IMG/VR virus record: IMGVR_UViG_3300033181_000002
Location: 1-58,552 of that record
DNA from: a virus
Taxonomy: Duplodnaviria; Caudoviricetes
DNA length: 58,552 bases
Reading direction: 5' to 3' (one strand)
The notes under the pieces are model-generated. The model worked only from the letters and a program-made list of their open reading frames with translations. It was not told the DNA's origin and ran no database searches. The position numbers were made by a program, and so were the translations under genes. Positions 1 through 58,552 of the stretch are shown piece by piece (the first letter of the stretch is position 1; each line of letters starts with the position of its first letter).

Positions 1-43
1 GGGCGCCGGGCTCATTGGACCGCTATTTCGAGGTGGCAAGTCC

Positions 44-117
44 GCGGGTGTAGCTCAATGGTAGAGCAACAGCCTTCCAAGCTGATGACGAGGGTTCGAT
101 TCCCTCTACCCGCTCCA
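44..117 (+). tRNA. tRNA-Gly(TCC); prophage integration site (att)
   Basis: Cloverleaf: acceptor stem GCGGGTG/TACCCGC, D-arm GCTCAATGGTAGAGC, anticodon loop CTTCCAA, T-loop GTTCGATTC, encoded CCA. The integrase gene converges on its 3' end. Confidence 0.97.
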
Positions 118-190
118 AACCTTTCAGTAACTTACACGGTACTGCATAGCTCCATTCGGAAACGCCGGGCTGCTGCATTCGGAAAATCAT

Positions 191-1354
191 TCACGGGTTG
201 TTCGACTTTCGGCGTCCGCGCACCCGTGCCTGGTCGGCCTGGCGTACCTGTTCCAGGTCGACCGGATTGTAGGTTTTGAACAGGAAGGCCGAGCGGTCGA
301 TCGAGTTGCCGAACTTCTGGGAGACGACCCTCGAGTCCGCGCCGCCGCGGAATGCCTCGGTGGTGGCCGAGCGGCGCATGTCGCGCAGCTGGCGACGGTC
401 CTCCGGGTCGACCAGGGTCCGGACATCGGCGAAGTCGTGCGACAAAGCCGTGTCGCGGTAGGGCTGGTTCCTGCGGGTCCGAAACAGGAAGGCTTCGCCC
501 GTCATCTCGACGCCGAGGTCCTTCAGGTAGCGCCGCACCATGGCGTCGCCGAGCCGCGAGAGTGTGCCGATCACCGCGACGCCGGTCTTGCCGCGGCCCT
601 CGGCCGAGCGGTCGATGATGAGCCTGCCGTTCGCCGGGTCGGTGCCGAGGTGCTTGGCGCGGGCCGTCCTCGCATCGCCCGGCTGAAAGCCGGTGTCCCA
701 GCACGTGACGATGATGCAGGCGAGTCCGCGATAGCCGCGGCGCCAGGCCGTCTTGGCGAGGTGCAGCGCGCCGGCGAACTCGTGACGCACGTTACGTGGC
801 GCGGGTGCCGTGTTGGTGACCTTCCTCGAAGGATCGGTGAGCTGGGTGTAGCGGAGCGCCTGCAGCACGCCCCACAGCGATCGCCACACTTTCATGGCCT
901 TGTGGGCGGCATCGATGCCGAATTCGGCCGCCACGGCCTCGCGCCACTCCGACATCTGCCTCATTGTGACGGTGTCGGGCCGGACATCCCCGAAGACGGG
1001 CTCGATGCGTTTCTCCCAGGCCGGCCACCAGATCTTGGTCCGGTTCGACAGGGCGAGCGCCTCCCATTCGACCGTGCGGATCCATTCCTGCCAGGCGGCG
1101 CCGATGGAACCGCGCGGATAGCGCCTGGCATGGCTCACGGCTTCCTTCGTTCGAGGGCTGACGGCGGGCGAGGACGGCGCCGGCGCTGCCCCGTCACGCA
1201 CCGAGATCCAGGCCTCGTAGAGCCGCCACGCTTCCCGCCGTGCGCCTTCATCGTCGCGGCCGAGCGGCCTCGGCTGGAAGCCCTCTTCGACCATGCGGCC
1301 GCGCGGCTCGAAAAAGCGCTTGCCGCCCCGTACGCTGGTATAGGGGATCTTCAC
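191..1354 (-). CDS. int: Phage integrase (tyrosine recombinase)
   Basis: ORF 191..1414, likely GTG start at 1354. Diverged catalytic motifs TGFQPGD, LRDMRRS, GNS and terminal Tyr (FKTY); adjacent to the tRNA. Confidence 0.85.
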   Translation of the reverse strand: MKIPYTSVRGGKRFFEPRGRMVEEGFQPRPLGRDDEGARREAWRLYEAWISVRDGAAPAPSSPAVSPRTKEAVSHARRYPRGSIGAAWQEWIRTVEWEALALSNRTKIWWPAWEKRIEPVFGDVRPDTVTMRQMSEWREAVAAEFGIDAAHKAMKVWRSLWGVLQALRYTQLTDPSRKVTNTAPAPRNVRHEFAGALHLAKTAWRRGYRGLACIIVTCWDTGFQPGDARTARAKHLGTDPANGRLIIDRSAEGRGKTGVAVIGTLSRLGDAMVRRYLKDLGVEMTGEAFLFRTRRNQPYRDTALSHDFADVRTLVDPEDRRQLRDMRRSATTEAFRGGADSRVVSQKFGNSIDRSAFLFKTYNPVDLEQVRQADQARVRGRRKSNNP

Positions 1355-1358
1355 GATC

Positions 1359-1640
1359 CTACCGCCTTGTCCCACGGAGGTTCCCCAGCCGAGCATGGAA
1401 ATCGAGTCCAGCATCCTGCGGTTTAGGGTCGGTGGCGAGTCCCGATCGGCGGTCCATCCAGGCCTCGACGGCCTTGAGATCGTAATTGCCGGTGTCCGGA
1501 TCGGGCGCCGGGAAGGCGCGAAGCCGCAGCCGGGGCAGGGTGGCCTCGAACTCGGTCAGCGTCATGCCCAGCAGCCGCGCGGCTTTCACCGGCGGCACGT
1601 CCCGCGGGTCGACGCGAAACCGGACGGAGCCGCCCTGCAT
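1359..1640 (-). CDS. Excisionase-like DNA-binding protein
   Basis: Small ORF upstream of int, with AARLLGMT...FPAPDPDTGNYDLKAVEAWMD (MerR/AlpA-like winged helix). Confidence 0.7.
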   Translation of the reverse strand: MQGGSVRFRVDPRDVPPVKAARLLGMTLTEFEATLPRLRLRAFPAPDPDTGNYDLKAVEAWMDRRSGLATDPKPQDAGLDFHARLGNLRGTRR

Positions 1641-1674
1641 CACGCGCGCCCTCCTTTGAAGCGGGCAGGGCGGT

Positions 1675-2127
1675 TCATGAGTCGACCGCCTCGCACACGG
1701 GCGGGTTGGCGAGTTCGCCCAACACATCGACGTGGCAGGGCGCACAGGCGCCGCACTGTACGTCGAGCGGCTTGCCGGCCGCATGCGCGGGGCAGAGACG
1801 GCACCAGCCGGCGAGGTTGCAGCCGTGCAGGTTCTTGATCACCAGGCGGAGCGGTGACAGTTCCGAACGCGCCCATCGCCGAAAGCGCAGGACCGCATAG
1901 CGCCGAGCGACCCGCTCCGAGCTGCAGAAATGCCTCCTTGTATGGGCCAGCCAGTCAGGATCGAGCACGCACCATCCGTTGAGGCGGTCGTGGGTGATGC
2001 GCCACGGATTGCCGGCCTTCGTGCTTCGGTCGACAATGACGGCCGGCAGACCGTTGACCGCGCGGCTGTGGGCTTGCAGATCGAACCCTCTGCGGCGCGC
2101 GCGTTGCAGGCGAACTGGCTCTATCAC
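1675..2127 (-). CDS. DUF4326-like phage protein
   Basis: PVRLQR.R..G, VDRST..GNPW, LHG.NLA.WC and CH.DVL motifs; GTGA overlap with the upstream gene. Confidence 0.7.
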   Translation of the reverse strand: MIEPVRLQRARRRGFDLQAHSRAVNGLPAVIVDRSTKAGNPWRITHDRLNGWCVLDPDWLAHTRRHFCSSERVARRYAVLRFRRWARSELSPLRLVIKNLHGCNLAGWCRLCPAHAAGKPLDVQCGACAPCHVDVLGELANPPVCEAVDS

Positions 2128-3818
2128 GCGCGCCCTCCTTCCGACTTTAAGAGGCCGCACGCGCGTCGGAAGGCGGCCGTGTAGCGGAACGTGTGATGGC
2201 TTTGCTCGACGAGGCCTGCGGTGCGCAGCTGTTTCGCGGCACGCAGGAAGCCGCCTCCGCTCGCCACATAGCCGGTCATGCCGGCGAGGCCTGTGCGGGA
2301 AACGCTTCCACCTGCCTTGCTGACCGCGTGCAGCAGCTTTGCGGGGCCGGTGCCGAGCCGGCGGGACCATTGGTCGACGAGGGCGGCTTCGCTCGGAATC
2401 GACTTCGGGGACGTCACTTGGCGCAAGACGACGCCTGCGCCCGACTCGGTGACAAGGCCGCGTCCGATCAGGGCTTTCTTGGCCCGCAGGAAGCCGCCCC
2501 CGCTGGCGACGTAGCCGGCCCGGATGGCGACGGCCGCCCAGGGAACCGGTGCGGGATCGTTCGCCTCGAGTGCCGCGACGAGCCGAGCCTCGCCCGCCGT
2601 GAGGGGGCCGGGAGCGGTCCGACCAGCCGGTGTCGCGTCCGGCGCCTCCGCCGGCGAAAGCTCCCCGCCACCGGCGTCCGCCGAACGTCCGGGGGCAAAC
2701 ATTGCAGCGATCCCGTCGTCGTCGACCTCGTCAAAGGCCCACGGGTTCGCGGCGAGATCCCCGAGTACATCCGCCACGCGAGCGAGCTTGGCCCGGACGG
2801 CGCGTCGCTCCTCGGCCTTGCGGTCGGCATAGCCTTCCCCGTAGCCGCGCTCGTAGCCGTGCTCCTCGGCAGCTGCGACGGCACCATCGGGCGCCGCGCG
2901 TCCGGCTCGCGCGCCAGATCCCTCGGTCGCGTCGGCTCCCAGCACCTCCCGCAGCGCCGCCACGTCGACGTCCTTGCGCAGCGCGATAGCCGGGCGTGCC
3001 ACGCCGGCCTTGGGGGTCGCGCTCGTGTCGAGCGTCCGGATCGGCGGGAAGACGACGCGCTCGAGGAGGTCGAGATCCGGCGCCCAGACCCAGCCCTCGC
3101 CGACCTTTAGCGACGCCAAGCTGTCGACCACTTCCTTGGCCTTGTCGCGGTCGGCGTTGCCCTCCACCCATGCCTTGATGGCGTCGCGGTCCTGCGGGCT
3201 GGTGATGCCGAGCGCCACCAGCGTGGAGAGCTGGGTCAGCACGTCCTTGTTGAGCTTGGCCGGCCGCTGCGTCAGCGAAATCAGCCGGAACCCGAACTGG
3301 CGGCCGCGGCGGGCGATGCGGTCGACCTCGCCGAGCAGCCGCGCGTTGTCGGCCATGGGCTGCTGCGGCGCGAACACGTCGGCCTCCTCGAGCACCAGCG
3401 TCAGCGGCTCACGGTTGTGCGTGTAGAGTTCCTCAAGGAAAGGCGTCACGAAGCGGATCATCTCGGCCTTGCGCATGGCCCCGAGGTCGAGCACCGCCGA
3501 TTGCGCGGCCGTGGCGAGATAGCGGCCGAGCGAAGCCCCGTCAGCATCCGACAGAGGCAGGTCGCCTTGCGGGCCGCCGAGCACGGCAATCGGGTAGCCG
3601 TGCGGGCCGGCCTTGAGGCCCCACCAGGTGCTGTTCGGGTCGAGCACGATGACGCGCCGGCCCAGGTCGAGCAGGCGCTCGACGCAGCCCTTGGCCGTAT
3701 AGGTCTTACCGCGCCCCTTCTTGCCCAGGATGGCGATATCGGCGTCGAGCGCCGCGTCGGGGATGGGGTGAGACCCACCGGCCCCAATCGGGTCGCCGGT
3801 GGTACTGCCACGGCTCAC
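2124..3818 (-). CDS. HerA/FtsK-like (DUF87) P-loop ATPase with duplicated C-terminal winged-helix-like modules
   Basis: Walker A GKKGRGKT, Walker B LVLEEAD, RRGRQFG and TQRPA motifs. Confidence 0.8.
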   Translation of the reverse strand: MSRGSTTGDPIGAGGSHPIPDAALDADIAILGKKGRGKTYTAKGCVERLLDLGRRVIVLDPNSTWWGLKAGPHGYPIAVLGGPQGDLPLSDADGASLGRYLATAAQSAVLDLGAMRKAEMIRFVTPFLEELYTHNREPLTLVLEEADVFAPQQPMADNARLLGEVDRIARRGRQFGFRLISLTQRPAKLNKDVLTQLSTLVALGITSPQDRDAIKAWVEGNADRDKAKEVVDSLASLKVGEGWVWAPDLDLLERVVFPPIRTLDTSATPKAGVARPAIALRKDVDVAALREVLGADATEGSGARAGRAAPDGAVAAAEEHGYERGYGEGYADRKAEERRAVRAKLARVADVLGDLAANPWAFDEVDDDGIAAMFAPGRSADAGGGELSPAEAPDATPAGRTAPGPLTAGEARLVAALEANDPAPVPWAAVAIRAGYVASGGGFLRAKKALIGRGLVTESGAGVVLRQVTSPKSIPSEAALVDQWSRRLGTGPAKLLHAVSKAGGSVSRTGLAGMTGYVASGGGFLRAAKQLRTAGLVEQSHHTFRYTAAFRRACGLLKSEGGRA

Positions 3819-4048
3819 GCGTGCCCTCCCTCGGTGCGGGCGACCGCGCAGGCTAGGCAGAGTCTAGGCGGGCGCTTCGGCGCGTGCGGCCGGAACACGA
3901 CGGGCTCGGCGCAGTCGTGGCACGTGCCGAGGAGGTTGTCCGTCAAAGTGCCCTGATCGTCGCGGGCGCGGGCGCAGACCACGAACTCGGCCTTCTCGGC
4001 TTCCTCGTTGCTGACGAGGGTCACGCCCATCCACGCGCGGTCAGCCAT
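3815..4048 (-). CDS. Small Cys-rich hypothetical protein
   Basis: Two CxxC pairs; ATGA coupling to the ATPase gene. Confidence 0.6.
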   Translation of the reverse strand: MADRAWMGVTLVSNEEAEKAEFVVCARARDDQGTLTDNLLGTCHDCAEPVVFRPHAPKRPPRLCLACAVARTEGGHA

Positions 4049-4604
4049 GGGCGCAGCTCCCGTCCGTCGATTCGGGGACCGGCACGGCCACGCGCCGGTC
4101 CAGCGCGGAGCGCCCGGGCGGCGGGTCGCCGCAATTCCCGGCGGTGACGTCGACCGGCACGCTCGGCCGCACCTTCACGCGGCTGCCCGGCGCCGGCGGC
4201 TTGAGCAGGCGCAGCACGCCGCAGAGCACCCGCAGCAGCCGCGCATCCCAGTCCGTCCCCGACATGCACTGGGCGACCCGCAGCGCGTCGGCTTCCCCTC
4301 CGCCCGCGAGTCCGGCGAGGCGCAGCGCCTCCTCGGGCGACAGGGTCGGATGCAGCACCAGCAGGGCCTCCACGGTGTGGGACCACAATGCCAGCGAGGC
4401 GGCGGCGCGGCGCCGCGGGGCGAAGAGATCCTGCGCCAAGGTGTCGGCCGCCACAGCCATCACGGCGGCCACCGCCTCGGCCGTCAGCGCGTGGGCGGAG
4501 GAGGCTCGGGTCCCGGGGCTGCACGGCAGACCAGGGGAGCCCCCGCAAGGCCCCGGCCGGCGAGGCAGGCTGGGGAAGCCTCCGCAGGGGTCGCGAGGCA
4601 TCAT
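4041..4604 (-). CDS. Hypothetical protein
   Basis: ORF tiles the leftward operon. Confidence 0.5.
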   Translation of the reverse strand: MMPRDPCGGFPSLPRRPGPCGGSPGLPCSPGTRASSAHALTAEAVAAVMAVAADTLAQDLFAPRRRAAASLALWSHTVEALLVLHPTLSPEEALRLAGLAGGGEADALRVAQCMSGTDWDARLLRVLCGVLRLLKPPAPGSRVKVRPSVPVDVTAGNCGDPPPGRSALDRRVAVPVPESTDGSCAHG

Positions 4605-4677
4605 GAGGCGAGCCTGCCGCCGGCCCGGTCGAACCGGACCTCGCCACCATGGCGCGGAGCTAGCGCAGCAGGGTCGT

Positions 4678-5412
4678 TCACGCGACCCGCCGTGGGTGCC
4701 AGAGACCGGCCGACGCCACGCGGGCGTGATCGACGCAGTAGGGCTTCCCGTCGCGCGCGGGCGCGCCGCAGAAGTGGAAGCTCGCCTGGTGCGGGTGCCC
4801 GCCGAGCGGCCAGCGGCACTTCCCTTGCTCCGAGGCCGCGACCGCGGCAGCGGCGCCGGCGAGGCCTTTCAGGACGGTGCCCGGCAGCCTCGGTCGCGAA
4901 GCCTCCGGAACCGCGACCGGCAACGGCACTGGCGGCGGGGGCAACACGACCGGTGCCGGCTCCACACCGGCGGGCGCCGCCAGATCACCGGCCGCGCAGG
5001 CACGCCAGCGCTTGGGTCTGGCCCCGGGGATCTGCGCCACCGTATAGCCGTGCCGTTCGGCGAAGTCGCGCAGCTGGCGCATGCAGGCGTAGAACGACGT
5101 GGGCCAGGTGCGCGGCACCGGCCGGCCGGCGTGGATCCTGTCGCGGATCTCGTCGGCGCTGGCGCCGCACTCGCCGGCATCGAGCAGTGCGCGCCACACC
5201 GCGCCGGTGCGGCCCGTGACGACGGCCGTGCGCAAATCCAAGGCGGTCGGCGTGGCGTCACCGGCCGGTTCGGGCATCGGCTTCGGGGCGTGCCGGCGCC
5301 AGATGCCAATGATGGCGTTGCAGGTCAGGCCGTGTTCGGCCGCCAGGGTCGAGCAGGACTTCCGGCCCTTGGCCGCGACGACCGCGGCGACCAGCTTGGC
5401 GCTATGCGTCAT
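4678..5412 (-). CDS. GcrA-like cell-cycle regulator homolog
   Basis: N-terminal HTH-like segment (GLTCNAIIGIWRR) and C-terminal CRWPLG...FHFCG.P...GKPYC..HAR motif typical of GcrA. Confidence 0.75.
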   Translation of the reverse strand: MTHSAKLVAAVVAAKGRKSCSTLAAEHGLTCNAIIGIWRRHAPKPMPEPAGDATPTALDLRTAVVTGRTGAVWRALLDAGECGASADEIRDRIHAGRPVPRTWPTSFYACMRQLRDFAERHGYTVAQIPGARPKRWRACAAGDLAAPAGVEPAPVVLPPPPVPLPVAVPEASRPRLPGTVLKGLAGAAAAVAASEQGKCRWPLGGHPHQASFHFCGAPARDGKPYCVDHARVASAGLWHPRRVA

Positions 5413-5806
5413 CCCGGCCTTCCTTGGTGCAGGCCGTGCACAGGTCGTCGCGCGCCCAGCTGCATCCTTCCGGGCAGGCGTCGTTCTCGGAACAGCCGCA
5501 ACACTCGCAGACCATACCGAGCAGGGTCGGAATACGCGGGGCACCGTCGGCGCCCTCCAGCGCCTCCCTGGGGACGGCGTCGACGAAGATCTCCTGGATG
5601 GCGTTCCGGCAGGCATCGCCCGCCGCCATGCCGACGCGCTCGCGGCAGATCATGAGATCGCCGCCCTCCTGGTAGCCACGGTCTTGGACGGCCTCGGCCG
5701 CCATCCACTCGAGCGCCGCGGCGCCGATGGTGGCCTTGTCCTCCTCAGACAGTCCGGCCCAATGGGCTACGCCGGCGAAACGGTCGGTGACGTTGAGCTT
5801 CTGCAT
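5402..5806 (-). CDS. Hypothetical protein with C-terminal Cys cluster
   Basis: CECCGCSENDACPEGCSW...LCTAC; ATG at 5806. Confidence 0.6.
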   Translation of the reverse strand: MQKLNVTDRFAGVAHWAGLSEEDKATIGAAALEWMAAEAVQDRGYQEGGDLMICRERVGMAAGDACRNAIQEIFVDAVPREALEGADGAPRIPTLLGMVCECCGCSENDACPEGCSWARDDLCTACTKEGRDDA

Positions 5807-5817
5807 CGCGCCATCCC

Positions 5818-6210
5818 TCAACCGCGATCGGCATCGCGGCGGTACCGCTCGAGCGAGATCGGGGCCGTCGGCTGTGCTATGTCGCCCGGTTCGGCCGCCT
5901 TGTCGGTTACTAAGGGTCGCCCCCGGTCGCGCCAGAACACCGCGAGCCCCAGCAGCACCGCCATGGCGATCGGCGCCCCGGTGGCGAACCAGGCCCAGCC
6001 GACGTCCGTGATCAGGGCGTCCCCTGCGGCGCGCGCAGGCGGGCAGAGGACGCAGTAGAGGGCGGTCCACCCCGCCACCATCACGCCCAGCGCGACGACG
6101 TCGGCCGCCTTGTCGAGCGTGTCGCGGAAGGCGGCGCGCCGCTCCGCTCTCGCGAGGGTGGGCGCGGCGGCGGCACAGGGCTCGGGGGAGATGGACAGGG
6201 CTGACGTCAT
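5818..6210 (-). CDS. Hypothetical membrane protein
   Basis: Two hydrophobic segments; ATGA overlap with the upstream gene. Confidence 0.55.
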   Translation of the reverse strand: MTSALSISPEPCAAAAPTLARAERRAAFRDTLDKAADVVALGVMVAGWTALYCVLCPPARAAGDALITDVGWAWFATGAPIAMAVLLGLAVFWRDRGRPLVTDKAAEPGDIAQPTAPISLERYRRDADRG

Positions 6211-6722
6211 GGTGCGGCGGGCCTCGGGGTGATCCAATCGGGATGCAGGTTGAGCGACCCCGCCCATGTCGCCGCAGATGGCGCGGCGGCCGGGGCTGGC
6301 GGGGCCTCCGCAGGGAGCGAGGATGTGGGCGGAGGTGGACCGGGCGGAGCAAAGCCGGGGGCCGCCCCGGCGGCCGGGACGGCCGCGCTCCCGGCCGCGG
6401 CCTGCGGAACGGCCCATGCCGGGTTGCTTTGCTCCGCGCGCAACGACGTCGGCGGCAGCGGCCGGTCGTGGACGTAGACGGTCCGCGTCACCACCCTGAT
6501 CCGGATCGGACCGAGGGGGCGGGCGGCGGCCAGGCGCGGAACCATGATGGTGCGACCGCGAAGCGCCGAGGACCGGTAGGGGTGGCCCTGGCAGACGCCG
6601 AGGCTCGGCCGGAAATAACGGCCGAGCCGGCAGGGAAAGCCGTGGCTGGCTTCGGCCGGCTGCGCCGGGCACAAGCAGGCGGCGAGAAACGCGGCGGCCA
6701 GGAGGGTGCCGATCTCACGCAT
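6207..6722 (-). CDS. Putative secreted Pro/Ala-rich protein
   Basis: Signal-peptide-like N-terminus MREIGTLLAAAFLAACLCPAQPAEA. Confidence 0.5.
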   Translation of the reverse strand: MREIGTLLAAAFLAACLCPAQPAEASHGFPCRLGRYFRPSLGVCQGHPYRSSALRGRTIMVPRLAAARPLGPIRIRVVTRTVYVHDRPLPPTSLRAEQSNPAWAVPQAAAGSAAVPAAGAAPGFAPPGPPPPTSSLPAEAPPAPAAAPSAATWAGSLNLHPDWITPRPAAP

Positions 6723-6999
6723 CGGCACGGCTCCCGTAATAGGCCGCGACCACGTCGGCGAGACCGGCAAATTCCTTCGGCAGCGCGCGGTCGATCAAGC
6801 GAAGCGCCTCGGGAATTCGGCGCATGACGAGGGCGTGCCGGAGGTCGTCGAGGCTGCACAGATCGACCATCAGCCCGCGGGCCAGCGCCTCCGCGGCGAT
6901 GTCGGCGTCACGGAACTCGTCGAGGCTCACCTCAACCGTGACGGTTTCCGAAAAACTCCGCGTGCGGCGCGGCTGCGGGGCCGATGACGTGAGGCTCAT
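6715..6999 (-). CDS. Hypothetical protein
   Basis: ORF tiles the operon with overlaps. Confidence 0.55.
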   Translation of the reverse strand: MSLTSSAPQPRRTRSFSETVTVEVSLDEFRDADIAAEALARGLMVDLCSLDDLRHALVMRRIPEALRLIDRALPKEFAGLADVVAAYYGSRADA

Positions 7000-7265
7000 G
7001 ACGCCACCGCGCGGCGGCGGAGCCGCTCGCGGCGCAGCGCTTCCCGGTCGGCCGGTGCCGAGACGCGACCGAGGCCGGCGCGGAAAAAGGCGGCGCGGCG
7101 GGCGCTGGGCTCCTCAAGGGTAAAGGGGCCGAGCTCGCGCAGCGCCGCCGCTGTGGCGACGCAGCGGACCTCGTCGGCGAGTGAGGAGACCCAGAACGCG
7201 ACAGGCTCGTCCAGACGGCGGCCCACCGGCGCCGCGATGAAGCTCGCCGGAGACAGCGCCATCAT
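6996..7265 (-). CDS. Hypothetical protein
   Basis: TGATG and ATGA coupling on either side. Confidence 0.45.
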   Translation of the reverse strand: MMALSPASFIAAPVGRRLDEPVAFWVSSLADEVRCVATAAALRELGPFTLEEPSARRAAFFRAGLGRVSAPADREALRRERLRRRAVAS

Positions 7266-7648
7266 CACGCTTCGCCGTCGGCGGAGAGGGGCCAGCGCTC
7301 GTAGCGGTAGCTCTCCTGCCACCAAGGGCCGACCGATCCAGTGCGTGTGATGGCCGCCACCCGCATGTCGAAGCGGGCACCCTGCAGAGAGCTGGTCTCG
7401 CTGACCGCGACCATGACGGGCGCCATGCGCGGCACCACTTCGAGCACGATATGCGGGAGCCCAGCGTCGGCGATGCTGGAGCCCTGGCGCGGAGTCACGA
7501 GGTCGCCGGCCACGAAGGGGCACGGTGCCCGATAGAGGTCGAGGACCTCGCGGAGCCGCATGACCTGCGCCTCGGGCAGGCCGCGCTTGTCGGCCGAGGC
7601 CACCGCTGCCGCGAAAGCGGCTAACGACGAGGGAAAGGGTTCGTCCAT
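7265..7648 (-). CDS. Hypothetical protein, first gene of the leftward early operon
   Basis: GGAG ribosome-binding site upstream; downstream of the OL-like operators. Confidence 0.6.
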   Translation of the reverse strand: MDEPFPSSLAAFAAAVASADKRGLPEAQVMRLREVLDLYRAPCPFVAGDLVTPRQGSSIADAGLPHIVLEVVPRMAPVMVAVSETSSLQGARFDMRVAAITRTGSVGPWWQESYRYERWPLSADGEA

Positions 7649-7704
7649 GGGCGGGCTCCATCGGCGGCGAGGCCGGGCAGCGAGGGCCGCTGCATGTGGA
7701 GTAG

Positions 7705-7756
7705 GTTTCCATGACGGACACGATCACGTCAAGCGTTTTGTTTCTGTGACGGACAC
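7705..7756 (-). promoter_or_regulatory. OL-like operator pair overlapping a leftward promoter
   Basis: 17-bp dyads GTTTCC-ATGAC-GGACAC (7705-7721) and GTTTCT-GTGAC-GGACAC (7740-7756); minus-strand TTGACG -35 at 7727-7732 between them. Confidence 0.7.
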
Positions 7757-7904
7757 GATTTCATTGATCTACTGCGTGCGCGTGTGCCTGAAGCGATCAG
7801 TCGGTGGCGGCCGGGAGGTGATCAGTCGGTGGCGGTCGGGGACGCGATCAACAATCGGTCGTGCGGTTGCGACGAGGTCGGCGGGATGACAGGCCCACCG
7901 GCAT

Positions 7905-8486
7905 TCACAGCCCGTCGTCGGGATCACCGGCAGTCGGCGGCTCCTCACGCGGTAGGAGATGCAGCGAACCCTGTGCGGTATCTGGCGACGGTTCGAGTCC
8001 CGCGATGCCGACCGTGTCGATGTTGAACAGCTTGGCAAACGCCGCTAAGCCCTTATCGTCCGAGTAGATGAGCGAAGCGCGTTCCACCTTTGCAATGGCC
8101 ACGATCTGCTGATCAAACTTCACCTTGGCGCGGCTGTCCGCGCCGGCTGCTCTGATCCGCCCCTGCCTGCGGATTGTCATGCGCTGCATTTCGGCCAGCT
8201 CGACAGCCGCCAGAAGCGAGAACGGAGCAATCACGACACCCCGGATCCTTTGGATCTGTCCGACGTACTCCTGCACAAGCCCCGAGCGTACCCTCACCAG
8301 GAACTCGCTTATGGCAGGTGTAGGCACAACGATCCGATTGCCCTTCGTTTTCCCGTAAGTGTTGATGAAGTGCTGGATGCGGTCCCGGCAGTGCTCAATC
8401 GGCTGCCTTGTCACTCTGTCCACCGGCGGGGAGGCGGCGTCGTCGAACAGCATGATAAGCATGGACGTGTCGACTACGACCGTCAT
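7905..8486 (-). CDS. PIN-domain ribonuclease-like protein
   Basis: N-terminal VVVDTS, PTPAISEFL, KFDQQIVAIA and IYSDDKGL acidic PIN motifs. Confidence 0.75.
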   Translation of the reverse strand: MTVVVDTSMLIMLFDDAASPPVDRVTRQPIEHCRDRIQHFINTYGKTKGNRIVVPTPAISEFLVRVRSGLVQEYVGQIQRIRGVVIAPFSLLAAVELAEMQRMTIRRQGRIRAAGADSRAKVKFDQQIVAIAKVERASLIYSDDKGLAAFAKLFNIDTVGIAGLEPSPDTAQGSLHLLPREEPPTAGDPDDGL

Positions 8487-9229
8487 CAACGTGCCCGCTG
8501 GTCGCCGTGCCGAGCATCCAACGCGGCGGACACGGGGTCTGGCTCGGAACCCCAAGTGCTGCCGCGAAGCTCTCGGATTTCGCGGACGGCGTCCGCCAAG
8601 GGGCGATCCTCGAGGACCTCGAAAGAAGACACCTTGAACCGGTCTAGGCTCCAAAGACCGTCCTCGGAGCGCCGCCAAGTCCCCATCCCGAGCAGCCGGA
8701 TCGTGGGGCCGAAAATCAGTGGCCCAAGGCGCCGCCCCATCTCACGGTCGGTGTCGATCGCCGAAAGGACCGCGTCTCCCGTCTGCAGGCTGAGATGGAC
8801 GGTCTCGTCACGGCCGCCAATGCGGATGATCTCGCCATCCAGGATGCCCTGCTCTCTGATGCCGACGTATTCGACAGGCCGCGGCCGATCTCTGCCGGGA
8901 AATCTGACCACGACACCTTGCTCGATCCCCCGCACCAGCCCAACGGCGTTGTCGGTGGCGAGCATGGCGTCGAGCTTTTCGTACGCGGACCGAGCGTCGG
9001 CGGGTGCCTGGCCGGTTCTGATGCCGCGCAATCGTTCCACGACTTTCGGCTTCGCAGTGTCGGCCACCCGCGACACCAGGATCGCGCTCCCCTTGCGAAG
9101 CCGCTGAAAATGAACGCTGTTCGACTCGCCGTACAGGCGGGCCGCCTCTATCATGTACTCTCCCAGCCGCTGCTGTGGCAGCGTCTCGGGTGTCCAGACA
9201 TCGATCTTGAACTCCAGGTCCTTCGCCAT
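8486..9229 (-). CDS. Hypothetical protein translationally coupled to the PIN gene
   Basis: TGATG overlap at 8484-8488; directly downstream of cI. Confidence 0.75.
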   Translation of the reverse strand: MAKDLEFKIDVWTPETLPQQRLGEYMIEAARLYGESNSVHFQRLRKGSAILVSRVADTAKPKVVERLRGIRTGQAPADARSAYEKLDAMLATDNAVGLVRGIEQGVVVRFPGRDRPRPVEYVGIREQGILDGEIIRIGGRDETVHLSLQTGDAVLSAIDTDREMGRRLGPLIFGPTIRLLGMGTWRRSEDGLWSLDRFKVSSFEVLEDRPLADAVREIRELRGSTWGSEPDPVSAALDARHGDQRAR

Positions 9230-9347
9230 GCTGTGGTTCCCAGAACCCTGATGGCCTGAGACTATCACAGCGCCGACTCACGGGCCATCCGACCGCTTCT
9301 CGCGCCTGCTCACCGCCGGCGCACCTTGGTCGCTGCATCCGGCGCGC

Positions 9348-9677
9348 TCACCCTTCCGTGCCCTTGAGGTTGCGCATAAACTCGACGGCGCGGCTGCGGT
9401 CCTCGGGCCGCAGGCTGTCGAGCAGTGCCCAGGGCGTCTCGCCGTCGAGCGGGTTGCGGTAGAGCAGGTCGGCCGGCTCGCAGCGGAGCGCTTCGGCCCA
9501 GGCGTAGAGACTCGACTGGTTGAAGAGAACGTGTCCGTTTTCCAGCTTGGACACCGAACTTTTCGTGGTGTCGAGGAGGTCGGCCAACTGTTCCTGCGTG
9601 AGCGCGCGAAACTCCCGCCACTCCCGAAAGAACGTCTTGCGCGGCCGAGCCGACCTTTGACCGATCCTGACCACCAT
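9348..9677 (-). CDS. CI-like XRE-family repressor (no peptidase domain)
   Basis: REWREFRALTQEQLADLLDTTKSSVSKLENG HTH; divergent from cro. Confidence 0.85.
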   Translation of the reverse strand: MVVRIGQRSARPRKTFFREWREFRALTQEQLADLLDTTKSSVSKLENGHVLFNQSSLYAWAEALRCEPADLLYRNPLDGETPWALLDSLRPEDRSRAVEFMRNLKGTEG

Positions 9678-9711
9678 GTCGGGATCTTAGCTTCGGGACA
9701 GCCGTCGAGCG

Positions 9712-9763
9712 TTATCTGGCTCGGAAACTTTCGCTTGCCAAACGAGTATCTGTGACAGACACT
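9712..9763 (+). promoter_or_regulatory. OR-like operator pair and rightward promoter
   Basis: TTATCT-GGCTC-GGAAAC (9712-9728) and GTATCT-GTGAC-AGACAC (9746-9762) match the OL dyads; TTGCCA (9735-9740)-17 bp-GACACT. Confidence 0.65.
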
Positions 9764-9770
9764 GGTTGAC

Positions 9771-9995
9771 GTGATGAACAACTCGATTCGCATCTACCGC
9801 GCAAAGCACGGCATGACCTTGAGCGCCTTCGCCGCGATGGTGGGGGTCCAGAAGGCGGCCGTTTACAAGTGGCAGCGGGGTATCGGCCCCTCGATCGACC
9901 TCGCGAGAACCATCGAGGAGAAAACCGGGTGCGAAATCCGCAAGGAGGAGCTTCGCCCCGACATCTGGGAACCCACCCAGGAGGCCTCGCCATGA
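9771..9995 (+). CDS. Cro-like HTH regulator
   Basis: MTLSAFAAMVGVQKAAVYKW HTH; C-terminal ELRPDIW typical of Cro/YdaS. Confidence 0.85.
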   Translation: MMNNSIRIYRAKHGMTLSAFAAMVGVQKAAVYKWQRGIGPSIDLARTIEEKTGCEIRKEELRPDIWEPTQEASP

Positions 9996-10003
9996 CGAGC
10001 TCG

Positions 10004-10282
10004 CTAGTGCGTGATCTGGCCGGGGACGTCGGGTGTCTCGGGCGGCGCCGAGGCGCCGTTGCGGCGGGCGTCGAGCATGCGCTGCACCGCGGCGTGGGCC
10101 AGGGCCAGGGCCTCGGGCGTCATGACGACCCGGCCGACCGCCACGTGTTCGGTGCCTTGCGGGGCCTGCCCCAACTGCGGCTCTTCGACCAGCAACGTCA
10201 GGTGGACCATCCCGGCGATGACCTGGACGTCGACGGCGTCGCAAAACAGCGGCGTGTTCAGCGTCTTCTCGAACACTTCCAT
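10004..10282 (-). CDS. Hypothetical protein
   Basis: Globular-looking 92-aa ORF antisense to the operon. Confidence 0.45.
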   Translation of the reverse strand: MEVFEKTLNTPLFCDAVDVQVIAGMVHLTLLVEEPQLGQAPQGTEHVAVGRVVMTPEALALAHAAVQRMLDARRNGASAPPETPDVPGQITH

Positions 10283-10694
10283 GGCCCCGGTCCCTGCCGG
10301 CGCGCCCGCTTGCAGTGTGACGGAAACGCGACGAACCCAGGGTTGGGTTCCAGCACGACACGGCGCTTTCGGTCAGCCGGCAGGCTTTTTCGCGCGAGGC
10401 CCGCATGATGGGGCGGCTCCTGTTCGACTGTCTCGACATCAACCTGATCGCGATGCTGCTCCTCGCCTTCCGAATCGCGCGGGCGGTGGCCCCCGTCCCG
10501 CGCGTGGGGCCGTCCGACGTCCGCCGCATCGCGTCGGACGGCCCTCGTTCTTCCGCCGGTCGCGCCACCGCCAGCAAGCTGCGCGCGATCCGGCCGACTC
10601 TCCTCCGCGAGACGCCATGAGCCTCGTCGCTGCCTTTCCCCGCGCCACCGCCGTCAGTCCCGGCTTCGATAACGAAGCACGGGGGACTGACGGG

Positions 10695-11084
10695 ATGCGG
10701 ACAAAGATCGCCCGAAAACGGGCAATCACAGGCGACGACGACATGGCCGCGGCGCGGCCGGCGGTGGCGCGCCTGCTGCGCTACGAGGAGGTCTTCGCGG
10801 GCTCGCGGATGCGGGCCTACGAGCGCGTGGGCGAGCTGATCGACGAGGGCGCGTCCTGGGTGCGGCGGCTCGTCGGCGGCAGCGAGCGCGTCACGGTGCG
10901 GCGCTGCACCTGGCTCAACATCGCGGCGGCCTATGCCACGCTGTGCGAGCGGATCGAGGCCGCGGCGGAACACGAGCGGGGGCTCGAAGCACTGCTGAGG
11001 AGCGAGACCGATGCGGCTCTGGACAGCGATCTCGGATTGGTGGCGGGCGCGGCGGCGCAGACGCGCGGCGGAGCATCGTCGTGA
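10695..11084 (+). CDS. Putative CII-position regulator
   Basis: Position after cro and an HTH-like segment; assignment by synteny only. Confidence 0.45.
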   Translation: MRTKIARKRAITGDDDMAAARPAVARLLRYEEVFAGSRMRAYERVGELIDEGASWVRRLVGGSERVTVRRCTWLNIAAAYATLCERIEAAAEHERGLEALLRSETDAALDSDLGLVAGAAAQTRGGASS

Positions 11085-11353
11085 GCGCCCGGCGGCACGA
11101 CCGCGCGACGGCCCTGGCGCCTAGCGGCGCGGGGCCTGAGACCCGGCTCGGGGAGCTGTTGCTCGGCTTGTTGGGGCGCGCCCTCGCGCTGCTGGTCCGG
11201 CCACTGCCGTGGTTCCTGGTCCCGCGCCCCGTCCGGCACCACCGGGCCATCGCGGCTGCGTGCGGCCCCGCCGACCGCCTGCGTGCCCTGCGCATCGCCT
11301 GGGGCGAGATCCGGGCGCGCTACCGCACGAAACACATGCCGGTGCCGGCATGA
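11081..11353 (+). CDS. Hypothetical protein
   Basis: GTGA/ATGA coupling at both ends. Confidence 0.45.
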   Translation: MSARRHDRATALAPSGAGPETRLGELLLGLLGRALALLVRPLPWFLVPRPVRHHRAIAAACGPADRLRALRIAWGEIRARYRTKHMPVPA

Positions 11354-11550
11354 CGGATCTCTTCGCCCCAATGCCGCCGGCGCCTCGCTCGACCGCCTCC
11401 TCGGCGGCCCTGCGGGCCTTCGATCCGCGCCACCACCGCTGCCACTGCGGCGCGTGGGGCAGCCGCTCGCCGAACCATTTCGCCGACAGGCCCGGGCAGT
11501 GGTTCTGCCGGGCGCATTATCCGGCCGAGCCGAACGAGGGGCGGCCGTGA
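11350..11550 (+). CDS. Small Zn-finger-like protein
   Basis: CHCGAWG...WFCRAH. Confidence 0.5.
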   Translation: MTDLFAPMPPAPRSTASSAALRAFDPRHHRCHCGAWGSRSPNHFADRPGQWFCRAHYPAEPNEGRP

Positions 11551-12725
11551 ACGCCCTCGCGATGCCGCTCCTCGCATCGATGGCGGCACAGGGCGGCCTG
11601 CCCGCCTACGAGGCGATGCGCCACGCCGTGGCTCGCTGCGCCACCATCGATGAGGCGGCGGAGATCCGGGACAAGGCCGCGGCGCTGGCCGCTTATGCGC
11701 GCCTGCGCGACGACGCCGAACTCGAAGTGTGGACGCAGGAGATCAAGCTCCGGGCCTGCAGGCGCATCGGCGAACTGGTCCGCGAGCTCGACAGCTTCGA
11801 GCGCACCAGGACCGATCTGCACGACAGTGCTGTCGTGCAGAAGACGGCGGCAATCGCGGACGCGCGGCTCAACCTCAGGACCGCGCAGCGCTACCAGGAG
11901 CTCGCCGGCCCCCGCGGGGACGATCTGCAGGCGGCCGGCTCGGCGGCGGCCGAGAGCTATTTCACGGACGCCCGCGCCGCGAAGATCCCGGCCACGCAGG
12001 CGGGCCTCAAGGCCGCCGTGACCACGGCCGTGCATGACGCCATGGGCCCGACCGAGATCCGCCGCGCCGCCAAGGATCTCGCGCGGGAGACCGCCTTCAT
12101 CAAGGCGGCGCGGCGGGACGAGCGGGAGGTGCGCCTCGGCGAGGCGACGCGCGTCGCCGGCGCGCGGCTCGGGTCGCGGCTCTATGGCGTGCTCTACGCC
12201 GATCCGCCGTGGCGGCGGGACGTCTATTCGCGGCAGACCGGGTTGGATCGGGCGGCCGAGAACCACTACCCGACCATGCCGACCGAGGACATCTGCGCGC
12301 TCGCGGTGCCGGCCGCGCCGGACTGCGCGCTGTTCCTGTGGGCGACGGCCTCGAAGCTGCTCGACGCCCTGCTGGTCGTGGAGACCTGGGGCTTCGCCTA
12401 CAAGACTCAGCTGATCTGGCGGAAGCCGCACCTGGGCACGGGCTACTGGGTCCGTGACATGCACGAGATCCTGCTGATCGGCACGCGCGGCGACGTGCCG
12501 GCGCCGACGCCCGGCACGCAGTTCCCCTCGGTGGTCGAGGCCCCGCGCGGCCGGCACAGCGAGAAGCCCGACGTCGTCGCCGAGATGATCGCCCGGATGT
12601 TCCCGACCGTGCCGAAGGCCGAGCTGTTCGCCCGGGCGCCGCGTCCCGGCTGGGACGTGTGGGGCAACGAGGCCGGGGACATCGCGGCGGGCGATTTCGC
12701 GGCGGATGGGAGTGCGGCCGCATGA
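11547..12725 (+). CDS. MT-A70 family adenine methyltransferase with N-terminal phage domain
   Basis: YADPPW, HYPTM, LFLWAT, HE.LLIG.RG, HSEKP and ELFAR...GWDVWGNE. Confidence 0.9.
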   Translation: MNALAMPLLASMAAQGGLPAYEAMRHAVARCATIDEAAEIRDKAAALAAYARLRDDAELEVWTQEIKLRACRRIGELVRELDSFERTRTDLHDSAVVQKTAAIADARLNLRTAQRYQELAGPRGDDLQAAGSAAAESYFTDARAAKIPATQAGLKAAVTTAVHDAMGPTEIRRAAKDLARETAFIKAARRDEREVRLGEATRVAGARLGSRLYGVLYADPPWRRDVYSRQTGLDRAAENHYPTMPTEDICALAVPAAPDCALFLWATASKLLDALLVVETWGFAYKTQLIWRKPHLGTGYWVRDMHEILLIGTRGDVPAPTPGTQFPSVVEAPRGRHSEKPDVVAEMIARMFPTVPKAELFARAPRPGWDVWGNEAGDIAAGDFAADGSAAA

Positions 12726-13051
12726 ACGCGAGGGTCGAGGACGTGATAACGGCCGAGCCGGTCGACGACGGCTGGGAGTGGATGATCGTCGAGGTGATGG
12801 GCCACCGCCGCCATGCCGGACGCTGCCGCGAGGAGGTGCGGTTCGGCGGGACGTTCCTGCGCATCGACGTGCCCAACAAGGGCGACCCCGACCAGCACGG
12901 CTGGACCAGCCACTATTACCCGCCGACGGCGCTGTTCGGCTTCGCGCCGGCCGAGCGGGACGTCTGTCTCGCGGCCAACAAGCCCTACGCGGGACCGTCG
13001 CGACTCGCGCTGCTCTACGACGAAAACGAGGCATACGATGAGCCGGTCTGA
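12722..13051 (+). CDS. Hypothetical phage protein
   Basis: WMIVEVMGHRRHAG...FLRIDVP; ATGA coupling. Confidence 0.65.
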   Translation: MNARVEDVITAEPVDDGWEWMIVEVMGHRRHAGRCREEVRFGGTFLRIDVPNKGDPDQHGWTSHYYPPTALFGFAPAERDVCLAANKPYAGPSRLALLYDENEAYDEPV

Positions 13052-13478
13052 CGCCGCGGCCGGCACCGCTTCCGATAACCCGGCTTCCCGGAAGCTATCC
13101 GCCCCGCTCGAGACGGCGCTCGCCGAGCTGATCGACGTCGCCCTGGAAGCCGTGGGCACGCACGATCCCCGTCTGGTGGACGCGCTCGACGGGGTCCGCG
13201 CGGCGGCCGCCCGCGAGCTGCTTCCAGCCGAGATGACGCCCGAGATCCGCGAGGTCCTCGGCCTCATGAACTTCCGCACCGGGCCGCTCGCCCACCTGTT
13301 CCGCGCCGCCGGCGCCGACATCCGGACGAAGTGCGAGGACGAGCAGGCCTTCGTCCTGTTCCGCTTCCTCCACCTCGCCCTGAAGCACGGCGCCGGGTGG
13401 CGCGAGGCATCGGTCACCGACGTTCAAGAAGCGCTCGCGGTCGCAAAGACTAAGCTGCCTGCGGAGTCCCAGTCATGA
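13038..13478 (+). CDS. Hypothetical protein (starts with the dyad-encoded ASDNPASRK)
   Basis: Coupled ORF carrying a dyad site at 13068. Confidence 0.6.
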   Translation: MSRSDAAAGTASDNPASRKLSAPLETALAELIDVALEAVGTHDPRLVDALDGVRAAAARELLPAEMTPEIREVLGLMNFRTGPLAHLFRAAGADIRTKCEDEQAFVLFRFLHLALKHGAGWREASVTDVQEALAVAKTKLPAESQS

Positions 13479-14178
13479 GCCGCGCGCTGAAACGCGTCCC
13501 ACTCGACTTCGCCCATCCCGTCGGCGAAGTCTGGTCCGGCTACGTCAACGACGTTGGACGCGCCTGCGAAGCCTGTGGTGGCGGGGGCGCCACGAAAGCC
13601 AGGACCGGCTGGCCGATCTCGTGTCGCTCATCCTGCTGTCGGGGGCGGATGCTGCGCGCGGACGCTGCCACCCCTACTTCCTGACCGTCTCCGTGCATCG
13701 CTCGCAGGGCGTGACGCCCTCGCCCGACATGATCGCGCTGACGACAGGCCTTGCCGGTCGAGGACCATCGTCCATGGGCCATGACAGTATCGACGGCCAT
13801 GTCGCGACGAGGAAGATCGTGGTGGCGGCCGGCCTGCCGGACACATGGGGCCAGTGTCCCGTTTGCGAGGGGAAGGGCCAGGACCCCGTCACTCAGGTGG
13901 CCTCCGATGCGTGGGCGCCGACGGAGCCGCCCACCGGCGACGGTTGGCAGATGTGGGAGACGACCTCCGAAGGCTCGCCGATATCGCCCGTCTTCGCCAC
14001 GCCGGAGGCGCTGGCCCGGTGGCTGGCCGACACCAACGCGAGCGCCTTGGGCAGCCGAGGCGCCTCCTACGACGCCTGGCTGAGCATGATCCTTGGTCCA
14101 GGTTCGGCGATGTCCGGCCTAATGGTCGACGGCAAGATGATCAGTGGTGTCGCAGCGGGAGTGCTCACCCGTGGCTGA
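13475..14178 (+). pseudogene. Frameshifted phage hypothetical protein
   Basis: N-terminus (KRVPLDF..P...VWSGY) in the 13475 frame; the rest (EPPTGDGWQMWETTSEGSPISPVF) in another frame; shift near 13600. Confidence 0.65.
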
Positions 14179-14992
14179 CGCGCTCGACCGGATCGCCTAC
14201 CCCAAGCGGCCGGCGCTGTGCGTCGAAGACGACGTCGTGGCCGTGCTGGCTCGCGCCGGGACGAACGGCGACACGCTCGTGTTGCCGGCCGAGCTCGAGC
14301 GCAGACTCTACGTCCGCGTCGACAAGGTGCTCGCCGCTGCCGGCGGCCACTGGAATCGATGGCGGGCCAAGCATGTTTTCGCCGGCGGCGACGCCGCGGC
14401 CGCGATCGAGCCGATACTGGTCACGGGTACGCTGGTGCTGCCGCCCGACCTCGGTTGGTTCGCGACGCCGCCCGGGCTCGCGGCCGAGCTGGTGCGCCGC
14501 AGCGGCGCTCGCCCGGGTTCGCGCCTGCTGGAGCCGTCGGCCGGGGAGGGCGCCATCGTGCTGGCCGCCCTGGCGGCCGGTGCACGGGTCGCGGCGATGG
14601 AGATCGACCCGCTCCGCTTCGCGACCTTGTTCACATTGGCTGACGATCCCACGCGGCTTCTCTGCCAAGCCGGCGACTTTCTGGCGCAAAACCTCCTGCC
14701 CAACTTCGACCAGGTCGTGATGAACCCGCCGTTCGCGCCACGTCGGACGGACGTCTTCCACGTCCGCCACGCCCTAGGATCGCTGCGCCCGGGTGGCCGG
14801 CTCGTCGCCGTGATGAGCGCCGGCACATTGTTCCGCGCCGATCGGGAGACGGACGCCTTCCGCGACCTCGTCTGCGGCCTGGGCGGCACGATCGAGCCGC
14901 TGCCCGACGACAGCTTCGCGGCCTCCGGCACGCATGTCCGGACCGTGGTGGTGACAGTCGACAAGCCGCGCCCGGGCAGGGGGTTTGCGTGA
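14171..14992 (+). CDS. SAM-dependent (N6-adenine-type) DNA methyltransferase
   Basis: LEPSAGEGAI, VVMNPPF and GGRLVAVM motifs. Confidence 0.85.
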   Translation: MADALDRIAYPKRPALCVEDDVVAVLARAGTNGDTLVLPAELERRLYVRVDKVLAAAGGHWNRWRAKHVFAGGDAAAAIEPILVTGTLVLPPDLGWFATPPGLAAELVRRSGARPGSRLLEPSAGEGAIVLAALAAGARVAAMEIDPLRFATLFTLADDPTRLLCQAGDFLAQNLLPNFDQVVMNPPFAPRRTDVFHVRHALGSLRPGGRLVAVMSAGTLFRADRETDAFRDLVCGLGGTIEPLPDDSFAASGTHVRTVVVTVDKPRPGRGFA

Positions 14993-15909
14993 TGGCCGTG
15001 CCGCGCCTCGACGCTCAACCGCGCCGCCCGGCCGTCCGATGGCACGGCGGCAAGTGGCGGCTCGCGCCCTGGATCATCGAGCATTTCCCGCCACACCTCG
15101 CCTACGTCGAGCCGTTCGGCGGTGGTGCGTCGGTGCTGCTGCGCAAGCCCGTGAGCTATTCCGAGGTTTACAACGACCTCGACGACGACGTCGTGGGGCT
15201 GTTCCGGGTGCTGCAGGAGCCGATGCAGGCCGCGCGGCTGCGCGCGCTGCTTGACCTGACGCCCTACGCTCGGCGCGAGCTCGAGATGGCCTACGAGCCG
15301 ACGGTCGACCCAGTCGAGCGGGCGCGGCGCCTCGTCATCCGCGGCGCCATGGGCTTCGGTTCGAACGCGCACGTCTCCATCGATCGCGGACACAAGACGA
15401 CGGGGTTCCGCGTCACGGCCCACCGCGCCCGGAACACGACGCCGGCGACCGACTGGGCGAACTACCCGGCCGCGCTCGACGCCGTGGTGGCGCGTTTCCG
15501 GGGCGTCGTGGTCGAGCACCGCGACGCGGCCGAGGTCATGGTCCAGCACGACGCGCCCGAGACGCTGTTCTACCTGGATCCGCCCTACCAGCACGAGCTG
15601 CGGTCGCTCGGGAACCGCTACGATTTGCAGCTCCGCTTCTACCGGCACGAGATGGATACGGCGGCTCACGCCGCGCTGCTCGCCTTCGTCCTCACCCTTC
15701 GGGGCATGGTCCTGATCTCGGGCTACCCGAGCCCGCTCTACAACGAGGGCCTGCCTGGGTGGCGCCGGGTCGAGACGGCAGCCCGGATCGATGGAGGCGG
15801 CCACCGCACCGAAGCCCTCTGGATCAACCCCGCTGCGGTGGCGGCCATGGAAGGCGCGCTGCAATGCCTCAAGACCCTGCCCCTGTTTGCCGAAGGGAGG
15901 CCGCTTTGA
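14989..15909 (+). CDS. Dam/D12-class DNA adenine methyltransferase
   Basis: GGKWRLA, YVEPFGGGASV, YND and FYLDPPY motifs. Confidence 0.92.
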   Translation: MMAVPRLDAQPRRPAVRWHGGKWRLAPWIIEHFPPHLAYVEPFGGGASVLLRKPVSYSEVYNDLDDDVVGLFRVLQEPMQAARLRALLDLTPYARRELEMAYEPTVDPVERARRLVIRGAMGFGSNAHVSIDRGHKTTGFRVTAHRARNTTPATDWANYPAALDAVVARFRGVVVEHRDAAEVMVQHDAPETLFYLDPPYQHELRSLGNRYDLQLRFYRHEMDTAAHAALLAFVLTLRGMVLISGYPSPLYNEGLPGWRRVETAARIDGGGHRTEALWINPAAVAAMEGALQCLKTLPLFAEGRPL

Positions 15910-16217
15910 GCGCTTCCGATAAACTCCCTTCCCGGAAGCAACCCGGCAATCCGGACTGCCTGCATTGCAGGTTGGTCGAAACGATCTACGCGCATTTCGA
16001 CGCGAAGGGAGCCGTGGCGGACGGCGAAACAGTGCTGGACATGCAGGAAGTCGCGGAGAGCGTCGGCCAGGTCCTGGCCGAGTTCTTCGCCGGCCATGAC
16101 GACAAGAAACAGCGCGATCGGCGGCTGAAGGAGCTGTTCCACGCTGTGCGCGACGAGATCCCCGTGATCCGCGGACGCGGCGACGGCGCCTTCCCCCGAC
16201 ACGTGGAGCTGCACTGA
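15906..16217 (+). CDS. Hypothetical protein
   Basis: TTG start overlapping the Dam stop; dyad site at its 5' end. Confidence 0.55.
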   Translation: MSASDKLPSRKQPGNPDCLHCRLVETIYAHFDAKGAVADGETVLDMQEVAESVGQVLAEFFAGHDDKKQRDRRLKELFHAVRDEIPVIRGRGDGAFPRHVELH

Positions 16218-16642
16218 TGGCTTACTCTCAGGCGTCTTCCCGGAAGCGTCAGCAGGTCGGGCACCCGGTCACCCCCGGCGGTCTGTCCGAGCAAGACCAC
16301 GACCGCATCCACGCGCTCGCCGACCGGGGCTGGTCCTGCTCTCGGATCGCCTGCGCGATCACGAAGCATCCGGGGACGGTCTACTGGTTCATGTGCCGCG
16401 AAGGCCTGATCGCGCCGAAGCAGACCGACACTCCAAAGGTCTACAGCCGGGGCGGCCGCGTCGTCCGGCGCTTCGGCCGCGAGGAGGACGCCTTCATCGT
16501 GGCGCTGCGCGTGCAGGGCTACGGACCGACTGCGATCACCGATCTCGCGGCGAAGCGCTTCGGCTTCGCCCGGCCGCTTCACAGCGTCGTCTGTCGGCTT
16601 GTCATGCTGGCCGGCCTCGAGAGCCGTGAGGAGGCCGCATGA
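16217..16642 (+). CDS. HTH-containing hypothetical protein
   Basis: Two GWS..RIA / GYG...I HTH-like segments. Confidence 0.6.
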   Translation: MAYSQASSRKRQQVGHPVTPGGLSEQDHDRIHALADRGWSCSRIACAITKHPGTVYWFMCREGLIAPKQTDTPKVYSRGGRVVRRFGREEDAFIVALRVQGYGPTAITDLAAKRFGFARPLHSVVCRLVMLAGLESREEAA

Positions 16643-17520
16643 CCACCGATAAATCGTCTTCCCGAAAGCAGATCGGTTCGGTGTCAGCCGGTCTGCGCCC
16701 CGTCGCGCCCGTGCCGGCCCTCAACGTCAGGCCGAACGAGCTGGGCGGCCCGCCGCCCGAGGTGCGGTGGGTCGCACCGGGGTCGCTGCTGATCGAAGGC
16801 AGCTACCAGCGCGATCTCAGCCAGAAGAGCATGACGCTCCTGCGCAAGATTGTCGGCGGTTGGGACTGGGCCGCCATGAAGCCGCCGATCTGCGCCATCA
16901 CGGACGGGGGCGACCTCGTCGTCATCGACGGCCAGCACACGGCCATTGCGGCGGCGACCCACCCGGCAATCGGGGAGATCCCGATTCTGATCGTTCAGGC
17001 AACGGCCGTGCGCGACAGGGCGGGCGCCTTCGTCAAACACAACGCCGACCGCATCGCGATGACCTCAATGCAGGTGCATCACGCTGCCCTGGCGGCTGGC
17101 GACGAGGTCGCGGTGGCGATGGCTGAGGCCGCCCGGCGCGCGGGAGCCACCATCCTGCGCAACACGCCGCCACAGGGGCTCTACGCCGTCGGAGACACGT
17201 CCGCGGTGGCCACCCTCCGCAAGATGACGAACGAGAAGGGGCTAGTCTTCGCCGCGCGGGTGCTCCGCATCCTGGTCGGCGCGATGCGGGCGCCGCTCGT
17301 CACCGCCGAGATCAAGGCTGTCCGCGCGTTGCTGAGCGAACCCGAGTGGCGCGGTTCGATCGCCGACGAGGATCTCACCCTCCTGATCCGATCGAAGAGC
17401 ATGTCGGACTGGGAGGCTTTCGCAGAGAGCCGAGTCCGCAAGGGCCTGAAGATTCCCCTGGCCCGCGCGCTGGCGATCGCGTGGTTCCAGAACGCGCCCA
17501 AGCGGCGGAGGGCGGCATGA
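16639..17520 (+). CDS. ParB/Srx-like domain protein (DUF6551-like)
   Basis: YQR.LS, VIDGQHTAIAA and A.AFV.HN motifs. Confidence 0.75.
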   Translation: MTTDKSSSRKQIGSVSAGLRPVAPVPALNVRPNELGGPPPEVRWVAPGSLLIEGSYQRDLSQKSMTLLRKIVGGWDWAAMKPPICAITDGGDLVVIDGQHTAIAAATHPAIGEIPILIVQATAVRDRAGAFVKHNADRIAMTSMQVHHAALAAGDEVAVAMAEAARRAGATILRNTPPQGLYAVGDTSAVATLRKMTNEKGLVFAARVLRILVGAMRAPLVTAEIKAVRALLSEPEWRGSIADEDLTLLIRSKSMSDWEAFAESRVRKGLKIPLARALAIAWFQNAPKRRRAA

Positions 17521-17921
17521 CCCGCGAGGAACTCAAGCTGTCCATCCTGGACCGGGAAAACGCCGAGCTGCGGGAGCGCGTCGCCTACCTCGAGCGATGC
17601 CTGTGCGAGCCGGATGCGCGTTACGACCTGCTGGGCCTGACCGCGTCCGAGGCGCGCGTGTTCGGCTCCCTGGTCAAAAGAACGATGCTCAGCAAGGAGC
17701 AGATCGGCGCGGTTCTCTACGCCGACCGAAAGGATCGAGAGCTGCCCGATCTCAAGATCGTGGACGTCTACGTCTGCAAGATCCGCGCGAAGCTCGAGCG
17801 GTTCGGCATCCGCATCGAGACGGTCTGGGGCCATGGCTATGAGGTCAGGCCGGAGATGAAGACGCTCGTCTTCCAAGTGCTCGGCCAGTTCAGCCGATCG
17901 GCGAAGGAGATTGCGGCATGA
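17517..17921 (+). CDS. OmpR/CtrA-type winged-helix DNA-binding protein lacking a receiver domain
   Basis: LT..E, SKE, PDLKIVDVYVCKIRAKL and IETVWGHGY resemble the CtrA C-terminal domain. Confidence 0.8.
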   Translation: MTREELKLSILDRENAELRERVAYLERCLCEPDARYDLLGLTASEARVFGSLVKRTMLSKEQIGAVLYADRKDRELPDLKIVDVYVCKIRAKLERFGIRIETVWGHGYEVRPEMKTLVFQVLGQFSRSAKEIAA

Positions 17922-18355
17922 CCACCGATAAGCTTGCTTCTCGGAACGAAAGTCCGTCGCTGGACGCCGAACCCGTCCTCTCGTCCGGCAGGGTGCAGCT
18001 TCTCCTCGGCGACTGCCTGTCCAGGCCGGAGGAGGGCGGGGCGGTCGTCGTCGAGGGCGTGCGATGCGACTACGCCTTCGACAGGGCGAAACTCGACGAG
18101 CGCCGAACTGAGCTCCTCGCCATGCTGGCCGAGCTGCCGGATCAGTTCGCGACATCGTCCGGAGGCGGGTGGACGTTCCTGAATCTGTGCGTCGACCGCC
18201 ACGGACGCCAGTGGACCGACCTCCACCAGGTACAGGAGTGGCTCTGCTGCCTCGCGATCGGCGCCGGTGTCGGCCGATGGGTCCTCCCCCGACACATGTG
18301 GGAGGCCCTGCCGGGAGGGATGCCATACGTCCAGTTCGAGGGAGCCTCGGCGTGA
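17918..18355 (+). CDS. Hypothetical phage protein
   Basis: GGGWTFLNLC.D..G.QW...LPGGMPY; coupled ORF. Confidence 0.65.
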   Translation: MTTDKLASRNESPSLDAEPVLSSGRVQLLLGDCLSRPEEGGAVVVEGVRCDYAFDRAKLDERRTELLAMLAELPDQFATSSGGGWTFLNLCVDRHGRQWTDLHQVQEWLCCLAIGAGVGRWVLPRHMWEALPGGMPYVQFEGASA

Positions 18356-18871
18356 CGGCCCGCAAGCTGCGCGCCCTGACGCTCTGGCAGCCGTGGGCGA
18401 CCCTGGTCGTCGCCGGCGTCAAGCCGTTCGAGTTCCGGCGCTGGCCGGCGCCGTCGTGGATCGCAGAGGATCGCGATCCACGCCGGCGCCCGGCCGATGA
18501 AGCGGCGCGAGCTCGACGAGCTGATCGGCGCGTTGCGCATCGAGGAGGGCTGGGGCACGGCGCTGGATCCGGTGCCGGCCCTCGCGATCCTGCTGCGCAT
18601 CCAGGAGCGGCCCGAGCTGCTGCCGACCTCGGCCGTGCTGGGCACCGCGGTGATCGGCCGGCCCGTGCCGGCCGCCGAGGCCGTCGCGTCGGCCTATGGC
18701 GAGGCCTTTCGGGGCGACTCCGACCGCATCGACCACGCGGTGTTCGGCTGGCCGCTGACCGACATCCTCCGTTTCGAGCCGCCGATCGCGGCCAGGGGCG
18801 CCCAGGGCTTCTGGTGGTGGTCGACGAGCCAGGGCGACGTGCCGATCGATGAGACGAGGGAGGCAGCATGA
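18352..18871 (+). pseudogene. ASCH-domain protein, frameshifted
   Basis: ALTLWQPWATLV..G.K..E.R.W in one frame; RIAIHAG...ARGAQGFW in another; shift near 18465. Confidence 0.75.
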
Positions 18872-19428
18872 CGCTGGATCACGCTCAACCCCGAGCGGAT
18901 GTCGTGTACGAGGAGGCTTGCCCGTTCGACGATATCCTGGCTCGCACGCCCTACCTGGTCCTGCCCAAGCTCGCCATTCAGGCGATGAGGGCGCCCTGGC
19001 GGAAGCGCTTGGCGGCGCTGCTCGACGAGGCGGCAGCAGCCGGCCTCGAGACGCCGAGCTATCTCGTGTTCCGCGACGACCCGGCCTTCACCCATTGCAC
19101 CTTCTACGTCGACACGCCTGACGAAGTCTGTGGCGCGGAGATCGTCGTGGCCGATCCCTGGGCCGACTACCGCCATGGCGCGCTCACCAAAGTTCGGGCG
19201 CTCTGTCCGAACTTTCAGCCGCCGGAGCCGCCGCGGCCGACCCCTGACGAGATGCGGCCCGGCCTCGACGCCGCCGTGAGTCTCCTGCGGAGGACCGCCG
19301 ACGCCAAGGAGACGTCGGGCAGGGGCGTCTTGGGCGGCATGTTCGCCGATCAGGCTGCGACAGACCTTCGGCAAGCCGCCGACCGCGTCGACGTCCTCGA
19401 TCGCGCCTCGGAAGGACAGGGGCGATGA
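18868..19428 (+). CDS. Hypothetical protein
   Basis: ATGA coupling with a ribosome-binding site. Confidence 0.6.
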   Translation: MTLDHAQPRADVVYEEACPFDDILARTPYLVLPKLAIQAMRAPWRKRLAALLDEAAAAGLETPSYLVFRDDPAFTHCTFYVDTPDEVCGAEIVVADPWADYRHGALTKVRALCPNFQPPEPPRPTPDEMRPGLDAAVSLLRRTADAKETSGRGVLGGMFADQAATDLRQAADRVDVLDRASEGQGR

Positions 19429-19459
19429 CCGCTTTCGATCAACTGTCGGAGACTTCCCG

Positions 19460-19783
19460 ATGCGATTACTTGCCACGATGGCCGTTGCTGCCGCCCTCGT
19501 CCTGCCCTCTGCAGTCCGGGCCCATGACACCTGGGCCAACGGCGACCCGGTCCCCGCCTGGGTCAAGGCGGAATGCTGCTCGCAGGCGCATGCGCACCAT
19601 GTCGACGACAGCGCCGTGCATGCCGGGCCGGACGGCTATCGCGTCGACGGCTACCAGTGGACGATCCCGTACAGTCGGGCCCTTCCATCACCTGACGGGT
19701 CGACCTGGCTGTTCTACGCCACCGACCAGGATGGCACCCAGCACACTCCTTATTGCTTCTTCGTCGGCCCGAAGGGCTCGTGA
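19460..19783 (+). CDS. Putative secreted small Cys-containing protein
   Basis: Signal peptide MRLLATMAVAAALVLPSAVRA-H; ECC, PSPDG and YCFF motifs. Confidence 0.7.
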   Translation: MRLLATMAVAAALVLPSAVRAHDTWANGDPVPAWVKAECCSQAHAHHVDDSAVHAGPDGYRVDGYQWTIPYSRALPSPDGSTWLFYATDQDGTQHTPYCFFVGPKGS

Positions 19784-19819
19784 GATGCGCGGCCGGATCA
19801 CGGTCGGGGAGCGGGGGAC

Positions 19820-20332
19820 ATGACCCAAAAGAAACACAGGGCTCCGCCGCCCTGGGGCGACATCGAGGACGCCCCCAAAGACGCGACCGTCGTGGATCTG
19901 TGGATTCCTGGCGACGACTCACCGGGATATCGTCGCGTCGACCTCCATTGGGGAATGCCCGTCGATTCCTCGCGCGATGAGGAAGCGGGCTGGCTCAACG
20001 ACATGGAACAACTCGCGCTCGAGGAGGGCGAGTATCCTTCGATGTGGGTGCATGCGCCGCCGGATCCTGAGGCGGGTGTGCCGGCCATGAATCGATCGAC
20101 AGGCAGCGAGGGAGTAGGCGGACGACACAAGGCCGACTCCCTGGCCGCAGCCCTGCCGCGAGAGATGACGCGAGTCCGCGGGCTTATTCCCCTCTTCGAC
20201 GCTATTCCGACCGGCTTCTTCGCAGCTGGCATGATGAGGCAGTCGCTCGGTGCTGCCCAGCATGCGCTCGCTGAAGGTAACGTGATCGCGATGTTGCGCT
20301 CCTACGAGGATCTTAAGGGATACTCGGCATGA
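19820..20332 (+). CDS. Hypothetical protein (possibly two fused modules)
   Basis: W..IE.APKD N-terminus; internal ATG near 20088. Confidence 0.55.
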   Translation: MTQKKHRAPPPWGDIEDAPKDATVVDLWIPGDDSPGYRRVDLHWGMPVDSSRDEEAGWLNDMEQLALEEGEYPSMWVHAPPDPEAGVPAMNRSTGSEGVGGRHKADSLAAALPREMTRVRGLIPLFDAIPTGFFAAGMMRQSLGAAQHALAEGNVIAMLRSYEDLKGYSA

Positions 20333-20829
20333 ACACTTCCGATCAGAGTTCTTCCCGGAACCAACCCGAACAGCGCCTCTACATCCCGGCCGCATACGTC
20401 GACGAGGTCTGTCCACCAGGCCGCGTCAACCCCGACGCCTGGATCGGCACGCCGGCCGGCGACGTGTGGCTGCTCGCGACCGAGGAGGATATCGACTTCG
20501 GCCTGACGATCACACCGAGCGAGACTATCGAGTTCGGCTGGGTCGAGCGCCTCGGCGCGGTCGAGGTCGAGATAAGGGATGACGGCACGCATGCCGCCCG
20601 GGGGCTCGTGCCGGACGGCGTCACCCATTTCACCTTCGGCATGGATGTGCTGGCCGACACGCTCGATGAATTCGTGCGGGAATGGCTCTCCCTCGGCATG
20701 GACGTCGACGATGACCGGCTGGTTCTCGTCGAGATGGCGCGGTGGTCGCCGGAGCACGAACCTTTCCGTTTCGAGGTCGCCGAAGGCGGTCCGCGGTTCG
20801 TGCCTGTCGGGACGGGAGCATCGGAATGA
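20329..20829 (+). CDS. Acidic hypothetical protein
   Basis: Coupled ORF bounded by dyad sites at 20335 and 20832. Confidence 0.6.
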   Translation: MNTSDQSSSRNQPEQRLYIPAAYVDEVCPPGRVNPDAWIGTPAGDVWLLATEEDIDFGLTITPSETIEFGWVERLGAVEVEIRDDGTHAARGLVPDGVTHFTFGMDVLADTLDEFVREWLSLGMDVDDDRLVLVEMARWSPEHEPFRFEVAEGGPRFVPVGTGASE

Positions 20830-21170
20830 CCGCTTCCGATAAGTCCCCTTCCCGGAAGGAAAGCCGGGATGAGCCCATGCCCGAGCATCCCACCAGCGCT
20901 GAGATCGAACGCTGCAAGGCTGCTATGAGCAAGCCCGGACCACTTTCGGCTCTTCAGTTGATCGCTTCCGGTCGCGCGGTGGTTGAAGTCACAGACAGGG
21001 AAGTGCTGATCGACACGTTCGACGGTCGGACGGTGCGCGACGAGGACCACCCAAATTGCAAGATGGTGCTCGCCGGCTCTTGGCCACTTCTCCGCGCCAG
21101 AATGATCGACCGCTACGGCCTGGTCACGCCCGCGGGCCATGCCGTGCTGGCGGGGGCCGCTCATGGCTAA
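20826..21170 (+). CDS. Hypothetical protein
   Basis: Coupled ORF with a dyad site at its 5' end. Confidence 0.55.
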   Translation: MTASDKSPSRKESRDEPMPEHPTSAEIERCKAAMSKPGPLSALQLIASGRAVVEVTDREVLIDTFDGRTVRDEDHPNCKMVLAGSWPLLRARMIDRYGLVTPAGHAVLAGAAHG

Positions 21171-22167
21171 GAACAGCAAGATCGAGTGGACCGACGACAC
21201 CTGGAATCCGGTCACCGGCTGTTCGGTGGTCTCGCCGGGGTGCACGAACTGCTACGCGATGCGGCTCGCCGGGACGCGGATGCGCGGCCATTCCTCGCGC
21301 GCGGGGCTGACGGTCGACAGCAAGGCCGGTCCTGTCTGGAACGGGCTGGTGCGCTTCAACGAGGGCTGGCTCGACCAGCCGCTCCGGTGTAAGCGGCCGC
21401 GCCGGATCTTCGTATGCGCCCACGGCGACCTGTTCCACGAGGGCGTGCCGGACGCATGGCTCGACCGCGTCTTCGCCGTCATGGCGCTGGCGCCGCAGCA
21501 CACCTTCCAAGTGTTGACCAAGCGCGCGGCGCGGATGCGGGCGTATTTAACCGACCCGAGCTTCGGAATTCGGGTCGGCGGTGAGTTGATGAAGTCCGCG
21601 CGTGGCAATGCTGGGGCCGAGGCGCTGGTGATCGATCTGGCCCACAGACTCACCGTCAAGCGCCAGCCCCTGCCCAACGTCTGGCTCGGCGTCTCGGCCG
21701 AGGATCAGCAGCGCGGCGACGAGCGCGTTCCGGACCTGCTGGAGACGCCGGCGGCCGTGCGCTTCGTGTCGGCCGAGCCGTTGCTCGGGCCGATCGACTT
21801 CACCAAGCTTCAGACCTTCGGTGGCGGCCAGCTCGACGCCTTGCGTGGAATGTGGGCCACCTATCCGATCGTTGAGAGGGATGGCAGGGCAGCCGTGCTG
21901 ACCAAGGCGCCGCCACGGCTCGACCAGATCATCGTCGGCGGTGAATCCGGGCCAGGTTCCCGGCCTATGCACCGGCAATGGACCTGCAGCATCCGTGACC
22001 AGTGCGCGCCCGCCGGGGTCGCGTTCTTCTTCAAGCAATGGGGTTCATGGCAGCCGGACGGCGGCCTCGATGACGGCGGCGAGCGCTTCGTCAATGTCGG
22101 CAAGGCCCGCGCCGGCCGCCTGCTCGACGGTCGCACCCATGACGCCATGCCGGGAGTCGCGGCGTGA
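21163..22167 (+). CDS. Phage Gp37/Gp68 (DUF5131) family protein
   Basis: IEWTD.TWNPVTGC..VSPGC.NCYA, LTKR, S.EPLLG, GGESG and FFFKQWG motifs. Confidence 0.9.
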   Translation: MAKNSKIEWTDDTWNPVTGCSVVSPGCTNCYAMRLAGTRMRGHSSRAGLTVDSKAGPVWNGLVRFNEGWLDQPLRCKRPRRIFVCAHGDLFHEGVPDAWLDRVFAVMALAPQHTFQVLTKRAARMRAYLTDPSFGIRVGGELMKSARGNAGAEALVIDLAHRLTVKRQPLPNVWLGVSAEDQQRGDERVPDLLETPAAVRFVSAEPLLGPIDFTKLQTFGGGQLDALRGMWATYPIVERDGRAAVLTKAPPRLDQIIVGGESGPGSRPMHRQWTCSIRDQCAPAGVAFFFKQWGSWQPDGGLDDGGERFVNVGKARAGRLLDGRTHDAMPGVAA

Positions 22168-22706
22168 GCGCGGTGCTGTCGCCCTGCGGGCGCTACCGCT
22201 ATCGGCTCGACCGCTCCGTCGACCTCTTGGGCCGCGGCACCGTCGGCTTCTGCCTGCACAACCCGTCGACGGCGGACGCCGACATCGACGACCCGACCAC
22301 GACCCGCTGCATCGGCTTCGCCCGGGCCTTCGGTGCCGCGCGCCTCGTCATCGTCAATCCCTGGGCGGGCCGTGCCACGCGGGCACGCGACCTGTGGGCC
22401 ATGGCCGACCCGGTCGGGCCCGACAATGCCCGCCATATCGCCGAGGCCGCGGCCGAGATCGCCGTCTCGTGCGGCTTCATGGTGGCGGGATGGGGCGCCG
22501 TGACGCCCCCGGCGAGGCTGCAGGAGGAGGTGGGCGACCGGCTCGCCTTCGTGGCGATGATCTTGCGCGCCTCCGCCTGCCCGGTTCTCGCGCTCGGCGT
22601 CACCCGCAACGGCTCGCCCAGGCACCCCCTCTACGTCAGCCGCGACACCCGGCCGGTGCTGTGGCCGGCGCCTCGCCCCGAATCGAAGCAGGGGATCGCC
22701 GCATGA
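22164..22706 (+). CDS. DUF1643 family protein
   Basis: S.CGRYRY.L, NPSTAD...DDPT, AGWG and G.PRHPLY motifs. Confidence 0.88.
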   Translation: MSAVLSPCGRYRYRLDRSVDLLGRGTVGFCLHNPSTADADIDDPTTTRCIGFARAFGAARLVIVNPWAGRATRARDLWAMADPVGPDNARHIAEAAAEIAVSCGFMVAGWGAVTPPARLQEEVGDRLAFVAMILRASACPVLALGVTRNGSPRHPLYVSRDTRPVLWPAPRPESKQGIAA

Positions 22707-23530
22707 CCAGCTACGCCGCAGCCTTCATGCTCAACGAGGGCCTTCACCGGCTCGGCAAGCCGGCGCAGAAGCACGCCACGGTGCGGACGTTCTCCGTGCC
22801 GCTGATCGAGTTCGTTCGGCCGGACGGCTACTGGCCGCAGCCGTTCACGATCGAGCAGGCGTTCGAGGTCTTCCGCTGGATGGTTACCGGGGCCGCGCTG
22901 CACTCGGAACCCAGCTATTGGGGGCGGATGGCGGCGATCGATTTGCTCTCGGCGACGTCCGGCGAGGGCCACGACCACGTCATACCGGTGCGAGGCATCC
23001 AGGACCTGCGATCGCGCTTCCACTACGGCATCCTCGGCCGACTCAGCGCCAAGTCGCAGCTCGCGTGGCGGAAGGCGCTGGGGATCGACGTGGCGGCCAC
23101 CGTGCAGATCCGAGCTCGCGTCCACAAGCCCTTCGCCGGGGCGCCTCATCTCGGTTTCCGCAGCGAGGGCCACATCCGCGAAACCATCGAACGCATCACC
23201 ACCGGATCGGTGGGTGCCACGATGGCCTGGTCGCTGAACTCGTCGCACAGAGGTTGCCGAACGCTGCATCACGTTCGGATCGCCGTGGGGGCCGAGGGCT
23301 TCGCATTCCACCTCTCCTATGGAGACCCTCTCGACACGAGCTATTCGCAGTGGACCGAAAGGATTGCGGCGACTCGTGACCGCGAGACCTTCCTCGAGAC
23401 GCTGGCCCGTGCCCGGGACGCCTTCGACATGCTGGTGCACGGCACCGGAACGAGCGACCTCGCCGACATGAGCGACTTCACGCGCCGGAGCGCCATCCCT
23501 TGCCCTCACGCTCGGAGGATCGCCGCATGA
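22703..23530 (+). CDS. Hypothetical protein
   Basis: Coupled ORF ending in RRIAA with an ATGA overlap. Confidence 0.6.
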   Translation: MTSYAAAFMLNEGLHRLGKPAQKHATVRTFSVPLIEFVRPDGYWPQPFTIEQAFEVFRWMVTGAALHSEPSYWGRMAAIDLLSATSGEGHDHVIPVRGIQDLRSRFHYGILGRLSAKSQLAWRKALGIDVAATVQIRARVHKPFAGAPHLGFRSEGHIRETIERITTGSVGATMAWSLNSSHRGCRTLHHVRIAVGAEGFAFHLSYGDPLDTSYSQWTERIAATRDRETFLETLARARDAFDMLVHGTGTSDLADMSDFTRRSAIPCPHARRIAA

Positions 23531-25500
23531 TCCGCCAGGAGATCCGGCATTTCCACGTCTGCGGCGGCTCCGGCGGCGGCAAGATGGGGTTCAACCGCGG
23601 CGAGGCGCGGGTCGGCGCCGCCACGGCCGTGCCGCGCTGCATCGGCGGGGTCGACGTGGACCTCGCCGGTATGGCCGACTTCAACCGCATCCCCGGCGCA
23701 CCGGCGACGCCGCTCGACCTGTTCACCCGCGAGCAGTTCGCGGCCTTCCACGGCGGCCTGCCGCCCGCGGGCTGGCGCGAGGCCGTGCCCGACGACTTCC
23801 GCCGCGCCGCCGGCGGCGAGCGGCCGCACGTCGTCTTCATGTCGACGCCCTGCAAGGGCTTTTCCGGCCTGCTCTCGGAAAAGCAGAGCGGCTCGACCAA
23901 ATACCAGGCGCTCAACGGCCTGACGCTGCGGGCCGTGTGGCTGACGCTCGAGGCCTGGTCCGACGACCCGCCCGAGTTCATCCTGTTCGAGAACGTGCCG
24001 CGCATCGCCACGCGTGGCCGCTGGCTGCTCGACCAGATTCGCGCGCTCCTCGACGCCTACGGCTACCTGTCGGCCGAGACCACGCACGACTGCGGCGAGA
24101 TCGGGCACCTCGCCCAATCCCGGCGGCGGTTCCTGCTGGTCGGCCGACATCCCGCCAAGGTGCCGCCGCACCTCTTCGAGCCCGAGAAGAAGCGGCTGCG
24201 CGGCGTCGGCGAGGTGCTGGACCGCCTGCCGCTCCCCGGCGACCTCTCGGTCGGCCCTCTGCATCGCATGCCGAGCCTGCAGTGGAAGACCTGGGTGCGG
24301 CTGGCCTTTGTCGAGGCGGGGTCGGACTGGCGCTCGCTGAACCGGCTCCGCGTCGAGGACGGCATGCTGGCCGACTTCGCGATCGCGCCCGACGCCGGCT
24401 GGCACAGTGGAGTGCTCGGCGTGAGGCGATGGGACGAAGCGGTCGGGACCGTTGCGGCACGTAACTCGCCCGGCAACGGCGCTTTCTCGGTCGCCGACCC
24501 GCGGCCGGGCTACGGGCACGAATATGGGCAACTCGGCGTCGGCCGCTGGGACGAGCCGGCGTCGACCGTCATCAACGTCAAGTCGCCCGGCCAGGGCAGA
24601 TTCGCGGTCGCGGACCCCCGGCCGGCCTTCGGCCGAAGCACTCACCACAACATCTACCGGATCGTGCACTGGGGCGAGCACGCCCGCACGGTGACGGGCG
24701 GCACCCATCCTGCCGGCGGAGGGAGCTGCGTGGCCGACCCCCGCACCACCGCGGGCTTCGGTGGCAAGGGCAAGTATCGCGTCACGGCCTACGGCGAGGC
24801 AGCCGGGACCGTCATCGGGGCCAGCACGACAGGGCAGGGGGCCTTCGCGGTCGCGGACCCGCGCATGACGTGGGCCGCGACCGCGCATCGCAACAAGCTC
24901 AAGGTGGTGCCCTACGCGGGTGCGGCCGGCACCGTGACGGGGGCCGACAGGGTCGGATCGGGTGCGCTGTGCGTCGCCGATCCGCGGCCCGACTTCGCCC
25001 GGGACGGCCGCGACGCCTTTCAGACGGGCGGCCATTACGGCGTGCTGCCCTACGACGCCCCGAGCGGCGCCGTCACAGGCTCGGGCCAGCACGACAACGG
25101 CCGCTGGTCCGTGGCCGATCCGCGGTCCGTGGAGGGCGGAGAGGCTGAGGCGCTGCCGGGGGCCGCGCTGCCGGCAGCCGACACGAAGCTGGTCGCGGTC
25201 ATCCGCGCGCTCGACGGAACTTGGCATCGCCCCTTCACAACCTACGAGCTGGCGGCCCTGCAGGGCTACGTCGACCCCGACGACGGCCCGCTTGTGATGG
25301 AGGGCACGTCCGACAGCGCCTGGCGCGAGCGGATCGGTAACATGGTGCCGCCGCCCTCCGCGGCCGCAATCATGTCGGTGATCGCCCGCACGCTGCTGCT
25401 CGCATGGTCGGGCGAGACCTTCGTGCTGTCGTCCGAGCCGATCTGGGTCCGCGACGTCGCGCTGGCGGCCTCGCTCGACCTGCCGCCGGTGCTGGAGTGA
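23527..25500 (+). CDS. C5-cytosine DNA methyltransferase with repeated VADPR modules
   Basis: Catalytic PC (STPCKGFS), ENVP, Q.RRRF, ELAALQG and IGN.VPP motifs. Confidence 0.9.
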   Translation: MIRQEIRHFHVCGGSGGGKMGFNRGEARVGAATAVPRCIGGVDVDLAGMADFNRIPGAPATPLDLFTREQFAAFHGGLPPAGWREAVPDDFRRAAGGERPHVVFMSTPCKGFSGLLSEKQSGSTKYQALNGLTLRAVWLTLEAWSDDPPEFILFENVPRIATRGRWLLDQIRALLDAYGYLSAETTHDCGEIGHLAQSRRRFLLVGRHPAKVPPHLFEPEKKRLRGVGEVLDRLPLPGDLSVGPLHRMPSLQWKTWVRLAFVEAGSDWRSLNRLRVEDGMLADFAIAPDAGWHSGVLGVRRWDEAVGTVAARNSPGNGAFSVADPRPGYGHEYGQLGVGRWDEPASTVINVKSPGQGRFAVADPRPAFGRSTHHNIYRIVHWGEHARTVTGGTHPAGGGSCVADPRTTAGFGGKGKYRVTAYGEAAGTVIGASTTGQGAFAVADPRMTWAATAHRNKLKVVPYAGAAGTVTGADRVGSGALCVADPRPDFARDGRDAFQTGGHYGVLPYDAPSGAVTGSGQHDNGRWSVADPRSVEGGEAEALPGAALPAADTKLVAVIRALDGTWHRPFTTYELAALQGYVDPDDGPLVMEGTSDSAWRERIGNMVPPPSAAAIMSVIARTLLLAWSGETFVLSSEPIWVRDVALAASLDLPPVLE

Positions 25501-25937
25501 CGCCGGTGCGAGCCTCGGAGGTCGGCGCCTCCACCAGCGTCCCGGCCATGGTGGCGGAGCTGCGGCGCGAGCACGCGATCGCCATGGCGCAGCCGATGAT
25601 CGGCGCGCAGATGATGGGCGAGCCCTGGATTGCCGACCTCGGCGCCAGGGATCCGCTGTTCGCCCGCCGCGCCTGCCAATATGCGACCGTGCTGCTGCGT
25701 CGATGCGAGCCATCGCTCCCCGACGATCTCAGCCACCTGTTCGCCGCCTTCGAGCCGCCCGCCACCGTCGTGTTCCGCACGGCGGTGAAGCGCCTACGGC
25801 CCCGTGGTGGGCCAAGGGCCATGGTGCCGATCGGCGGCGTCGCCCCCGACGGCGAGGTGACGGTCGCGTTCACGCTGGCCCTGCCGACGCACGTCATCCG
25901 CCCGCACCGCTCTCGCACCCGGAGGATCGCCGCATGA
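25497..25937 (+). CDS. Hypothetical protein
   Basis: GTGA/ATGA coupling. Confidence 0.5.
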   Translation: MTPVRASEVGASTSVPAMVAELRREHAIAMAQPMIGAQMMGEPWIADLGARDPLFARRACQYATVLLRRCEPSLPDDLSHLFAAFEPPATVVFRTAVKRLRPRGGPRAMVPIGGVAPDGEVTVAFTLALPTHVIRPHRSRTRRIAA

Positions 25938-27124
25938 AGCCATTGTCGGCCCCTCGACCGCTGGATCTCGAGAGTTTTGCCGTGCAGACGGAGCACCTCG
26001 AGCCGCGGTCGCTCCGGGCCTACATGCGCCTGCAGCTGCACTACTGGCGCTACGGCCGGCTGTTCCGGGAGGACCATGACCTCGCCGGGATCTGCGGCAT
26101 CCACGTCATGAGCTTTCGGCGCATGAAGGAGCAGCTCGGGCTGCTGTTCGACGTCGACGACACTGGCCTGTGGCGCGACCCCGAGCTGGAAGAAGACCGT
26201 AACCGGGTGCTGCGCACCAGCGCCGTCCGCGCTCGCGCCGGAGGTGTCGGCGCGCGGACCCGGTGGGCCCGGGACGGCGGCGGCGAGGACGGCGACGCTA
26301 TGGCAAATGCTATGGCAATTGCCATGCAGGACGGCCCCGAAAACGGGGAAGTTCCGACCGAATCGGCCATGGCAAACGGCATGGCAAATGCTGGTGCGTC
26401 CCTCGCGCTCTCTGATGATGATGATGATTCTTTTAGAGGAGAGTCTTCATCATCATCATCGTCATCGGAGGTGACGGGCGCGGGCGGCGCGATGGCAAAC
26501 GCTATGGCAATTGCCATGTCGAATGGCGCCGAGAACGGCGGGATTCCGGCCGGTTCCACCGTGGCAAACGGCATGGCTCCGGCCACGGATCCACCGATAG
26601 CAAATGCCATGGCGGGCGCGGCCACCCCGGCCGAGCTGCCGGCTCCGGCTCCAGACCGGCAGCCGGCGCAGCCGGTCGTCACCGACCGCGAGCTGGTCGA
26701 CCTGGTGCTGCTGGCCTGCGGCGACAAGATCGCCCCCAAACTGCGCGAGGTGCGCGAGATGAAGCCGCTCCGCGCCATGATGCGGGACGGCTGTGACCTC
26801 AGGCGCGACATCCTGCCCGTGCTTGAGGGCGTCCGCACGCTCACGAAGCCGCTCGAGACGTTCCACGCGCGCTGGATCAAGGACCAGGTGTACGAGCGAC
26901 GGGCGACTCCGGACGAGGTGCTCGCGCCGGTGGCGCGGACCGACAATCAGGTCTTTATCGAGCAGGGCACACCCGAATGGAAGGCGTGGATCGGTTACGC
27001 CAAGACCCTCGGGAAGACTGGGTACCCGGCGAGCCAGCTGCCCGGGAGCGGGGGTAAGACCGGGTGGAAGTTCCCGGCGCGCTGGCCACCCGGTCATGAG
27101 GCGGGCGAGGTTGCAGCCGCCTAG
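25934..27124 (+). CDS. Replication initiator (DUF1376/YdaU-like N-terminus)
   Basis: T.HL....AYMRL.LHYW..G.L...LA.I N-terminus; internal iteron-like repeats; position typical of lambda O. Confidence 0.7.
   Translation: MKPLSAPRPLDLESFAVQTEHLEPRSLRAYMRLQLHYWRYGRLFREDHDLAGICGIHVMSFRRMKEQLGLLFDVDDTGLWRDPELEEDRNRVLRTSAVRARAGGVGARTRWARDGGGEDGDAMANAMAIAMQDGPENGEVPTESAMANGMANAGASLALSDDDDDSFRGESSSSSSSSEVTGAGGAMANAMAIAMSNGAENGGIPAGSTVANGMAPATDPPIANAMAGAATPAELPAPAPDRQPAQPVVTDRELVDLVLLACGDKIAPKLREVREMKPLRAMMRDGCDLRRDILPVLEGVRTLTKPLETFHARWIKDQVYERRATPDEVLAPVARTDNQVFIEQGTPEWKAWIGYAKTLGKTGYPASQLPGSGGKTGWKFPARWPPGHEAGEVAAA
26298..26612 (+). repeat. Iteron-like repeats / putative replication origin inside the initiator gene
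   Basis: Multiple ATGGCAAA(T/C)G units, including ATGGCAAAyGCTATGGCAATTGCCATG twice (near 26300 and 26492), around an AT-richer (TGA)n...(TCA)n inverted repeat. Confidence 0.7.
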
Positions 27125-27144
27125 CGTGTTCCGCATTTGTTCTC

Positions 27145-27531
27145 ATGGCATCCTCGCGCTATGTCGGATCGATGCGATGGACGCCCGATATGATCCGCGC
27201 CAAGGCGGATGCCATGGAGCGCCGGCTCGACCGGCCCGCGACGGTGACGCCGGAGACGACGCGGCTCGTGGTCGAGGCGCTGCGCTTCTTCGCGGCCCGG
27301 GGCTTCGCTGAGCGCCGCGACGGCTACACGATCGAGGTGTGGGATACGCGGCGCGGCACCGTGGCCGAGGAAGTCGGGGAGATCGCCATCCTGGCGGTGG
27401 CGGAAGCCGTGTTCGACGCCGTGCTTGAGGCACGGCCCGGCTGCCTCGTCACGCTGCGCAAGAAGGCGCTCAAACTGCGGGAGCGGAGGGCGCCGGACGC
27501 GGCCGCGGCGGACGAAGAGGGCGAAAAATAA
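27145..27531 (+). CDS. Hypothetical protein
   Basis: 128-aa ORF; true start may be 27171 or 27190. Confidence 0.55.
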   Translation: MASSRYVGSMRWTPDMIRAKADAMERRLDRPATVTPETTRLVVEALRFFAARGFAERRDGYTIEVWDTRRGTVAEEVGEIAILAVAEAVFDAVLEARPGCLVTLRKKALKLRERRAPDAAAADEEGEK

Positions 27532-27601
27532 TCGGGCGGCAACAGCAAAATCCGACGCAAAATATGCGTGGAAATATGCACGGGGCGTAGTAGACGATCG
27601 A

Positions 27602-27678
<77 letters not shown>

Positions 27679-27838
27679 GCTTTGCCCGAGCGGGCATCAT
27701 GTGTGCAGACAGCGCGGTCGCCGTACCAAGCACTTGTGTGGGTGAATGCGACTCGGTAGCCCGTCTCCGCTGAGACGAACGGTTAAACGGGCAGGACAGG
27801 GCGTCACGGTTCAGACCGTGGCGCCCTTCTTCGTTTTT

Positions 27839-27866
27839 TCTTCCGGGAAGGCGCGTTATCGGAAGC
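27839..27866 (-). repeat. 28-bp dyad site (minus orientation)
   Basis: Reverse complement GCTTCCGATAA-CGCGCC-TTCCCGGAAGA. Confidence 0.9.
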
Positions 27867-27911
27867 GACCGCTCTAAGTAACGCGCGGAGATTATTGCAG
27901 TGGCGAGCGGC

Positions 27912-28127
27912 ATGCGATGGAAAGGGGAGCTCATCCCCTCGCTGACCGATGCAAACCTGTTCGAGGTTTTGGTCTTCGCGCGGTCGCCACTCGCCAGGGT
28001 CCTCGCTCCGAGCGAAGATGCGCGGCAGGCAGGCCTTGAAGAGATCCTGTCGGAGATCGATCGACGCGCCGCCGAGAAATACCGCGACCCCCGAGCGTCC
28101 AGGTTACGGAGTCCCGCCGCGGCGTGA
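27912..28127 (+). CDS. Small hypothetical protein
   Basis: 71-aa ORF after the dyad site. Confidence 0.4.
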   Translation: MRWKGELIPSLTDANLFEVLVFARSPLARVLAPSEDARQAGLEEILSEIDRRAAEKYRDPRASRLRSPAAA

Positions 28128-28163
28128 GGGCGCCCGTTCATTTCGTTCGTGGTATGTGCTGGC

Positions 28164-28556
28164 ATGGACGCTCCCACGCCCTGGTCCCCGCCGACGGTCG
28201 CAGCGCGACTGGTGGAGGCCTATCGCCGGAGGCCGGGCCGGCCGGTGATGAGCGGCGCCGGCGCCTTCAGGACGGACGGCGAGGCCGATGTCTTCGCCTG
28301 GCCGGACCGCTTTCTGGCCGACCCGTGGGACCGGCGCGTGCTGACCACCTGGGCGTCCTGCATCGCCATGGGCCTGTCGGTGCGCGAACGCTACCGAGGC
28401 ATGGGCTGGCCGCGTCGCACGGCCGAACGCCGGCGGCGCCTGGCCCTCGCGGCGATCGCGGCCGGCCTCAATGCGGAATTGACAATGGCACCAAACGCTT
28501 CGCAGCCTCCGGAGCGGGCGCCCGTAGGCCCGGACGATCGCGCGGAGTCACCATGA
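28164..28556 (+). CDS. Hypothetical protein (DUF6362-like, C-terminal HTH)
   Basis: W.P..V.ARLVEA N-terminus; GW.RRTA.RR...AL..IA..LN C-terminus. Confidence 0.55.
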   Translation: MDAPTPWSPPTVAARLVEAYRRRPGRPVMSGAGAFRTDGEADVFAWPDRFLADPWDRRVLTTWASCIAMGLSVRERYRGMGWPRRTAERRRRLALAAIAAGLNAELTMAPNASQPPERAPVGPDDRAESP

Positions 28557-29179
28557 AGCCCACGGCCGTGGACCCGATCAGCTCGTATCAGCGCGATGAC
28601 ATGAGTTTGCGAGCCCGCCGGGCCCGCCGCGACATCAAGGGCCGCACCGCCGGCGCCAAGGGCAAGCGCCCCGACCTGCTCGGCCCCACCGCGGAGCGGT
28701 GCGAAAAGCCCGATAAACCGGTGAAGACCGCGGGCGGTTTCTACCGCGCCCCCATGCCGATCGAGCGCTTGCGCGACCAGAACAAGCTCGATCCGCTTCC
28801 CCACCTCAATCAAGCGATGTACGAGGCGGCCGAGAAGCTGGTGGGCTATTACGAAGGGGCGCGCCTCGTCGGCATCAAGGCCCAAGATCTCACGCGGGTC
28901 AGCGGCGGCAGCCTCGACCTCGAGGCGCCCGACCGCGCCGAGCATTGCAGGACGGAGTTCAGGAAGGCGTGTCTCCTCATGGGCTGGCCCTCCGCATTCC
29001 CGCATCGCGGGGCAGGGCGGCTGACCGTTGCGGTAGTGTGCGAGGGTCACGGCGTCAAACAGGCGTCCGACCTCTACCGCCCCGGTGGCTCCGACGCGGC
29101 GCGGCTCGGCGCCGGCATGGACGCCCTGAAGGAGGGGCTGTTCGCGCTGGCGGTGTACTGGCGTCTCGTGCGGGGCTAG
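28553..29179 (+). CDS. Putative late-gene regulator / antiterminator-position protein
   Basis: C-terminal VVCEG.G......L.EGL..LA helix pattern; synteny before the late region. Confidence 0.5.
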   Translation: MKPTAVDPISSYQRDDMSLRARRARRDIKGRTAGAKGKRPDLLGPTAERCEKPDKPVKTAGGFYRAPMPIERLRDQNKLDPLPHLNQAMYEAAEKLVGYYEGARLVGIKAQDLTRVSGGSLDLEAPDRAEHCRTEFRKACLLMGWPSAFPHRGAGRLTVAVVCEGHGVKQASDLYRPGGSDAARLGAGMDALKEGLFALAVYWRLVRG

Positions 29180-29415
29180 TTCGCCATCTCGGGATCGTCG
29201 CGGTGCGGCAGGTAGCCGAGGCCTGTAAGCACATCGCCCAAGAGGTGGCGGATCGCCTCGGACCGAGATGGTTTCGGGTCCGGCTGGTCGGCGATCCACG
29301 CGTCCACAGCGCCTCTCTGGGCTGGTGTGAGACGAACCGGGATCGCGGATGCGAAGTTCGATCCTGGGGGCCGGCCGCGCCTTTTTTCATCTACGGGAAT
29401 TGACGGCACGAGCAT
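29176..29415 (-). CDS. Ribbon-helix-helix DNA-binding protein
   Basis: RGRP...IPVRL......VDAW......SRSEAIRHLL. Confidence 0.75.
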   Translation of the reverse strand: MLVPSIPVDEKRRGRPPGSNFASAIPVRLTPAQRGAVDAWIADQPDPKPSRSEAIRHLLGDVLTGLGYLPHRDDPEMAN

Positions 29416-29501
29416 CTTTCTCGTATATGAGAAACGCGGGCCGGTGGGAAGCAGGAACTTCATCACCGGCCCTAACCACCGAACGCTTTTGGGAGCGCTC
29501 C

Positions 29502-29846
29502 ATGGCTATCCAGGCCAATAGCACAAGCTTGTCTCGCGGCCATCGGCCGTCGTTCGTCTACACGGCAGCGGAGAGTGAGAGGATCGCGCGCGATCTTGCA
29601 CTGGATCGCCGCTACGGCCCGATCGAAGCGGCTTTCGCGGCAGCCCAGTACCTCTATCCGGACCCGGCTTTTTGGCTCGAACAGGCCGGCTTGGCCGGCG
29701 TCATCACCGAGCTGCATGGCGAACGCATCCATCACTTCTCCGACGCGGGCCGGACACCCGAGTTCGAGTTCCTGTATCATTGGTTGATGCGGGGGAACGG
29801 CGGAAAGCCGCTCAAGCGCCTGCTGGAAAAGCGGCGCGGCACGTGA
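29502..29846 (+). CDS. Hypothetical protein
   Basis: GGAG ribosome-binding site and ATG at 29502; divergent from the RHH gene. Confidence 0.5.
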   Translation: MAIQANSTSLSRGHRPSFVYTAAESERIARDLALDRRYGPIEAAFAAAQYLYPDPAFWLEQAGLAGVITELHGERIHHFSDAGRTPEFEFLYHWLMRGNGGKPLKRLLEKRRGT

Positions 29847-29859
29847 GAGGAATGGACCG

Positions 29860-30630
29860 ATGAGCGTTTTCGAGGAAGCCTTCCCCCAGACGGGCATCGC
29901 TACGGACAGCGGCAGGCTCGCTGTGGCGGCAGGCAACATCCTGGCCCGCACGGATCTGTCTCCCGCAAGAGCACTGGCGCGGTTCTGCGAGATCCTGCAG
30001 ACGGACCCAGGCCTGCTGCGGGCCGTGGCGGCCGACTACCTGAAACAACGCGCCGCAGAGATCGGCGGCGAGAGATCGACCGGCAGGGGCCTAGAGACCT
30101 TTGCTGTCCAAGCGGCACCTGCCCCTGCCGGTCGGCCTGTTGGAAGTGATGGGGACCATACCGCGGTTGCTTTGGCCTCAGCCGAAGTGTCTCCATCGCT
30201 TCCTCCCCAAGCAGATCGCGGGGGCCATGCATGTGATGCTCCGGCCAGACATGATGCGCTCTCGCGATTTGCCCCGGTTCACGGCGGGGAGGGCCAGGCG
30301 CCCGGTGTATCCCAGGCCATTATTGCCCCTCCCGTCGTGAAACCCAACCCGCCCCGCGGCATCGATGCGATCGCGGCGGTGCAGCACGTGGTCGCTCGGT
30401 CGGTCTTCGATACGTTCAAGGTGCGTGGGGGCCGTGCCATCGGCGACCTCGGCTGGGCCGAGGCGAAGAGTATGGCGCGCACCAACGAACGGGAAGCTCG
30501 GGTGCTGCGCTTCGTCACCGACCACGTGGCCAATGCGCGGCCCGGCGCGCTGATCCGCGACGTCGTCAAGGCCGAGGTCGTCGAGGCGGCGATCCGCTTC
30601 GCCACGGAGGCCGAGAATGCCGTCGCTTGA
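29860..30630 (+). CDS. Hypothetical protein whose central linker is encoded by the TIGR-like array
   Basis: Open frame through the array; globular-looking N- and C-termini; overlaps the start of the Tas-like gene. Confidence 0.7.
   Translation: MSVFEEAFPQTGIATDSGRLAVAAGNILARTDLSPARALARFCEILQTDPGLLRAVAADYLKQRAAEIGGERSTGRGLETFAVQAAPAPAGRPVGSDGDHTAVALASAEVSPSLPPQADRGGHACDAPARHDALSRFAPVHGGEGQAPGVSQAIIAPPVVKPNPPRGIDAIAAVQHVVARSVFDTFKVRGGRAIGDLGWAEAKSMARTNEREARVLRFVTDHVANARPGALIRDVVKAEVVEAAIRFATEAENAVA
30077..30340 (+). ncRNA. TIGR-like stem-loop guide-RNA array (4 units)
   Basis: Units 30077-30134, 30142-30203, 30211-30272 and 30279-30340, each: 13-15 bp stem, CC(A/T), 9 nt, TG, 4-6 nt loop, CC(A/T), 9 nt, (T/C)G, stem. 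Confidence 0.85.
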
Positions 30631-31426
30631 GCAGCAGTGCTCGGCGCTGGCCGAGCTGCAGGTGCGCCGCAAGTTCTGCATCAAGGCGGTAACCAAGCAG
30701 AGCAATGCGGCCGGTGCGCTGGTGCGGCGCGCCCTCGGGGTCAAGTTCGACGCCGAGGAGGCCGAACGCGAGAAGGGCAACGCGCGGGCGGGGCGGATCG
30801 TGGCGGCGAGCATCGCCGGCACGCCGCAGCGGGAGGAGGACCTGGAAGTCGCTGCCGCCGTGGCATTCGACCTCGTCGTCGTGGCCCAGGGCATCGGACC
30901 CTATGAGCGCGCCCGGCACCAGTTCGAGCTTGAGATGCGCAGGGTGGCCCGAACGCTTCCTGCAGCGGTCTGGGCGGATGGCGTCCGCGGTCTGGGGGAG
31001 CTCGCCATGGCCGTGATCGTGGGCGAGGCCGGCGACCTTGCCCGCTACGGCGCCGAGGGCAAGCTGTGGAAGCGCCTCGGCCTGGCACCCTATGGCGGCA
31101 AGGCCGCGTCGACGTGGCGTCGCGAGGGCGGCCTGAAGGCGGAGGACTGGACGGCGCTGGGCTATGCACCGCGCCGCCGCGCCGAGATCTACGCCTGCGT
31201 CGGCGACCCGCTGTTCCGCGCCCAATCGGCCGCCAGAGACGGCAGCCGCGCGGCGGGGCGCTACCGTGTCGCTTACGACGCCCGGCGGGCTCGAACCGCC
31301 GAGACGCACCCCGATTGGAGCAAGGCGCACAGCCACGGCGACGGGCTGCGCATCATGACGAAGCTTTTGGTTTCGGACCTGTGGTCCGAATGGCGTCGGG
31401 CCAGCGATGCGCTGTCGCCCATATAA
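30617..31426 (+). CDS. TasA-like Nop/IS110-related RNA-binding protein with no nuclease domain
   Basis: Coiled N-terminus, then VRGLGELAMAVIVGEAGDLARY....KLWKRLGLAP (IS110 Transposase_20/Nop-like) and C-terminal H.H..GLR.MTK.LV.DLW..WR. No RuvC DEDD or HNH motif; flanked by guide-like units. Confidence 0.8.
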   Translation: MPSLEQQCSALAELQVRRKFCIKAVTKQSNAAGALVRRALGVKFDAEEAEREKGNARAGRIVAASIAGTPQREEDLEVAAAVAFDLVVVAQGIGPYERARHQFELEMRRVARTLPAAVWADGVRGLGELAMAVIVGEAGDLARYGAEGKLWKRLGLAPYGGKAASTWRREGGLKAEDWTALGYAPRRRAEIYACVGDPLFRAQSAARDGSRAAGRYRVAYDARRARTAETHPDWSKAHSHGDGLRIMTKLLVSDLWSEWRRASDALSPI

Positions 31427-31441
31427 AGGTTGCCCGACGCC
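31392..31441 (+). ncRNA. Fifth TIGR-like stem-loop unit overlapping the Tas-like stop codon
   Basis: GGCGTCGGG-CCA-GCGATGCGC-TG-TCGC-CCA-TATAAAGGT-TG-CCCGACGCC. Confidence 0.85.
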
Positions 31442-31537
31442 GCCTTTTCCCCGATCGAGGACGCCCCTGGCCGGGCGCAAAGCGCCGCTTGACCGCGCAC
31501 CGAGATCGGAGCATAAAAGCCCATCGTACAGATTTGT

Positions 31538-31570
31538 GCCCGGAGCCGGAAACGGTGGTCCGGGCTTTTT
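31538..31570 (+). terminator. Putative intrinsic terminator
   Basis: GCCCGGA...TCCGGGC hairpin followed by TTTTT. Confidence 0.55.
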
Positions 31571-31590
31571 CGTCTCTTGAGGGTCGCGAT

Positions 31591-31839
31591 GTGAGCCCTG
31601 CCGACGAGATCCGGACAGAGATCCGGGCGATCCGCCGCCTCGTCCAGCAGATCAGGCCACTGAGTCGGACCGAGCCCCACGCCTTCGTCGAAGACAAGGA
31701 TGCCGTCGAGAGACGGCTCGATCGGCTCGAGACCCGCTTCAGCGTTCGCTTCAGCGGTACGCCGACGCGCTTTCCGACCGGTACCATCCGGGGCCCGACC
31801 GGCCGCCGCGTCCAGGTCGAACTCCGCCGCGCGGGTTGA
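31591..31839 (+). CDS. Small hypothetical protein
   Basis: GAGG ribosome-binding site and GTG start; helical 82-aa ORF. Confidence 0.5.
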   Translation: MSPADEIRTEIRAIRRLVQQIRPLSRTEPHAFVEDKDAVERRLDRLETRFSVRFSGTPTRFPTGTIRGPTGRRVQVELRRAG

Positions 31840-32025
31840 CCATGATCAAGACCGAGCGGTTCGCCTATTTCGACAACGACCGCCAGTACCATGAGGTGCT
31901 GCAGGTGTGGGCCAGGATCCCGGCGACCAGCACCTGGATGATCGTGTCAACCCAGCCCGTCGTGGTCGACCCGAACCGCGTTCCGGTGTGTCCCACCCGA
32001 TGATCATGGCCATGGGAGGCTCGCG

Positions 32026-32262
32026 ATGCGCAGGCGCTCCGCGGTCCGGGTCTACGGCGCGCCGCAGGCCGACGACCTCACGCCGGCGCAGCCGGTGCCG
32101 ATCGTCTGGGTGCTGGCTCAGCTGACTCCGCGCTTCGAGCTGCTCGGCGCTTCCGGCTGCTATCTGCGGCTACGGGACGAGTTCCTCGACCTGTGCCGCA
32201 CTGCAGACGCCGAGGGCCGCAGCGTGACAGTGGCGCTGCTGCCGACGGACCTCCTGCCGTAA
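32026..32262 (+). CDS. Small hypothetical protein
   Basis: GGAGG ribosome-binding site; 78 aa. Confidence 0.45.
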   Translation: MRRRSAVRVYGAPQADDLTPAQPVPIVWVLAQLTPRFELLGASGCYLRLRDEFLDLCRTADAEGRSVTVALLPTDLLP

Positions 32263-32311
32263 GAACACCCCATGTCCAACCTGCCGGTTCCGATCGGCTT
32301 GGCTGGCTGGC

Positions 32312-33226
32312 TTGACGGATGTACTCAAGTCAGCGGTCGATTATGCCAGGGCGGAGACGTCCGAGGCCACCCGCCGCGCCTACGCCAGCGACTGGCGGGC
32401 CTTCGAGGCCTGGTGCGCCTCGGTGGCGCAGCAACCGCTGCCGGCCTCCACGGCCGCCGTGGCGGGCTACCTGGCCCATTTGGCCGACAGCGGCCTCAAG
32501 GCATCGACCATCAACCGCCGTGCCTCCGCCATCACCTACCGGCACCGTCTGGCCAACCTGACGCCGCCGACCGGCGCCGAGAGCGTCAAGGCCGTGCAGC
32601 GCGGCATCCGCCGCACCATCGGCACCCGAGTCGACCGCAAGGCGCCCGCGACCGCCAAGGCCATCAAGGCCATGGTGGCGGCCATCCCCGACACGCTGGG
32701 CGGCCGGCGCGACCGCGCGCTGCTGCTGATCGGCTTCGCGGCCGCGCTGCGGCGCTCCGAGCTCGTGGCGCTCGACGTCGAGGACCTCGAGCGCACGCCG
32801 GACGGCCTCTTCGTCCACATCCGGCGCTCGAAGACCGACCAGGAGGGCGCCGGCCACGTCGTGGCGGTGCCGCGCGGCGGCAGGCTGCGGCCGGTCCACG
32901 CCGTCGAGGACTGGCTCGAGGCCGCCGGCATGACGACCGGCGCATTGTTCCGATCGATCGCCAAGGGCGGGGTGCTGATCGGCGAGCGGCTGAGCGACCG
33001 CTCCGTCGCCGACATCGTCAAGCGCTGGGCCGCCGCCGCGAAGCTCGATCCGACGCTGTTCGCGGGGCACTCGCTGCGGGCGGGCTTCGTGACCTCGGCG
33101 CTCGAGGCCGGCGCCGACCCGCTGAAGGTGATGGACGTCACCCGGCACAGTCAGGTGCAGACCCTCAAGGGCTACGACCGCCGCGCCAAGGCCTTCAAGG
33201 ACCACGCCGGCAAGGGATTCCTGTGA
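32312..33226 (+). CDS. Second tyrosine recombinase (Cre/XerC/TnpS-like); natural start may be ATG 32272, which is out of frame
   Basis: N-terminal T.RAY..DW..F..WC; RDRALLL.GF..ALRRSEL, RSKTDQ.G.G, GHSLRAGFVT, TRH and catalytic Tyr (LKGY). Confidence 0.92.
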   Translation: MTDVLKSAVDYARAETSEATRRAYASDWRAFEAWCASVAQQPLPASTAAVAGYLAHLADSGLKASTINRRASAITYRHRLANLTPPTGAESVKAVQRGIRRTIGTRVDRKAPATAKAIKAMVAAIPDTLGGRRDRALLLIGFAAALRRSELVALDVEDLERTPDGLFVHIRRSKTDQEGAGHVVAVPRGGRLRPVHAVEDWLEAAGMTTGALFRSIAKGGVLIGERLSDRSVADIVKRWAAAAKLDPTLFAGHSLRAGFVTSALEAGADPLKVMDVTRHSQVQTLKGYDRRAKAFKDHAGKGFL

Positions 33227-33606
33227 TGCAAGTTTCTGCGATACACGCATTGGCCAGCGCAGCCATGCGCCTGTGTGTTTCAGCTCCCGTCGACATGGTG
33301 CTGCCGTCCGCGCCGCGGCCGACGCGTCGCACCGTGGGGGCCCTGCACCGCTCGATCGGGCGCTCGCGGTACAGCGGCGCCCAGCTCCGTGCCATCCAGG
33401 CCAACCCACATCGCCAGGAATGCGCCCGCCGGCGCCGGCAGGCGGCCCAGCGCGCAGCGGCCTGAGGGCGTGCGATCCGTCCTGCTGTGCGCCGCCGCCT
33501 GGATCGGGGCGAGCGGGGCGGCTGCGATCGGCATGATGGCGGCGGGACGCATCCTCTCCGACGCGATCGCCGCCGTCCTGGCTGCGACAATCTTCGGGTT
33601 CTGACC

Positions 33607-34107
33607 ATGAATGATGAATCCTGGATCGTGCGCCGCGGCCATATCAACGCGTGGTCCTACGTATTCCGGGATCGGCCGCTTGCCTGGACCGAGGACCGGG
33701 ACCTCGCCATGAGGTTCGCGACCAAACTCCTCGCCGGGGCCGCCGCCGTGCAGGCCGCGGCCGACGGCACCGAGGTCGCGGTGTTCCCGCTCGACGAGGC
33801 CGTGACCCCGGGCATCGGCCGCTTCGTCTGCAGCTTCACCGCGCTTGAGGCCATTCGGTTCGACGGCACACGCGGATCGGCCCTGGCGATCGCCGCGGCC
33901 TTCCCGGGCCGGGTGGCGCTCGACGTCGCACACGACGACGTGCTGCTGGTGCTGTCGCGCGACACGCTGCTCGGCCACGAGGAGCTGCGGGCCGTACCGC
34001 ACGGTGCCTGGCTGGTGGCGCGCTACGGCCGCCGGGGCTCGCTCGACCTGTTGGGCGACCGCCTGTTCCGGGCTCTGCACGAGCCCTATCCCACGAGCCT
34101 CGCATGA
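33607..34107 (+). CDS. Hypothetical protein
   Basis: Coupled to the next gene by ATGA. Confidence 0.5.
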   Translation: MNDESWIVRRGHINAWSYVFRDRPLAWTEDRDLAMRFATKLLAGAAAVQAAADGTEVAVFPLDEAVTPGIGRFVCSFTALEAIRFDGTRGSALAIAAAFPGRVALDVAHDDVLLVLSRDTLLGHEELRAVPHGAWLVARYGRRGSLDLLGDRLFRALHEPYPTSLA

Positions 34108-34454
34108 GCACCGGAAGCGCCGCCAAGGCGATCAATCCCGCGGCCGCGTCGCCGTTCGCCAATTTCAGCAACGGCGCCCTGGCCGACGCCCTGGGCGACA
34201 TCGACGCGACGATCGAGCTGGCGCAGGAGCGCCAGAAACTGGCGCGCGCCGAGATGACCCGGCGCCACGCCAGTTCGCTCGAGGGCGCGCGCTTCATCGT
34301 CGCCAAGGCCACGCTCGCCACCCATACGCTGGACGCCAAGGGTGTGCGGCTCGAGATGGGCGACGCCTGGTACGAGGCGCGCCAGAAGCCGGGCTTCAGA
34401 ACCACCTACACGGTGACGGCGAAGCCGCTCGAAGAGCTCGGCGTCTCCGCGTGA
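34104..34454 (+). CDS. Hypothetical protein
   Basis: 116-aa ORF with typical codon usage. Confidence 0.6.
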   Translation: MSTGSAAKAINPAAASPFANFSNGALADALGDIDATIELAQERQKLARAEMTRRHASSLEGARFIVAKATLATHTLDAKGVRLEMGDAWYEARQKPGFRTTYTVTAKPLEELGVSA

Positions 34455-34506
34455 GCCTGCGGTCCAGCCGCTGGCTGATCGAGCTGCGCGAGGGCTTGCG
34501 GCCGCA

Positions 34507-35289
34507 GTGCCTCTACCTGCACGCGTTACTGCGCCGGCTCCGCCGGTATCGCGGCCCGGCGACGTCTGGACGCTGGGTCGCCACAGGCTCGTCTGCGGCG
34601 ACTCGCGGGATGCCGCCATCGCGGCGCTGGCGCTCCGAGGCTCGGCGCCCAACCTGATGGTGACCGACCCTCCCTACGGCGTGAGTTACGACCCGGAATG
34701 GCGGGCCCGGGCGGCACGGGCGGGCCTGCTCGGCAACAGGATCGGCGCCGGTGCCATCGGCAAGGTCGCCAACGACGACCGGGCCGACTGGCGCGACGCC
34801 TGGGCCCACTATCTGGGCGACGTCGCCTATGTGTGGCACGGCGCGCTCCACGGCTGCATCGTGCGGACGAGCCTCGAGGCGACAGGCTTCCTTATCCGCT
34901 CGCAGATCATCTGGGACAAGGGTCGGCTGATCATCAGCCGCGGCCACTACCACTGGCGTCACGAGCCCTGCTGGTACGCGGTCCGCCGCGGCCGCACCGC
35001 GCATTGGGCCGGGGACCGCAAGCAGATGACGGTGTGGCAGGTGCCGCACCGCCGCAGCGAGACCGGCCACAGCACGCAGAAGCCCGTGGAGGTGATGCTT
35101 AGGCCGATGCTGAACCATACGCGGCCAGGCGACGCCGTCTACGACCCCTTCGTGGGCTCGGGCACGACGATCATCGCGGCCGAGAGCATCGGGCGTGTCG
35201 TACACGCCATCGAGATCGACCCCGTCTACGTCGACGTCGCGGTCCGCCGCTGGGAGCAGCTGACCGGCCGCACAGCCGAGAAAGCTTGA
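34507..35289 (+). CDS. N4/N6 DNA methyltransferase (phage modification methylase)
   Basis: GDVW.LG.HRL.CGD, TDPPYGV, H.TQKPV and DPF.GSGTT motifs. Confidence 0.9.
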   Translation: MPLPARVTAPAPPVSRPGDVWTLGRHRLVCGDSRDAAIAALALRGSAPNLMVTDPPYGVSYDPEWRARAARAGLLGNRIGAGAIGKVANDDRADWRDAWAHYLGDVAYVWHGALHGCIVRTSLEATGFLIRSQIIWDKGRLIISRGHYHWRHEPCWYAVRRGRTAHWAGDRKQMTVWQVPHRRSETGHSTQKPVEVMLRPMLNHTRPGDAVYDPFVGSGTTIIAAESIGRVVHAIEIDPVYVDVAVRRWEQLTGRTAEKA

Positions 35290-35320
35290 ATGGACGGGGT
35301 CACACCCGGGCACCGGTTTG

Positions 35321-35348
35321 GCTTCCGAGAAGGACAGTTATCGGAAGC
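35321..35348 (-). repeat. 28-bp dyad site (minus orientation)
   Basis: Reverse complement GCTTCCGATAA-CTGTCC-TTCTCGGAAGC. Confidence 0.9.
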
Positions 35349-35372
35349 AATCCTCCTCTGAAGGTAGGGCTG

Positions 35373-35585
35373 ATGGACATCAAGACGGAGCGGTTGCTAA
35401 TCACCCGGACGGTGGCCACTATCAGCGCAAAGGATATCCAGGATGTGGCCATGCGCCGAGCTCGGACAGAGCTCGGCATTCCGCAGACGGTGGGCGCAAC
35501 GGGTTCGCTGCAGCCGGATGGGTCGATCACTATCGTCTTCGACGACATCGTCGAGGAGTTCAACCTGCTGCCAACGGCCTCCTGA
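35373..35585 (+). CDS. Small hypothetical protein
   Basis: 70-aa lower-GC ORF directly after the dyad site. Confidence 0.5.
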   Translation: MDIKTERLLITRTVATISAKDIQDVAMRRARTELGIPQTVGATGSLQPDGSITIVFDDIVEEFNLLPTAS

Positions 35586-35646
35586 GCCCATTCCTGGTCA
35601 GTCATATTCACGGCAGTCTCCAAGCCAAGCGTTGCAAGAGGCCCGT

Positions 35647-36189
35647 GTGAAGATCGAGGTCAAGTTCTCGGGCTCGAGCCTGGCCGGTTTCGCGGACCGA
35701 GTCGCGGCGCTGGGAGCCCAGGGCCAGGTCGAGCTGGCCCGCGGCCTGAACGAAGCCGGAGATCTCGTCCGGACGCAGGTCCGGCGCGCCCTCAAGGACC
35801 AGATGGGTGTCACCCATTATTCCACGATCGTGGACACCACGGGGTCCAGACCGGCGACCCCGAACGGCACTGGCGTGCTGGACTACGAGATCAACGCTTC
35901 GGCCAAGGGTTTGCGGATCGCCGAGTTCCCTGTCTCGGCGAGCGCCGGGGGACCCGTCACGGCGATGACCTGGGGCGTTCCGCACACGTTTCAGCGGTCT
36001 TTCGTGACGAGCAAGAGGGGCCTCCTGCGCGCCCGCCGCGGGGCCGCTCGGGAGCCGATCCGGACCCTCAAGGGGCCCTCGCCCGCGAAGGAACTGGTCA
36101 AGGGACAGAGTCTCCACACATTCGAGCACGCCGTCGCTTCGGTCGTGGAACCGGTCGTGGTTAGGCGCTTGGCACGGCTCGTGCCGTAG
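35647..36189 (+). CDS. Phage protein (minor tail Z-like / pre-terminase)
   Basis: ARGLN..G...RT.V.R.L and R.G..R.PI..L.GPS motifs. Confidence 0.55.
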   Translation: MKIEVKFSGSSLAGFADRVAALGAQGQVELARGLNEAGDLVRTQVRRALKDQMGVTHYSTIVDTTGSRPATPNGTGVLDYEINASAKGLRIAEFPVSASAGGPVTAMTWGVPHTFQRSFVTSKRGLLRARRGAAREPIRTLKGPSPAKELVKGQSLHTFEHAVASVVEPVVVRRLARLVP

Positions 36190-36413
36190 CCGGCCTGTGC
36201 GAGGCCCATGGGCGAGCATCCGGCCTGTAGAGGTCGTTGAGCAGCGGAGTAGGCAGCATGGGGAGTCACAGGGCCGTTTCGGAGGCACCGCAGGCCGCCT
36301 GTCGGCCCCCCGCCGAGGCAATTGGGTCCTCCCCGGGCGGGGCCGCCCGCCCGCGGGTGCCAAAGCACGCGGAACCCCTCTAGTTCCAGGCTATTTTTTC
36401 GAGGTACGCAGGG

Positions 36414-36989
36414 GTGGCGACGGGGATCTCCGGACGGCAACTCGCCAAGGAGCTTGGGCTGTCCGAGGCCGCGGTCCGCAAAGCGGCCAGGGCAGGGCGC
36501 ATCAAGCCCCTCGCGGATGGCTCCTTCGATGCCGATGCCTGCCGCCAAGCCTGGGGCAAAGCCACCGATCCGGCGCGCACTAAGGTTCGCGAACCTGCGC
36601 ACCAAGGTACGCGCACCCCGGTGCGCACCGCGGAGGAAGCCGAGGCCGCCGTCGCGCTGATCGCGCGGGTGCTGACAGCCGAGGGAATCACTTACTCGGG
36701 CGAGGTCGACTACAACGCGGCCCGCACGGCCGACACGATCCTCAAGGCCTACGAGCGCGACCTGAAGATCGCGCAGCGCCGCAGGGAGCTGGTTCCGATC
36801 GCCAGCGTCAAGGAACACGTCGGGCGAAGCTTCATCGGCCTGCGCCAGGCCATCCAGAGGATTCCGAGCCGCCACGTGCCGGCGATCGCCGCGGAGCTAG
36901 GCTGCGACCCCGCGGCCCTCGACGCGGCCCTGACGAAAGCGATCGCGATCGAACTCGATGCTCTGTCAGCTCCGGTGGTCAGAGCCTGA
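36414..36989 (+). CDS. Terminase small subunit
   Basis: N-terminal HTH (S.RQLAK.LGLS..AVRKA...GRI) and a coiled C-terminus; overlaps the large subunit. Confidence 0.8.
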   Translation: MATGISGRQLAKELGLSEAAVRKAARAGRIKPLADGSFDADACRQAWGKATDPARTKVREPAHQGTRTPVRTAEEAEAAVALIARVLTAEGITYSGEVDYNAARTADTILKAYERDLKIAQRRRELVPIASVKEHVGRSFIGLRQAIQRIPSRHVPAIAAELGCDPAALDAALTKAIAIELDALSAPVVRA

Positions 36990-38904
36990 CACCGCCTACG
37001 CCGGCGCCGACGACGTCGAGGCCGCGCTCCGCGACGCCGTTCGTCCCGACCCGATCCTGACGGTCTCGGAGTGGGCCGACCGCTACCGGATCCTGTCGAC
37101 GAAGCTCGCGGCCGAGGCCGGCCGGTACCGCACGGCCCGCACGCCGTTCCTGCGCGACGTCATGGACGCGCTGTCGCCGACCCATGCGGCCCGGCGGGTC
37201 GTGTTCATGAAGGCGGCCCAGGTCGGGGCCACCGAGGCCGGCAACAACTGGCTCGGCTTCATCATCCATTGGTCGCCAGCGCCTGTCATGGCGGTCTGGC
37301 CGACGGTGGACACCGCGAAAAAGGTCAGCCAGCAGCGTATCGGGCCGCTGATCGAGGACAGCCCCGAGCTTGCGGCGCTGATCGCACCATCGAAGCAGAA
37401 GGACTCCGGCAACACCGTCCTGGCCAAGAGCTTTCCGGGCGGCATCCTGGTGATGACGGGCGCCAACTCCGGCGTCGGGCTCAGGTCCATGCCGGCCCGC
37501 TACGCCTTCCTCGACGAGATCGACGCCTATCCGGGGGACGTCGACGGCGAGGGCGATCCGATCGCGCTGGTGGCCAACCGCACGACGACCTTCGGCCGCT
37601 CGGCCAAGATGTTCCTGGTGTCGACCCCCACGGAGCACGGCGAGAGCCGCATCGAACGCGAGTTCGAGGCCTCCGACCAGCGCCGCTATTTCGTGCCGTG
37701 CCCGCATTGCGGGGCCGAGCAGTGGCTTAGGTTCGAGCGGCTGAAGTGGGAACCGGGCCGGCCCGAGACCGCCGCCTACATCTGCGAGGCCGAGGGCTGC
37801 GAACAGCCGATCTCCGAGCGGCACAAGACCGCCATGCTGGCGGCCGGTCGCTGGCAGCCCACGGCGGAGCCCAAGGACCCGGGCGCCGTCGGGTTCCACA
37901 TTTCGGCGCTCTACTCGCCGCTCGGCTGGCTGTCCTGGGAGGACCTGGCCCGCGAATACGAGGCCGCGGCGGGCGACAATGCCAAGCTGAAGACCTTCAA
38001 GAACACGCGCCTCGGCGAGACCTGGTTCGAGCAGGGCGACCAGCTCGATTGGGAGCGCATCTACGCCCGCCGCGAGTCCTGGCGGCCCGGCACGGTGCCG
38101 CGCGGCGCCAGCTTGCTGATGGCCGCGGTCGACGTCCAGGCGAGCCCAGCCCGACTCGAGCTGCACGTCTGGGGTTTCGGCGAGGCGCTTGAGAGCTGGG
38201 CGATCGACCGTCGTACCTTCCCGGGCGCGGCCGACGATCCCGCCACCTGGCGCGGCGTCGAAGAGGCCCTCGACGACACCTGGACCCACGCGTCCGGCGC
38301 CGAGCTGAGGATCGACCTGCTCGCCGTCGACACCGGCGACCAGACGACCGCGGTCTACAGCTGGATCGCCAAGCAGGACCAGGCCCGCGTGCTCGCCATC
38401 AAGGGCAAGCGCGGCTTCGAGATCAACGCCCCGGTGGGGACGCCCACCTACATCGCGCTCGGTAACCGTCGCAAGGCCATCGCGCTCCGCACCGTCACGG
38501 GCGACGTGTTCAAGGCCGAACTCTACCGCTTCCTGGCGCTGCCCCGGCCGACCGACGAGGAGGTCGCGGGATCGGGCTATCCGCCCGGTACCGTCCACAT
38601 CCCGGACCATCTCGACGCCGAATGGTGCCGGCAGCTCGTCGCCGAGCGTCGCGTCCGCCTGAAATCCGGGCGGTTCGAGTGGCGCAAGGAGCACCTGCGT
38701 AACGAGGCCCTCGACTGCCGGGTCTACGCCCGCGCGGCGCTGTGGACCTTGGGCGTCGCGGCCTGGAAGCCGACGAAGTGGCGCAATCTGCGTGATCGCC
38801 GCGGCCTCGACCACGTACCGGTCGAATCCGCCCCTGTGCCCCCAAGGCCTCCGCCAGTGCGGGCACCCGCCCGCCGGGTGGTACGTTCCAACTACATGAG
38901 ATGA
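36958..38904 (+). CDS. Terminase large subunit (lambda GpA family)
   Basis: LTVSEWAD, KAAQVGATE, LDEID, STPT, VPCPHCG and RNEALDCRVY motifs. Confidence 0.96.
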   Translation: MLCQLRWSEPDTAYAGADDVEAALRDAVRPDPILTVSEWADRYRILSTKLAAEAGRYRTARTPFLRDVMDALSPTHAARRVVFMKAAQVGATEAGNNWLGFIIHWSPAPVMAVWPTVDTAKKVSQQRIGPLIEDSPELAALIAPSKQKDSGNTVLAKSFPGGILVMTGANSGVGLRSMPARYAFLDEIDAYPGDVDGEGDPIALVANRTTTFGRSAKMFLVSTPTEHGESRIEREFEASDQRRYFVPCPHCGAEQWLRFERLKWEPGRPETAAYICEAEGCEQPISERHKTAMLAAGRWQPTAEPKDPGAVGFHISALYSPLGWLSWEDLAREYEAAAGDNAKLKTFKNTRLGETWFEQGDQLDWERIYARRESWRPGTVPRGASLLMAAVDVQASPARLELHVWGFGEALESWAIDRRTFPGAADDPATWRGVEEALDDTWTHASGAELRIDLLAVDTGDQTTAVYSWIAKQDQARVLAIKGKRGFEINAPVGTPTYIALGNRRKAIALRTVTGDVFKAELYRFLALPRPTDEEVAGSGYPPGTVHIPDHLDAEWCRQLVAERRVRLKSGRFEWRKEHLRNEALDCRVYARAALWTLGVAAWKPTKWRNLRDRRGLDHVPVESAPVPPRPPPVRAPARRVVRSNYMR

Positions 38905-39143
38905 CCATGCCCACGAGCGACCCGCTGGCTCAGATCGCGGCGCTTCAGGCCACCATCGCGCAATGCACTGCGTTGCTGAACAGCGGCACGACCCAGGCGG
39001 CCGAGAACGGCCGCATGATGCGTTTCGATCTGACGGTGGTACGCCAGCAACTCAATGATGCCACTACCCAGCTCGCCCTGCTGACGACCGCGCCGCGGCA
39101 GGTCCGCCGCCTCCTGACGTCGACCCCCTCCCGAGGCTATTGA
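38901..39143 (+). CDS. Head-tail joining protein (gpW-like)
   Basis: Small ORF between terminase and portal. Confidence 0.6.
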   Translation: MTMPTSDPLAQIAALQATIAQCTALLNSGTTQAAENGRMMRFDLTVVRQQLNDATTQLALLTTAPRQVRRLLTSTPSRGY

Positions 39144-39144
39144 G

Positions 39145-40818
39145 GTGGGCTTCTGGTCCGGCCTCCTGGGTGCGGCCCCGGCCCCGGTTCGCCGCAAAGC
39201 CACGGCCCTGTTCGGCCGGGGCTACAACGCCTCGCAGCTCGGCCGCCGCCTGCGCGGCTGGGATGCCGAGCGACGCACCATCAATGCGCTGCTCGCGGCT
39301 GGTGGCGAGCAACTGCGCGCCCGGTCCCGGCAACTCTGCCGCGAGAACCCCTACGCCAGTAGTGCCTGCGAATCCTTCACGGCCGCCGGGGTCGGCTCGG
39401 GGATCAAGCCGTCGTCGCTGCACGGCGACGCCGACACGCAGGTCGCCATCCAGGACACCTGGCTGCGCTGGACCGACGAAGCCGACGCCGATGGGCTGAC
39501 CGATTTCTATGGGCTGCAGGCGCTCGCCACGCGCGGCATGTTCGAAGCCGGGGAAGTCTTCGTCCGGTTCCGCCCGCGCCGTCCCTCGGACGGCCTGTCG
39601 GTCCCGCTGCAGCTTCAGCTCCTCGAAAGCGAGATGCTGAGCTTCACCTACAACGGGGTCTGCGACACCACCGGCAACATCATTCGCGAGGGCATCGAGT
39701 TCGACCCTATCGGCCGGCGGGTCGCCTACCACTTCTACAAGTCACACCCGGGCGAAATCTATCCGGTCATCTTCGATTTCAGCTACAACCGGGTGCCGGC
39801 CTCGGAGGTGCTGCACCTCTACAAGCCGCTTCGGCCCGGCCAGATCCGCGGGCAGCCGCAGATCACGCCGTCGATGGTACGGCTTTACCTGCTTGACCTC
39901 TACGACGACGCCGAACTGGACCGCAAGAAGGTCGCGGCGATGTTCGCCGGCTTCGTCACCAAGAAGTCGCCGACGTCGGACACCCCCTTGGAGCTGCGGG
40001 CCGGCGAGGGCGCACTCTCCGAGCCGGTGCCGCCGGGATCCGCCATCGCGCCCCTTGAGCCCGGCATGATCCAGGTGCTCGAGGAAGGCGAGGACATCAC
40101 CTTCTCCAATCCCACGGAGGTCGGCGGTTCCTACGAGGCCTTCCAGTGGCGCAACCTGCTGGCCATCGCGGCTGGCTGCGGCGTGCCGTATTTCGACGTG
40201 ACGTCGGACACGAGCCAGTCCAATTATTCGTCGAGCCGCGAGGCGCAGGTCGCCTATCGGCGCCGCATGGACCAGTTCCAGCACCAGACGCTGGTGTTCC
40301 AGCTCTGCCGCCCGGTGTGGCAGCGATGGTTCGCGGTCGCGACCCTCACAAAAGCCATCCCGATCGCGGCGCGCGACCTCGCGGCCAAGCCTGCCGAGAC
40401 CACGAAGGTCAAGTGGATCCCTCCGAAATGGGAATGGGTGGATCCCTTCAAGGACCGCAAGGCCGCGCAGATCGCTGTCCAGGAAGGGTGGATCTCCCGT
40501 TCCGACGTCATCGAGGCGGAGGGCGAGGAGCCGATCCAGAACGACAAGCGCATCCAAGCCGACCGTCAGCGCGAACTCGCCATGGACCTCGGTTTCCGCC
40601 CGGCGACGATCCGCGAAAACGTCAACATCGCGGCCAGCGCCGACAGCCCCGACGCCGCCGTCAAGGCCGCTACCAGCGCGGGCGACGCCGCCAGCGGCGA
40701 AGACGGCAGCGCACCGGCGGCCGGCGATCCACTCACGGACGATTCGAAGAGCACCAAGTCCGGCGCTGCGCGCTCCGGCGGCGCCAAGGCGCGGGCCCGC
40801 GCCCTCCGCGCGGCCTGA
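39145..40818 (+). CDS. Portal protein (lambda family)
   Basis: LRARSRQL.RENPYA, RPGQIRG.P, NYSSSR and WVDP.KD motifs. Confidence 0.95.
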   Translation: MGFWSGLLGAAPAPVRRKATALFGRGYNASQLGRRLRGWDAERRTINALLAAGGEQLRARSRQLCRENPYASSACESFTAAGVGSGIKPSSLHGDADTQVAIQDTWLRWTDEADADGLTDFYGLQALATRGMFEAGEVFVRFRPRRPSDGLSVPLQLQLLESEMLSFTYNGVCDTTGNIIREGIEFDPIGRRVAYHFYKSHPGEIYPVIFDFSYNRVPASEVLHLYKPLRPGQIRGQPQITPSMVRLYLLDLYDDAELDRKKVAAMFAGFVTKKSPTSDTPLELRAGEGALSEPVPPGSAIAPLEPGMIQVLEEGEDITFSNPTEVGGSYEAFQWRNLLAIAAGCGVPYFDVTSDTSQSNYSSSREAQVAYRRRMDQFQHQTLVFQLCRPVWQRWFAVATLTKAIPIAARDLAAKPAETTKVKWIPPKWEWVDPFKDRKAAQIAVQEGWISRSDVIEAEGEEPIQNDKRIQADRQRELAMDLGFRPATIRENVNIAASADSPDAAVKAATSAGDAASGEDGSAPAAGDPLTDDSKSTKSGAARSGGAKARARALRAA

Positions 40819-40832
40819 CACAGGAATTCGAC

Positions 40833-42074
40833 ATGGCCTGCACGGTGAACGGCGCCACGATCATCCTGTCGGGCGATGTCGGCGACATGGGCTGGTATTT
40901 CGACGACGACCGCGGCTTCACCGCGTCAGACGTCATCGGCGCCCTGGCCCAGGTCGGCGACCGCACGGACGTGACGATCCGGCTGAACAGCGGCGGCGGC
41001 ATCGCCACCGAGGGCTCGGCCATCCATGCGGCGCTGGCCCGTCACAAGGGCCGCAAGACCGTGGTCGTGGAAGGCATCGCGGCCTCGGCCGCCTCCGTCC
41101 TCGCCATGGCGGGCGACGAAGTGGTGATGAGCCTCGGCGCTCTGCTCATGATCCACGACCCATCGGGCTACACGATCGGTACGGTTGTCGAGCACCAGCA
41201 GCAGATCAACGCGCTCACGGCCCTGGCCGACGCCATGTCGACCATCTACGCCGCGAAATCCGGCATGACGGCGGAAGCCTGCCGGGCCGACATGCAGGCC
41301 GAGCTCTGGATGACGGCCGACCAGGCTGTCGCCAAGGGCTACGCCAACCGTGTCGAGACCCCCGCGGACGACCTTCCGCAGCCGGCCGAGCCGGCGCCCT
41401 TCAACTACACCGCCTACGCCCATGCGCCGGCCCGCATGGTCGCGCTGGCGCGCGCCAAGCACTGGGACCGGGACCGCACCAAGCCGGTCGCCCCGGCCGC
41501 CCCCCTCACTCTCGAACACGAGGCCATCATGCCGACGAAAGAAGAGATCCAGGCTCGCATCGATGCCGCCTTGGCGGCCGACCGCGAGAAGAACAAGACC
41601 GCGGCTGCCGCCGCTGCGGTCGTGAGCGACCCTGTCGGGGCTGCCGCCACGGCGGTCTCGCGCTCCGACGCCGCGGCGATCGCCAAGGCCTGCGTCGACG
41701 CCGGCGTACCCGGAATGACGGCCTCGCTGCTCGCCGAGGGCGCCACCCTGGCGCAGGCCACCGCCAAGATCGGCGCCGCCGGCCGGATCAAGGACATGGT
41801 GGCGCTGGCCCGTCAGACCAATTCGTCGATTCCAGCGGAACTCGCCGATGCGATGATCGCCCAAGGCAAGACGGTCGAGCAGGCCACTGCGGCGCTGTTC
41901 GACCAGATGGTGGCCCGGGGGGCGGGCTCCTCCGACGAGGGCATGCGCACCATGCACCGCTCGGGCGCCGGCGGCAGCGATCAGCCCGGCGGCGCCGCGA
42001 GTGACAGCGTCGCCCGGAGCCGTGCCGACATGGTCGCGCAGGTGAAGCGCGACGGCATGATCCCGAACGTCTGA
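40833..42074 (+). CDS. ClpP-like head maturation protease with scaffold C-terminus
   Basis: RLNSGGG, GIAASAASV, LMIHDP and ELWMTA.QAV..GYA motifs. Confidence 0.92.
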   Translation: MACTVNGATIILSGDVGDMGWYFDDDRGFTASDVIGALAQVGDRTDVTIRLNSGGGIATEGSAIHAALARHKGRKTVVVEGIAASAASVLAMAGDEVVMSLGALLMIHDPSGYTIGTVVEHQQQINALTALADAMSTIYAAKSGMTAEACRADMQAELWMTADQAVAKGYANRVETPADDLPQPAEPAPFNYTAYAHAPARMVALARAKHWDRDRTKPVAPAAPLTLEHEAIMPTKEEIQARIDAALAADREKNKTAAAAAAVVSDPVGAAATAVSRSDAAAIAKACVDAGVPGMTASLLAEGATLAQATAKIGAAGRIKDMVALARQTNSSIPAELADAMIAQGKTVEQATAALFDQMVARGAGSSDEGMRTMHRSGAGGSDQPGGAASDSVARSRADMVAQVKRDGMIPNV

Positions 42075-42087
42075 GGAGGGCTGAACC

Positions 42088-42480
42088 ATGTCCATCACGC
42101 TCGACAGCCCGAATTATGCCAGCGACTGGCTCAAGGGCGAGTCTGCCTACGGCGAATATTCCTCGCGCGACCAGGCCGTCCTGGCCGCGGGCCAGGGCGT
42201 CGTCGTCACCGGCACGCCGCTCGGTCTGCGCACCGCCGACAGCAAATACGTGATCATGGCGGCCGGCACGACCGACGGATCACAGACCTTCGACGGTATC
42301 CTGTTCAACCAGGCCGTCGACACGAGCCTCGGCGACCAGACGGTCGTGGTGGTCGATGGCGATGCCACGGTGATGCACCAGGGTCTCGTCTGGGGCCCGA
42401 CCATCAACACGCCCGCGCTTCGTGCCGCCGCTGTCGCCCAGATGGCGGCCAAGAACATCAAGGATCGGCAGGGAGCCTGA
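42088..42480 (+). CDS. Head decoration protein
   Basis: SRD..VL..G.....GT.LG and DGSQ...GIL motifs; synteny. Confidence 0.85.
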   Translation: MSITLDSPNYASDWLKGESAYGEYSSRDQAVLAAGQGVVVTGTPLGLRTADSKYVIMAAGTTDGSQTFDGILFNQAVDTSLGDQTVVVVDGDATVMHQGLVWGPTINTPALRAAAVAQMAAKNIKDRQGA

Positions 42481-42595
42481 GGTCCCGCCGGCCCCGTGCC
42501 GGCTCTTAAGTCTCTCCGTCGGGCGGATGTGCCGCCGTCTTTCCGTCCATCAAGGGCTGCCTCCGGGCGGCCCTTTTCTTTGAGGGCCCGTCGCC

Positions 42596-43651
42596 GTGCC
42601 GAACATCATCCTCGACATCTTTAACGACGCGGCGTTCGGCGCCACGGCGCTGACCGACAACGTCAACATCGTGCCCAACATGTACGGCCGTATCAACCAG
42701 CTCGGCCTGTTCAAGCCGGAGCCGATCCCGACCACGTCGGTCGCGATCGAGATCGACAACGGTGTGCTGAACCTCCTGCCGACCCGGCAGCGCGGCGCGC
42801 CGCCGACCTTCGGCACGGCCGAGAAGCGCCACCTCAAGAGCTTCATCGTGCCGCATATTCCGCACGACGACTCGGTCCTGACCTCCGACGTGCAGAACAT
42901 GTTCGCCTGGACCCAGGGCTTGGCGCAGCGCACCCTCGAGACGGTGATCGGTTACGCCAACCGCAAGCTCATCAGCATGCGGCGCAAGCATGCCATCACG
43001 CTCGAGAACCTGCGCATGGGTGCCATCCGCGGCATCATCCTCGACGCCGACGGCAGCGTACTGCTGAACCTCTTCACCGAATTCGGCGTGCCCCAGCAGG
43101 CCTTCGACTTCCAGCTTGGTACGGCGTCGACCGACGTCGGCACCGTGGTCCGCACCGTGAAGGGCTACATGGAAGACAACCTCATGGGCGAGACCATGAC
43201 GAGTGTCGGCGCCGTCGCGTCCCCGAGCTGGTTCGCACGCTTCGTCAGCCATTCCAGCGTGCGCGACGCCTACAAATTCTTCACCGCGACGCAGAACCCG
43301 CTCCGCGACGATGTGCGCCGCGGGTTCCCCTTCCAGGGTGTGGAGTTCGAGGAATACCGCGGCTACGCCACCTACCTCAACGAGGACAAGACCACCACGA
43401 AGACGCTGTTCGTGCCCGACGGCGACGTGCGCTTCTTCCCGATGGGGACCACCGAGACCTTCTCCAACTACTGGTCGCCGCCGGACTTCATCTACGAGGA
43501 GAACAAGGCGCCCGCCATCACCTCGGAAGTGTTCGTCGCCCCGCTGGAGCCCAAGCGATTCGGCAAGGGCGTGGACATCCACACCGAATCGAACCCCCTG
43601 CCGATCTGCAAGCGCCCCGCGCTGCTGGTCCGCGGGTACTCCAGCACCTAG
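42596..43651 (+). CDS. Major capsid protein (lambda E family)
   Basis: LT..VN..P, LGLF, T.E..R.GA..G.ILDADG and ESNPLPIC.RP motifs. Confidence 0.93.
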   Translation: MPNIILDIFNDAAFGATALTDNVNIVPNMYGRINQLGLFKPEPIPTTSVAIEIDNGVLNLLPTRQRGAPPTFGTAEKRHLKSFIVPHIPHDDSVLTSDVQNMFAWTQGLAQRTLETVIGYANRKLISMRRKHAITLENLRMGAIRGIILDADGSVLLNLFTEFGVPQQAFDFQLGTASTDVGTVVRTVKGYMEDNLMGETMTSVGAVASPSWFARFVSHSSVRDAYKFFTATQNPLRDDVRRGFPFQGVEFEEYRGYATYLNEDKTTTKTLFVPDGDVRFFPMGTTETFSNYWSPPDFIYEENKAPAITSEVFVAPLEPKRFGKGVDIHTESNPLPICKRPALLVRGYSST

Positions 43652-43725
43652 CCACCGACGAGCCTACTTACTTCCGTGGTCTGACCGCCTGGCCAGACTG
43701 TGTCTGTACCTGAGGGAGCGCCGCC

Positions 43726-44082
43726 ATGTCGATGAAGCTGAGCAAGAAGGGCGAGGCGCCCAAGCCGGACGATGCCGAGGCGATCGCGGCCGTGCCGTTC
43801 TTCCCTTGGGACCACGCCCTCAAGACGCTCGGGACCGGCGACTACGATGTCGTCGGTAATCCACGAGACGGCCGCGGTCCGGACCAGCCCGGCGCGCAGT
43901 CACCTGCGCCGGGCACCGATCCAGTCGAGGGGAAAGAAAGCGCGCCCGACGGTCAGGTCCTGACCAACCTGACCAAGGTTTCGGCCACCGCCAAGGTCGA
44001 CGCCGGCCTGCCCGCCTCACCTGCTCCGGCCAAGAACGACGCGCCGGCGCCGCCCAAGGTCGCGGCTCCGGCCACCAATTAG
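43726..44082 (+). CDS. Pro/Ala-rich hypothetical virion-associated protein
   Basis: GGAG ribosome-binding site; position after the capsid gene. Confidence 0.55.
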   Translation: MSMKLSKKGEAPKPDDAEAIAAVPFFPWDHALKTLGTGDYDVVGNPRDGRGPDQPGAQSPAPGTDPVEGKESAPDGQVLTNLTKVSATAKVDAGLPASPAPAKNDAPAPPKVAAPATN

Positions 44083-44100
44083 GTCGACGCGGGCACGCCC

Positions 44101-44514
44101 GTGAACGCTTTCGCTTCGGCCTTTGGCGCCTTGCAGCCGGCCTTCGACGCCGCTTTCGGCGAGCCCGTGCTGATCGAGCCGCAGGTCGTGACGGCGCGCC
44201 GCAACCGCTATGTCGCAGGCGGCGCCGATCCGGCCAGGCAGCCGCGCCAGGTCACCGGCATCTTCCGCGGCCAGACCGTGGCCGACCGCGTGCAGAGCGG
44301 CGCCACCAACAGCGAGACCGCCGACGTGCTGGCCCAGCAGACCACGGTGGACTTCGCCGCGGCGCTGTTCGACGACACCACCATGCCCCAGGAGGGGTGG
44401 GTCGTGGTGCTGACCTCCCGTCCCGGCCAGCCCCGCTGGCGCATCGCGGCCGTGAAGCCGGACTTCGTGGCCAGGATCGTCTGCTCCCTGACCTTCCTGG
44501 ACAACAGTGCATGA
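44101..44514 (+). CDS. Head-tail joining / head closure protein
   Basis: Size, synteny and beta-rich sequence. Confidence 0.55.
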   Translation: MNAFASAFGALQPAFDAAFGEPVLIEPQVVTARRNRYVAGGADPARQPRQVTGIFRGQTVADRVQSGATNSETADVLAQQTTVDFAAALFDDTTMPQEGWVVVLTSRPGQPRWRIAAVKPDFVARIVCSLTFLDNSA

Positions 44515-44596
44515 GCCTCGCCTCCTTCGCGGTGCGGCTCATCCGCCCGCCTGTCTCCCTGGCTGACCCATGAGCCTCGCCTCCTTCGCGGTGCGG
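44510..44596 (+). repeat. 28-bp direct repeat of a gene start
   Basis: CATGAGCCTCGCCTCCTTCGCGGTGCGG at 44510-44537 and 44569-44596. Confidence 0.9.
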
Positions 44597-45382
44597 ATCT
44601 GCACGGTCGAGGCGCTCCGTGGCCAGACCTTCGCGGGCGATTCCATCGAGGACAGCCCGATCGACCCGATCGCGCTCGCCGTCACGGCGGCGTCGCCCGT
44701 CATCGCTGTGTTCTCGGACGGCGAGGCCCTGCAGCCGGCCGGCACGTCGTTCCTGGCGAGCCGCGACGACGGAAGGGGCCACACCGTCGACCTCACAATG
44801 CACGTCTTCCTGCCCACGGATCCTGTAATTCGGGTCGACGGCCAGGCCCCGATCGCGCTGGAGGGCCGCGAATCCGGCGCCGCCGTTGCGGTCGACCTCA
44901 TCCACCGCCAGATCGAGCGGGCGCTGGGCCTCAACGACGGCGTCTGGGCGGACCTGTGGCGCCGCGCCGTGATCGGCATCGTGTCGATCGAGGCCAAGGC
45001 CTACGTCCTGCAGACCGACAAGGGCGTGCGCCTGCCGGCCCGCGAGATCCTGCTGCGGCTCGACGTGCTCGACAGCCCCGAGTTCGGCGACGGAGCGAGC
45101 GACTTCTGGCCCGACTTCGTCGCTGCCATGGAGGGGTCCGACGACCTCGCGCCCCTGGCCGCCGTGGTGGCCGGGGCGATCCGGGGCGACGCGCTGCCGT
45201 CCTGGCGGGACACGCAGGCGCTGCTCGGCCTGCGCGACCGCGACATGCAGGCCATCGGCCTCGGGCCGATCGGCGGCACCCAGGCCGACGACGTCGTGCC
45301 GATGGCGTCGGCCGCTCTCGACGACACCGCGGAGGGCGCGCCCGACCCGGTCTATTCCGTCACCTCGAGCGGCACGCCGTGA
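44570..45382 (+). CDS. Putative tail completion/terminator protein
   Basis: Synteny; P.IAV..D motif. Confidence 0.55.
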   Translation: MSLASFAVRICTVEALRGQTFAGDSIEDSPIDPIALAVTAASPVIAVFSDGEALQPAGTSFLASRDDGRGHTVDLTMHVFLPTDPVIRVDGQAPIALEGRESGAAVAVDLIHRQIERALGLNDGVWADLWRRAVIGIVSIEAKAYVLQTDKGVRLPAREILLRLDVLDSPEFGDGASDFWPDFVAAMEGSDDLAPLAAVVAGAIRGDALPSWRDTQALLGLRDRDMQAIGLGPIGGTQADDVVPMASAALDDTAEGAPDPVYSVTSSGTP

Positions 45383-45936
45383 GCGACGACCACGGCGACC
45401 ACATCGGGCAGCTCTACGACCGCATCGCCCAGCTGGAGGGACGGCTGGAGCGCATGTTCCGGCCCGGCACCGTGACCGACGTCGACGTCTCCGATCCGTC
45501 GAAGCCGCGCGCCCGCATCGGCGTCGGAGTCGACGATCAAGGCCAGCCCGTCAAGGGACCGTCGGTGCCGTTCTCGACCTTCGCGGGCGCCCGCAATGTC
45601 CATTCGCCGGTCTCGGTCGGCCAGCAGATGATGCAGCTCGCGCCCGACGGCGACTTCGAGCAGGCCGTGCTGCTGCCCCTCGGCCATTCCGACCAGGTGA
45701 AGGCGCCCTCGACCGACCCCGGCACCTTCGTCGACGGCACCGGGGGCACCGACATCCGCTTCAAGGACGGCAAGCACCAGGTCAAGGCCGGCGACAAGGC
45801 GGCCCACCTCGTTACCGACAAGGGGCAGCGTCTCGCGGTCGAGGACATCTCCAAGCTGGTCATCAAGATCGGCAACCAGGCCTTCATGCTCAAGATGAGC
45901 GCGCTGCAGCCGACCCAGGACCTCGACGACTTCTGA
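45379..45936 (+). CDS. Baseplate assembly protein V (spike)
   Basis: R.GTVTDVD, AG.......SVGQQ and PDGD motifs. Confidence 0.8.
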   Translation: MSDDHGDHIGQLYDRIAQLEGRLERMFRPGTVTDVDVSDPSKPRARIGVGVDDQGQPVKGPSVPFSTFAGARNVHSPVSVGQQMMQLAPDGDFEQAVLLPLGHSDQVKAPSTDPGTFVDGTGGTDIRFKDGKHQVKAGDKAAHLVTDKGQRLAVEDISKLVIKIGNQAFMLKMSALQPTQDLDDF

Positions 45937-45948
45937 AGCGAGCAGAGC

Positions 45949-46206
45949 ATGAAACGAAGCGACCTCCCGGACGTGGCGTTCACGATCACGCCCTCCGGGA
46001 GCGTGCAGCCTTTATTCCGCGGCCGGGGTGTCGGCGTCGTGTTGCAGGCTGAGGTGAAGCCCGGTGGACCCGACCACTCTTTCACGCATGTTCTTGAGCT
46101 GAAGTTAGGTCTGCGCAGCGGCGAGCCAGTCCCCTGGGGAACGCTGGTCGACATCGTGAATCGGGAACTGGCCGATGGAAGCTATCCTACCCTGCTGAAG
46201 GGCTGA
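45949..46206 (+). CDS. Small inserted hypothetical protein
   Basis: Lower-GC 85-aa ORF between V and W. Confidence 0.45.
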   Translation: MKRSDLPDVAFTITPSGSVQPLFRGRGVGVVLQAEVKPGGPDHSFTHVLELKLGLRSGEPVPWGTLVDIVNRELADGSYPTLLKG

Positions 46207-46210
46207 ACCG

Positions 46211-46591
46211 TTGCCCTCGACCGGGATCGACCGCCGCACCGGCAAGCTGCTGCGGGGGTGGCCTCATGTCCTGCAATCGCTCGAGGTGATCTTCACAACC
46301 CGCATCGGCGAGCGCGTCATGCGCCGCACCTTCGGGTCCAACGTCCCCGCAATCCTCGGCCGCGAGAACATCGTCACCTCGGCGATCGCCCGCTTCTTCA
46401 CCGCCATCGTGGTGGCGATCGAGCTGTGGGAGCCGCGCTTTCGTGTGATCCGCATCATCTTCCCGCCGGCCGAAAACACGCCCGACGCCAACCGGACAGG
46501 ACGAATCGGCCTGCGCATCATCGGCCAGTACCGGCCGAATGCCCTGCAAGGCGACTTCACGGTCGATAGCATCAGGGACTTCACCCTTTGA
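46211..46591 (+). CDS. Baseplate wedge protein W/gp25
   Basis: GIDR.TG..L, H..QS...I.TT..G.RVMRR.FGS and WEPR motifs. Confidence 0.92.
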   Translation: MPSTGIDRRTGKLLRGWPHVLQSLEVIFTTRIGERVMRRTFGSNVPAILGRENIVTSAIARFFTAIVVAIELWEPRFRVIRIIFPPAENTPDANRTGRIGLRIIGQYRPNALQGDFTVDSIRDFTL

Positions 46592-47529
46592 CCGACCGTT
46601 TCCCGGATAACGCGCTCGACCTCAGCCTGCTGCCGCGCCCGGCCTCGATCGAAGCCATCAGCTTCGAGGCCATCCTGGACGCCCGCATGGCGGACCTCGT
46701 GGCCCGCTTCACGGCGGCGGCGATCACCTATGACGTGGGCATGCTGGAGACCGATCCAGCCAAGATCCTGCAGGAGGTCGACGCTTTCCGCGAAATGTTG
46801 GTGCGCCAGCGTATCGACGACGCGATCGACGCCACTTCGCTGGCCTACGCGGTCGGGACCGACCTCGACGTGCGGGCCGCAGACTTCGACACGCGCCGTG
46901 CCGCGGGCGAGCTCGACCCGTCGCTGCGCCGCCGCGCCCAACTCGCCTATGAGAACCTGTCGAAGGGCGGCTCCTACGGCGGCTACGAATATCAGGCCCG
47001 CGCCGTGTCGCCGGTCGAGATCGCCGATTGCGTCGTGTACGGCCACGAGATCGACGTCGTGCCGAAGGGCGAGGTCCGCATCGCGCTGCTCGGCACGAAC
47101 AGCTCCGGCGTGGCCTCCGACGACCTGATAGGCCGCGTGGCGGCCCGCTTCGCCGGCCGGGGAGACCGCAAGGTCAACGACCGCGTGAATGTTGTGCCGG
47201 CCGACATCGCCGGCTATGCGATCGACGCCACGCTGGTGCTCCGCCGCGGCGCCCAGCCCCGGCCCGACCCGGCCCCGGTGCGCAACGCGCAATACGTCCA
47301 GGTGCTGGCCTATGCGGCGTCGCGCCGGGCTATCGGCGCCACCATCACTTACCCGGGCTTGGCGGCCGCCCTCGGGGGCGGTCAGAGCGCCTCCTACATC
47401 GCCGACGTCGAGATCCACAGCCCCTTCGCCGGCGTCGAGCCTATCGCCAGCGTTCCACCAATCGGCGGCGGCCCCTTCGAGGCGCCCGTCTGCACCGGCC
47501 TGACGCTCGACTATCGGGTGGAGGCATGA
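46588..47529 (+). CDS. Baseplate J protein
   Basis: DLS.LP.P..IE...FE.IL, E.DP..K, A.G.DLD and LRRR motifs. Confidence 0.92.
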   Translation: MTDRFPDNALDLSLLPRPASIEAISFEAILDARMADLVARFTAAAITYDVGMLETDPAKILQEVDAFREMLVRQRIDDAIDATSLAYAVGTDLDVRAADFDTRRAAGELDPSLRRRAQLAYENLSKGGSYGGYEYQARAVSPVEIADCVVYGHEIDVVPKGEVRIALLGTNSSGVASDDLIGRVAARFAGRGDRKVNDRVNVVPADIAGYAIDATLVLRRGAQPRPDPAPVRNAQYVQVLAYAASRRAIGATITYPGLAAALGGGQSASYIADVEIHSPFAGVEPIASVPPIGGGPFEAPVCTGLTLDYRVEA

Positions 47530-48170
47530 CGGTGGCCACCGATCCCGGCGACGACGTCACCCTGCTGCCGGGTGCCCGCACCGACTGGGAGGTGGCGCAG
47601 TCCGCAACCTCGGCGCGCCTGCTCGGGATGGACGTCGACGCGATCCGCCGCGAGCGTCGCCCCGACCAATGCACGGTCGACTGGCTGCCGCTGCTCGGCT
47701 GGGAGCGCTCCGTGCATTTCTGGCGTGAGGGCGACGATGCGGGCAACCGCGCCCGCACGGGCTCGTCCTTCGATGATCACCTCGCCTACGGCTCGCCCGA
47801 GGCGCTCGAGGCCGAGATCGCCCAGGACGTCGGCCACGCCGGGAGGCTGCGCGAGTTCTTCGAGGTGCCCGGCGCCGAGTGGCCGGACTTCTTCTTCGAC
47901 GTCGACCTCGACCAGGCGCAGCCCGCGACGTGGCCGACCCTCGACGCGGTGCTGACCTCGGCGATCCGCCGCAAGAACGTTCGCGACTGGCCGAACGTGC
48001 GGATGTTCGTTCCCTCGCGGGGGCCGTCCTACCTCGGCGCCTCCGGCAGTATCGGCGGCGTCATCCGCTCGACGCCGCTCGACACCACGCCGCGCTCGTC
48101 GGTCGGGGACTGGATCGCCGCCGTCGGCGCGCTGAGCGGGATCATCACGTCGAGGCCGTACAGCGCATGA
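47526..48170 (+). CDS. Tail protein I (P2 gpI-like)
   Basis: LLP...T..E and P..C...WLP.L.WERSV..W motifs. Confidence 0.85.
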   Translation: MTVATDPGDDVTLLPGARTDWEVAQSATSARLLGMDVDAIRRERRPDQCTVDWLPLLGWERSVHFWREGDDAGNRARTGSSFDDHLAYGSPEALEAEIAQDVGHAGRLREFFEVPGAEWPDFFFDVDLDQAQPATWPTLDAVLTSAIRRKNVRDWPNVRMFVPSRGPSYLGASGSIGGVIRSTPLDTTPRSSVGDWIAAVGALSGIITSRPYSA

Positions 48171-48766
48171 GCAACCTCGTCACCAACCTCTACAAGCGGC
48201 GCGAGGCGGCCCGCGCGGCCGGCGGGCCGCCCATCGTCTTCACCACCTTCGCGTTCGGCGACGGCGGCGGCACCGCCGTGACGCCGTCCGTGGCCGGGAC
48301 GGGGCTCATCGATGAGGTGTATCGCGGCACGGTCGCCGGGGTGCAGATCAACAGCGCCAACCCCTTCCAGATCGACATCTCGTGCCCGCTGCCCGCGGCC
48401 GACGCCAACGGCAACTGGGTCGGCCCATGGTACGCCCGCGAGCTGATGGTGCTCGACGCCGACGGTGGCCAGCTCGTCGCCGGCGCGTGCAGCTTCAACA
48501 AGTCGGCGCCGCCCTCCGGCGACCAGAGCCAATACACTTACGTCGTGTCGATCGTGGTGTCGGACACGAGCGCCGTGGTGGTGCAGAGCCCGGGCGGCGT
48601 GTTCGTGCTCCAGTCCGACCTGCAGGAGGTCCAGGCCAACATGGCCGACCTGCTCGCACTCCTGGTCTTCGAAGGGCGCGGCTGCCTCACGCTCGAAGCC
48701 CACACCCGCGCCGGCGACGAGCGCGCCTTCCTCACGCGGCGGCGTCTCGCCGCCGCCCACCTTTGA
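48167..48766 (+). CDS. Tail-collar / fibre N-terminal domain protein
   Basis: FGDGGG....P, L..EVYR and GPW..RE....D.DG.L motifs. Confidence 0.8.
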   Translation: MSNLVTNLYKRREAARAAGGPPIVFTTFAFGDGGGTAVTPSVAGTGLIDEVYRGTVAGVQINSANPFQIDISCPLPAADANGNWVGPWYARELMVLDADGGQLVAGACSFNKSAPPSGDQSQYTYVVSIVVSDTSAVVVQSPGGVFVLQSDLQEVQANMADLLALLVFEGRGCLTLEAHTRAGDERAFLTRRRLAAAHL

Positions 48767-48781
48767 TCCGGGAGGATCCCC

Positions 48782-49819
48782 ATGGTCGACCTGACAGCCT
48801 CCCTCGACGCCGCGACCCAGCAGATCCTGGCGTTGCTGGCCCAGATCCGGTTCAGCAACGTCCGCGCCATCCAGGCGCAGGACATCGGCGCCGCCGACGC
48901 CTACGTCTTCGCGCCCATCCCGAACGTGACGGGCTACGGGGCCGACCTCGTGCTGGTGGCCGACATCGCGGCCCCCAACCTGACGACGACGCCGAAGCTC
49001 ACCATCCAGGGCCTGGCGACCATCCCGATCCAGGCGGCCGACGGGTCCACCCCGGCGATCGGCGCCGTCGCTGGCAAGCGGCTGATCGGCTTCTCGAGCG
49101 TCGGCGGCGGCGGCTTCGTGGCACGGCTGCTCGGCCTTGCGCCGGCCGACTTCGCCAACAATCAGGCCGCCCAGCAGCAGTTCGCGCCCGTCAACCGCGT
49201 GAAGCGCTTCACCGCCTCCGGCTGGTACACCGTGCCCCCGGCCAACCAGCCCGACGGCACCACCACGATCGACGTCGACCTGCAGGCGCCCGGCGGCCCC
49301 GGCGGCTGCTCGGGCAACGGCACGGGCGGCGGCGTGGCCGGCAATATCGGCGCCGGCGGCGGTGGTGGCGGCGCGGGTTCGAGGACGATCACGGGCCTCG
49401 TCCCTGGGACCCAGTACTACGTGACGATCGGAGCACCCGGCCAGGGCGTCGCGAACGTCTCCGGCACGGCGGGTGGTACCACCAGCTTCGGGCCATTCAT
49501 ATCCGCGACCGGCGGCGGCGCCGGGGCGACCGGGAATTATACAGTGGGCGGCGGCGGCGCGGCCGGCACCGTCACGGGCGCTGACCGCGCGTGGTCCGGC
49601 GGCACCGGCGGCTTCGCGGGTTCGAACTCCTCGACCGTAACGACGTCGGATGTCTCTCGGGTCTACGGCCGCGGCGGCTGGAGCCGTTACGGCTTCGTCG
49701 ACCTCGCGCAGACCGGCGCGACCGGCAACGGCTTCGGCGCCGGTGGCACGGGCGCGTCGGGCGGCTCGGGCCTCGCGGGCGGCAACGGCGCACCCGCCTT
49801 CGTGGATGTGAGGAACTGA
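48782..49819 (+). CDS. Glycine-rich tail fibre-like protein
   Basis: FTASG.YTVP, GGGGGGAG, V.IG..G and GG.TSFG glycine-rich domain. Confidence 0.75.
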   Translation: MVDLTASLDAATQQILALLAQIRFSNVRAIQAQDIGAADAYVFAPIPNVTGYGADLVLVADIAAPNLTTTPKLTIQGLATIPIQAADGSTPAIGAVAGKRLIGFSSVGGGGFVARLLGLAPADFANNQAAQQQFAPVNRVKRFTASGWYTVPPANQPDGTTTIDVDLQAPGGPGGCSGNGTGGGVAGNIGAGGGGGGAGSRTITGLVPGTQYYVTIGAPGQGVANVSGTAGGTTSFGPFISATGGGAGATGNYTVGGGGAAGTVTGADRAWSGGTGGFAGSNSSTVTTSDVSRVYGRGGWSRYGFVDLAQTGATGNGFGAGGTGASGGSGLAGGNGAPAFVDVRN

Positions 49820-49820
49820 C

Positions 49821-50318
49821 ATGAAAACCGCCTTCCGCGCCGTTTCCGGCATCGTCGTCGAGGTCGCGACGTATCCCGAGAATGCCAAGCTGTCGGACTG
49901 CTTCCACGCCGATCTTGGATTTGTGCCCCAGCCGGTCGACCAGTTCGGCAAGCCGGTCCCCGTCGCCGTCGGCATGACGTGGGACGGCCACGCGCTCTTG
50001 CCGGCCCCGGCGCTGCCGCCGCCCGCACCCCCGGTGCCGGACGTGATCTCGGACCGGCAGTGCTTTCAGCAGCTCGCCGCCATGGGCAAGATCTCGCAGG
50101 ACGAGGCGATCGCGGCCGTCACGGTCGGGGCGCTGCCGAAGGCCGTTTCGGACGGCATCGCCGCCCTGCCGGCCGAGCAGCAATTCCCGGCCCGCATGCT
50201 GCTCTGCGGCGCCACCGAGTTCCACCGCCTCCACCCGATGGCGCTGGTCTTCCTGGCGTTCTTCGGCCTGGGCGAGCCGGACCGCGACCCGCTGTGGACC
50301 GCGGCCGCGGCGCTGTGA
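49821..50318 (+). CDS. Tail fibre assembly-like protein
   Basis: VP..IS.RQ..QQL and F.R.HP motifs; follows a fibre gene. Confidence 0.6.
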   Translation: MKTAFRAVSGIVVEVATYPENAKLSDCFHADLGFVPQPVDQFGKPVPVAVGMTWDGHALLPAPALPPPAPPVPDVISDRQCFQQLAAMGKISQDEAIAAVTVGALPKAVSDGIAALPAEQQFPARMLLCGATEFHRLHPMALVFLAFFGLGEPDRDPLWTAAAAL

Positions 50319-50353
50319 GCGCCGGGGCGCACCCTCGATCCTGACGGTGACCC

Positions 50354-50743
50354 ATGGCGACGCGGATCCGGGACCTGCCGCTGGTCGGCAACACCATGAC
50401 GGTCGGCACCAACGAAGATTGGCTCGACGGCCTCGGAGCCTGGCTCGACGCCGCCGGCGCCCCGATCCCGTTCGACGGCCTGGTGCTGAACTTCCAGATG
50501 CGGCCGCAGAATGATGCCTTCGCCGCGCCGCTGAACGCGTCCACGGCCACGGCGGTCTACGGCATGCCCGTGTCGGGGACCGTCTCGGTGTCCGGCAACG
50601 TGGCCGCGCTCTCGTTCTCTCGCGCCATCATGCTGCGGGTCGCGCCCGGCGCCTACGATGCCGAGCTGCAGGCGGTCGGCGACGGGCTGACGATCACGAT
50701 CGGCCGCTACACCGTGACGGTGGTGGAGGGCGTGCTCCGGTGA
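50354..50743 (+). CDS. Hypothetical tail-associated protein
   Basis: Beta-rich ORF ending in V.EGV.R; coupled to the collagen-like gene. Confidence 0.6.
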
Positions 50744-52299
50744 TCACCTCCGGCTTCACGATCCTGCGCCCCACCGCGCCGGGCGTCGCCCCGGGCACGG
50801 TTCTCCCGGCCGGACCGCAAGGCCCGGCCGGGGCGGCGTCCACCGTTCCGGGCCCGGCCGGTCCCACGGGTCCGCAGGGCGCCGCGGGTCCAATCGGGGC
50901 GGCGTCAACCGTTCCGGGGCCGCAAGGTCCGATCGGCCCGACGGGCGCCACCGGTGCGGTGGGCGCGGCCGGTGCGACCGGTGCGGCATCGACGGTCGCG
51001 GGTCCGACCGGACCTGTCGGACCTGCTGGCCCGACGGGGCCGCAAGGTGCCACCGGCGCGACGGGCGCCGCGTCGACGGTTGCGGGTCCGACCGGGCCGC
51101 AAGGCGCCACCGGCGCGACGGGCGCCGCATCGACGGTCGCAGGTCCAACCGGTCCGGTCGGCCCGACGGGTCCAACGGGCGCGACGGGAGCCGCTTCGAC
51201 GGTCGCCGGGCCTGCCGGGCCGACGGGCGCTACGGGGCCTGCCGGCGCCACCGGGCCGACCGGGGCCGCGTCCACCGTCGCGGGTCCGACCGGAGCCACC
51301 GGGCCGGCCGGCGCCACGGGTGCGACAGGTCCCGCGGGTCCGACGGGCGCCACCGGCGCGGCCGGCGTCGTCAACGACTATCCGATGCAGGGGCGGCTCA
51401 CGCTCGTCTCGGGCACGCCCGAGATGTCGGCCGCGGTCGCGCAGGGAACGGTCTATTACACGCCCGCCACCGGCCGCTACGTCAGCCTGTGGAACGGCAG
51501 CGACTTCGCCGCGACCGCCTTTGCCGAGGTCGGCCAGGCCCTGTCCGACGCGACGAAGAGCCCGGCGGCGGCCGTCGCGGGTGCGGTCTACGACCTGTTC
51601 GGATGGCTCGACGGATCGGCGGTCCGCGTCACCCGCGGCCCCGCCTGGACGGCGGGCGCCCCGGTGGGCAGCAACACGGCGCGTGGCTCCGGCGCGGGTT
51701 CGACGGCGCTCACCCGCGTCAACGGCGTCCTCGTCAATGCGGTCACCATCACCAACGGCCCGGCAGCGGGCTACGGCACCTATCTCGGCACGATCGCGAC
51801 GGACGCGGGCGCCGCGACGGTCAGCTTCAACACCGGGACGGCTGCGGCTGGCGGCGGAGCCGCCATCATCGGCGTCTGGAACAATTTCAATCGCGTCTCG
51901 ACTGGCGGCGCCGTGCGCGATACGACATCGTCCTGGACCTATGCCGCGGCGGCGACGTGGCGCGCCGCCAACGGCTCGGCCACGGCGCGCGTCACCTTCG
52001 TGACGGGGCAGCCCGACGATGTGTGGACCTTCAGCTACGACGCGATTACGACGGCTTCGTCCTCCGGCTACGCCGCCACGGGCCTCGGGCTCGACACCAC
52101 GGCAGCTTTCGCCGGTACGACCGGCTACAGCGTCGCAAACTCCACTGTGCAGACCCACGCCGATGCTTCCGCGCAGGTATCCGGTCAGCACTTCATGTCG
52201 GCGATCGAATTCACCAACGCGGGAACGATGACGGGATTTGGCACCTCGGGTGCCGGAGCGTCGATCCTGTCGGGCCTCGTGTGGTCCGGGAGGTATTGA
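50740..52299 (+). CDS. Collagen-like (Gly-X-Y) fibre protein
   Basis: About 180 aa of GPT/GAT/GPA triplets interrupted by AASTV(A/P), then a QGRLTL.SG.P C-terminal domain. Confidence 0.85.
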
Positions 52300-52754
52300 T
52301 GAACGTCACCGCCCTTCATGACGCCTTGGCGGCCGTCTGCCCGATCGCCGGCGTTTCTGGCCCGATCTTGCCGCCGTCGCCCTGGACGACATACCCGGCC
52401 GCCGACGGCTTGCAGTGGCGCATCGACTTCGACGCGTCCGCGACCGCCGCTCAGCAACAAGCCGGCATCGCGGCTCTGGCCGCCTATGCCAACACGCCGC
52501 CGGTTCCCACCGTCACGGGCCGGCAGGTCAAGGATCAGGTGAAGGCGGCCGGCGCCAGCGCGGCCGTCGTGGCCTTCCTGGCCAAGGCGGGCCAGTCCGG
52601 CGGCGCCAAGCCCGACGACTATCTCTACTGGCTCGGCATCGCGCTCGACACGCCGATCCCGGTCGACAACCCGAAGGTCGGCCGCATCCTCTTCGGCAGC
52701 GGGGTCGGCGACGTGCCCGGCTTCATGGCGGCGGCGGCGCTCCTCCCGGCCTGA
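52299..52754 (+). CDS. Hypothetical protein (fibre chaperone-like)
   Basis: TGATG coupling to the fibre gene. Confidence 0.55.
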   Translation: MNVTALHDALAAVCPIAGVSGPILPPSPWTTYPAADGLQWRIDFDASATAAQQQAGIAALAAYANTPPVPTVTGRQVKDQVKAAGASAAVVAFLAKAGQSGGAKPDDYLYWLGIALDTPIPVDNPKVGRILFGSGVGDVPGFMAAAALLPA

Positions 52755-52872
52755 CCTTCCGTCCCGCGCCGTGGCGGTCCCGTAAAGCACCCCTCAGCCA
52801 CCCGCTCGGACCGCCTTTGCGCGGTACCTTTCCGTCCGCCAGTGGCGGCGCCTCCGCTCGGAGTAAGAGATC

Positions 52873-54618
52873 ATGACGTCGCCCAATTATGGCTTCATCT
52901 TCAACCAGCTCGACACCGACACCATCCCGCCGGTGCTCAGCGACTTCTCGGTACTGGGCATCGTGCTGCCCAGCGATGACGCACTGTCCAGCGTGTTCCC
53001 GCTGAACATCCCCGTGGACATCAACACGGGCGACACCGCGACGTTGGCCGCCATGGGGACGGGACCGCTTTACCAGAGCGTGCTGCGGATCAACAACCAA
53101 CTCGCCGACCTCCAGCGCTCGGCCCGGGCGGTGGTGGTGCGCGTGCCGACCGCCAGAAACCCCGGCGGCACCGAGAACATCGACGGCACCATCGCGAACA
53201 TCGTCGGCGATCCGGCGGCCGGCACCGGCATCTACGCGCTGCTGAGGGCCCCGTCCTTGCTCGGCGTCACGCCGCGGGTGGTCGGTGCGCCCGGCTACAC
53301 CGGCAAGGTGTATTTCGGGGTGACGGCGCCGGTCATCACCAATCCGGGCAACAACTACAGCCATCCTGTGGTGTCGTTCAATCCGCTGGGCGCCACCGCC
53401 ACCGCGACCGTCGGCAACGCCGGCGTCACCGCGACCGCGCATGCCACGCTCGGCAGCGGCGCCTCGGCCGGCACGATCGCGGGCATCGCGGTCGACAGCG
53501 GCGGCCAGGATTATGGCGCGGCACCGGCCGTCACCTTCTCGGGCGGCGGAGGCACTGGGGCTGCGGCCCATGCGGTGCTCGGCGCCAACGGCCAGGTGTC
53601 GTCGATCGTGGTGGACAATCCCGGCACGGGCTACACGTCGGCCCCTGCCGTGGCGGTCGCGGCGCCGGCCGGCGGCCAGATCACTGCCATCGCGCTGACC
53701 AACCCGGGCGAATATTCGCCCGGCACGGCCGTCACGGTCACGATCGCCGACAGCAACGGCGGGACGGGCACCGGCGCGGCCGCCACGATCACGCTGGAGA
53801 TGCTGCAGAACCCGGTCTGTGCGGCGCTGCCCGCGGTGCTGAACGCGCTGCTGGCGCACGCCCCGGTCGGCGGCCCCGGCACCACCAAGGCCGACGCCAT
53901 CGCCTGGCGCGGCACGCTCTCCTCGCAGCGCCTGGTGCCGGTCGACAATTGGGAGATCGTGCCGGCCGGGGCAGGGGACGCCTACATGGACGGCGCCGCC
54001 ACCGTGATGGGCACCGCGGTGCGGGTCGATTTCCAGCACGGCGGCTACCCGTTCTGGAGCTGGGCCAACCAGCCCGTGCAGGGCATCCTCGGCCTCAAGC
54101 GGGTCGACGCTCTGAGCCTGCTCGATGGCGCCACCGACGGCCAGGAACTGCTGGCCGTGGGGGTCGGGGTCACGGCGCGTGGCGACCTCAGCGACACCTC
54201 GGTGGCCGACTCGGGCTGGATCCTGGTGTGCTACCAGAACGCCGCCACCGACCCGCGCTACAATCTCTTGAACAAGACGCGCGGCCGCGATTTCACCAAC
54301 CTCGCCCTGATCAAGTCGATCCGGCTCCGGCTCGGCAAGGACAACATCACGCCGCACGACGTGCAGGCCGTGCTGAACGACATGACGGCCATCATGTCGG
54401 ACCTGAAGTCGCGCGAATGCGTGATCGGCTTCGTGATCGGCTTCTCGGCCGACGCCAACACGCCCGACAACCTCAGGGCCGGCCGCTTCCGTGTCTACGA
54501 CAATTCGGAGGAGCCCGCGCCGATCCTGCAGGTCACCATCGACCGCGCGCTCGATCGCGACGCCCTGGTCACCGAGCTGGCCCAGATCGCCTCTGGCTCG
54601 AACTCCGCTACGGGCTGA
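52873..54618 (+). CDS. Contractile tail sheath protein with internal insertion
   Basis: GTGIYALL.A...LGVTPR...APGY and PF.S.ANQ...G motifs; precedes the tube gene. Confidence 0.9.
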   Translation: MTSPNYGFIFNQLDTDTIPPVLSDFSVLGIVLPSDDALSSVFPLNIPVDINTGDTATLAAMGTGPLYQSVLRINNQLADLQRSARAVVVRVPTARNPGGTENIDGTIANIVGDPAAGTGIYALLRAPSLLGVTPRVVGAPGYTGKVYFGVTAPVITNPGNNYSHPVVSFNPLGATATATVGNAGVTATAHATLGSGASAGTIAGIAVDSGGQDYGAAPAVTFSGGGGTGAAAHAVLGANGQVSSIVVDNPGTGYTSAPAVAVAAPAGGQITAIALTNPGEYSPGTAVTVTIADSNGGTGTGAAATITLEMLQNPVCAALPAVLNALLAHAPVGGPGTTKADAIAWRGTLSSQRLVPVDNWEIVPAGAGDAYMDGAATVMGTAVRVDFQHGGYPFWSWANQPVQGILGLKRVDALSLLDGATDGQELLAVGVGVTARGDLSDTSVADSGWILVCYQNAATDPRYNLLNKTRGRDFTNLALIKSIRLRLGKDNITPHDVQAVLNDMTAIMSDLKSRECVIGFVIGFSADANTPDNLRAGRFRVYDNSEEPAPILQVTIDRALDRDALVTELAQIASGSNSATG

Positions 54619-54623
54619 CCTTG

Positions 54624-54680
54624 CTCCTCCCCCTCGAGAGAGGGGGAGGGGGACCACGCGCAACGTGGTGGAGGGGGCGA
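54624..54680. repeat. Alphaproteobacterial intergenic palindromic repeat-like element
   Basis: CTCCCCCTC..GAGGGGGAG hairpin followed by GACCACG..CGTGGTGGAGGGG. Confidence 0.5.
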
Positions 54681-54752
54681 ACACGCCACTCCAGCCTTTC
54701 CCGTCCCTCACATCCCGCACGCGGCTTGGCCACGGCGGAAGGATGATCCGCC

Positions 54753-55283
54753 ATGTCCTACCTTTACGTCCAGGAGGCCGCCAACCTGTTCGTGGGCGAC
54801 CGGGGTCCCGACAACTCCAAGCACCTCGTGCTCGAGAACCACAAGCTGCCCGACCTCGAGGAGATCACGCAGGACCATCACGCCGGCGGCGCCATCGCGG
54901 CCATCGACGTCGGCGGCCTCGGCATCAAGGCGCTGACCAGCACGTTCAAGCTCAAGGGCCACGACCCCCAGACCCTGAGCCAGTTCGGCATCGGCGGCCG
55001 CACCGCGTTTCCCTTCACGTCTTACGGCCTGATCCGCAACAAGAACGGCGGCGCCGCCATCCAGTCCAAGGCCGTGATGTGGGGAAGGCTCACCAAGATC
55101 GCGACCGAGCAGCACAAGCGCGGCGAGATGATGGGCCACGACCACGAGATCAAGGAGATCCTGCGCTACGCGCTCTATTTCGGCACGCAGGAGAAGATCT
55201 ACTGGGACTTCTTCGCCTCGATCTGGCGCGTCGACGGCGCCGTGCAGAACCAGGACATGCTGACCGCCCTGGCGATCGCGTAG
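54753..55283 (+). CDS. Major tail tube protein (P2 FII-like)
   Basis: KLP.L......H.AGG and G.L motifs; size and synteny. Confidence 0.88.
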   Translation: MSYLYVQEAANLFVGDRGPDNSKHLVLENHKLPDLEEITQDHHAGGAIAAIDVGGLGIKALTSTFKLKGHDPQTLSQFGIGGRTAFPFTSYGLIRNKNGGAAIQSKAVMWGRLTKIATEQHKRGEMMGHDHEIKEILRYALYFGTQEKIYWDFFASIWRVDGAVQNQDMLTALAIA

Positions 55284-55320
55284 GGGCCTGAGGGCTAGGC
55301 CGCCCGTAGCGGCCACAGGC

Positions 55321-55995
55321 TCAGTTTGGCAATCCGGGATCGTCGACGCAATATGGATCGCTGTAAGCGTCGTCGGCGCCTATCCAGGACGGGCGCTGGC
55401 CGCAGATGTCGATGGGCGGCTTGCATTTGTCGCAAGAAAACGCGCCATAGCTGTTGACGATGACGTCCCCTTGGACATCTACAGGCAGTAGGCTCAGGCC
55501 GAAGTTGCCGTCTCGGTGATATTCCAAGAGCATGTAACCTGGAAAAGTAGACCCTGAGTCGCTAATCCAGTGAAAACCTACCTGATCCGGTGCTGCCCGC
55601 TCTGTGATCTTTCCCTTTGAGCCTGCCAGCCTCTGGACATCCTCCAGCGTTCGAGCGGTCCGCAGCTTTTTTGCAAACGCGAGCGTAAACGGCACGGTCG
55701 TACGCTCCTCGTCAGGATCGGCCAAATCCCACCGGTCAGCCATGGCCGTTTTCGCGGTTTGCGAGTGCTCCGGCGGACTGTCCGCGGTTGTGGGGTGGCT
55801 ACCGATCCATATTGCCCAGACGATCACGCCGGCGACGCCCACCACGCAGAGCTGAATGTAGAGCTTCACGGCGCGACCAACGACTTGGTCGACCTTGGCC
55901 ACGGTCCGTCTGGGCAGCACCCAGCCCATCACGATCCTGACAGCACCCAACACAACCAAAGCGGCTAGGCCGAGCACCAGGATGACGCCGAACAT
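55321..55995 (-). CDS. Moron-like membrane-anchored protein
   Basis: Antisense to the late operon, lower GC, two N-terminal transmembrane segments and a Cys-containing C-terminal domain. Confidence 0.7.
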   Translation of the reverse strand: MFGVILVLGLAALVVLGAVRIVMGWVLPRRTVAKVDQVVGRAVKLYIQLCVVGVAGVIVWAIWIGSHPTTADSPPEHSQTAKTAMADRWDLADPDEERTTVPFTLAFAKKLRTARTLEDVQRLAGSKGKITERAAPDQVGFHWISDSGSTFPGYMLLEYHRDGNFGLSLLPVDVQGDVIVNSYGAFSCDKCKPPIDICGQRPSWIGADDAYSDPYCVDDPGLPN

Positions 55996-56023
55996 TCGAA
56001 CCTCCTTCGAAGGACTGCAACCT

Positions 56024-56566
56024 ATGCCCGACATCGCTCCCGGTGCAACCGCCGCTCTCGGACCCGACGGCTTCCCGCTGAACCCGATCAGCGTCGGGGC
56101 GGCTGCGCCTTCCGCTCCGCCCGTCGCGGCAGCGCCGGTCCCGGCCGCTCCGGCCGTCCCCGAACCCGCTGCACCGCCCGTTACGCGTTTTCTCAACGAT
56201 CGGTCGCGCGTCAAGACGGTTGCCCTCGACTGGCCCGTCGAGGTCGACGGCGTCGCCTATCGCGAGGTCGTGGTGCGCCGCCTCACAGCCGGCGAGGTCG
56301 GGGCCTTCGTCGACAGGGTGCGGGCGTCGGGATCCGGCGCGGAGGTCCGCTTCCCACTGTTCTACGACGCGGCCGGCACCCCCATCCCGGACAGGGCGTG
56401 GGACGCCTTCGACAGCGACGACGCCGACAAGCTGGTCGAGGCCGGCGACGATTTTTTGCCCGCACGCTTCCGGACCGTGAGGACGGCGGACGCCTCGGGC
56501 CCGGGCAATGCCGCTACTACCGGGCCTTCGTCGCCCACGTCACAGGCTACGGCCTCGACGAGCTGA
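56024..56566 (+). CDS. Tail assembly chaperone (gpE-like); -1 frameshift product ends at 56640
   Basis: V.LDWPVEVDG..Y.EV.VRRLT.GEV; slippery GAT TTT TTG at 56450-56458. Confidence 0.85.
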   Translation: MPDIAPGATAALGPDGFPLNPISVGAAAPSAPPVAAAPVPAAPAVPEPAAPPVTRFLNDRSRVKTVALDWPVEVDGVAYREVVVRRLTAGEVGAFVDRVRASGSGAEVRFPLFYDAAGTPIPDRAWDAFDSDDADKLVEAGDDFLPARFRTVRTADASGPGNAATTGPSSPTSQATASTS

Positions 56567-56661
56567 ACCGCCTCTACTGGGACCAGTTCCTGGCCGAGGT
56601 CGAGACCGCCATGCGGCTGCGCGACGACCTGGGAATCTGAGGGACCTGAGGACATGAGCCT

Positions 56662-58552
56662 TTGACCAACGTCGTCTCGACGCTGCAACTGAGGCTGATC
56701 GACGACGTTTCGATCAACGCCAACAAGGTGGCGGCCGCGATCCACCAGGACGCCAAGCGGGTCGCGGAGCTGCAGGCGGCGCTCAAGGGCTCCGGCGTCT
56801 CCGACAGCCTGAAGACCTCGCTCTCGAAAATTGGTGCGTCCAAGACCCACATCGAGGGCGTGACGCGCGCCTGGGGCGATTTCGTCAAGCAGGAGGGGAT
56901 CGCCGGCAAGGCCACGGCCGACCTCACGCGCGACAAGATCAACGCCGTCCGCTCCTGGGAATCCGTCACCAAGGCCTCGGTCAAGGCCATCATCGGCGAG
57001 GAAAGGTCGCTCACCGATGCGACCCGCCGCGAGGCTCTGGCGCGCGAGAACGCGATGCGCCAGGAGGAGGCCGCGCTTAGGCGCAAGGTCGAGCAGGAAG
57101 CGGCGTTGATGAAGCGCCTGCGCGAGCAGGAACGCCACGCGCAGGACCGGCAGGGTTTTCGGCACTACGTGGCAGGCTCGGTCGCTATGGCGGTGTCGAC
57201 GCACGGCGTCGTGTCGGGAACCGAGAAGGTGCTCGAGAAGGGCGCCGAGCTGCAGCATGTGCGCGTCGGCATGGAGAACGCCGGCATCACCCCGGCCGAG
57301 ATCGTCCGCATCCAGGACCAGGCGCTGAAGCTCTCGGCCCGGGTCGGCAACGAGTCGCAGACGAGCATCATCGAACTCGCCAAGGAGGTCCGCTCGGTGA
57401 TGGCCGATCCGGCCGAGATGTCCAAGGTGCTCGAGCCGATCACCGCCGCGAAGTCGATACTCGACGCACTGGACACCACAGGGCAGTCGAGTGCCGGCAT
57501 CGGGCAGCTCGTCAAGGCGGGCGAGCTGCTAGGCGCTGGCCAGAGCCCGGAACGTATGAAGGAGCTGATCGACGGCTGGACGCGCGTGATGCAGGTCCAG
57601 GGCAAGACGATCTCGCCCGACCAGATCTACGAGTTCGCCAAATACAGCAAGGCGGCGGGGGCGCAACTGTCCGACCGCTTCCTGATGACCACGGGGCCGT
57701 CGGTCGTGCAGGAGCTCGGCGGATCGACGACCGGCAACGACATCGCCCAGATGAGCCGGCAGCTGACCAGCGGGTTCCAGAACCGGCACGTGGCGTTGAA
57801 GGAGATGGCACGGATCGGCATGGTCGACCCAAACGCCATCGACTACCTCAACACCGGCGAAGCCAAGGGACTGAAGCCGGGAACCTCGAAAGTGGTCCAG
57901 GGGGAGAGCCTGTTCCACACCGATCCCGACAAGTGGGTCTACGAGGTCCTCATGCCGCACATGGAAGCGGCCGGCATGAAGGACCGTGAGAGCCAGCTCA
58001 GCTTCGTGCAGAAGACCTTCACCGGGACCTCCGCCGATTTCATCTCCAAGCTGATCACGCAGAGGCAATCCTTCGACACCCACGCCGGTCTGTACCAGAC
58101 GGCGCTCGGGTTGAAGGCGGTCGACAACAACGCCAAGGACGCCACGGTCGGGCTGAACAGTCTCACGACATCGATCGGCAACCTGTCGGCGCAGGTCTCG
58201 GCGCCCCTCATGGACACGATCGGACGGCGCCTGAACGGCCTGGCCGGGTGGATCAACTATCTGGCCGAGACCGCTAAGGACCATCCGGTTGCGGCACCGG
58301 TTCTCGGCACCACGGCCGCGGCCGTCGCGGCCGGGGCGGCCGGGTGGATGAGCATGAAGGTCTGGAACGGCTTCGGGCTAGGCACTGCCGCCACGGAGCT
58401 GACGGGCTCCGCCGGCGCTATCGACGCCGCAGCAGCGAGGCTCGGGGCCACCGGCGTCGCGGGCGGGGGCGGCACGGTCCTGGAAGCCGCCAAGAAGGCA
58501 GCGCCCGCCTTGCCGGCCCTGGGTGCCGGTGCGCTCGCCGGCGTCGGCGCCG
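56662..58552 (+). CDS. Tape measure protein (partial, runs off the window)
   Basis: TTG start (TNVVSTLQLRLIDDVS) and a long Ala-rich helical open frame after the chaperone. Confidence 0.85.
   Translation, partial: MTNVVSTLQLRLIDDVSINANKVAAAIHQDAKRVAELQAALKGSGVSDSLKTSLSKIGASKTHIEGVTRAWGDFVKQEGIAGKATADLTRDKINAVRSWESVTKASVKAIIGEERSLTDATRREALARENAMRQEEAALRRKVEQEAALMKRLREQERHAQDRQGFRHYVAGSVAMAVSTHGVVSGTEKVLEKGAELQHVRVGMENAGITPAEIVRIQDQALKLSARVGNESQTSIIELAKEVRSVMADPAEMSKVLEPITAAKSILDALDTTGQSSAGIGQLVKAGELLGAGQSPERMKELIDGWTRVMQVQGKTISPDQIYEFAKYSKAAGAQLSDRFLMTTGPSVVQELGGSTTGNDIAQMSRQLTSGFQNRHVALKEMARIGMVDPNAIDYLNTGEAKGLKPGTSKVVQGESLFHTDPDKWVYEVLMPHMEAAGMKDRESQLSFVQKTFTGTSADFISKLITQRQSFDTHAGLYQTALGLKAVDNNAKDATVGLNSLTTSIGNLSAQVSAPLMDTIGRRLNGLAGWINYLAETAKDHPVAAPVLGTTAAAVAAGAAGWMSMKVWNGFGLGTAATELTGSAGAIDAAAARLGATGVAGGGGTVLEAAKKAAPALPALGAGALAGVGA

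What the first reader, a model, noticed from the sequence alone, without database searches (positions are those of the whole stretch)
13068..20859. Integron-like cassette array: recombinase-type 11-6-11 sites placed in frame right after start codons
Seen in sequence: GCTTCCGATAA-N6-TTCCCGGAAGC-like sites at 13068, 15912, 16220, 16642, 17921, 19431, 20335 and 20832, all in one orientation. Each begins 3, 6 or 30 nt after a start codon and in the same frame, so unrelated ORFs begin with (A/T)SD(K/N/Q)xxSR(K/N). The arms are imperfect inverted repeats (GCTTCCGATAA versus GCTTCCGGGAA). The 6-bp spacers all differ but all end in C. Established: 11-6-11 geometry with inner TAA/TT ends is that of dif/Xer-type tyrosine recombinase core sites. 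Inference: recombination between sites would add, delete or reorder gene cassettes while keeping translation, because the upstream module donates the stop-coupled start codon. Variable spacers with one fixed base suggest a homology-relaxed exchange. I do not know of a described phage system with this layout.
Basis: partly seen in the sequence, partly recalled or inferred. Interest (0 to 1): 0.88.

Follow-up and report, generated by a model that had tools for sequence, protein, structure and literature searches.

The report
Lox-like crossover sites at gene starts
A temperate phage from a rock community carries nine copies of the likely target site of its own Cre-like recombinase, seven of them built in frame into the first codons of accessory genes, and related phages differ exactly at these sites, so they look like built-in joints for swapping genes between phages.

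Summary
19431 is at most a relic. Two more sites lie outside the range on the minus strand, at 27839 and 35321. Chance expects 0.

Each array site starts 3, 6 or 30 nt after a start codon, in one frame. The constraint is on DNA, not on the peptide.

The same 28-bp site family lies 1-700 bp upstream of homologs of the window's recombinase (32312-33226) in 46 of the 57 fetched loci that hold such a homolog. That recombinase is most like Cre of phage P1 and keeps the catalytic residues. It fails the XerC, XerD and integron-integrase models.

In a relative, G001, seven sites keep the same 6-bp spacer (one differs by one base) in the same order, while the flanking genes are unrelated. A third relative breaks homology exactly at site edges.

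Best reading: heterospecific lox-like sites that act as position-labelled crossover points for cassette exchange between phages. No recombination was shown. The main rival is a regulatory binding site, after MrpR/SPBRE.

This scan reported the same system earlier on other DNA (e1-5346319).

The parts
13068..13095 (+). Site A, spacer CCCGGC, 30 nt after the ATG of ORF 13038-13478
   Evidence: 0 mismatches to the consensus. The ortholog in G001 has the same spacer. A contig of run X4 ends its match exactly at 13095.
15912..15939 (+). Site B, spacer ACTCCC, 6 nt after the TTG start of ORF 15906-16217 (TTGA overlap with the stop of the Dam-like gene)
   Evidence: 0 mismatches. Against G001 the site is 26/28 identical while the flanks are 22/60 and 17/60.
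16220..16247 (+). Site C, a half-site: degenerate left arm, perfect right arm, 3 nt after the ATG of ORF 16217-16642 (HTH protein)
   Evidence: The G001 homolog of this gene (71% identical) starts without any site.
16642..16669 (+). Site D, spacer ATCGTC, 3 nt after the ATG of the ParB-like ORF 16639-17520
   Evidence: Exact core match. The left flank and left arm are homologous to G001's site at 14224, while spacer, right arm and right flank differ.
17921..17948 (+). Site E, spacer GCTTGC, 3 nt after the ATG of ORF 17918-18355
   Evidence: Exact core match. G001 site 14224 has the same spacer: 25/28 in the site against 25/60 and 16/60 in the flanks.
19431..19458 (+). Not a functional site; possibly a decayed relic (left-arm-like only)
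   Evidence: PWM score below threshold. The ORF from 19425 is not coding by GC position; the coding ORF starts at 19460.
20335..20362 (+). Site F, spacer GAGTTC, 6 nt after the ATG of ORF 20329-20829
   Evidence: 3 mismatches. G001 site 14829 has the same spacer with unrelated flanks. The X4 contig match starts exactly at 20335.
20832..20859 (+). Site G, spacer GTCCCC, 6 nt after the ATG of ORF 20826-21170
   Evidence: 1 mismatch. 28/28 identical to G001 site 15727, with flanks at 31/60 and 19/60. The X4 contig match ends at 20857.
27839..27866 (-). Site H, spacer CGCGCC, intergenic, just past a strong + strand terminator-like hairpin (27798-27827)
   Evidence: G001 site 23588 is 27/28 identical with flanks at 15/60 and 18/60. 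The X4 record 29 match starts at 27840.
35321..35348 (-). Site I, spacer CTGTCC, intergenic between the N6_N4 methylase gene and the genes leading to the terminase. Probably the primary site of the recombinase module.
   Evidence: The order recombinase, site, terminase and portal homologs recurs in G001 and in G006 contig C37; G006 contig C167 has the same order with only the recombinase's C-terminal end at the contig edge, and the L381 prophage has the site on the far side of the recombinase. Against G001 the right flank is 54/60 and the left flank 19/60.
32312..33226 (+). Cre-like tyrosine recombinase (304 aa, TTG start), the candidate enzyme for the sites
   Evidence: Pfam Phage_integrase plus SAM-like N-terminal domain. 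Best PDB match is Cre, E 5e-16, over residues 4-290, with the R, K, H, R, H and Y equivalents present. 94% identical in G001.
13038..21170 (+). Early accessory operon with 7 site-headed ORFs (13038-13478, 15906-16217, 16217-16642, 16639-17520, 17918-18355, 20329-20829, 20826-21170), interspersed with ORFs that have no site
   Evidence: Third-codon-position GC content (GC3) of 0.72-0.87 and low second-position GC (GC2) in all seven. No + strand terminator-like hairpin between 9500 and 27797.

Best explanation
The 28-bp elements are lox-type core sites: two inverted 11-bp arms around a 6-bp asymmetric spacer. They are most likely the targets of the phage's own Cre-like tyrosine recombinase (32312-33226).

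The ancestral module of this recombinase family is one site next to the gene. It often sits near a ParA gene, so it probably resolves multimers. In this phage lineage the site has multiplied to nine copies, each with its own spacer.

Inferred mechanism. Tyrosine recombinases of this kind need matching spacers. The nine sites would therefore be inert towards each other inside one genome. Each could still recombine with the same-numbered site of a related phage that shares the cell. One exchange swaps everything on one side of a site, and two exchanges swap the block between two sites.

Seven sites lie in frame just behind stop-coupled start codons. A junction there would join the upstream ribosome-binding site and start codon to a new gene body through a short, tolerated N-terminal peptide, (A/T)(S/T)D(K/N/Q)xxSR(K/N). 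The operon would then stay translated after every swap.

Shown: the sites, their link with the recombinase family, and their coincidence with mosaic junctions.
Inferred: that the recombinase catalyses the exchange, and that the spacers act as addresses.
For: 1. The sites are far beyond chance: 8 exact core matches against 0.00 expected.

2. The constraint is on DNA. In the 13 array sites of the window and G001, Asp is GAT in 12 of 12 cases although GAT makes up 14% of Asp codons. The sixth codon is NCT in 13 of 13, although GCT and TCT, the two such codons checked, are 1-4% of their families (CCT was not checked). Two window sites and most sites elsewhere are intergenic.

3. Link to the recombinase by neighbourhood. 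57 of 250 fetched loci with a site hold a tblastn homolog (E<1e-5). In 46 of those 57 the site lies 1-700 bp upstream in the same orientation.

4. Link to the recombinase by co-occurrence. In 301 genomes of one family, sites occur in 10, close homologs (E<=1e-50) in 16, and both in 6, always 24 bp to 3.3 kb apart. Fisher p = 1.5e-6. In 79 loci (1.28 Mb) of other phages with the MT-A70 methylase gene there are 0 sites and 0 homologs.

5. The outer arm bases change together on both arms across genomes, as expected for a homodimer-type site.

6. The enzyme looks active. Its best solved relative is Cre (E 5e-16) and all catalytic equivalents are present. Jelicic et al. 2023 (PMC10250229, passages read) found cognate sites of Cre-type enzymes as palindromes within 1 kb of the gene, with about 50% validated.

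7. Junctions against G001. G001 has 8 sites. Seven share position order, and 6 of those 7 have an identical spacer; I differs by one base. Sites B, E, F, G and H are islands of 25-28/28 identity between flanks of 15-31/60. The proteins behind B, E, F and G are unrelated beyond the first 11-17 residues.

8. Junctions against a third relative. In run X4, matches end or start at 13095, 20335, 20857 and 27840, which are site edges. One of these lies 58 nt inside an ORF.

9. Spacers are very diverse elsewhere: 191 different among 230 sites. The shared spacers are therefore shared by descent.

10. The tag is dispensable. Gene C has it in the window and lacks it in G001.
Against: 1. No recombination event, binding or activity was observed.

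2. Many other mosaic breakpoints between the window and G001 fall at plain gene boundaries without a site: 12728, 13035, 13480, 21141, 22706 and 27155. Part of the coincidence with sites could therefore reflect their position at gene starts.

3. General recombination at 28-bp identical islands would give the same pattern, spacer matching included.

4. Alignments cannot place the crossover inside the site.

5. A pure exchange role does not by itself explain why the sites sit within 3-6 nt of start codons, nor why all seven share one orientation.

6. 193 of the 250 site-bearing loci show no recombinase homolog in the stretch fetched (median length 7.4 kb).

7. In the window itself no site lies next to the recombinase gene; the nearest is 2.1 kb away and inverted.

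8. Three array sites (C, D, E) have degenerate left arms and may bind poorly.
Confidence: 0.55

Rival explanations
1. Regulatory binding sites. The recombinase, or another phage protein, binds the sites to repress or block expression of the early accessory operon gene by gene. This would resemble MrpR/SPBRE of phage SPbeta or the stoperators of cluster A mycobacteriophages. The mosaic junctions would then arise secondarily, by general recombination at these conserved 28-mers.
For: Published precedent: MrpR has a tyrosine-recombinase fold closest to Cre, binds the dispersed SPBRE repeats and acts as master repressor (PMC10516654, abstract and passages read). This reading directly explains the position within 3-6 nt of start codons and the single orientation with transcription. 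It also explains why sites are kept while flanks change. Site H lies at a transcription-unit boundary, just past a terminator-like hairpin.
Against: MrpR has lost 4 of the 7 catalytic residues, whereas this protein keeps the R, K, H, R, H and Y equivalents. Its relatives sit in site-plus-gene modules, 11 of 37 with a ParA gene nearby, which is typical of working resolution systems. Sites inside coding DNA are an unusual place for operators. No binding data exist either way.
Confidence: 0.22
2. Functional N-terminal peptide tag. The shared (A/T)(S/T)D(K/N/Q)xxSR(K/N) peptide would target the proteins to the capsid, to a protease or to a partner, as I recall the capsid targeting sequence doing at the head of T4 internal proteins.
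For: 7 of 7 array sites are in one of the two open frames and right behind the start codon. Homologs of ORF 20329-20829 at 96% and 66% identity also begin with the tag.
Against: Rare codons are fixed: GAT in 12 of 12, NCT in 13 of 13. Strong copies are intergenic, and nearly all copies in other genomes are non-coding; only 7 of 192 look start-associated, and 2 of those are G001's own. Gene C exists with and without the tag.
Confidence: 0.04
3. An mRNA hairpin at the start of each cistron that enforces translational coupling or binds a translational regulator.
For: The arms can pair. Sites A, B, G and I fold at -9.4 to -11.5 kcal/mol; A, B and I have z of -2.3 to -4.1, and G has z -1.5. The starts overlap upstream stops.
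Against: 3 of the 7 array sites have no stable stem: C has z +0.2, D folds at -0.7 kcal/mol, F has z -0.2. There are no compensating changes in D or E. H and I lie opposite to the + strand genes around them.
Confidence: 0.04
4. Host-driven system. The sites would be dif-like targets of the host XerC/XerD, as in pdif modules of Acinetobacter plasmids or Xer-exploiting elements, or attC-like sites of an integron.
Against: The two arms are near-identical inverted repeats, not distinct XerC and XerD arms. The site occurs in only 10 of 301 genomes of the likely host family, so it is not their dif. Its presence tracks a Cre-like gene. The XerC, XerD and IntI models are far below their cut-offs.
Confidence: 0.05

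Closest known systems
Cre/loxP of phage P1 and other Cre-type recombinase systems (Vika/vox, Dre/rox, the YR series; PMC10250229 passages read, PMC3553980 listing only)
   Same: The recombinase is most similar to Cre over its full length and has the catalytic residues. The target is two inverted arms around an asymmetric spacer. In relatives the site lies next to the gene. In this phage group one site lies between the recombinase block and the terminase genes. P1's loxP near pac is my recollection, not a call.
   Different: The geometry is 11-6-11, not 13-8-13. There are nine sites per genome, each with its own spacer. Seven are embedded in frame in gene starts. Identity to Cre is low, so the enzyme is a family relative, not an ortholog.
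Engineered heterospecific lox/FRT sites: recombinase-mediated cassette exchange and SCRaMbLE in synthetic yeast (recalled; only the abstract start of PMC11260471 on spacer specificity was seen)
   Same: Several sites share arms but have different spacers. They do not cross-react, and they allow ordered exchange of the DNA between matching pairs. Sites are placed at a fixed offset from gene ends.
   Different: Those are laboratory designs. Here the arrangement is natural, and the exchange would be between co-resident phages. Activity and spacer dependence are untested.
dif (pdif) modules on Acinetobacter plasmids (abstract starts seen in the listing: PMC6449649, PMC13141974, PMC7399989)
   Same: Many 28-bp 11-6-11 sites bound discrete accessory-gene modules that are found shuffled among related replicons.
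   Different: pdif sites use host XerC/XerD with two unlike arms and, as I recall, alternate in orientation and lie between genes. Here the enzyme is a phage-encoded Cre-like protein, the arms are alike, the array sites are all direct, and they lie inside coding starts.
Integrons (IntI, attI, attC). PMC9892861 reports integron parts in phages (abstract start only).
   Same: An array of mostly single-gene units in one orientation, each tied to a recombination site, with a tyrosine recombinase encoded nearby.
   Different: The IntI model is not met (20.1 bits against 265). The sites are short double-strand lox-type sites, not folded attC sites. No attI or Pc layout was looked for or seen. The units are translationally fused, not merely promoterless.
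MrpR/SPBRE of Bacillus phage SPbeta (PMC10516654, abstract and passages read)
   Same: A protein with a Cre-like fold and a repeated element dispersed through the phage genome.
   Different: MrpR lacks catalytic residues and is the master repressor, and SPBRE lies in intergenic regions. Here the catalytic set is intact and most sites are inside ORF starts.

Membership tests
Cre-type tyrosine site-specific recombinase systems | Tyrosine recombinase with the catalytic R, K, H, R, H/W and Y residues and two-domain Cre-like architecture | tested here: met
   phmmer against PDB: best hits are all Cre or a Cre-derived variant (Tre), E 5e-16, query residues 4-290 against Cre 23-326. The equivalents of R173, K201, H289, R292, W315 (here H) and Y324 are aligned and present. 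Pfam Phage_integrase plus SAM-like N-terminal domain.
Cre-type tyrosine site-specific recombinase systems | Cognate target made of two inverted arms around an asymmetric spacer, found close to the recombinase gene | tested here: met
   In 46 of 57 loci with a homolog the site is 1-700 bp upstream in the same orientation. The arms are inverted repeats whose outer bases co-vary. In the window the nearest site is 2.1 kb downstream. Geometry is 11-6-11 rather than 13-8-13.
Cre-type tyrosine site-specific recombinase systems | The enzyme recombines two copies of the site, and needs matching spacers | not testable with these tools
   Needs an excision or inversion reporter or an in vitro assay.
Xer/dif, including pdif modules | The recombinase is XerC or XerD | tested here: not met
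   NCBIfam XerC 69.4 bits against cut-off 335.15; XerD 62.9 against 329.6.
Xer/dif, including pdif modules | The site is the chromosomal dif, or a copy of it, of the host group | tested here: not met
   Site with up to 3 mismatches found in 10 of 301 genomes of the family of G008, and there next to Cre-like genes. The true host is not known, so this is a proxy.
Xer/dif, including pdif modules | Two different arms, one for XerC and one for XerD | tested here: not met
   The arms are near-identical inverted repeats: CTTCCGATAA against the complement of the right arm, CTTCCGAGAA or CTTCCGGGAA.
Integron | Integron integrase IntI | tested here: not met
   TIGR02249 scores 20.1 bits against cut-off 265.
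Integron | attC sites: longer imperfect palindromes recombined as folded single strands (definition recalled) | tested here: not met
   The sites are 28 bp. 3 of the 7 array sites do not fold stably.
MrpR/SPBRE-type recombinase-fold repressors | Loss of the catalytic residues | tested here: not met
   MrpR keeps 3 of 7 (PMC10516654, Table 3 passage). The window protein keeps R, K, H, R, H and Y.
MrpR/SPBRE-type recombinase-fold repressors | Binding to the dispersed repeats represses transcription | not testable with these tools
   Needs ChIP or reporter assays.

The most novel reading that the evidence does not exclude
A natural version of recombinase-mediated cassette exchange. The phage lineage keeps a set of lox-like sites whose spacers serve as position labels. 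A dedicated Cre-like enzyme can then swap accessory-gene blocks between related phages in register, without scrambling either genome. Because the sites are written into the first codons of the genes, every swap yields a translated fusion. Part of phage mosaicism would then be an encoded, enzyme-driven process, not only the residue of rare illegitimate recombination.
Probability: 0.45. Interest if true: 0.9.

Novelty: new variant of a known kind. Interest (0 to 1): 0.78.

Why it matters
How phage genomes become mosaics at gene boundaries is a long-standing question. The usual answers are random illegitimate recombination followed by selection, or general recombination at short shared sequences.

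Here the shared sequences are recognisable targets of an enzyme that the phage itself encodes. Each has its own spacer, and relatives keep those spacers in order while the genes between them change. That turns the question into a direct experiment: test same-spacer against different-spacer site pairs, with and without the recombinase.

If the reading holds, there are two consequences. It would show a built-in diversification device for accessory, probably anti-defence and host-takeover, genes. It would also supply a ready-made family of mutually inert lox-like sites with an 11-6-11 layout for genome engineering.

If it fails, the likely alternative is still of interest: a catalytically intact Cre-like protein used as a gene-by-gene regulator.

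Tried and rejected
Peptide tag: rejected as the main constraint on codon evidence and because of the non-coding copies.

RNA hairpin: rejected, because 3 of the 7 array sites do not fold.

Host dif or integron: rejected on the model scores and on the site's distribution.

ParB-like protein and CtrA-like winged-helix protein as the site binders: G001 has 8 sites but no tblastn hit for either protein. Neither can be the factor common to both phages. A role in this phage alone is not excluded.

More relatives:
- megablast of the array against the phage collection found nothing.
- Protein-based locus searches with ORF 13038-13478, the MT-A70 gene and ORF 20329-20829 found only G001 as a close relative. 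More distant ones have no sites.
- The metagenome contig JAABUM010000440.1 shows, over the three stretches fetched, the same sites and flanks as G001, so it is probably the same phage and was not counted as independent.

Sequencing runs: no RNA holder was listed. All runs laid were contigs, so starts, ends and rare joints cannot be judged. The listed joints have short sides (20-26 letters), none lies at a site, and I treat them as noise. No cover-based claim is made.

Crossover position: the arms differ too little between relatives to decide whether they co-segregate with the flanks.

Literature: searches for a described phage system of lox-like sites at gene starts found none. A search for the left-arm motif string returned only unrelated papers. 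Supplementary files of the papers were closed and were not seen. They could hold target-site tables for Cre-type enzymes (PMC10250229) that bear on whether an 11-6-11 family is already listed.

The PWM was built from the nine sites themselves, so it only shows that no further strong copies exist.

Full report
**What the window is.** It is a 58.5-kb, 69% G+C viral record, classed as linear and about 80% complete.
- A tRNA-Gly gene (44-117) lies next to ORF 191-1414 on the minus strand. I take that ORF for the integrase from its position only; it had no NCBIfam hit.
- A long + strand accessory operon follows, with five DNA methylase genes, a ParB-like gene and a CtrA-like winged-helix gene.
- A second tyrosine recombinase lies at 32312-33226.
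- After that come genes whose homologs lie beside terminase and portal homologs in related prophages.
- Runs that hold the sequence are rock metagenomes.

**The observation.**
- The consensus with up to 3 mismatches hits six places, against 0.00 expected.
- A degenerate core hits eight places exactly, again against 0.00.
- A ninth copy at 16220 keeps only the right arm.
- The listed site at 19431 is not a site. It has a left-arm-like stretch only, and the ORF that would carry it is not coding by GC position.
- The seven + strand copies begin 3, 6 or 30 nt after a start codon in one frame. Six of those starts overlap the upstream stop.
- All seven ORFs look coding: third-codon-position GC content (GC3) is 0.72-0.87.
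- No + strand terminator-like hairpin occurs between 9500 and 27797. A strong one at 27798-27827 sits just before site H.

**DNA, RNA or peptide?**
- The constraint is on DNA. In the 13 array sites of the window and its relative G001, Asp is GAT in 12 of 12 cases, although GAT is 14% of Asp codons in the window's genes. The sixth codon is GCT, CCT or TCT in 13 of 13; GCT and TCT are 1-4% of their families, and CCT was not checked.
- A common RNA hairpin is unlikely. Sites C, D and F do not fold better than shuffles, and D folds at -0.7 kcal/mol.
- Gene C (16217-16642) carries the site in the window, while its 71%-identical homolog in G001 starts without it. The peptide is therefore dispensable for that protein.
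- Homologs of ORF 20329-20829 at 96% and 66% identity do keep a tag. This fits both readings.

**Whose site is it?** Pattern scans of viral, genome and metagenome collections returned 250 loci with a site.
- Only one window protein recurs near these sites: the recombinase 32312-33226.
- 57 of the 250 loci hold a homolog. In 46 of those 57 the site lies 1-700 bp upstream of the gene in a fixed orientation. A few rows are the same contig fetched twice. 193 loci show no homolog in the stretch held (median 7.4 kb).
- The only other recurrent neighbour is a ParA-like ATPase, in 11 of 37 module loci. That points to plasmid-type multimer-resolution modules.
- Across genomes the two outermost arm bases change together on both arms (AC..GT, GT..AC, TA..TA, AG..CT).
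- In 301 genomes of the family of G008, sites occur in 10, close homologs in 16 and both in 6. The two are always 24 bp to 3.3 kb apart, and Fisher p = 1.5e-6. At least two of the four site-only genomes have doubtful matches.
- 79 loci (1.28 Mb) of other phages that carry the MT-A70 methylase gene have neither a site nor a homolog.
- By sequence the protein is closest to Cre of P1 among solved structures (E 5e-16, nearly full length), and all catalytic equivalents are present.
- It is far below the XerC, XerD, XerS and integron-integrase cut-offs.
- Jelicic et al. (PMC10250229, passages read) located cognate sites of Cre-type enzymes as palindromes within 1 kb of the gene and validated about half. 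My inference uses the same logic.

**Junctions against G001.** The close relative G001 (64.6 kb) has eight sites: six + strand sites at gene starts and two minus-strand intergenic ones.
- Its recombinase is 94% identical to the window's.
- Seven sites correspond in order and orientation to window sites A, B, E, F, G, H and I. Six have identical 6-bp spacers, and I differs by one base.
- Elsewhere spacers are almost all different: 191 kinds among 230 sites.
- Around B, E, F, G and H the 28 bp are 25-28/28 identical, while both 60-nt flanks are at background level, 15-31/60.
- The proteins behind B, E, F and G are unrelated beyond the first 11-17 residues.
- At A and I one flank is homologous (54/60) and the other is not.
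- At D the left flank and left arm match G001's E site, while spacer, right arm and right flank differ.
- Between sites the content differs in size and number of genes. E to F is 2414 bp with five ORFs in the window and 605 bp with one ORF in G001.

**Junctions against a third relative.** In run X4, one 3.9-kb contig matches the window up to 13095, the last base of site A and 58 nt inside the ORF. It then has 1.6 kb of other DNA, and then matches 20335-20857, from the first base of site F into site G, with 10 differences in 523 bases. Another contig starts its match at 27840, the edge of site H.

**Limits.**
- Other breakpoints between the window and G001 fall at ordinary gene boundaries without a site. 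Part of the coincidence is therefore expected from the sites' position at gene starts. The islands with both flanks replaced, and the break 58 nt inside an ORF, are not explained that way.
- General recombination at 28-bp identities would leave the same traces.
- I saw no joint between two sites of one genome. This fits sites that do not cross-react, but contigs cannot show rare forms.
- The in-frame arrays are confined to this lineage. Among 192 other sites only 7 look start-associated, 2 of them G001's own.
- Arrays of intergenic sites of the same family do exist elsewhere. G290 has nine sites, four of them direct within 4.5 kb around single genes.

**Reading.**
- Most likely (0.55): a Cre-type recombinase whose single resolution site has been multiplied into a set of heterospecific sites. 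These would act as position-labelled crossover points between related phages. The in-frame placement behind coupled start codons would make every junction a translated fusion.
- Main rival (0.22): a regulatory role, for which MrpR/SPBRE of SPbeta is a published precedent (PMC10516654). That protein, however, has lost its catalytic residues.
- The two readings are not exclusive.

**Earlier notes of this scan.** After I had formed this reading I found e1-5346319, on a relative genome, with the same conclusion. Several notes describe analogous sites in SPbeta-like phages. They are not independent evidence. The SPbeta notes led me to search for, and read, the MrpR paper.

Noticed in passing
window 11283-12725, 14144-14992, 14989-15909, 23500-25500, 34507-35289: Five DNA methyltransferase genes in one phage: MT-A70, an N6_Mtase-like gene just under the Pfam cut-off, D12/Dam-like, C5, and N6_N4. 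This points to heavy investment in anti-restriction.
   Followed up: partly
window 17517-17921: A 134-aa protein whose C-terminal part matches the DNA-binding domain of the cell-cycle regulator CtrA (NCBIfam CtrA model, E 9e-10, profile positions 162-222 only) and has no receiver domain. It has no tblastn hit in G001.
   Followed up: partly
window 44-117, 27602-27678, 31275-31350: tRNA-Gly lies at the left end, next to ORF 191-1414 (-), and is the likely attachment site. tRNA-Met (+) and tRNA-Trp (-) lie inside the phage.
   Followed up: no
window 27839-35348: Sites H and I are direct repeats of each other with different spacers. They bracket a 7.5-kb block that holds the recombinase. In G001 the matching block is about 6 kb and lacks window 29349-31426.
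   Followed up: partly
G290:C1:3343954-3343981 and 3399441-3399468: Two sites with identical spacer and near-identical right flanks lie 55 kb apart in direct orientation in a bacterial chromosome. They could be the two ends of an element integrated by this kind of recombinase.
   Followed up: no
L180:1229-1256 and 3203-3230: Two identical sites with identical flanks lie in inverted orientation 2 kb apart on a metagenome contig. This may be an invertible segment.
   Followed up: no
G271:C227:2184-2211: A site variant in which both arms carry the matching change (CTTGCG ... CGCAAG). It is another case of the two arms changing together.
   Followed up: no
L070, L080, L083, L086, L087, L097, L117 and others (Rubrobacteraceae): A GTTTCCGATAA-N6-TTCTCGGAAAC variant recurs in many Rubrobacteraceae genomes, often with the same spacer GTACAA. 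No recombinase homolog at E<1e-5 lies in the stretches held. Its role is unexplained.
   Followed up: no
window 32272-32312: The recombinase ORF from TTG 32312 (304 aa) aligns with homologs from residue 1-5 onward.
   Followed up: partly

Follow-up and report, generated by a model that had tools for sequence, protein, structure and literature searches.

A probable stem-loop TIGR-TasA system in a temperate phage, with guide units inside a conserved companion gene

The middle of a 58,552-nucleotide phage sequence (Caudoviricetes; IMG/VR record IMGVR_UViG_3300033181_000002; the whole stretch is referred to below as the window) carries five hairpins with paired 9-nt segments close to a gene for a 269-residue protein. 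This raises the question of whether hairpins and protein form an RNA-guided system and, if so, of which kind. In a preliminary description, made from the letters of the DNA, the locus was read as TIGR-Tas-like and the protein as being of the TasA type. In the stem-loop arrays that accompany TasA, two spacers of 8 to 12 nt with boxes flanking them lie between variable palindromes, and the boxes of the tigRNA are CCA (box C) and UG (box D) (Faure et al. 2025, PMC12045711). TasA with stem-loop guides has been reported to bind DNA and repress transcription (Xu et al., preprint, 10.64898/2026.09.09.750476), and PlTasA has been solved as a dimer in which both heteroduplexes are present (Guan et al., preprint, 10.64898/2026.08.11.744272). 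The analysis described here shows that the locus is very likely a stem-loop TIGR-TasA system of a temperate phage of a high-GC bacterium, the host probably being an alphaproteobacterium. The proposed TasA-type reading is supported by the geometry of the guide units, by profile and fold matches to TasR and TasH, by the strand-specific recurrence of the units in related loci, and by the variation of their spacers.

All five units were found on the + strand where the preliminary description had placed them, with spacer pairs identical to its listing letter for letter (Table 1). Each is built from a stem arm, CCA or CCT, 9 nt, TG, a loop within the range of 4-6 nt (in fact 4 or 6 nt), CCA or CCT, 9 nt, TG or CG, and the second stem arm. 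Box C is CCA in 8 of the 10 cases and box D is TG in 9 of 10, with CG as the second box D of unit 3 alone. With no more than one mismatch, 16, 14, 14, 15, and 10 flank positions are paired in units 1 to 5, respectively. The earlier observation that the stems vary in sequence and always pair, several of them with G:U, holds, given that 9 of the 71 stem columns read from the arms are G:U pairs, which on the opposite strand would be C-A mismatches. The lengths of 9 to 15 bp given at that time do not hold, the stems comprising 10 to 17 columns. Units 1-4 are spaced at periods of 66, 69, and 69 nt. Unit 5 overlaps the 3′ end of tasA, so that the conserved ...EWRRA motif is encoded by its 5′ stem arm and the tasA stop falls within spacer B.

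Chance does not produce such units at this frequency. Units with at least 10 stem pairs number five in the window, against a mean of 0.02 and a maximum of 1 when the whole window was resampled 300 times under a first-order Markov model and both strands were counted. On folding, each unit outperforms its own dinucleotide shuffles, of which at most 1 in 200 was as good (z from -3.2 to -6.4), and the 311-nt array folds into four consecutive hairpins (z -5.6). No Rfam family, snoRNA families included, matched in 29800-31650 at E ≤ 1. Downstream of unit 5 lies a hairpin resembling an intrinsic terminator; published TIGR arrays likewise end with a terminator (PMC12045711).

Table 1. Features of the tas locus, in positions of the window
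Feature	Positions	Core	Strand	Description	MFE	z
Weak sigma-70-like promoter match, candidate only	29751..29780		+	Upstream of orfU; 9/12 positions; 1 site vs 0.2 expected		
orfU	29860..30630		+	Conserved 256-aa companion; N-terminal helical domain aa 15-68, linker aa 73-165, C-terminal domain aa 168-255		
tigRNA unit 1	30073..30138	30090-30121	+	17-column stem, CCT, AGAGACCTT, TG, ctgt, CCA, AGCGGCACC, TG	-39.9	-4.67
tigRNA unit 2	30142..30203	30156-30189	+	14-column stem, CCA, TACCGCGGT, TG, ctttgg, CCT, CAGCCGAAG, TG	-35.6	-6.42
tigRNA unit 3	30211..30272	30225-30258	+	14-column stem, CCA, TGCATGTGA, TG, ctccgg, CCA, GACATGATG, CG	-38.5	-5.26
tigRNA unit 4	30278..30341	30294-30325	+	16-column stem, CCA, GGCGCCCGG, TG, tatc, CCA, GGCCATTAT, TG	-34.8	-3.18
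tasA	30617..31426		+	269 aa, nuclease-less Tas protein; coiled coil and Nop-type C-terminal RNA-binding domain		
tigRNA unit 5	31391..31442	31401-31432	+	CCA, GCGATGCGC, TG, tcgc, CCA, TATAAAGGT, TG	-28.8	-3.41
Intrinsic-terminator-like hairpin with T run	31546..31571		+	Consensus scan only; 3′ of unit 5, would close the orfU-tasA-unit 5 transcription unit		

The product of tasA had been described as carrying an IS110 C-terminal or Nop-like motif and neither RuvC nor HNH, and this was borne out. Pfam gave a weak match to PF02371 (IS110 C-terminal; E 0.017, under the Pfam curated cutoff) and no nuclease family at E ≤ 1, with PF01548 (DEDD/RuvC) and PF01798 both absent, and the PHROG match, phrog_4285 (E 9.7e-13), bears an IS110-type "transposase" label. 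The AF2 model (pLDDT 95.5) consists of helices only according to DSSP, with no beta sheet and a coiled coil that begins at residue 4. The comparisons by HMM and structure that the preliminary description had called for place TasR and TasH first by both routes. A profile of the TasA family, which has 2613 representatives at E ≤ 1e-3, matched in the PDB the TasR of 9MTY, which is the RNP of Faure et al. 2025 (PMC12045711), at E 7.3e-13 over residues 140-292 of the chain, its Nop part; TasH followed at E 0.0019, and ISCro4 had E 0.2 in the same comparison. With the model as query, all seven Foldseek matches at E ≤ 0.001 were TasR or TasH (TMq 0.56-0.60). IS621 came next (E 0.03; TMq 0.39-0.42), and a human SSU-processome chain appeared among the matches at E 0.41.

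Taken together, the sequence features tested among those that define stem-loop TIGR-TasA are all present, which supports the assignment: a Nop domain with a coiled coil, two CCW-N9-YG elements in each of the five units, palindromic flanks, an array on the tas strand, and no nuclease.

Related loci display the same organization in a strand-specific manner. Among 26 nonduplicate loci, all 62 matches to the unit core with at least 9 stem pairs lie on the tas strand and none on the opposite one. With the window added, an energy-based scan gave one or more units in each of the 27 loci (138 units on the + strand versus 18 on the - strand). An orthologue of unit 5 is present at the 3′ end of tas in 14 other loci, with compensatory changes in the stem: over the 15 loci, stem positions 1-3 and 6 are paired in every case, using three to five pair types each. 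The spacers of these orthologues are 27% identical, and the conserved stem bases are the few that stand beside the boxes (GGG/CCC); published stem-loop TasA likewise conserves only a few stem bases beside the boxes (10.64898/2026.09.09.750476). Three of the prophages are nearly identical apart from their spacers, with 515 of 581 nonspacer columns invariant, compared with 13 of 90 spacer columns. The preliminary description had staked its reading on homologous loci keeping the CCA-N9-TG spacing while the spacers vary, and this is what they do. The prophage context that it had proposed was also confirmed. The clade occurs in prophages of cultured Alphaproteobacteria, namely, Pannonibacter tanglangensis XCT-34 (two copies) and Xanthobacter tagetidis ATCC 700314, as well as in Sinorhizobium meliloti, by source name. 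Variant boxes reading ACA occur in Xanthobacter.

By analogy with published homologues, such a locus would be transcribed and processed, and its RNAs would enter a dimeric RNP that binds DNA and represses. A single transcript would begin 5′ of orfU, include tasA, end at the terminator-like hairpin, and be cut into five hairpin tigRNAs of ~52-66 nt each. In each of them the variable stem would hold open an internal loop containing the two 9-nt spacers, with box C (CCA/CCU) on one side of each and box D (UG) on the other, and a TasA dimer would bind both box C/D pairs. Each spacer would pair over 9 bp of DNA, A with one strand and B, in the adjoining stretch, with the opposite strand. The expected site would therefore be an 18-bp sequence made of A and the reverse complement of B, a geometry suggested by two published features, the 3′ overhangs of 8 nt and the "C - 5 rule" (PMC12045711). 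The nuclease-less TasA would then sit on this site and block transcription or another DNA transaction.

The search for 18-mer targets advocated in the preliminary description returned no target for the spacers of the window in the window itself, the related loci, the prophages, IMG/VR, or, for units 1, 3, and 5, the genomes sampled. Within the window, where A plus the reverse complement of B and three other arrangements were searched with gaps of 0-2, no site was found for its own pairs at up to 2 mismatches; of four matches at 3 mismatches, two are the units themselves. Regulation of the phage's own genome, which had been among the roles suggested, is not favored because of this lack of window matches at up to 2 mismatches. 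Cross-targeting by 139 units against the window and 31 loci was absent at up to 1 mismatch, and at 2 mismatches gave 14 matches versus 18 in a control geometry. For 20 units against four prophages (196 kb), the working geometry gave 0 matches at up to 2 mismatches, the control geometry 2, and shuffles 0.7-0.85. In IMG/VR, the five pairs of the window had 3, 0, 2, 2, and 0 matches, seven in total, on contigs of 42-67% GC, which is the level expected by chance. One of these matches (67% GC contig, gap 1) lies inside an ORF that looks like a phage structural gene. Searches of alphaproteobacterial genomes covered units 1, 3, and 5. The unit 3 pair had no exact match with gaps of 0-2 in 401 sampled genomes, the unit 5 pair had none at up to 1 mismatch in 101, and the unit 1 pair had 18 matches at up to 2 mismatches in 61, versus 14 in the control, none of them recurrent. 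An absence of matches is expected whenever host and rival elements have not been identified (see the discussion in Xu et al., 10.64898/2026.09.09.750476). Nor do the spacers of the clade as a whole reveal a shared target: of the same-orientation pairs that can be formed from 276 spacers, 7 differ by at most 1 mismatch, compared with 4.5 in shuffles (maximum, 11), and 2 of the 7 are overlapping calls.

A relative, in contrast to the window, provided one candidate. Of the 11 spacer pairs in Pannonibacter, one, that of unit 4 of the second prophage, agrees with the host gene for tRNA-Ser(GGA) at 18 of 18 positions in the published geometry, with a chance of ~0.004. The match lies in the variable arm of the gene, which is occupied by an 11.3-kb integrative island. 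The tRNA-Ser(GGA) gene is the sole candidate for a natural TasA target that we found.

The lack of a target for the five pairs of the window in the searches made, together with the weakness of the promoter-like site, could also mean that the locus is a genuine TIGR-TasA system by descent that is silent or defunct in the present prophage and has no current function. We consider this highly unlikely, given that both ORFs are intact with coding-type GC3 (0.86 for tasA), that none of the five stems or ten box pairs is broken, and that neither the terminator nor the overlap of start and stop has been lost.

The array differs from what the preliminary description had assumed in one respect. Position 29860 is the start not of a noncoding array but of an upstream protein gene, orfU, which contains units 1-4 and shares its last 14 nt with the start of tasA, as read from the sequence. 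Units 1-4 encode, in frame, the predicted disordered linker of OrfU. In the AF2 model, pLDDT is below 50 over residues 73-153 and ~90 in the C-terminal domain. The N- and C-terminal parts of OrfU were found in related loci by tblastn and HMM searches, with one frame common to both in 20 of 20 loci, and a word-based search for homologues returned five proteins. OrfU has no Pfam match at E ≤ 1, ParB included, and no PHROG match; its model has no Foldseek match in the PDB at E ≤ 0.001, the best VIA-align hits are helical bundles within the noise (Z 5.2), and the Atlas offered no usable match by features, its structural rows being mixed and of low TM. Its domains are absent from all 266 TasA-family proteins examined, among which no fusion was seen. 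A complex prediction for TasA with OrfU residues 160-256 scored 0.00, which weighs neither for nor against binding.

None of 10 other window proteins near the locus, including a second recombinase, recurs beside tas in 31 loci, apart from one methyltransferase match in one locus. The idea of a conserved recombinase partner for tas was dropped because of this lack of recurrence.

The position of units 1-4 within orfU, in frame and at near-regular periods, and the retention of the linker as a region among OrfU homologues raise the question of whether the units serve the protein, as a repetitive low-complexity linker, the hairpins being incidental or of use only for terminating or stabilizing the mRNA. 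This appears scarcely credible. Unit 5, which lies outside orfU, uses a different frame, and runs partly past the tasA stop, is built in the same way, and the units of relatives occur in all three phases and at several places, namely, within tas, 3′ of it, and in the intergenic stretch that separates it from orfU. Moreover, what is conserved is the nucleotide sequence and its pairing (CCA, TG, and pairs that include G:U), the 27 nt between the boxes, which would encode the peptide, are the least conserved, and the linker is predicted to be disordered. On the guide reading, units 1-4 would have a double role, as tigRNAs and as the translated linker. Because of this dual coding, maturation of the guides would cut the orfU-tasA mRNA, and changes of spacer would alter OrfU.

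The closest known counterparts are the stem-loop TasA systems PlTasA (from a Peromyscus leucopus gut contig), BlTasA, and MbTasA. By description, these proteins likewise are nuclease-less with a coiled coil and a Nop domain, their arrays likewise have spacer pairs of ~9 nt framed by CCA and UG within stems of variable sequence, and their units likewise lie upstream of, downstream of, or overlapping the tas coding sequence. The distance from box D to box C is 9 nt (UG, 4 nt, and CCA) in three of the five window units, which is the published modal loop length (10.64898/2026.09.09.750476). Three differences stand out. The CUU motif at the stem base, reported as a processing mark (Xu et al., 10.64898/2026.09.09.750476), is not enriched here: CTT occurs within -6 to +8 of the 3′ stem end in 15 of 95 clade units, where ~13% is expected, and near the 3′ stem base in two of the five window units. 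Second, a conserved gene other than tas holds four of the units within its frame; in the passages compared (PMC12045711; 10.64898/2026.09.09.750476), intragenic tigRNA units are described only within tas. Third, the hosts include cultured Alphaproteobacteria, which carry the system in prophages.

Other systems built on Nop-type proteins share some of these features. The dual-repeat TIGR-TasR and TasH systems (TaTasR 9MTY; SpTasH 9W03 and others), which supply the best profile and fold matches, have the same boxes C and D and two 9-nt spacers, whereas the window locus lacks RuvC or HNH, edge and loop repeats, and the fixed 36-nt unit, stems taking the place of the edge repeats. The tasParB-tasA operons (Faure et al. 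2025, PMC12045711) likewise have a conserved companion in an operon with tasA and guides around and between the genes; OrfU, unlike tasParB, has no ParB match, goes with stem-loop rather than dual-repeat arrays, and has guides inside its own frame. Box C/D snoRNPs (Nop5/Nop56/58) combine a Nop dimer with a bipartite, two-spacer guide, a likeness argued by Faure et al. (PMC12045711). In contrast, neither a K-turn box C/D consensus, an L7Ae or fibrillarin partner, nor PF01798 was found at the window locus, and the published target of Tas is DNA, whereas that of box C/D snoRNPs is RNA. IS110 and IS621 have a homologous Nop-like RNA-binding domain and guide loops framed by equivalent motifs (PMC12045711), and differ from TasA, which has no DEDD/RuvC domain, in using one target-plus-donor bridge RNA instead of an array of single-target guides. 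Descent by decay or domestication from such an element, with the protein as the RNA-binding half of a recombinase and the hairpins as bridge-RNA-like remnants without array function, would suit the IS110-type character of the sole Pfam and PHROG labels, the source label "IS110 family transposase" on one homologue, and the presence of IS621 and ISCro4 among the fold matches, but its probability is close to nil against an all-helical model without DEDD/RuvC and with no PF01548 match at E ≤ 1, the rank of TasR and TasH above IS621 and ISCro4 by profile and fold, five single-loop units per locus in place of one two-loop bridge RNA, a large family conserved as a 260-aa core, and hypervariable spacers between near-identical loci.

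The TIGR-Tas system has already been described (2025, with TasA as a repressor in a 2026 preprint), and the stem-loop TasA locus of the window leaves that picture unchanged. The wholesale replacement of spacers, exactly between CCA and UG, in near-identical prophages points to an active spacer-replacement process. Some guides may be aimed at conserved host loci and not at rival phages, the tRNA-Ser(GGA) gene being the one candidate. If that were true, TasA would silence a host tRNA gene, or would sit on an attachment hot spot of mobile genetic elements and control integration or excision. A joint reading, in which OrfU, guides, and TasA constitute a three-part module of alphaproteobacterial temperate phages with dual-coded guides, wholesale spacer replacement, and some targets in host loci, is tentative and on balance unlikely to hold as a whole. 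According to Xu et al. (10.64898/2026.09.09.750476), natural roles need native hosts, and most loci lie on metagenomic contigs free of context. The value of the present clade is first that it resides in prophages of cultured, tractable bacteria. The in-frame guides and the replaced spacers offer handles on how stem-loop tigRNAs are produced and how the arrays gain spacers, and the exact tRNA match of a relative supplies a first testable candidate for a natural target of TasA.

The plus strand between 29860 and 31442 carries two overlapping genes and five hairpin guide (tigRNA) units. All five cores follow one order, namely CCW, 9 nt, TG, a loop of 4 or 6 nt, CCW, 9 nt and TG (CG once), as the preliminary description had stated, and the five spacer pairs are identical to those it had listed. 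The unit flanks base-pair across 10 to 16 positions, with at most one mismatch allowed. When the window was resampled 300 times under a first-order Markov model and scanned on both strands, units with at least 10 stem pairs occurred with a mean of 0.02 and a maximum of 1, compared with the 5 observed. Every unit is more stable than its own shuffles (z of -3.2 to -6.4), and the four-unit stretch is predicted to fold as four hairpins in series (z of -5.6). G:U pairs, counted by eye from the printed arms, make up 9 of the 71 stem columns, which fits the selection on plus-strand RNA structure that had been proposed. The five-unit observation is confirmed; an Rfam search of the locus gave no family match.

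Coordinates of the guide unit cores and prophage genes in the window
Feature	Position	Strand	Remark
Unit 1 core	30090-30121	+	
Unit 2 core	30156-30189	+	
Unit 3 core	30225-30258	+	
Unit 4 core	30294-30325	+	
Unit 5 core	31401-31432	+	
tRNA-Gly	44-117		window start, beside tyrosine integrase
Tyrosine integrase	191-1414	-	
Lambda-type large terminase	36958-38904		
Lambda-type portal	39145-40818		

One further core match (9220-9253, plus strand, CCT-N9-TG-6-CCA-N9-TG) has 6 flanking pairs and is distant from tasA; it was left out of the count because chance alone would produce about 0.8 of them. When no stem is required, the whole window holds 96 core matches on both strands, against 43 ± 7 in the Markov resamples, an excess that may be an effect of codon structure.

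The 269-aa product of tasA (30617-31426) was said to carry an IS110 C-terminal/Nop-like motif and no nuclease domain, and both statements hold. PF02371 matches below threshold (E of 0.017), and a PHROG labelled "transposase" matches with an E value of 9.7e-13. A family profile built from 58 members and searched against the PDB matched the Nop part of 9MTY, the TasR-tigRNA-DNA complex of Faure et al. (PMC12045711), with an E value of 7.3e-13, and TasH with 0.0019. The AlphaFold model (pLDDT 95.5, pTM 0.90) is helical throughout, with a long coiled-coil helix from residue 4. All seven Foldseek matches with E values of at most 0.001 are TasR or TasH chains (TMq 0.56-0.60), followed by the IS621 and ISCro4 recombinases at about 0.03-0.08, so that TasR and TasH are best by both profile and fold and IS621 lies behind by fold. 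There is neither space nor signal for a RuvC or HNH domain, and the protein is therefore of the TasA type. The family comprises 2613 cluster representatives at E values of at most 1e-3 and 255 at 1e-30 or below, with named sources including Sinorhizobium meliloti, Xanthobacter tagetidis and a Bradyrhizobium MAG.

Many database homologues of TasA (P0010, P0014, P0028 and others) have long low-complexity N- or C-terminal extensions with recurring G-x-x-x-A-x-K-A-x-x-x-P-like segments. They resemble the product of gene calls reading through in-frame guide units rather than genuine protein. ARAGORN places a tRNA-Trp (CCA) within the tasA coding sequence (31275-31350, minus strand), where the Rfam tRNA model is silent at the gathering score and no Rfam family matches at an E value of at most 1; this call is probably a false positive.

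An alignment-based search found 5 related loci in bacterial genomes, including those of X. tagetidis ATCC 700314 and two in Pannonibacter tanglangensis XCT-34, and 26 in IMG/VR. After removal of duplicates (L010, L012, L015, L022 and L023), 26 loci were scanned on both strands with a loose core pattern that imposed no stem, and stems were measured afterwards. With at least 9 stem pairs, all 62 cores lay on the tas strand and none on the opposite one; with at least 7, the split was 92 to 8. A second scan, energy-based and tolerant of bulges, detected one or more units in each of the 27 loci, the window included, with 138 units on the plus and 18 on the minus strand; its loose CCN/NG boxes also yield false positives distant from tas. 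Orthologues of unit 5 are present in 14 further loci, and their 5' arm consists of the codons for the ...EWRRA motif conserved at the C terminus of Tas. Across these 15 units, stem positions 1-3 and 6 are always paired, by several pair types, and spacer identity is 27%. In three near-identical prophage loci (L002, L004 and L011), 515 of 581 non-spacer columns are invariant, against 13 of 90 spacer columns, and thus the expectation that spacing is kept while spacers vary is borne out, most clearly in these three.

Four relatives (L024, L027, L028 and L030) have an additional unit at about 3189-3238, approximately 190-240 nt into tas (start at 3001), which by its position would map near the first coiled-coil helices; the tasA of the window has no unit at that distance from its start. 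The 9-mer TGCATGCCG is both spacer A of the L008 unit at 3737 and spacer B of the L017 unit at 3758, each located at the tas 3' end. One shared 9-mer among 276 spacers is not clearly above chance.

Units 1-4 do not sit in non-coding DNA. They lie within an ORF of 256 aa (orfU, 29860-30630) and recur in a single codon phase at intervals of 66, 69 and 69 nt. The end of orfU and the beginning of tasA have 14 nt in common. Using separate HMMs for the N and C domains of OrfU in the 27 non-duplicate loci, window included, the C domain was detected in 21, and the two domains were in a common frame in all 20 loci where both were detected. Judged from these sequences, orfU is a genuine conserved gene. 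By comparison of coordinates, at least 17 of the 20 have units in the interval separating the domains; the scan gave no unit there in L007 and L008. In the AlphaFold model of OrfU, a helical N domain and a confidently modelled C domain flank a disordered stretch (residues 73-153, pLDDT below 50) that coincides with the array. No relatives of OrfU were found by family, fold or language-model searches, no OrfU-TasA fusion occurs among 266 TasA homologues, and no other neighbour of tas is conserved among the 31 related loci.

Units with variant boxes are visible by eye in the orfU of X. tagetidis ATCC 700314 (L001, 2560-2720). They have ACA for CCA, one CA for TG and loops of 12-15 nt, and were missed by the CC-based scans for these reasons. 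The box variants may co-vary with the protein.

Target sites would have spacer A first and then spacer B reverse-complemented, a geometry inferred from the 8-nt 3' overhangs and "C - 5 rule" described in PMC12045711. The preliminary description had proposed looking for such 18-mers in host and phage genomes, and this gave no site for the window's own pairs in the sets searched. The five pairs had no site in the window at up to 2 mismatches, in the related loci or in four prophages, and matches in IMG/VR were at chance level only. The bacterial search took in units 1, 3 and 5 and gave nothing above controls in sampled genomes of the Alphaproteobacteria.

A candidate emerged from the relatives. 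Eleven well-formed units of the two Pannonibacter prophages were compared with their own 4.6-Mb host genome (exact, gap 0-2). Ten had no exact match, and unit 4 of L004, located between orfU and tas with GTGTATACG and ACGGTTTCC as spacers, had a single ungapped 18/18 match at G001:C3:689524-689541. This result concerns 1 of 11 units, from a relative of the window, in the A+rc(B) geometry; an exact match to any of the 11 patterns would arise by chance in this genome with a probability of about 0.004. The site lies in the variable arm of a tRNA-Ser(GGA) gene, and a tyrosine integrase gene begins 29 nt past that tRNA. An 11.3-kb island is integrated there (G001:C3:689483-700892; L067, L068-L069), with the integrase at the tRNA side; it is delimited by a direct repeat of 16 nt from the tRNA 3' end, found again 11.3 kb onward, and the 18-bp site lies 16 nt upstream of that repeat. 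Three other genomes of the family lack this integrase beside the corresponding tRNA gene. The 18-mer occurs exactly in 17 of 41 sampled genomes of the family and with at most 1 mismatch in 6 more, while its reversed control has 5 matches in 4 of these genomes; the four sites inspected all fall in tRNA-Ser(GGA). On this sequence evidence, we regard the match as a lead with roughly even odds of being a true target.

The window has 58,552 bases and 69% G+C. The tRNA-Gly with its adjoining tyrosine integrase, together with the lambda-type large terminase and portal, identify it as a prophage, as had been claimed. A second tyrosine recombinase (32312-33226, Phage_integrase E of 7e-17) lies 0.9 kb downstream of the TIGR-Tas module and is not conserved beside tas among the 31 related loci. 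The prophage also codes for three DNA methyltransferase-like proteins (MT-A70, C-5 cytosine and phrog_498 N-methylase; 11283-12725, 23500-25500 and 34507-35289) and a DUF5131 protein (21139-22167).

Faure et al. describe a "box C" of CCA and a "box D" of UG, stem-loop arrays with two box-flanked spacers of 8-12 nt between variable palindromes, and one such array with TasA that is expressed and processed (PMC12045711). No sequence feature of the window units departs from this published definition. In their catalogue of 2,559 stem-loop arrays, Xu et al. (bioRxiv 10.64898/2026.09.09.750476) place units upstream of, downstream of or within the tas coding sequence, and they report guide-dependent transcriptional repression by TasA. 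With D and C boxes counted as in their legend, 3 of the 5 window loops have the modal 9 nt. In the window's clade, 15 of 95 units have the CUU mark that they describe at stem bases, which is no enrichment over the roughly 13% expected. A structure of PlTasA with a stem-loop guide on DNA comes from Guan et al. (bioRxiv 10.64898/2026.08.11.744272). The stem-loop TIGR-TasA interpretation of the locus is supported and, since this kind of system is already described, its newness is modest. By analogy with homologues, the locus would be expressed and processed, bind its target and have a role in the phage life cycle.

The intragenic tigRNAs that the text of Xu et al. describes all lie within tas, and guides in a gene other than tas may already be catalogued. 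Three features of this family are worth following: the guides carried in frame inside the conserved companion gene orfU, the wholesale replacement of spacers in otherwise nearly identical prophages of cultured hosts, and the candidate target in tRNA-Ser.
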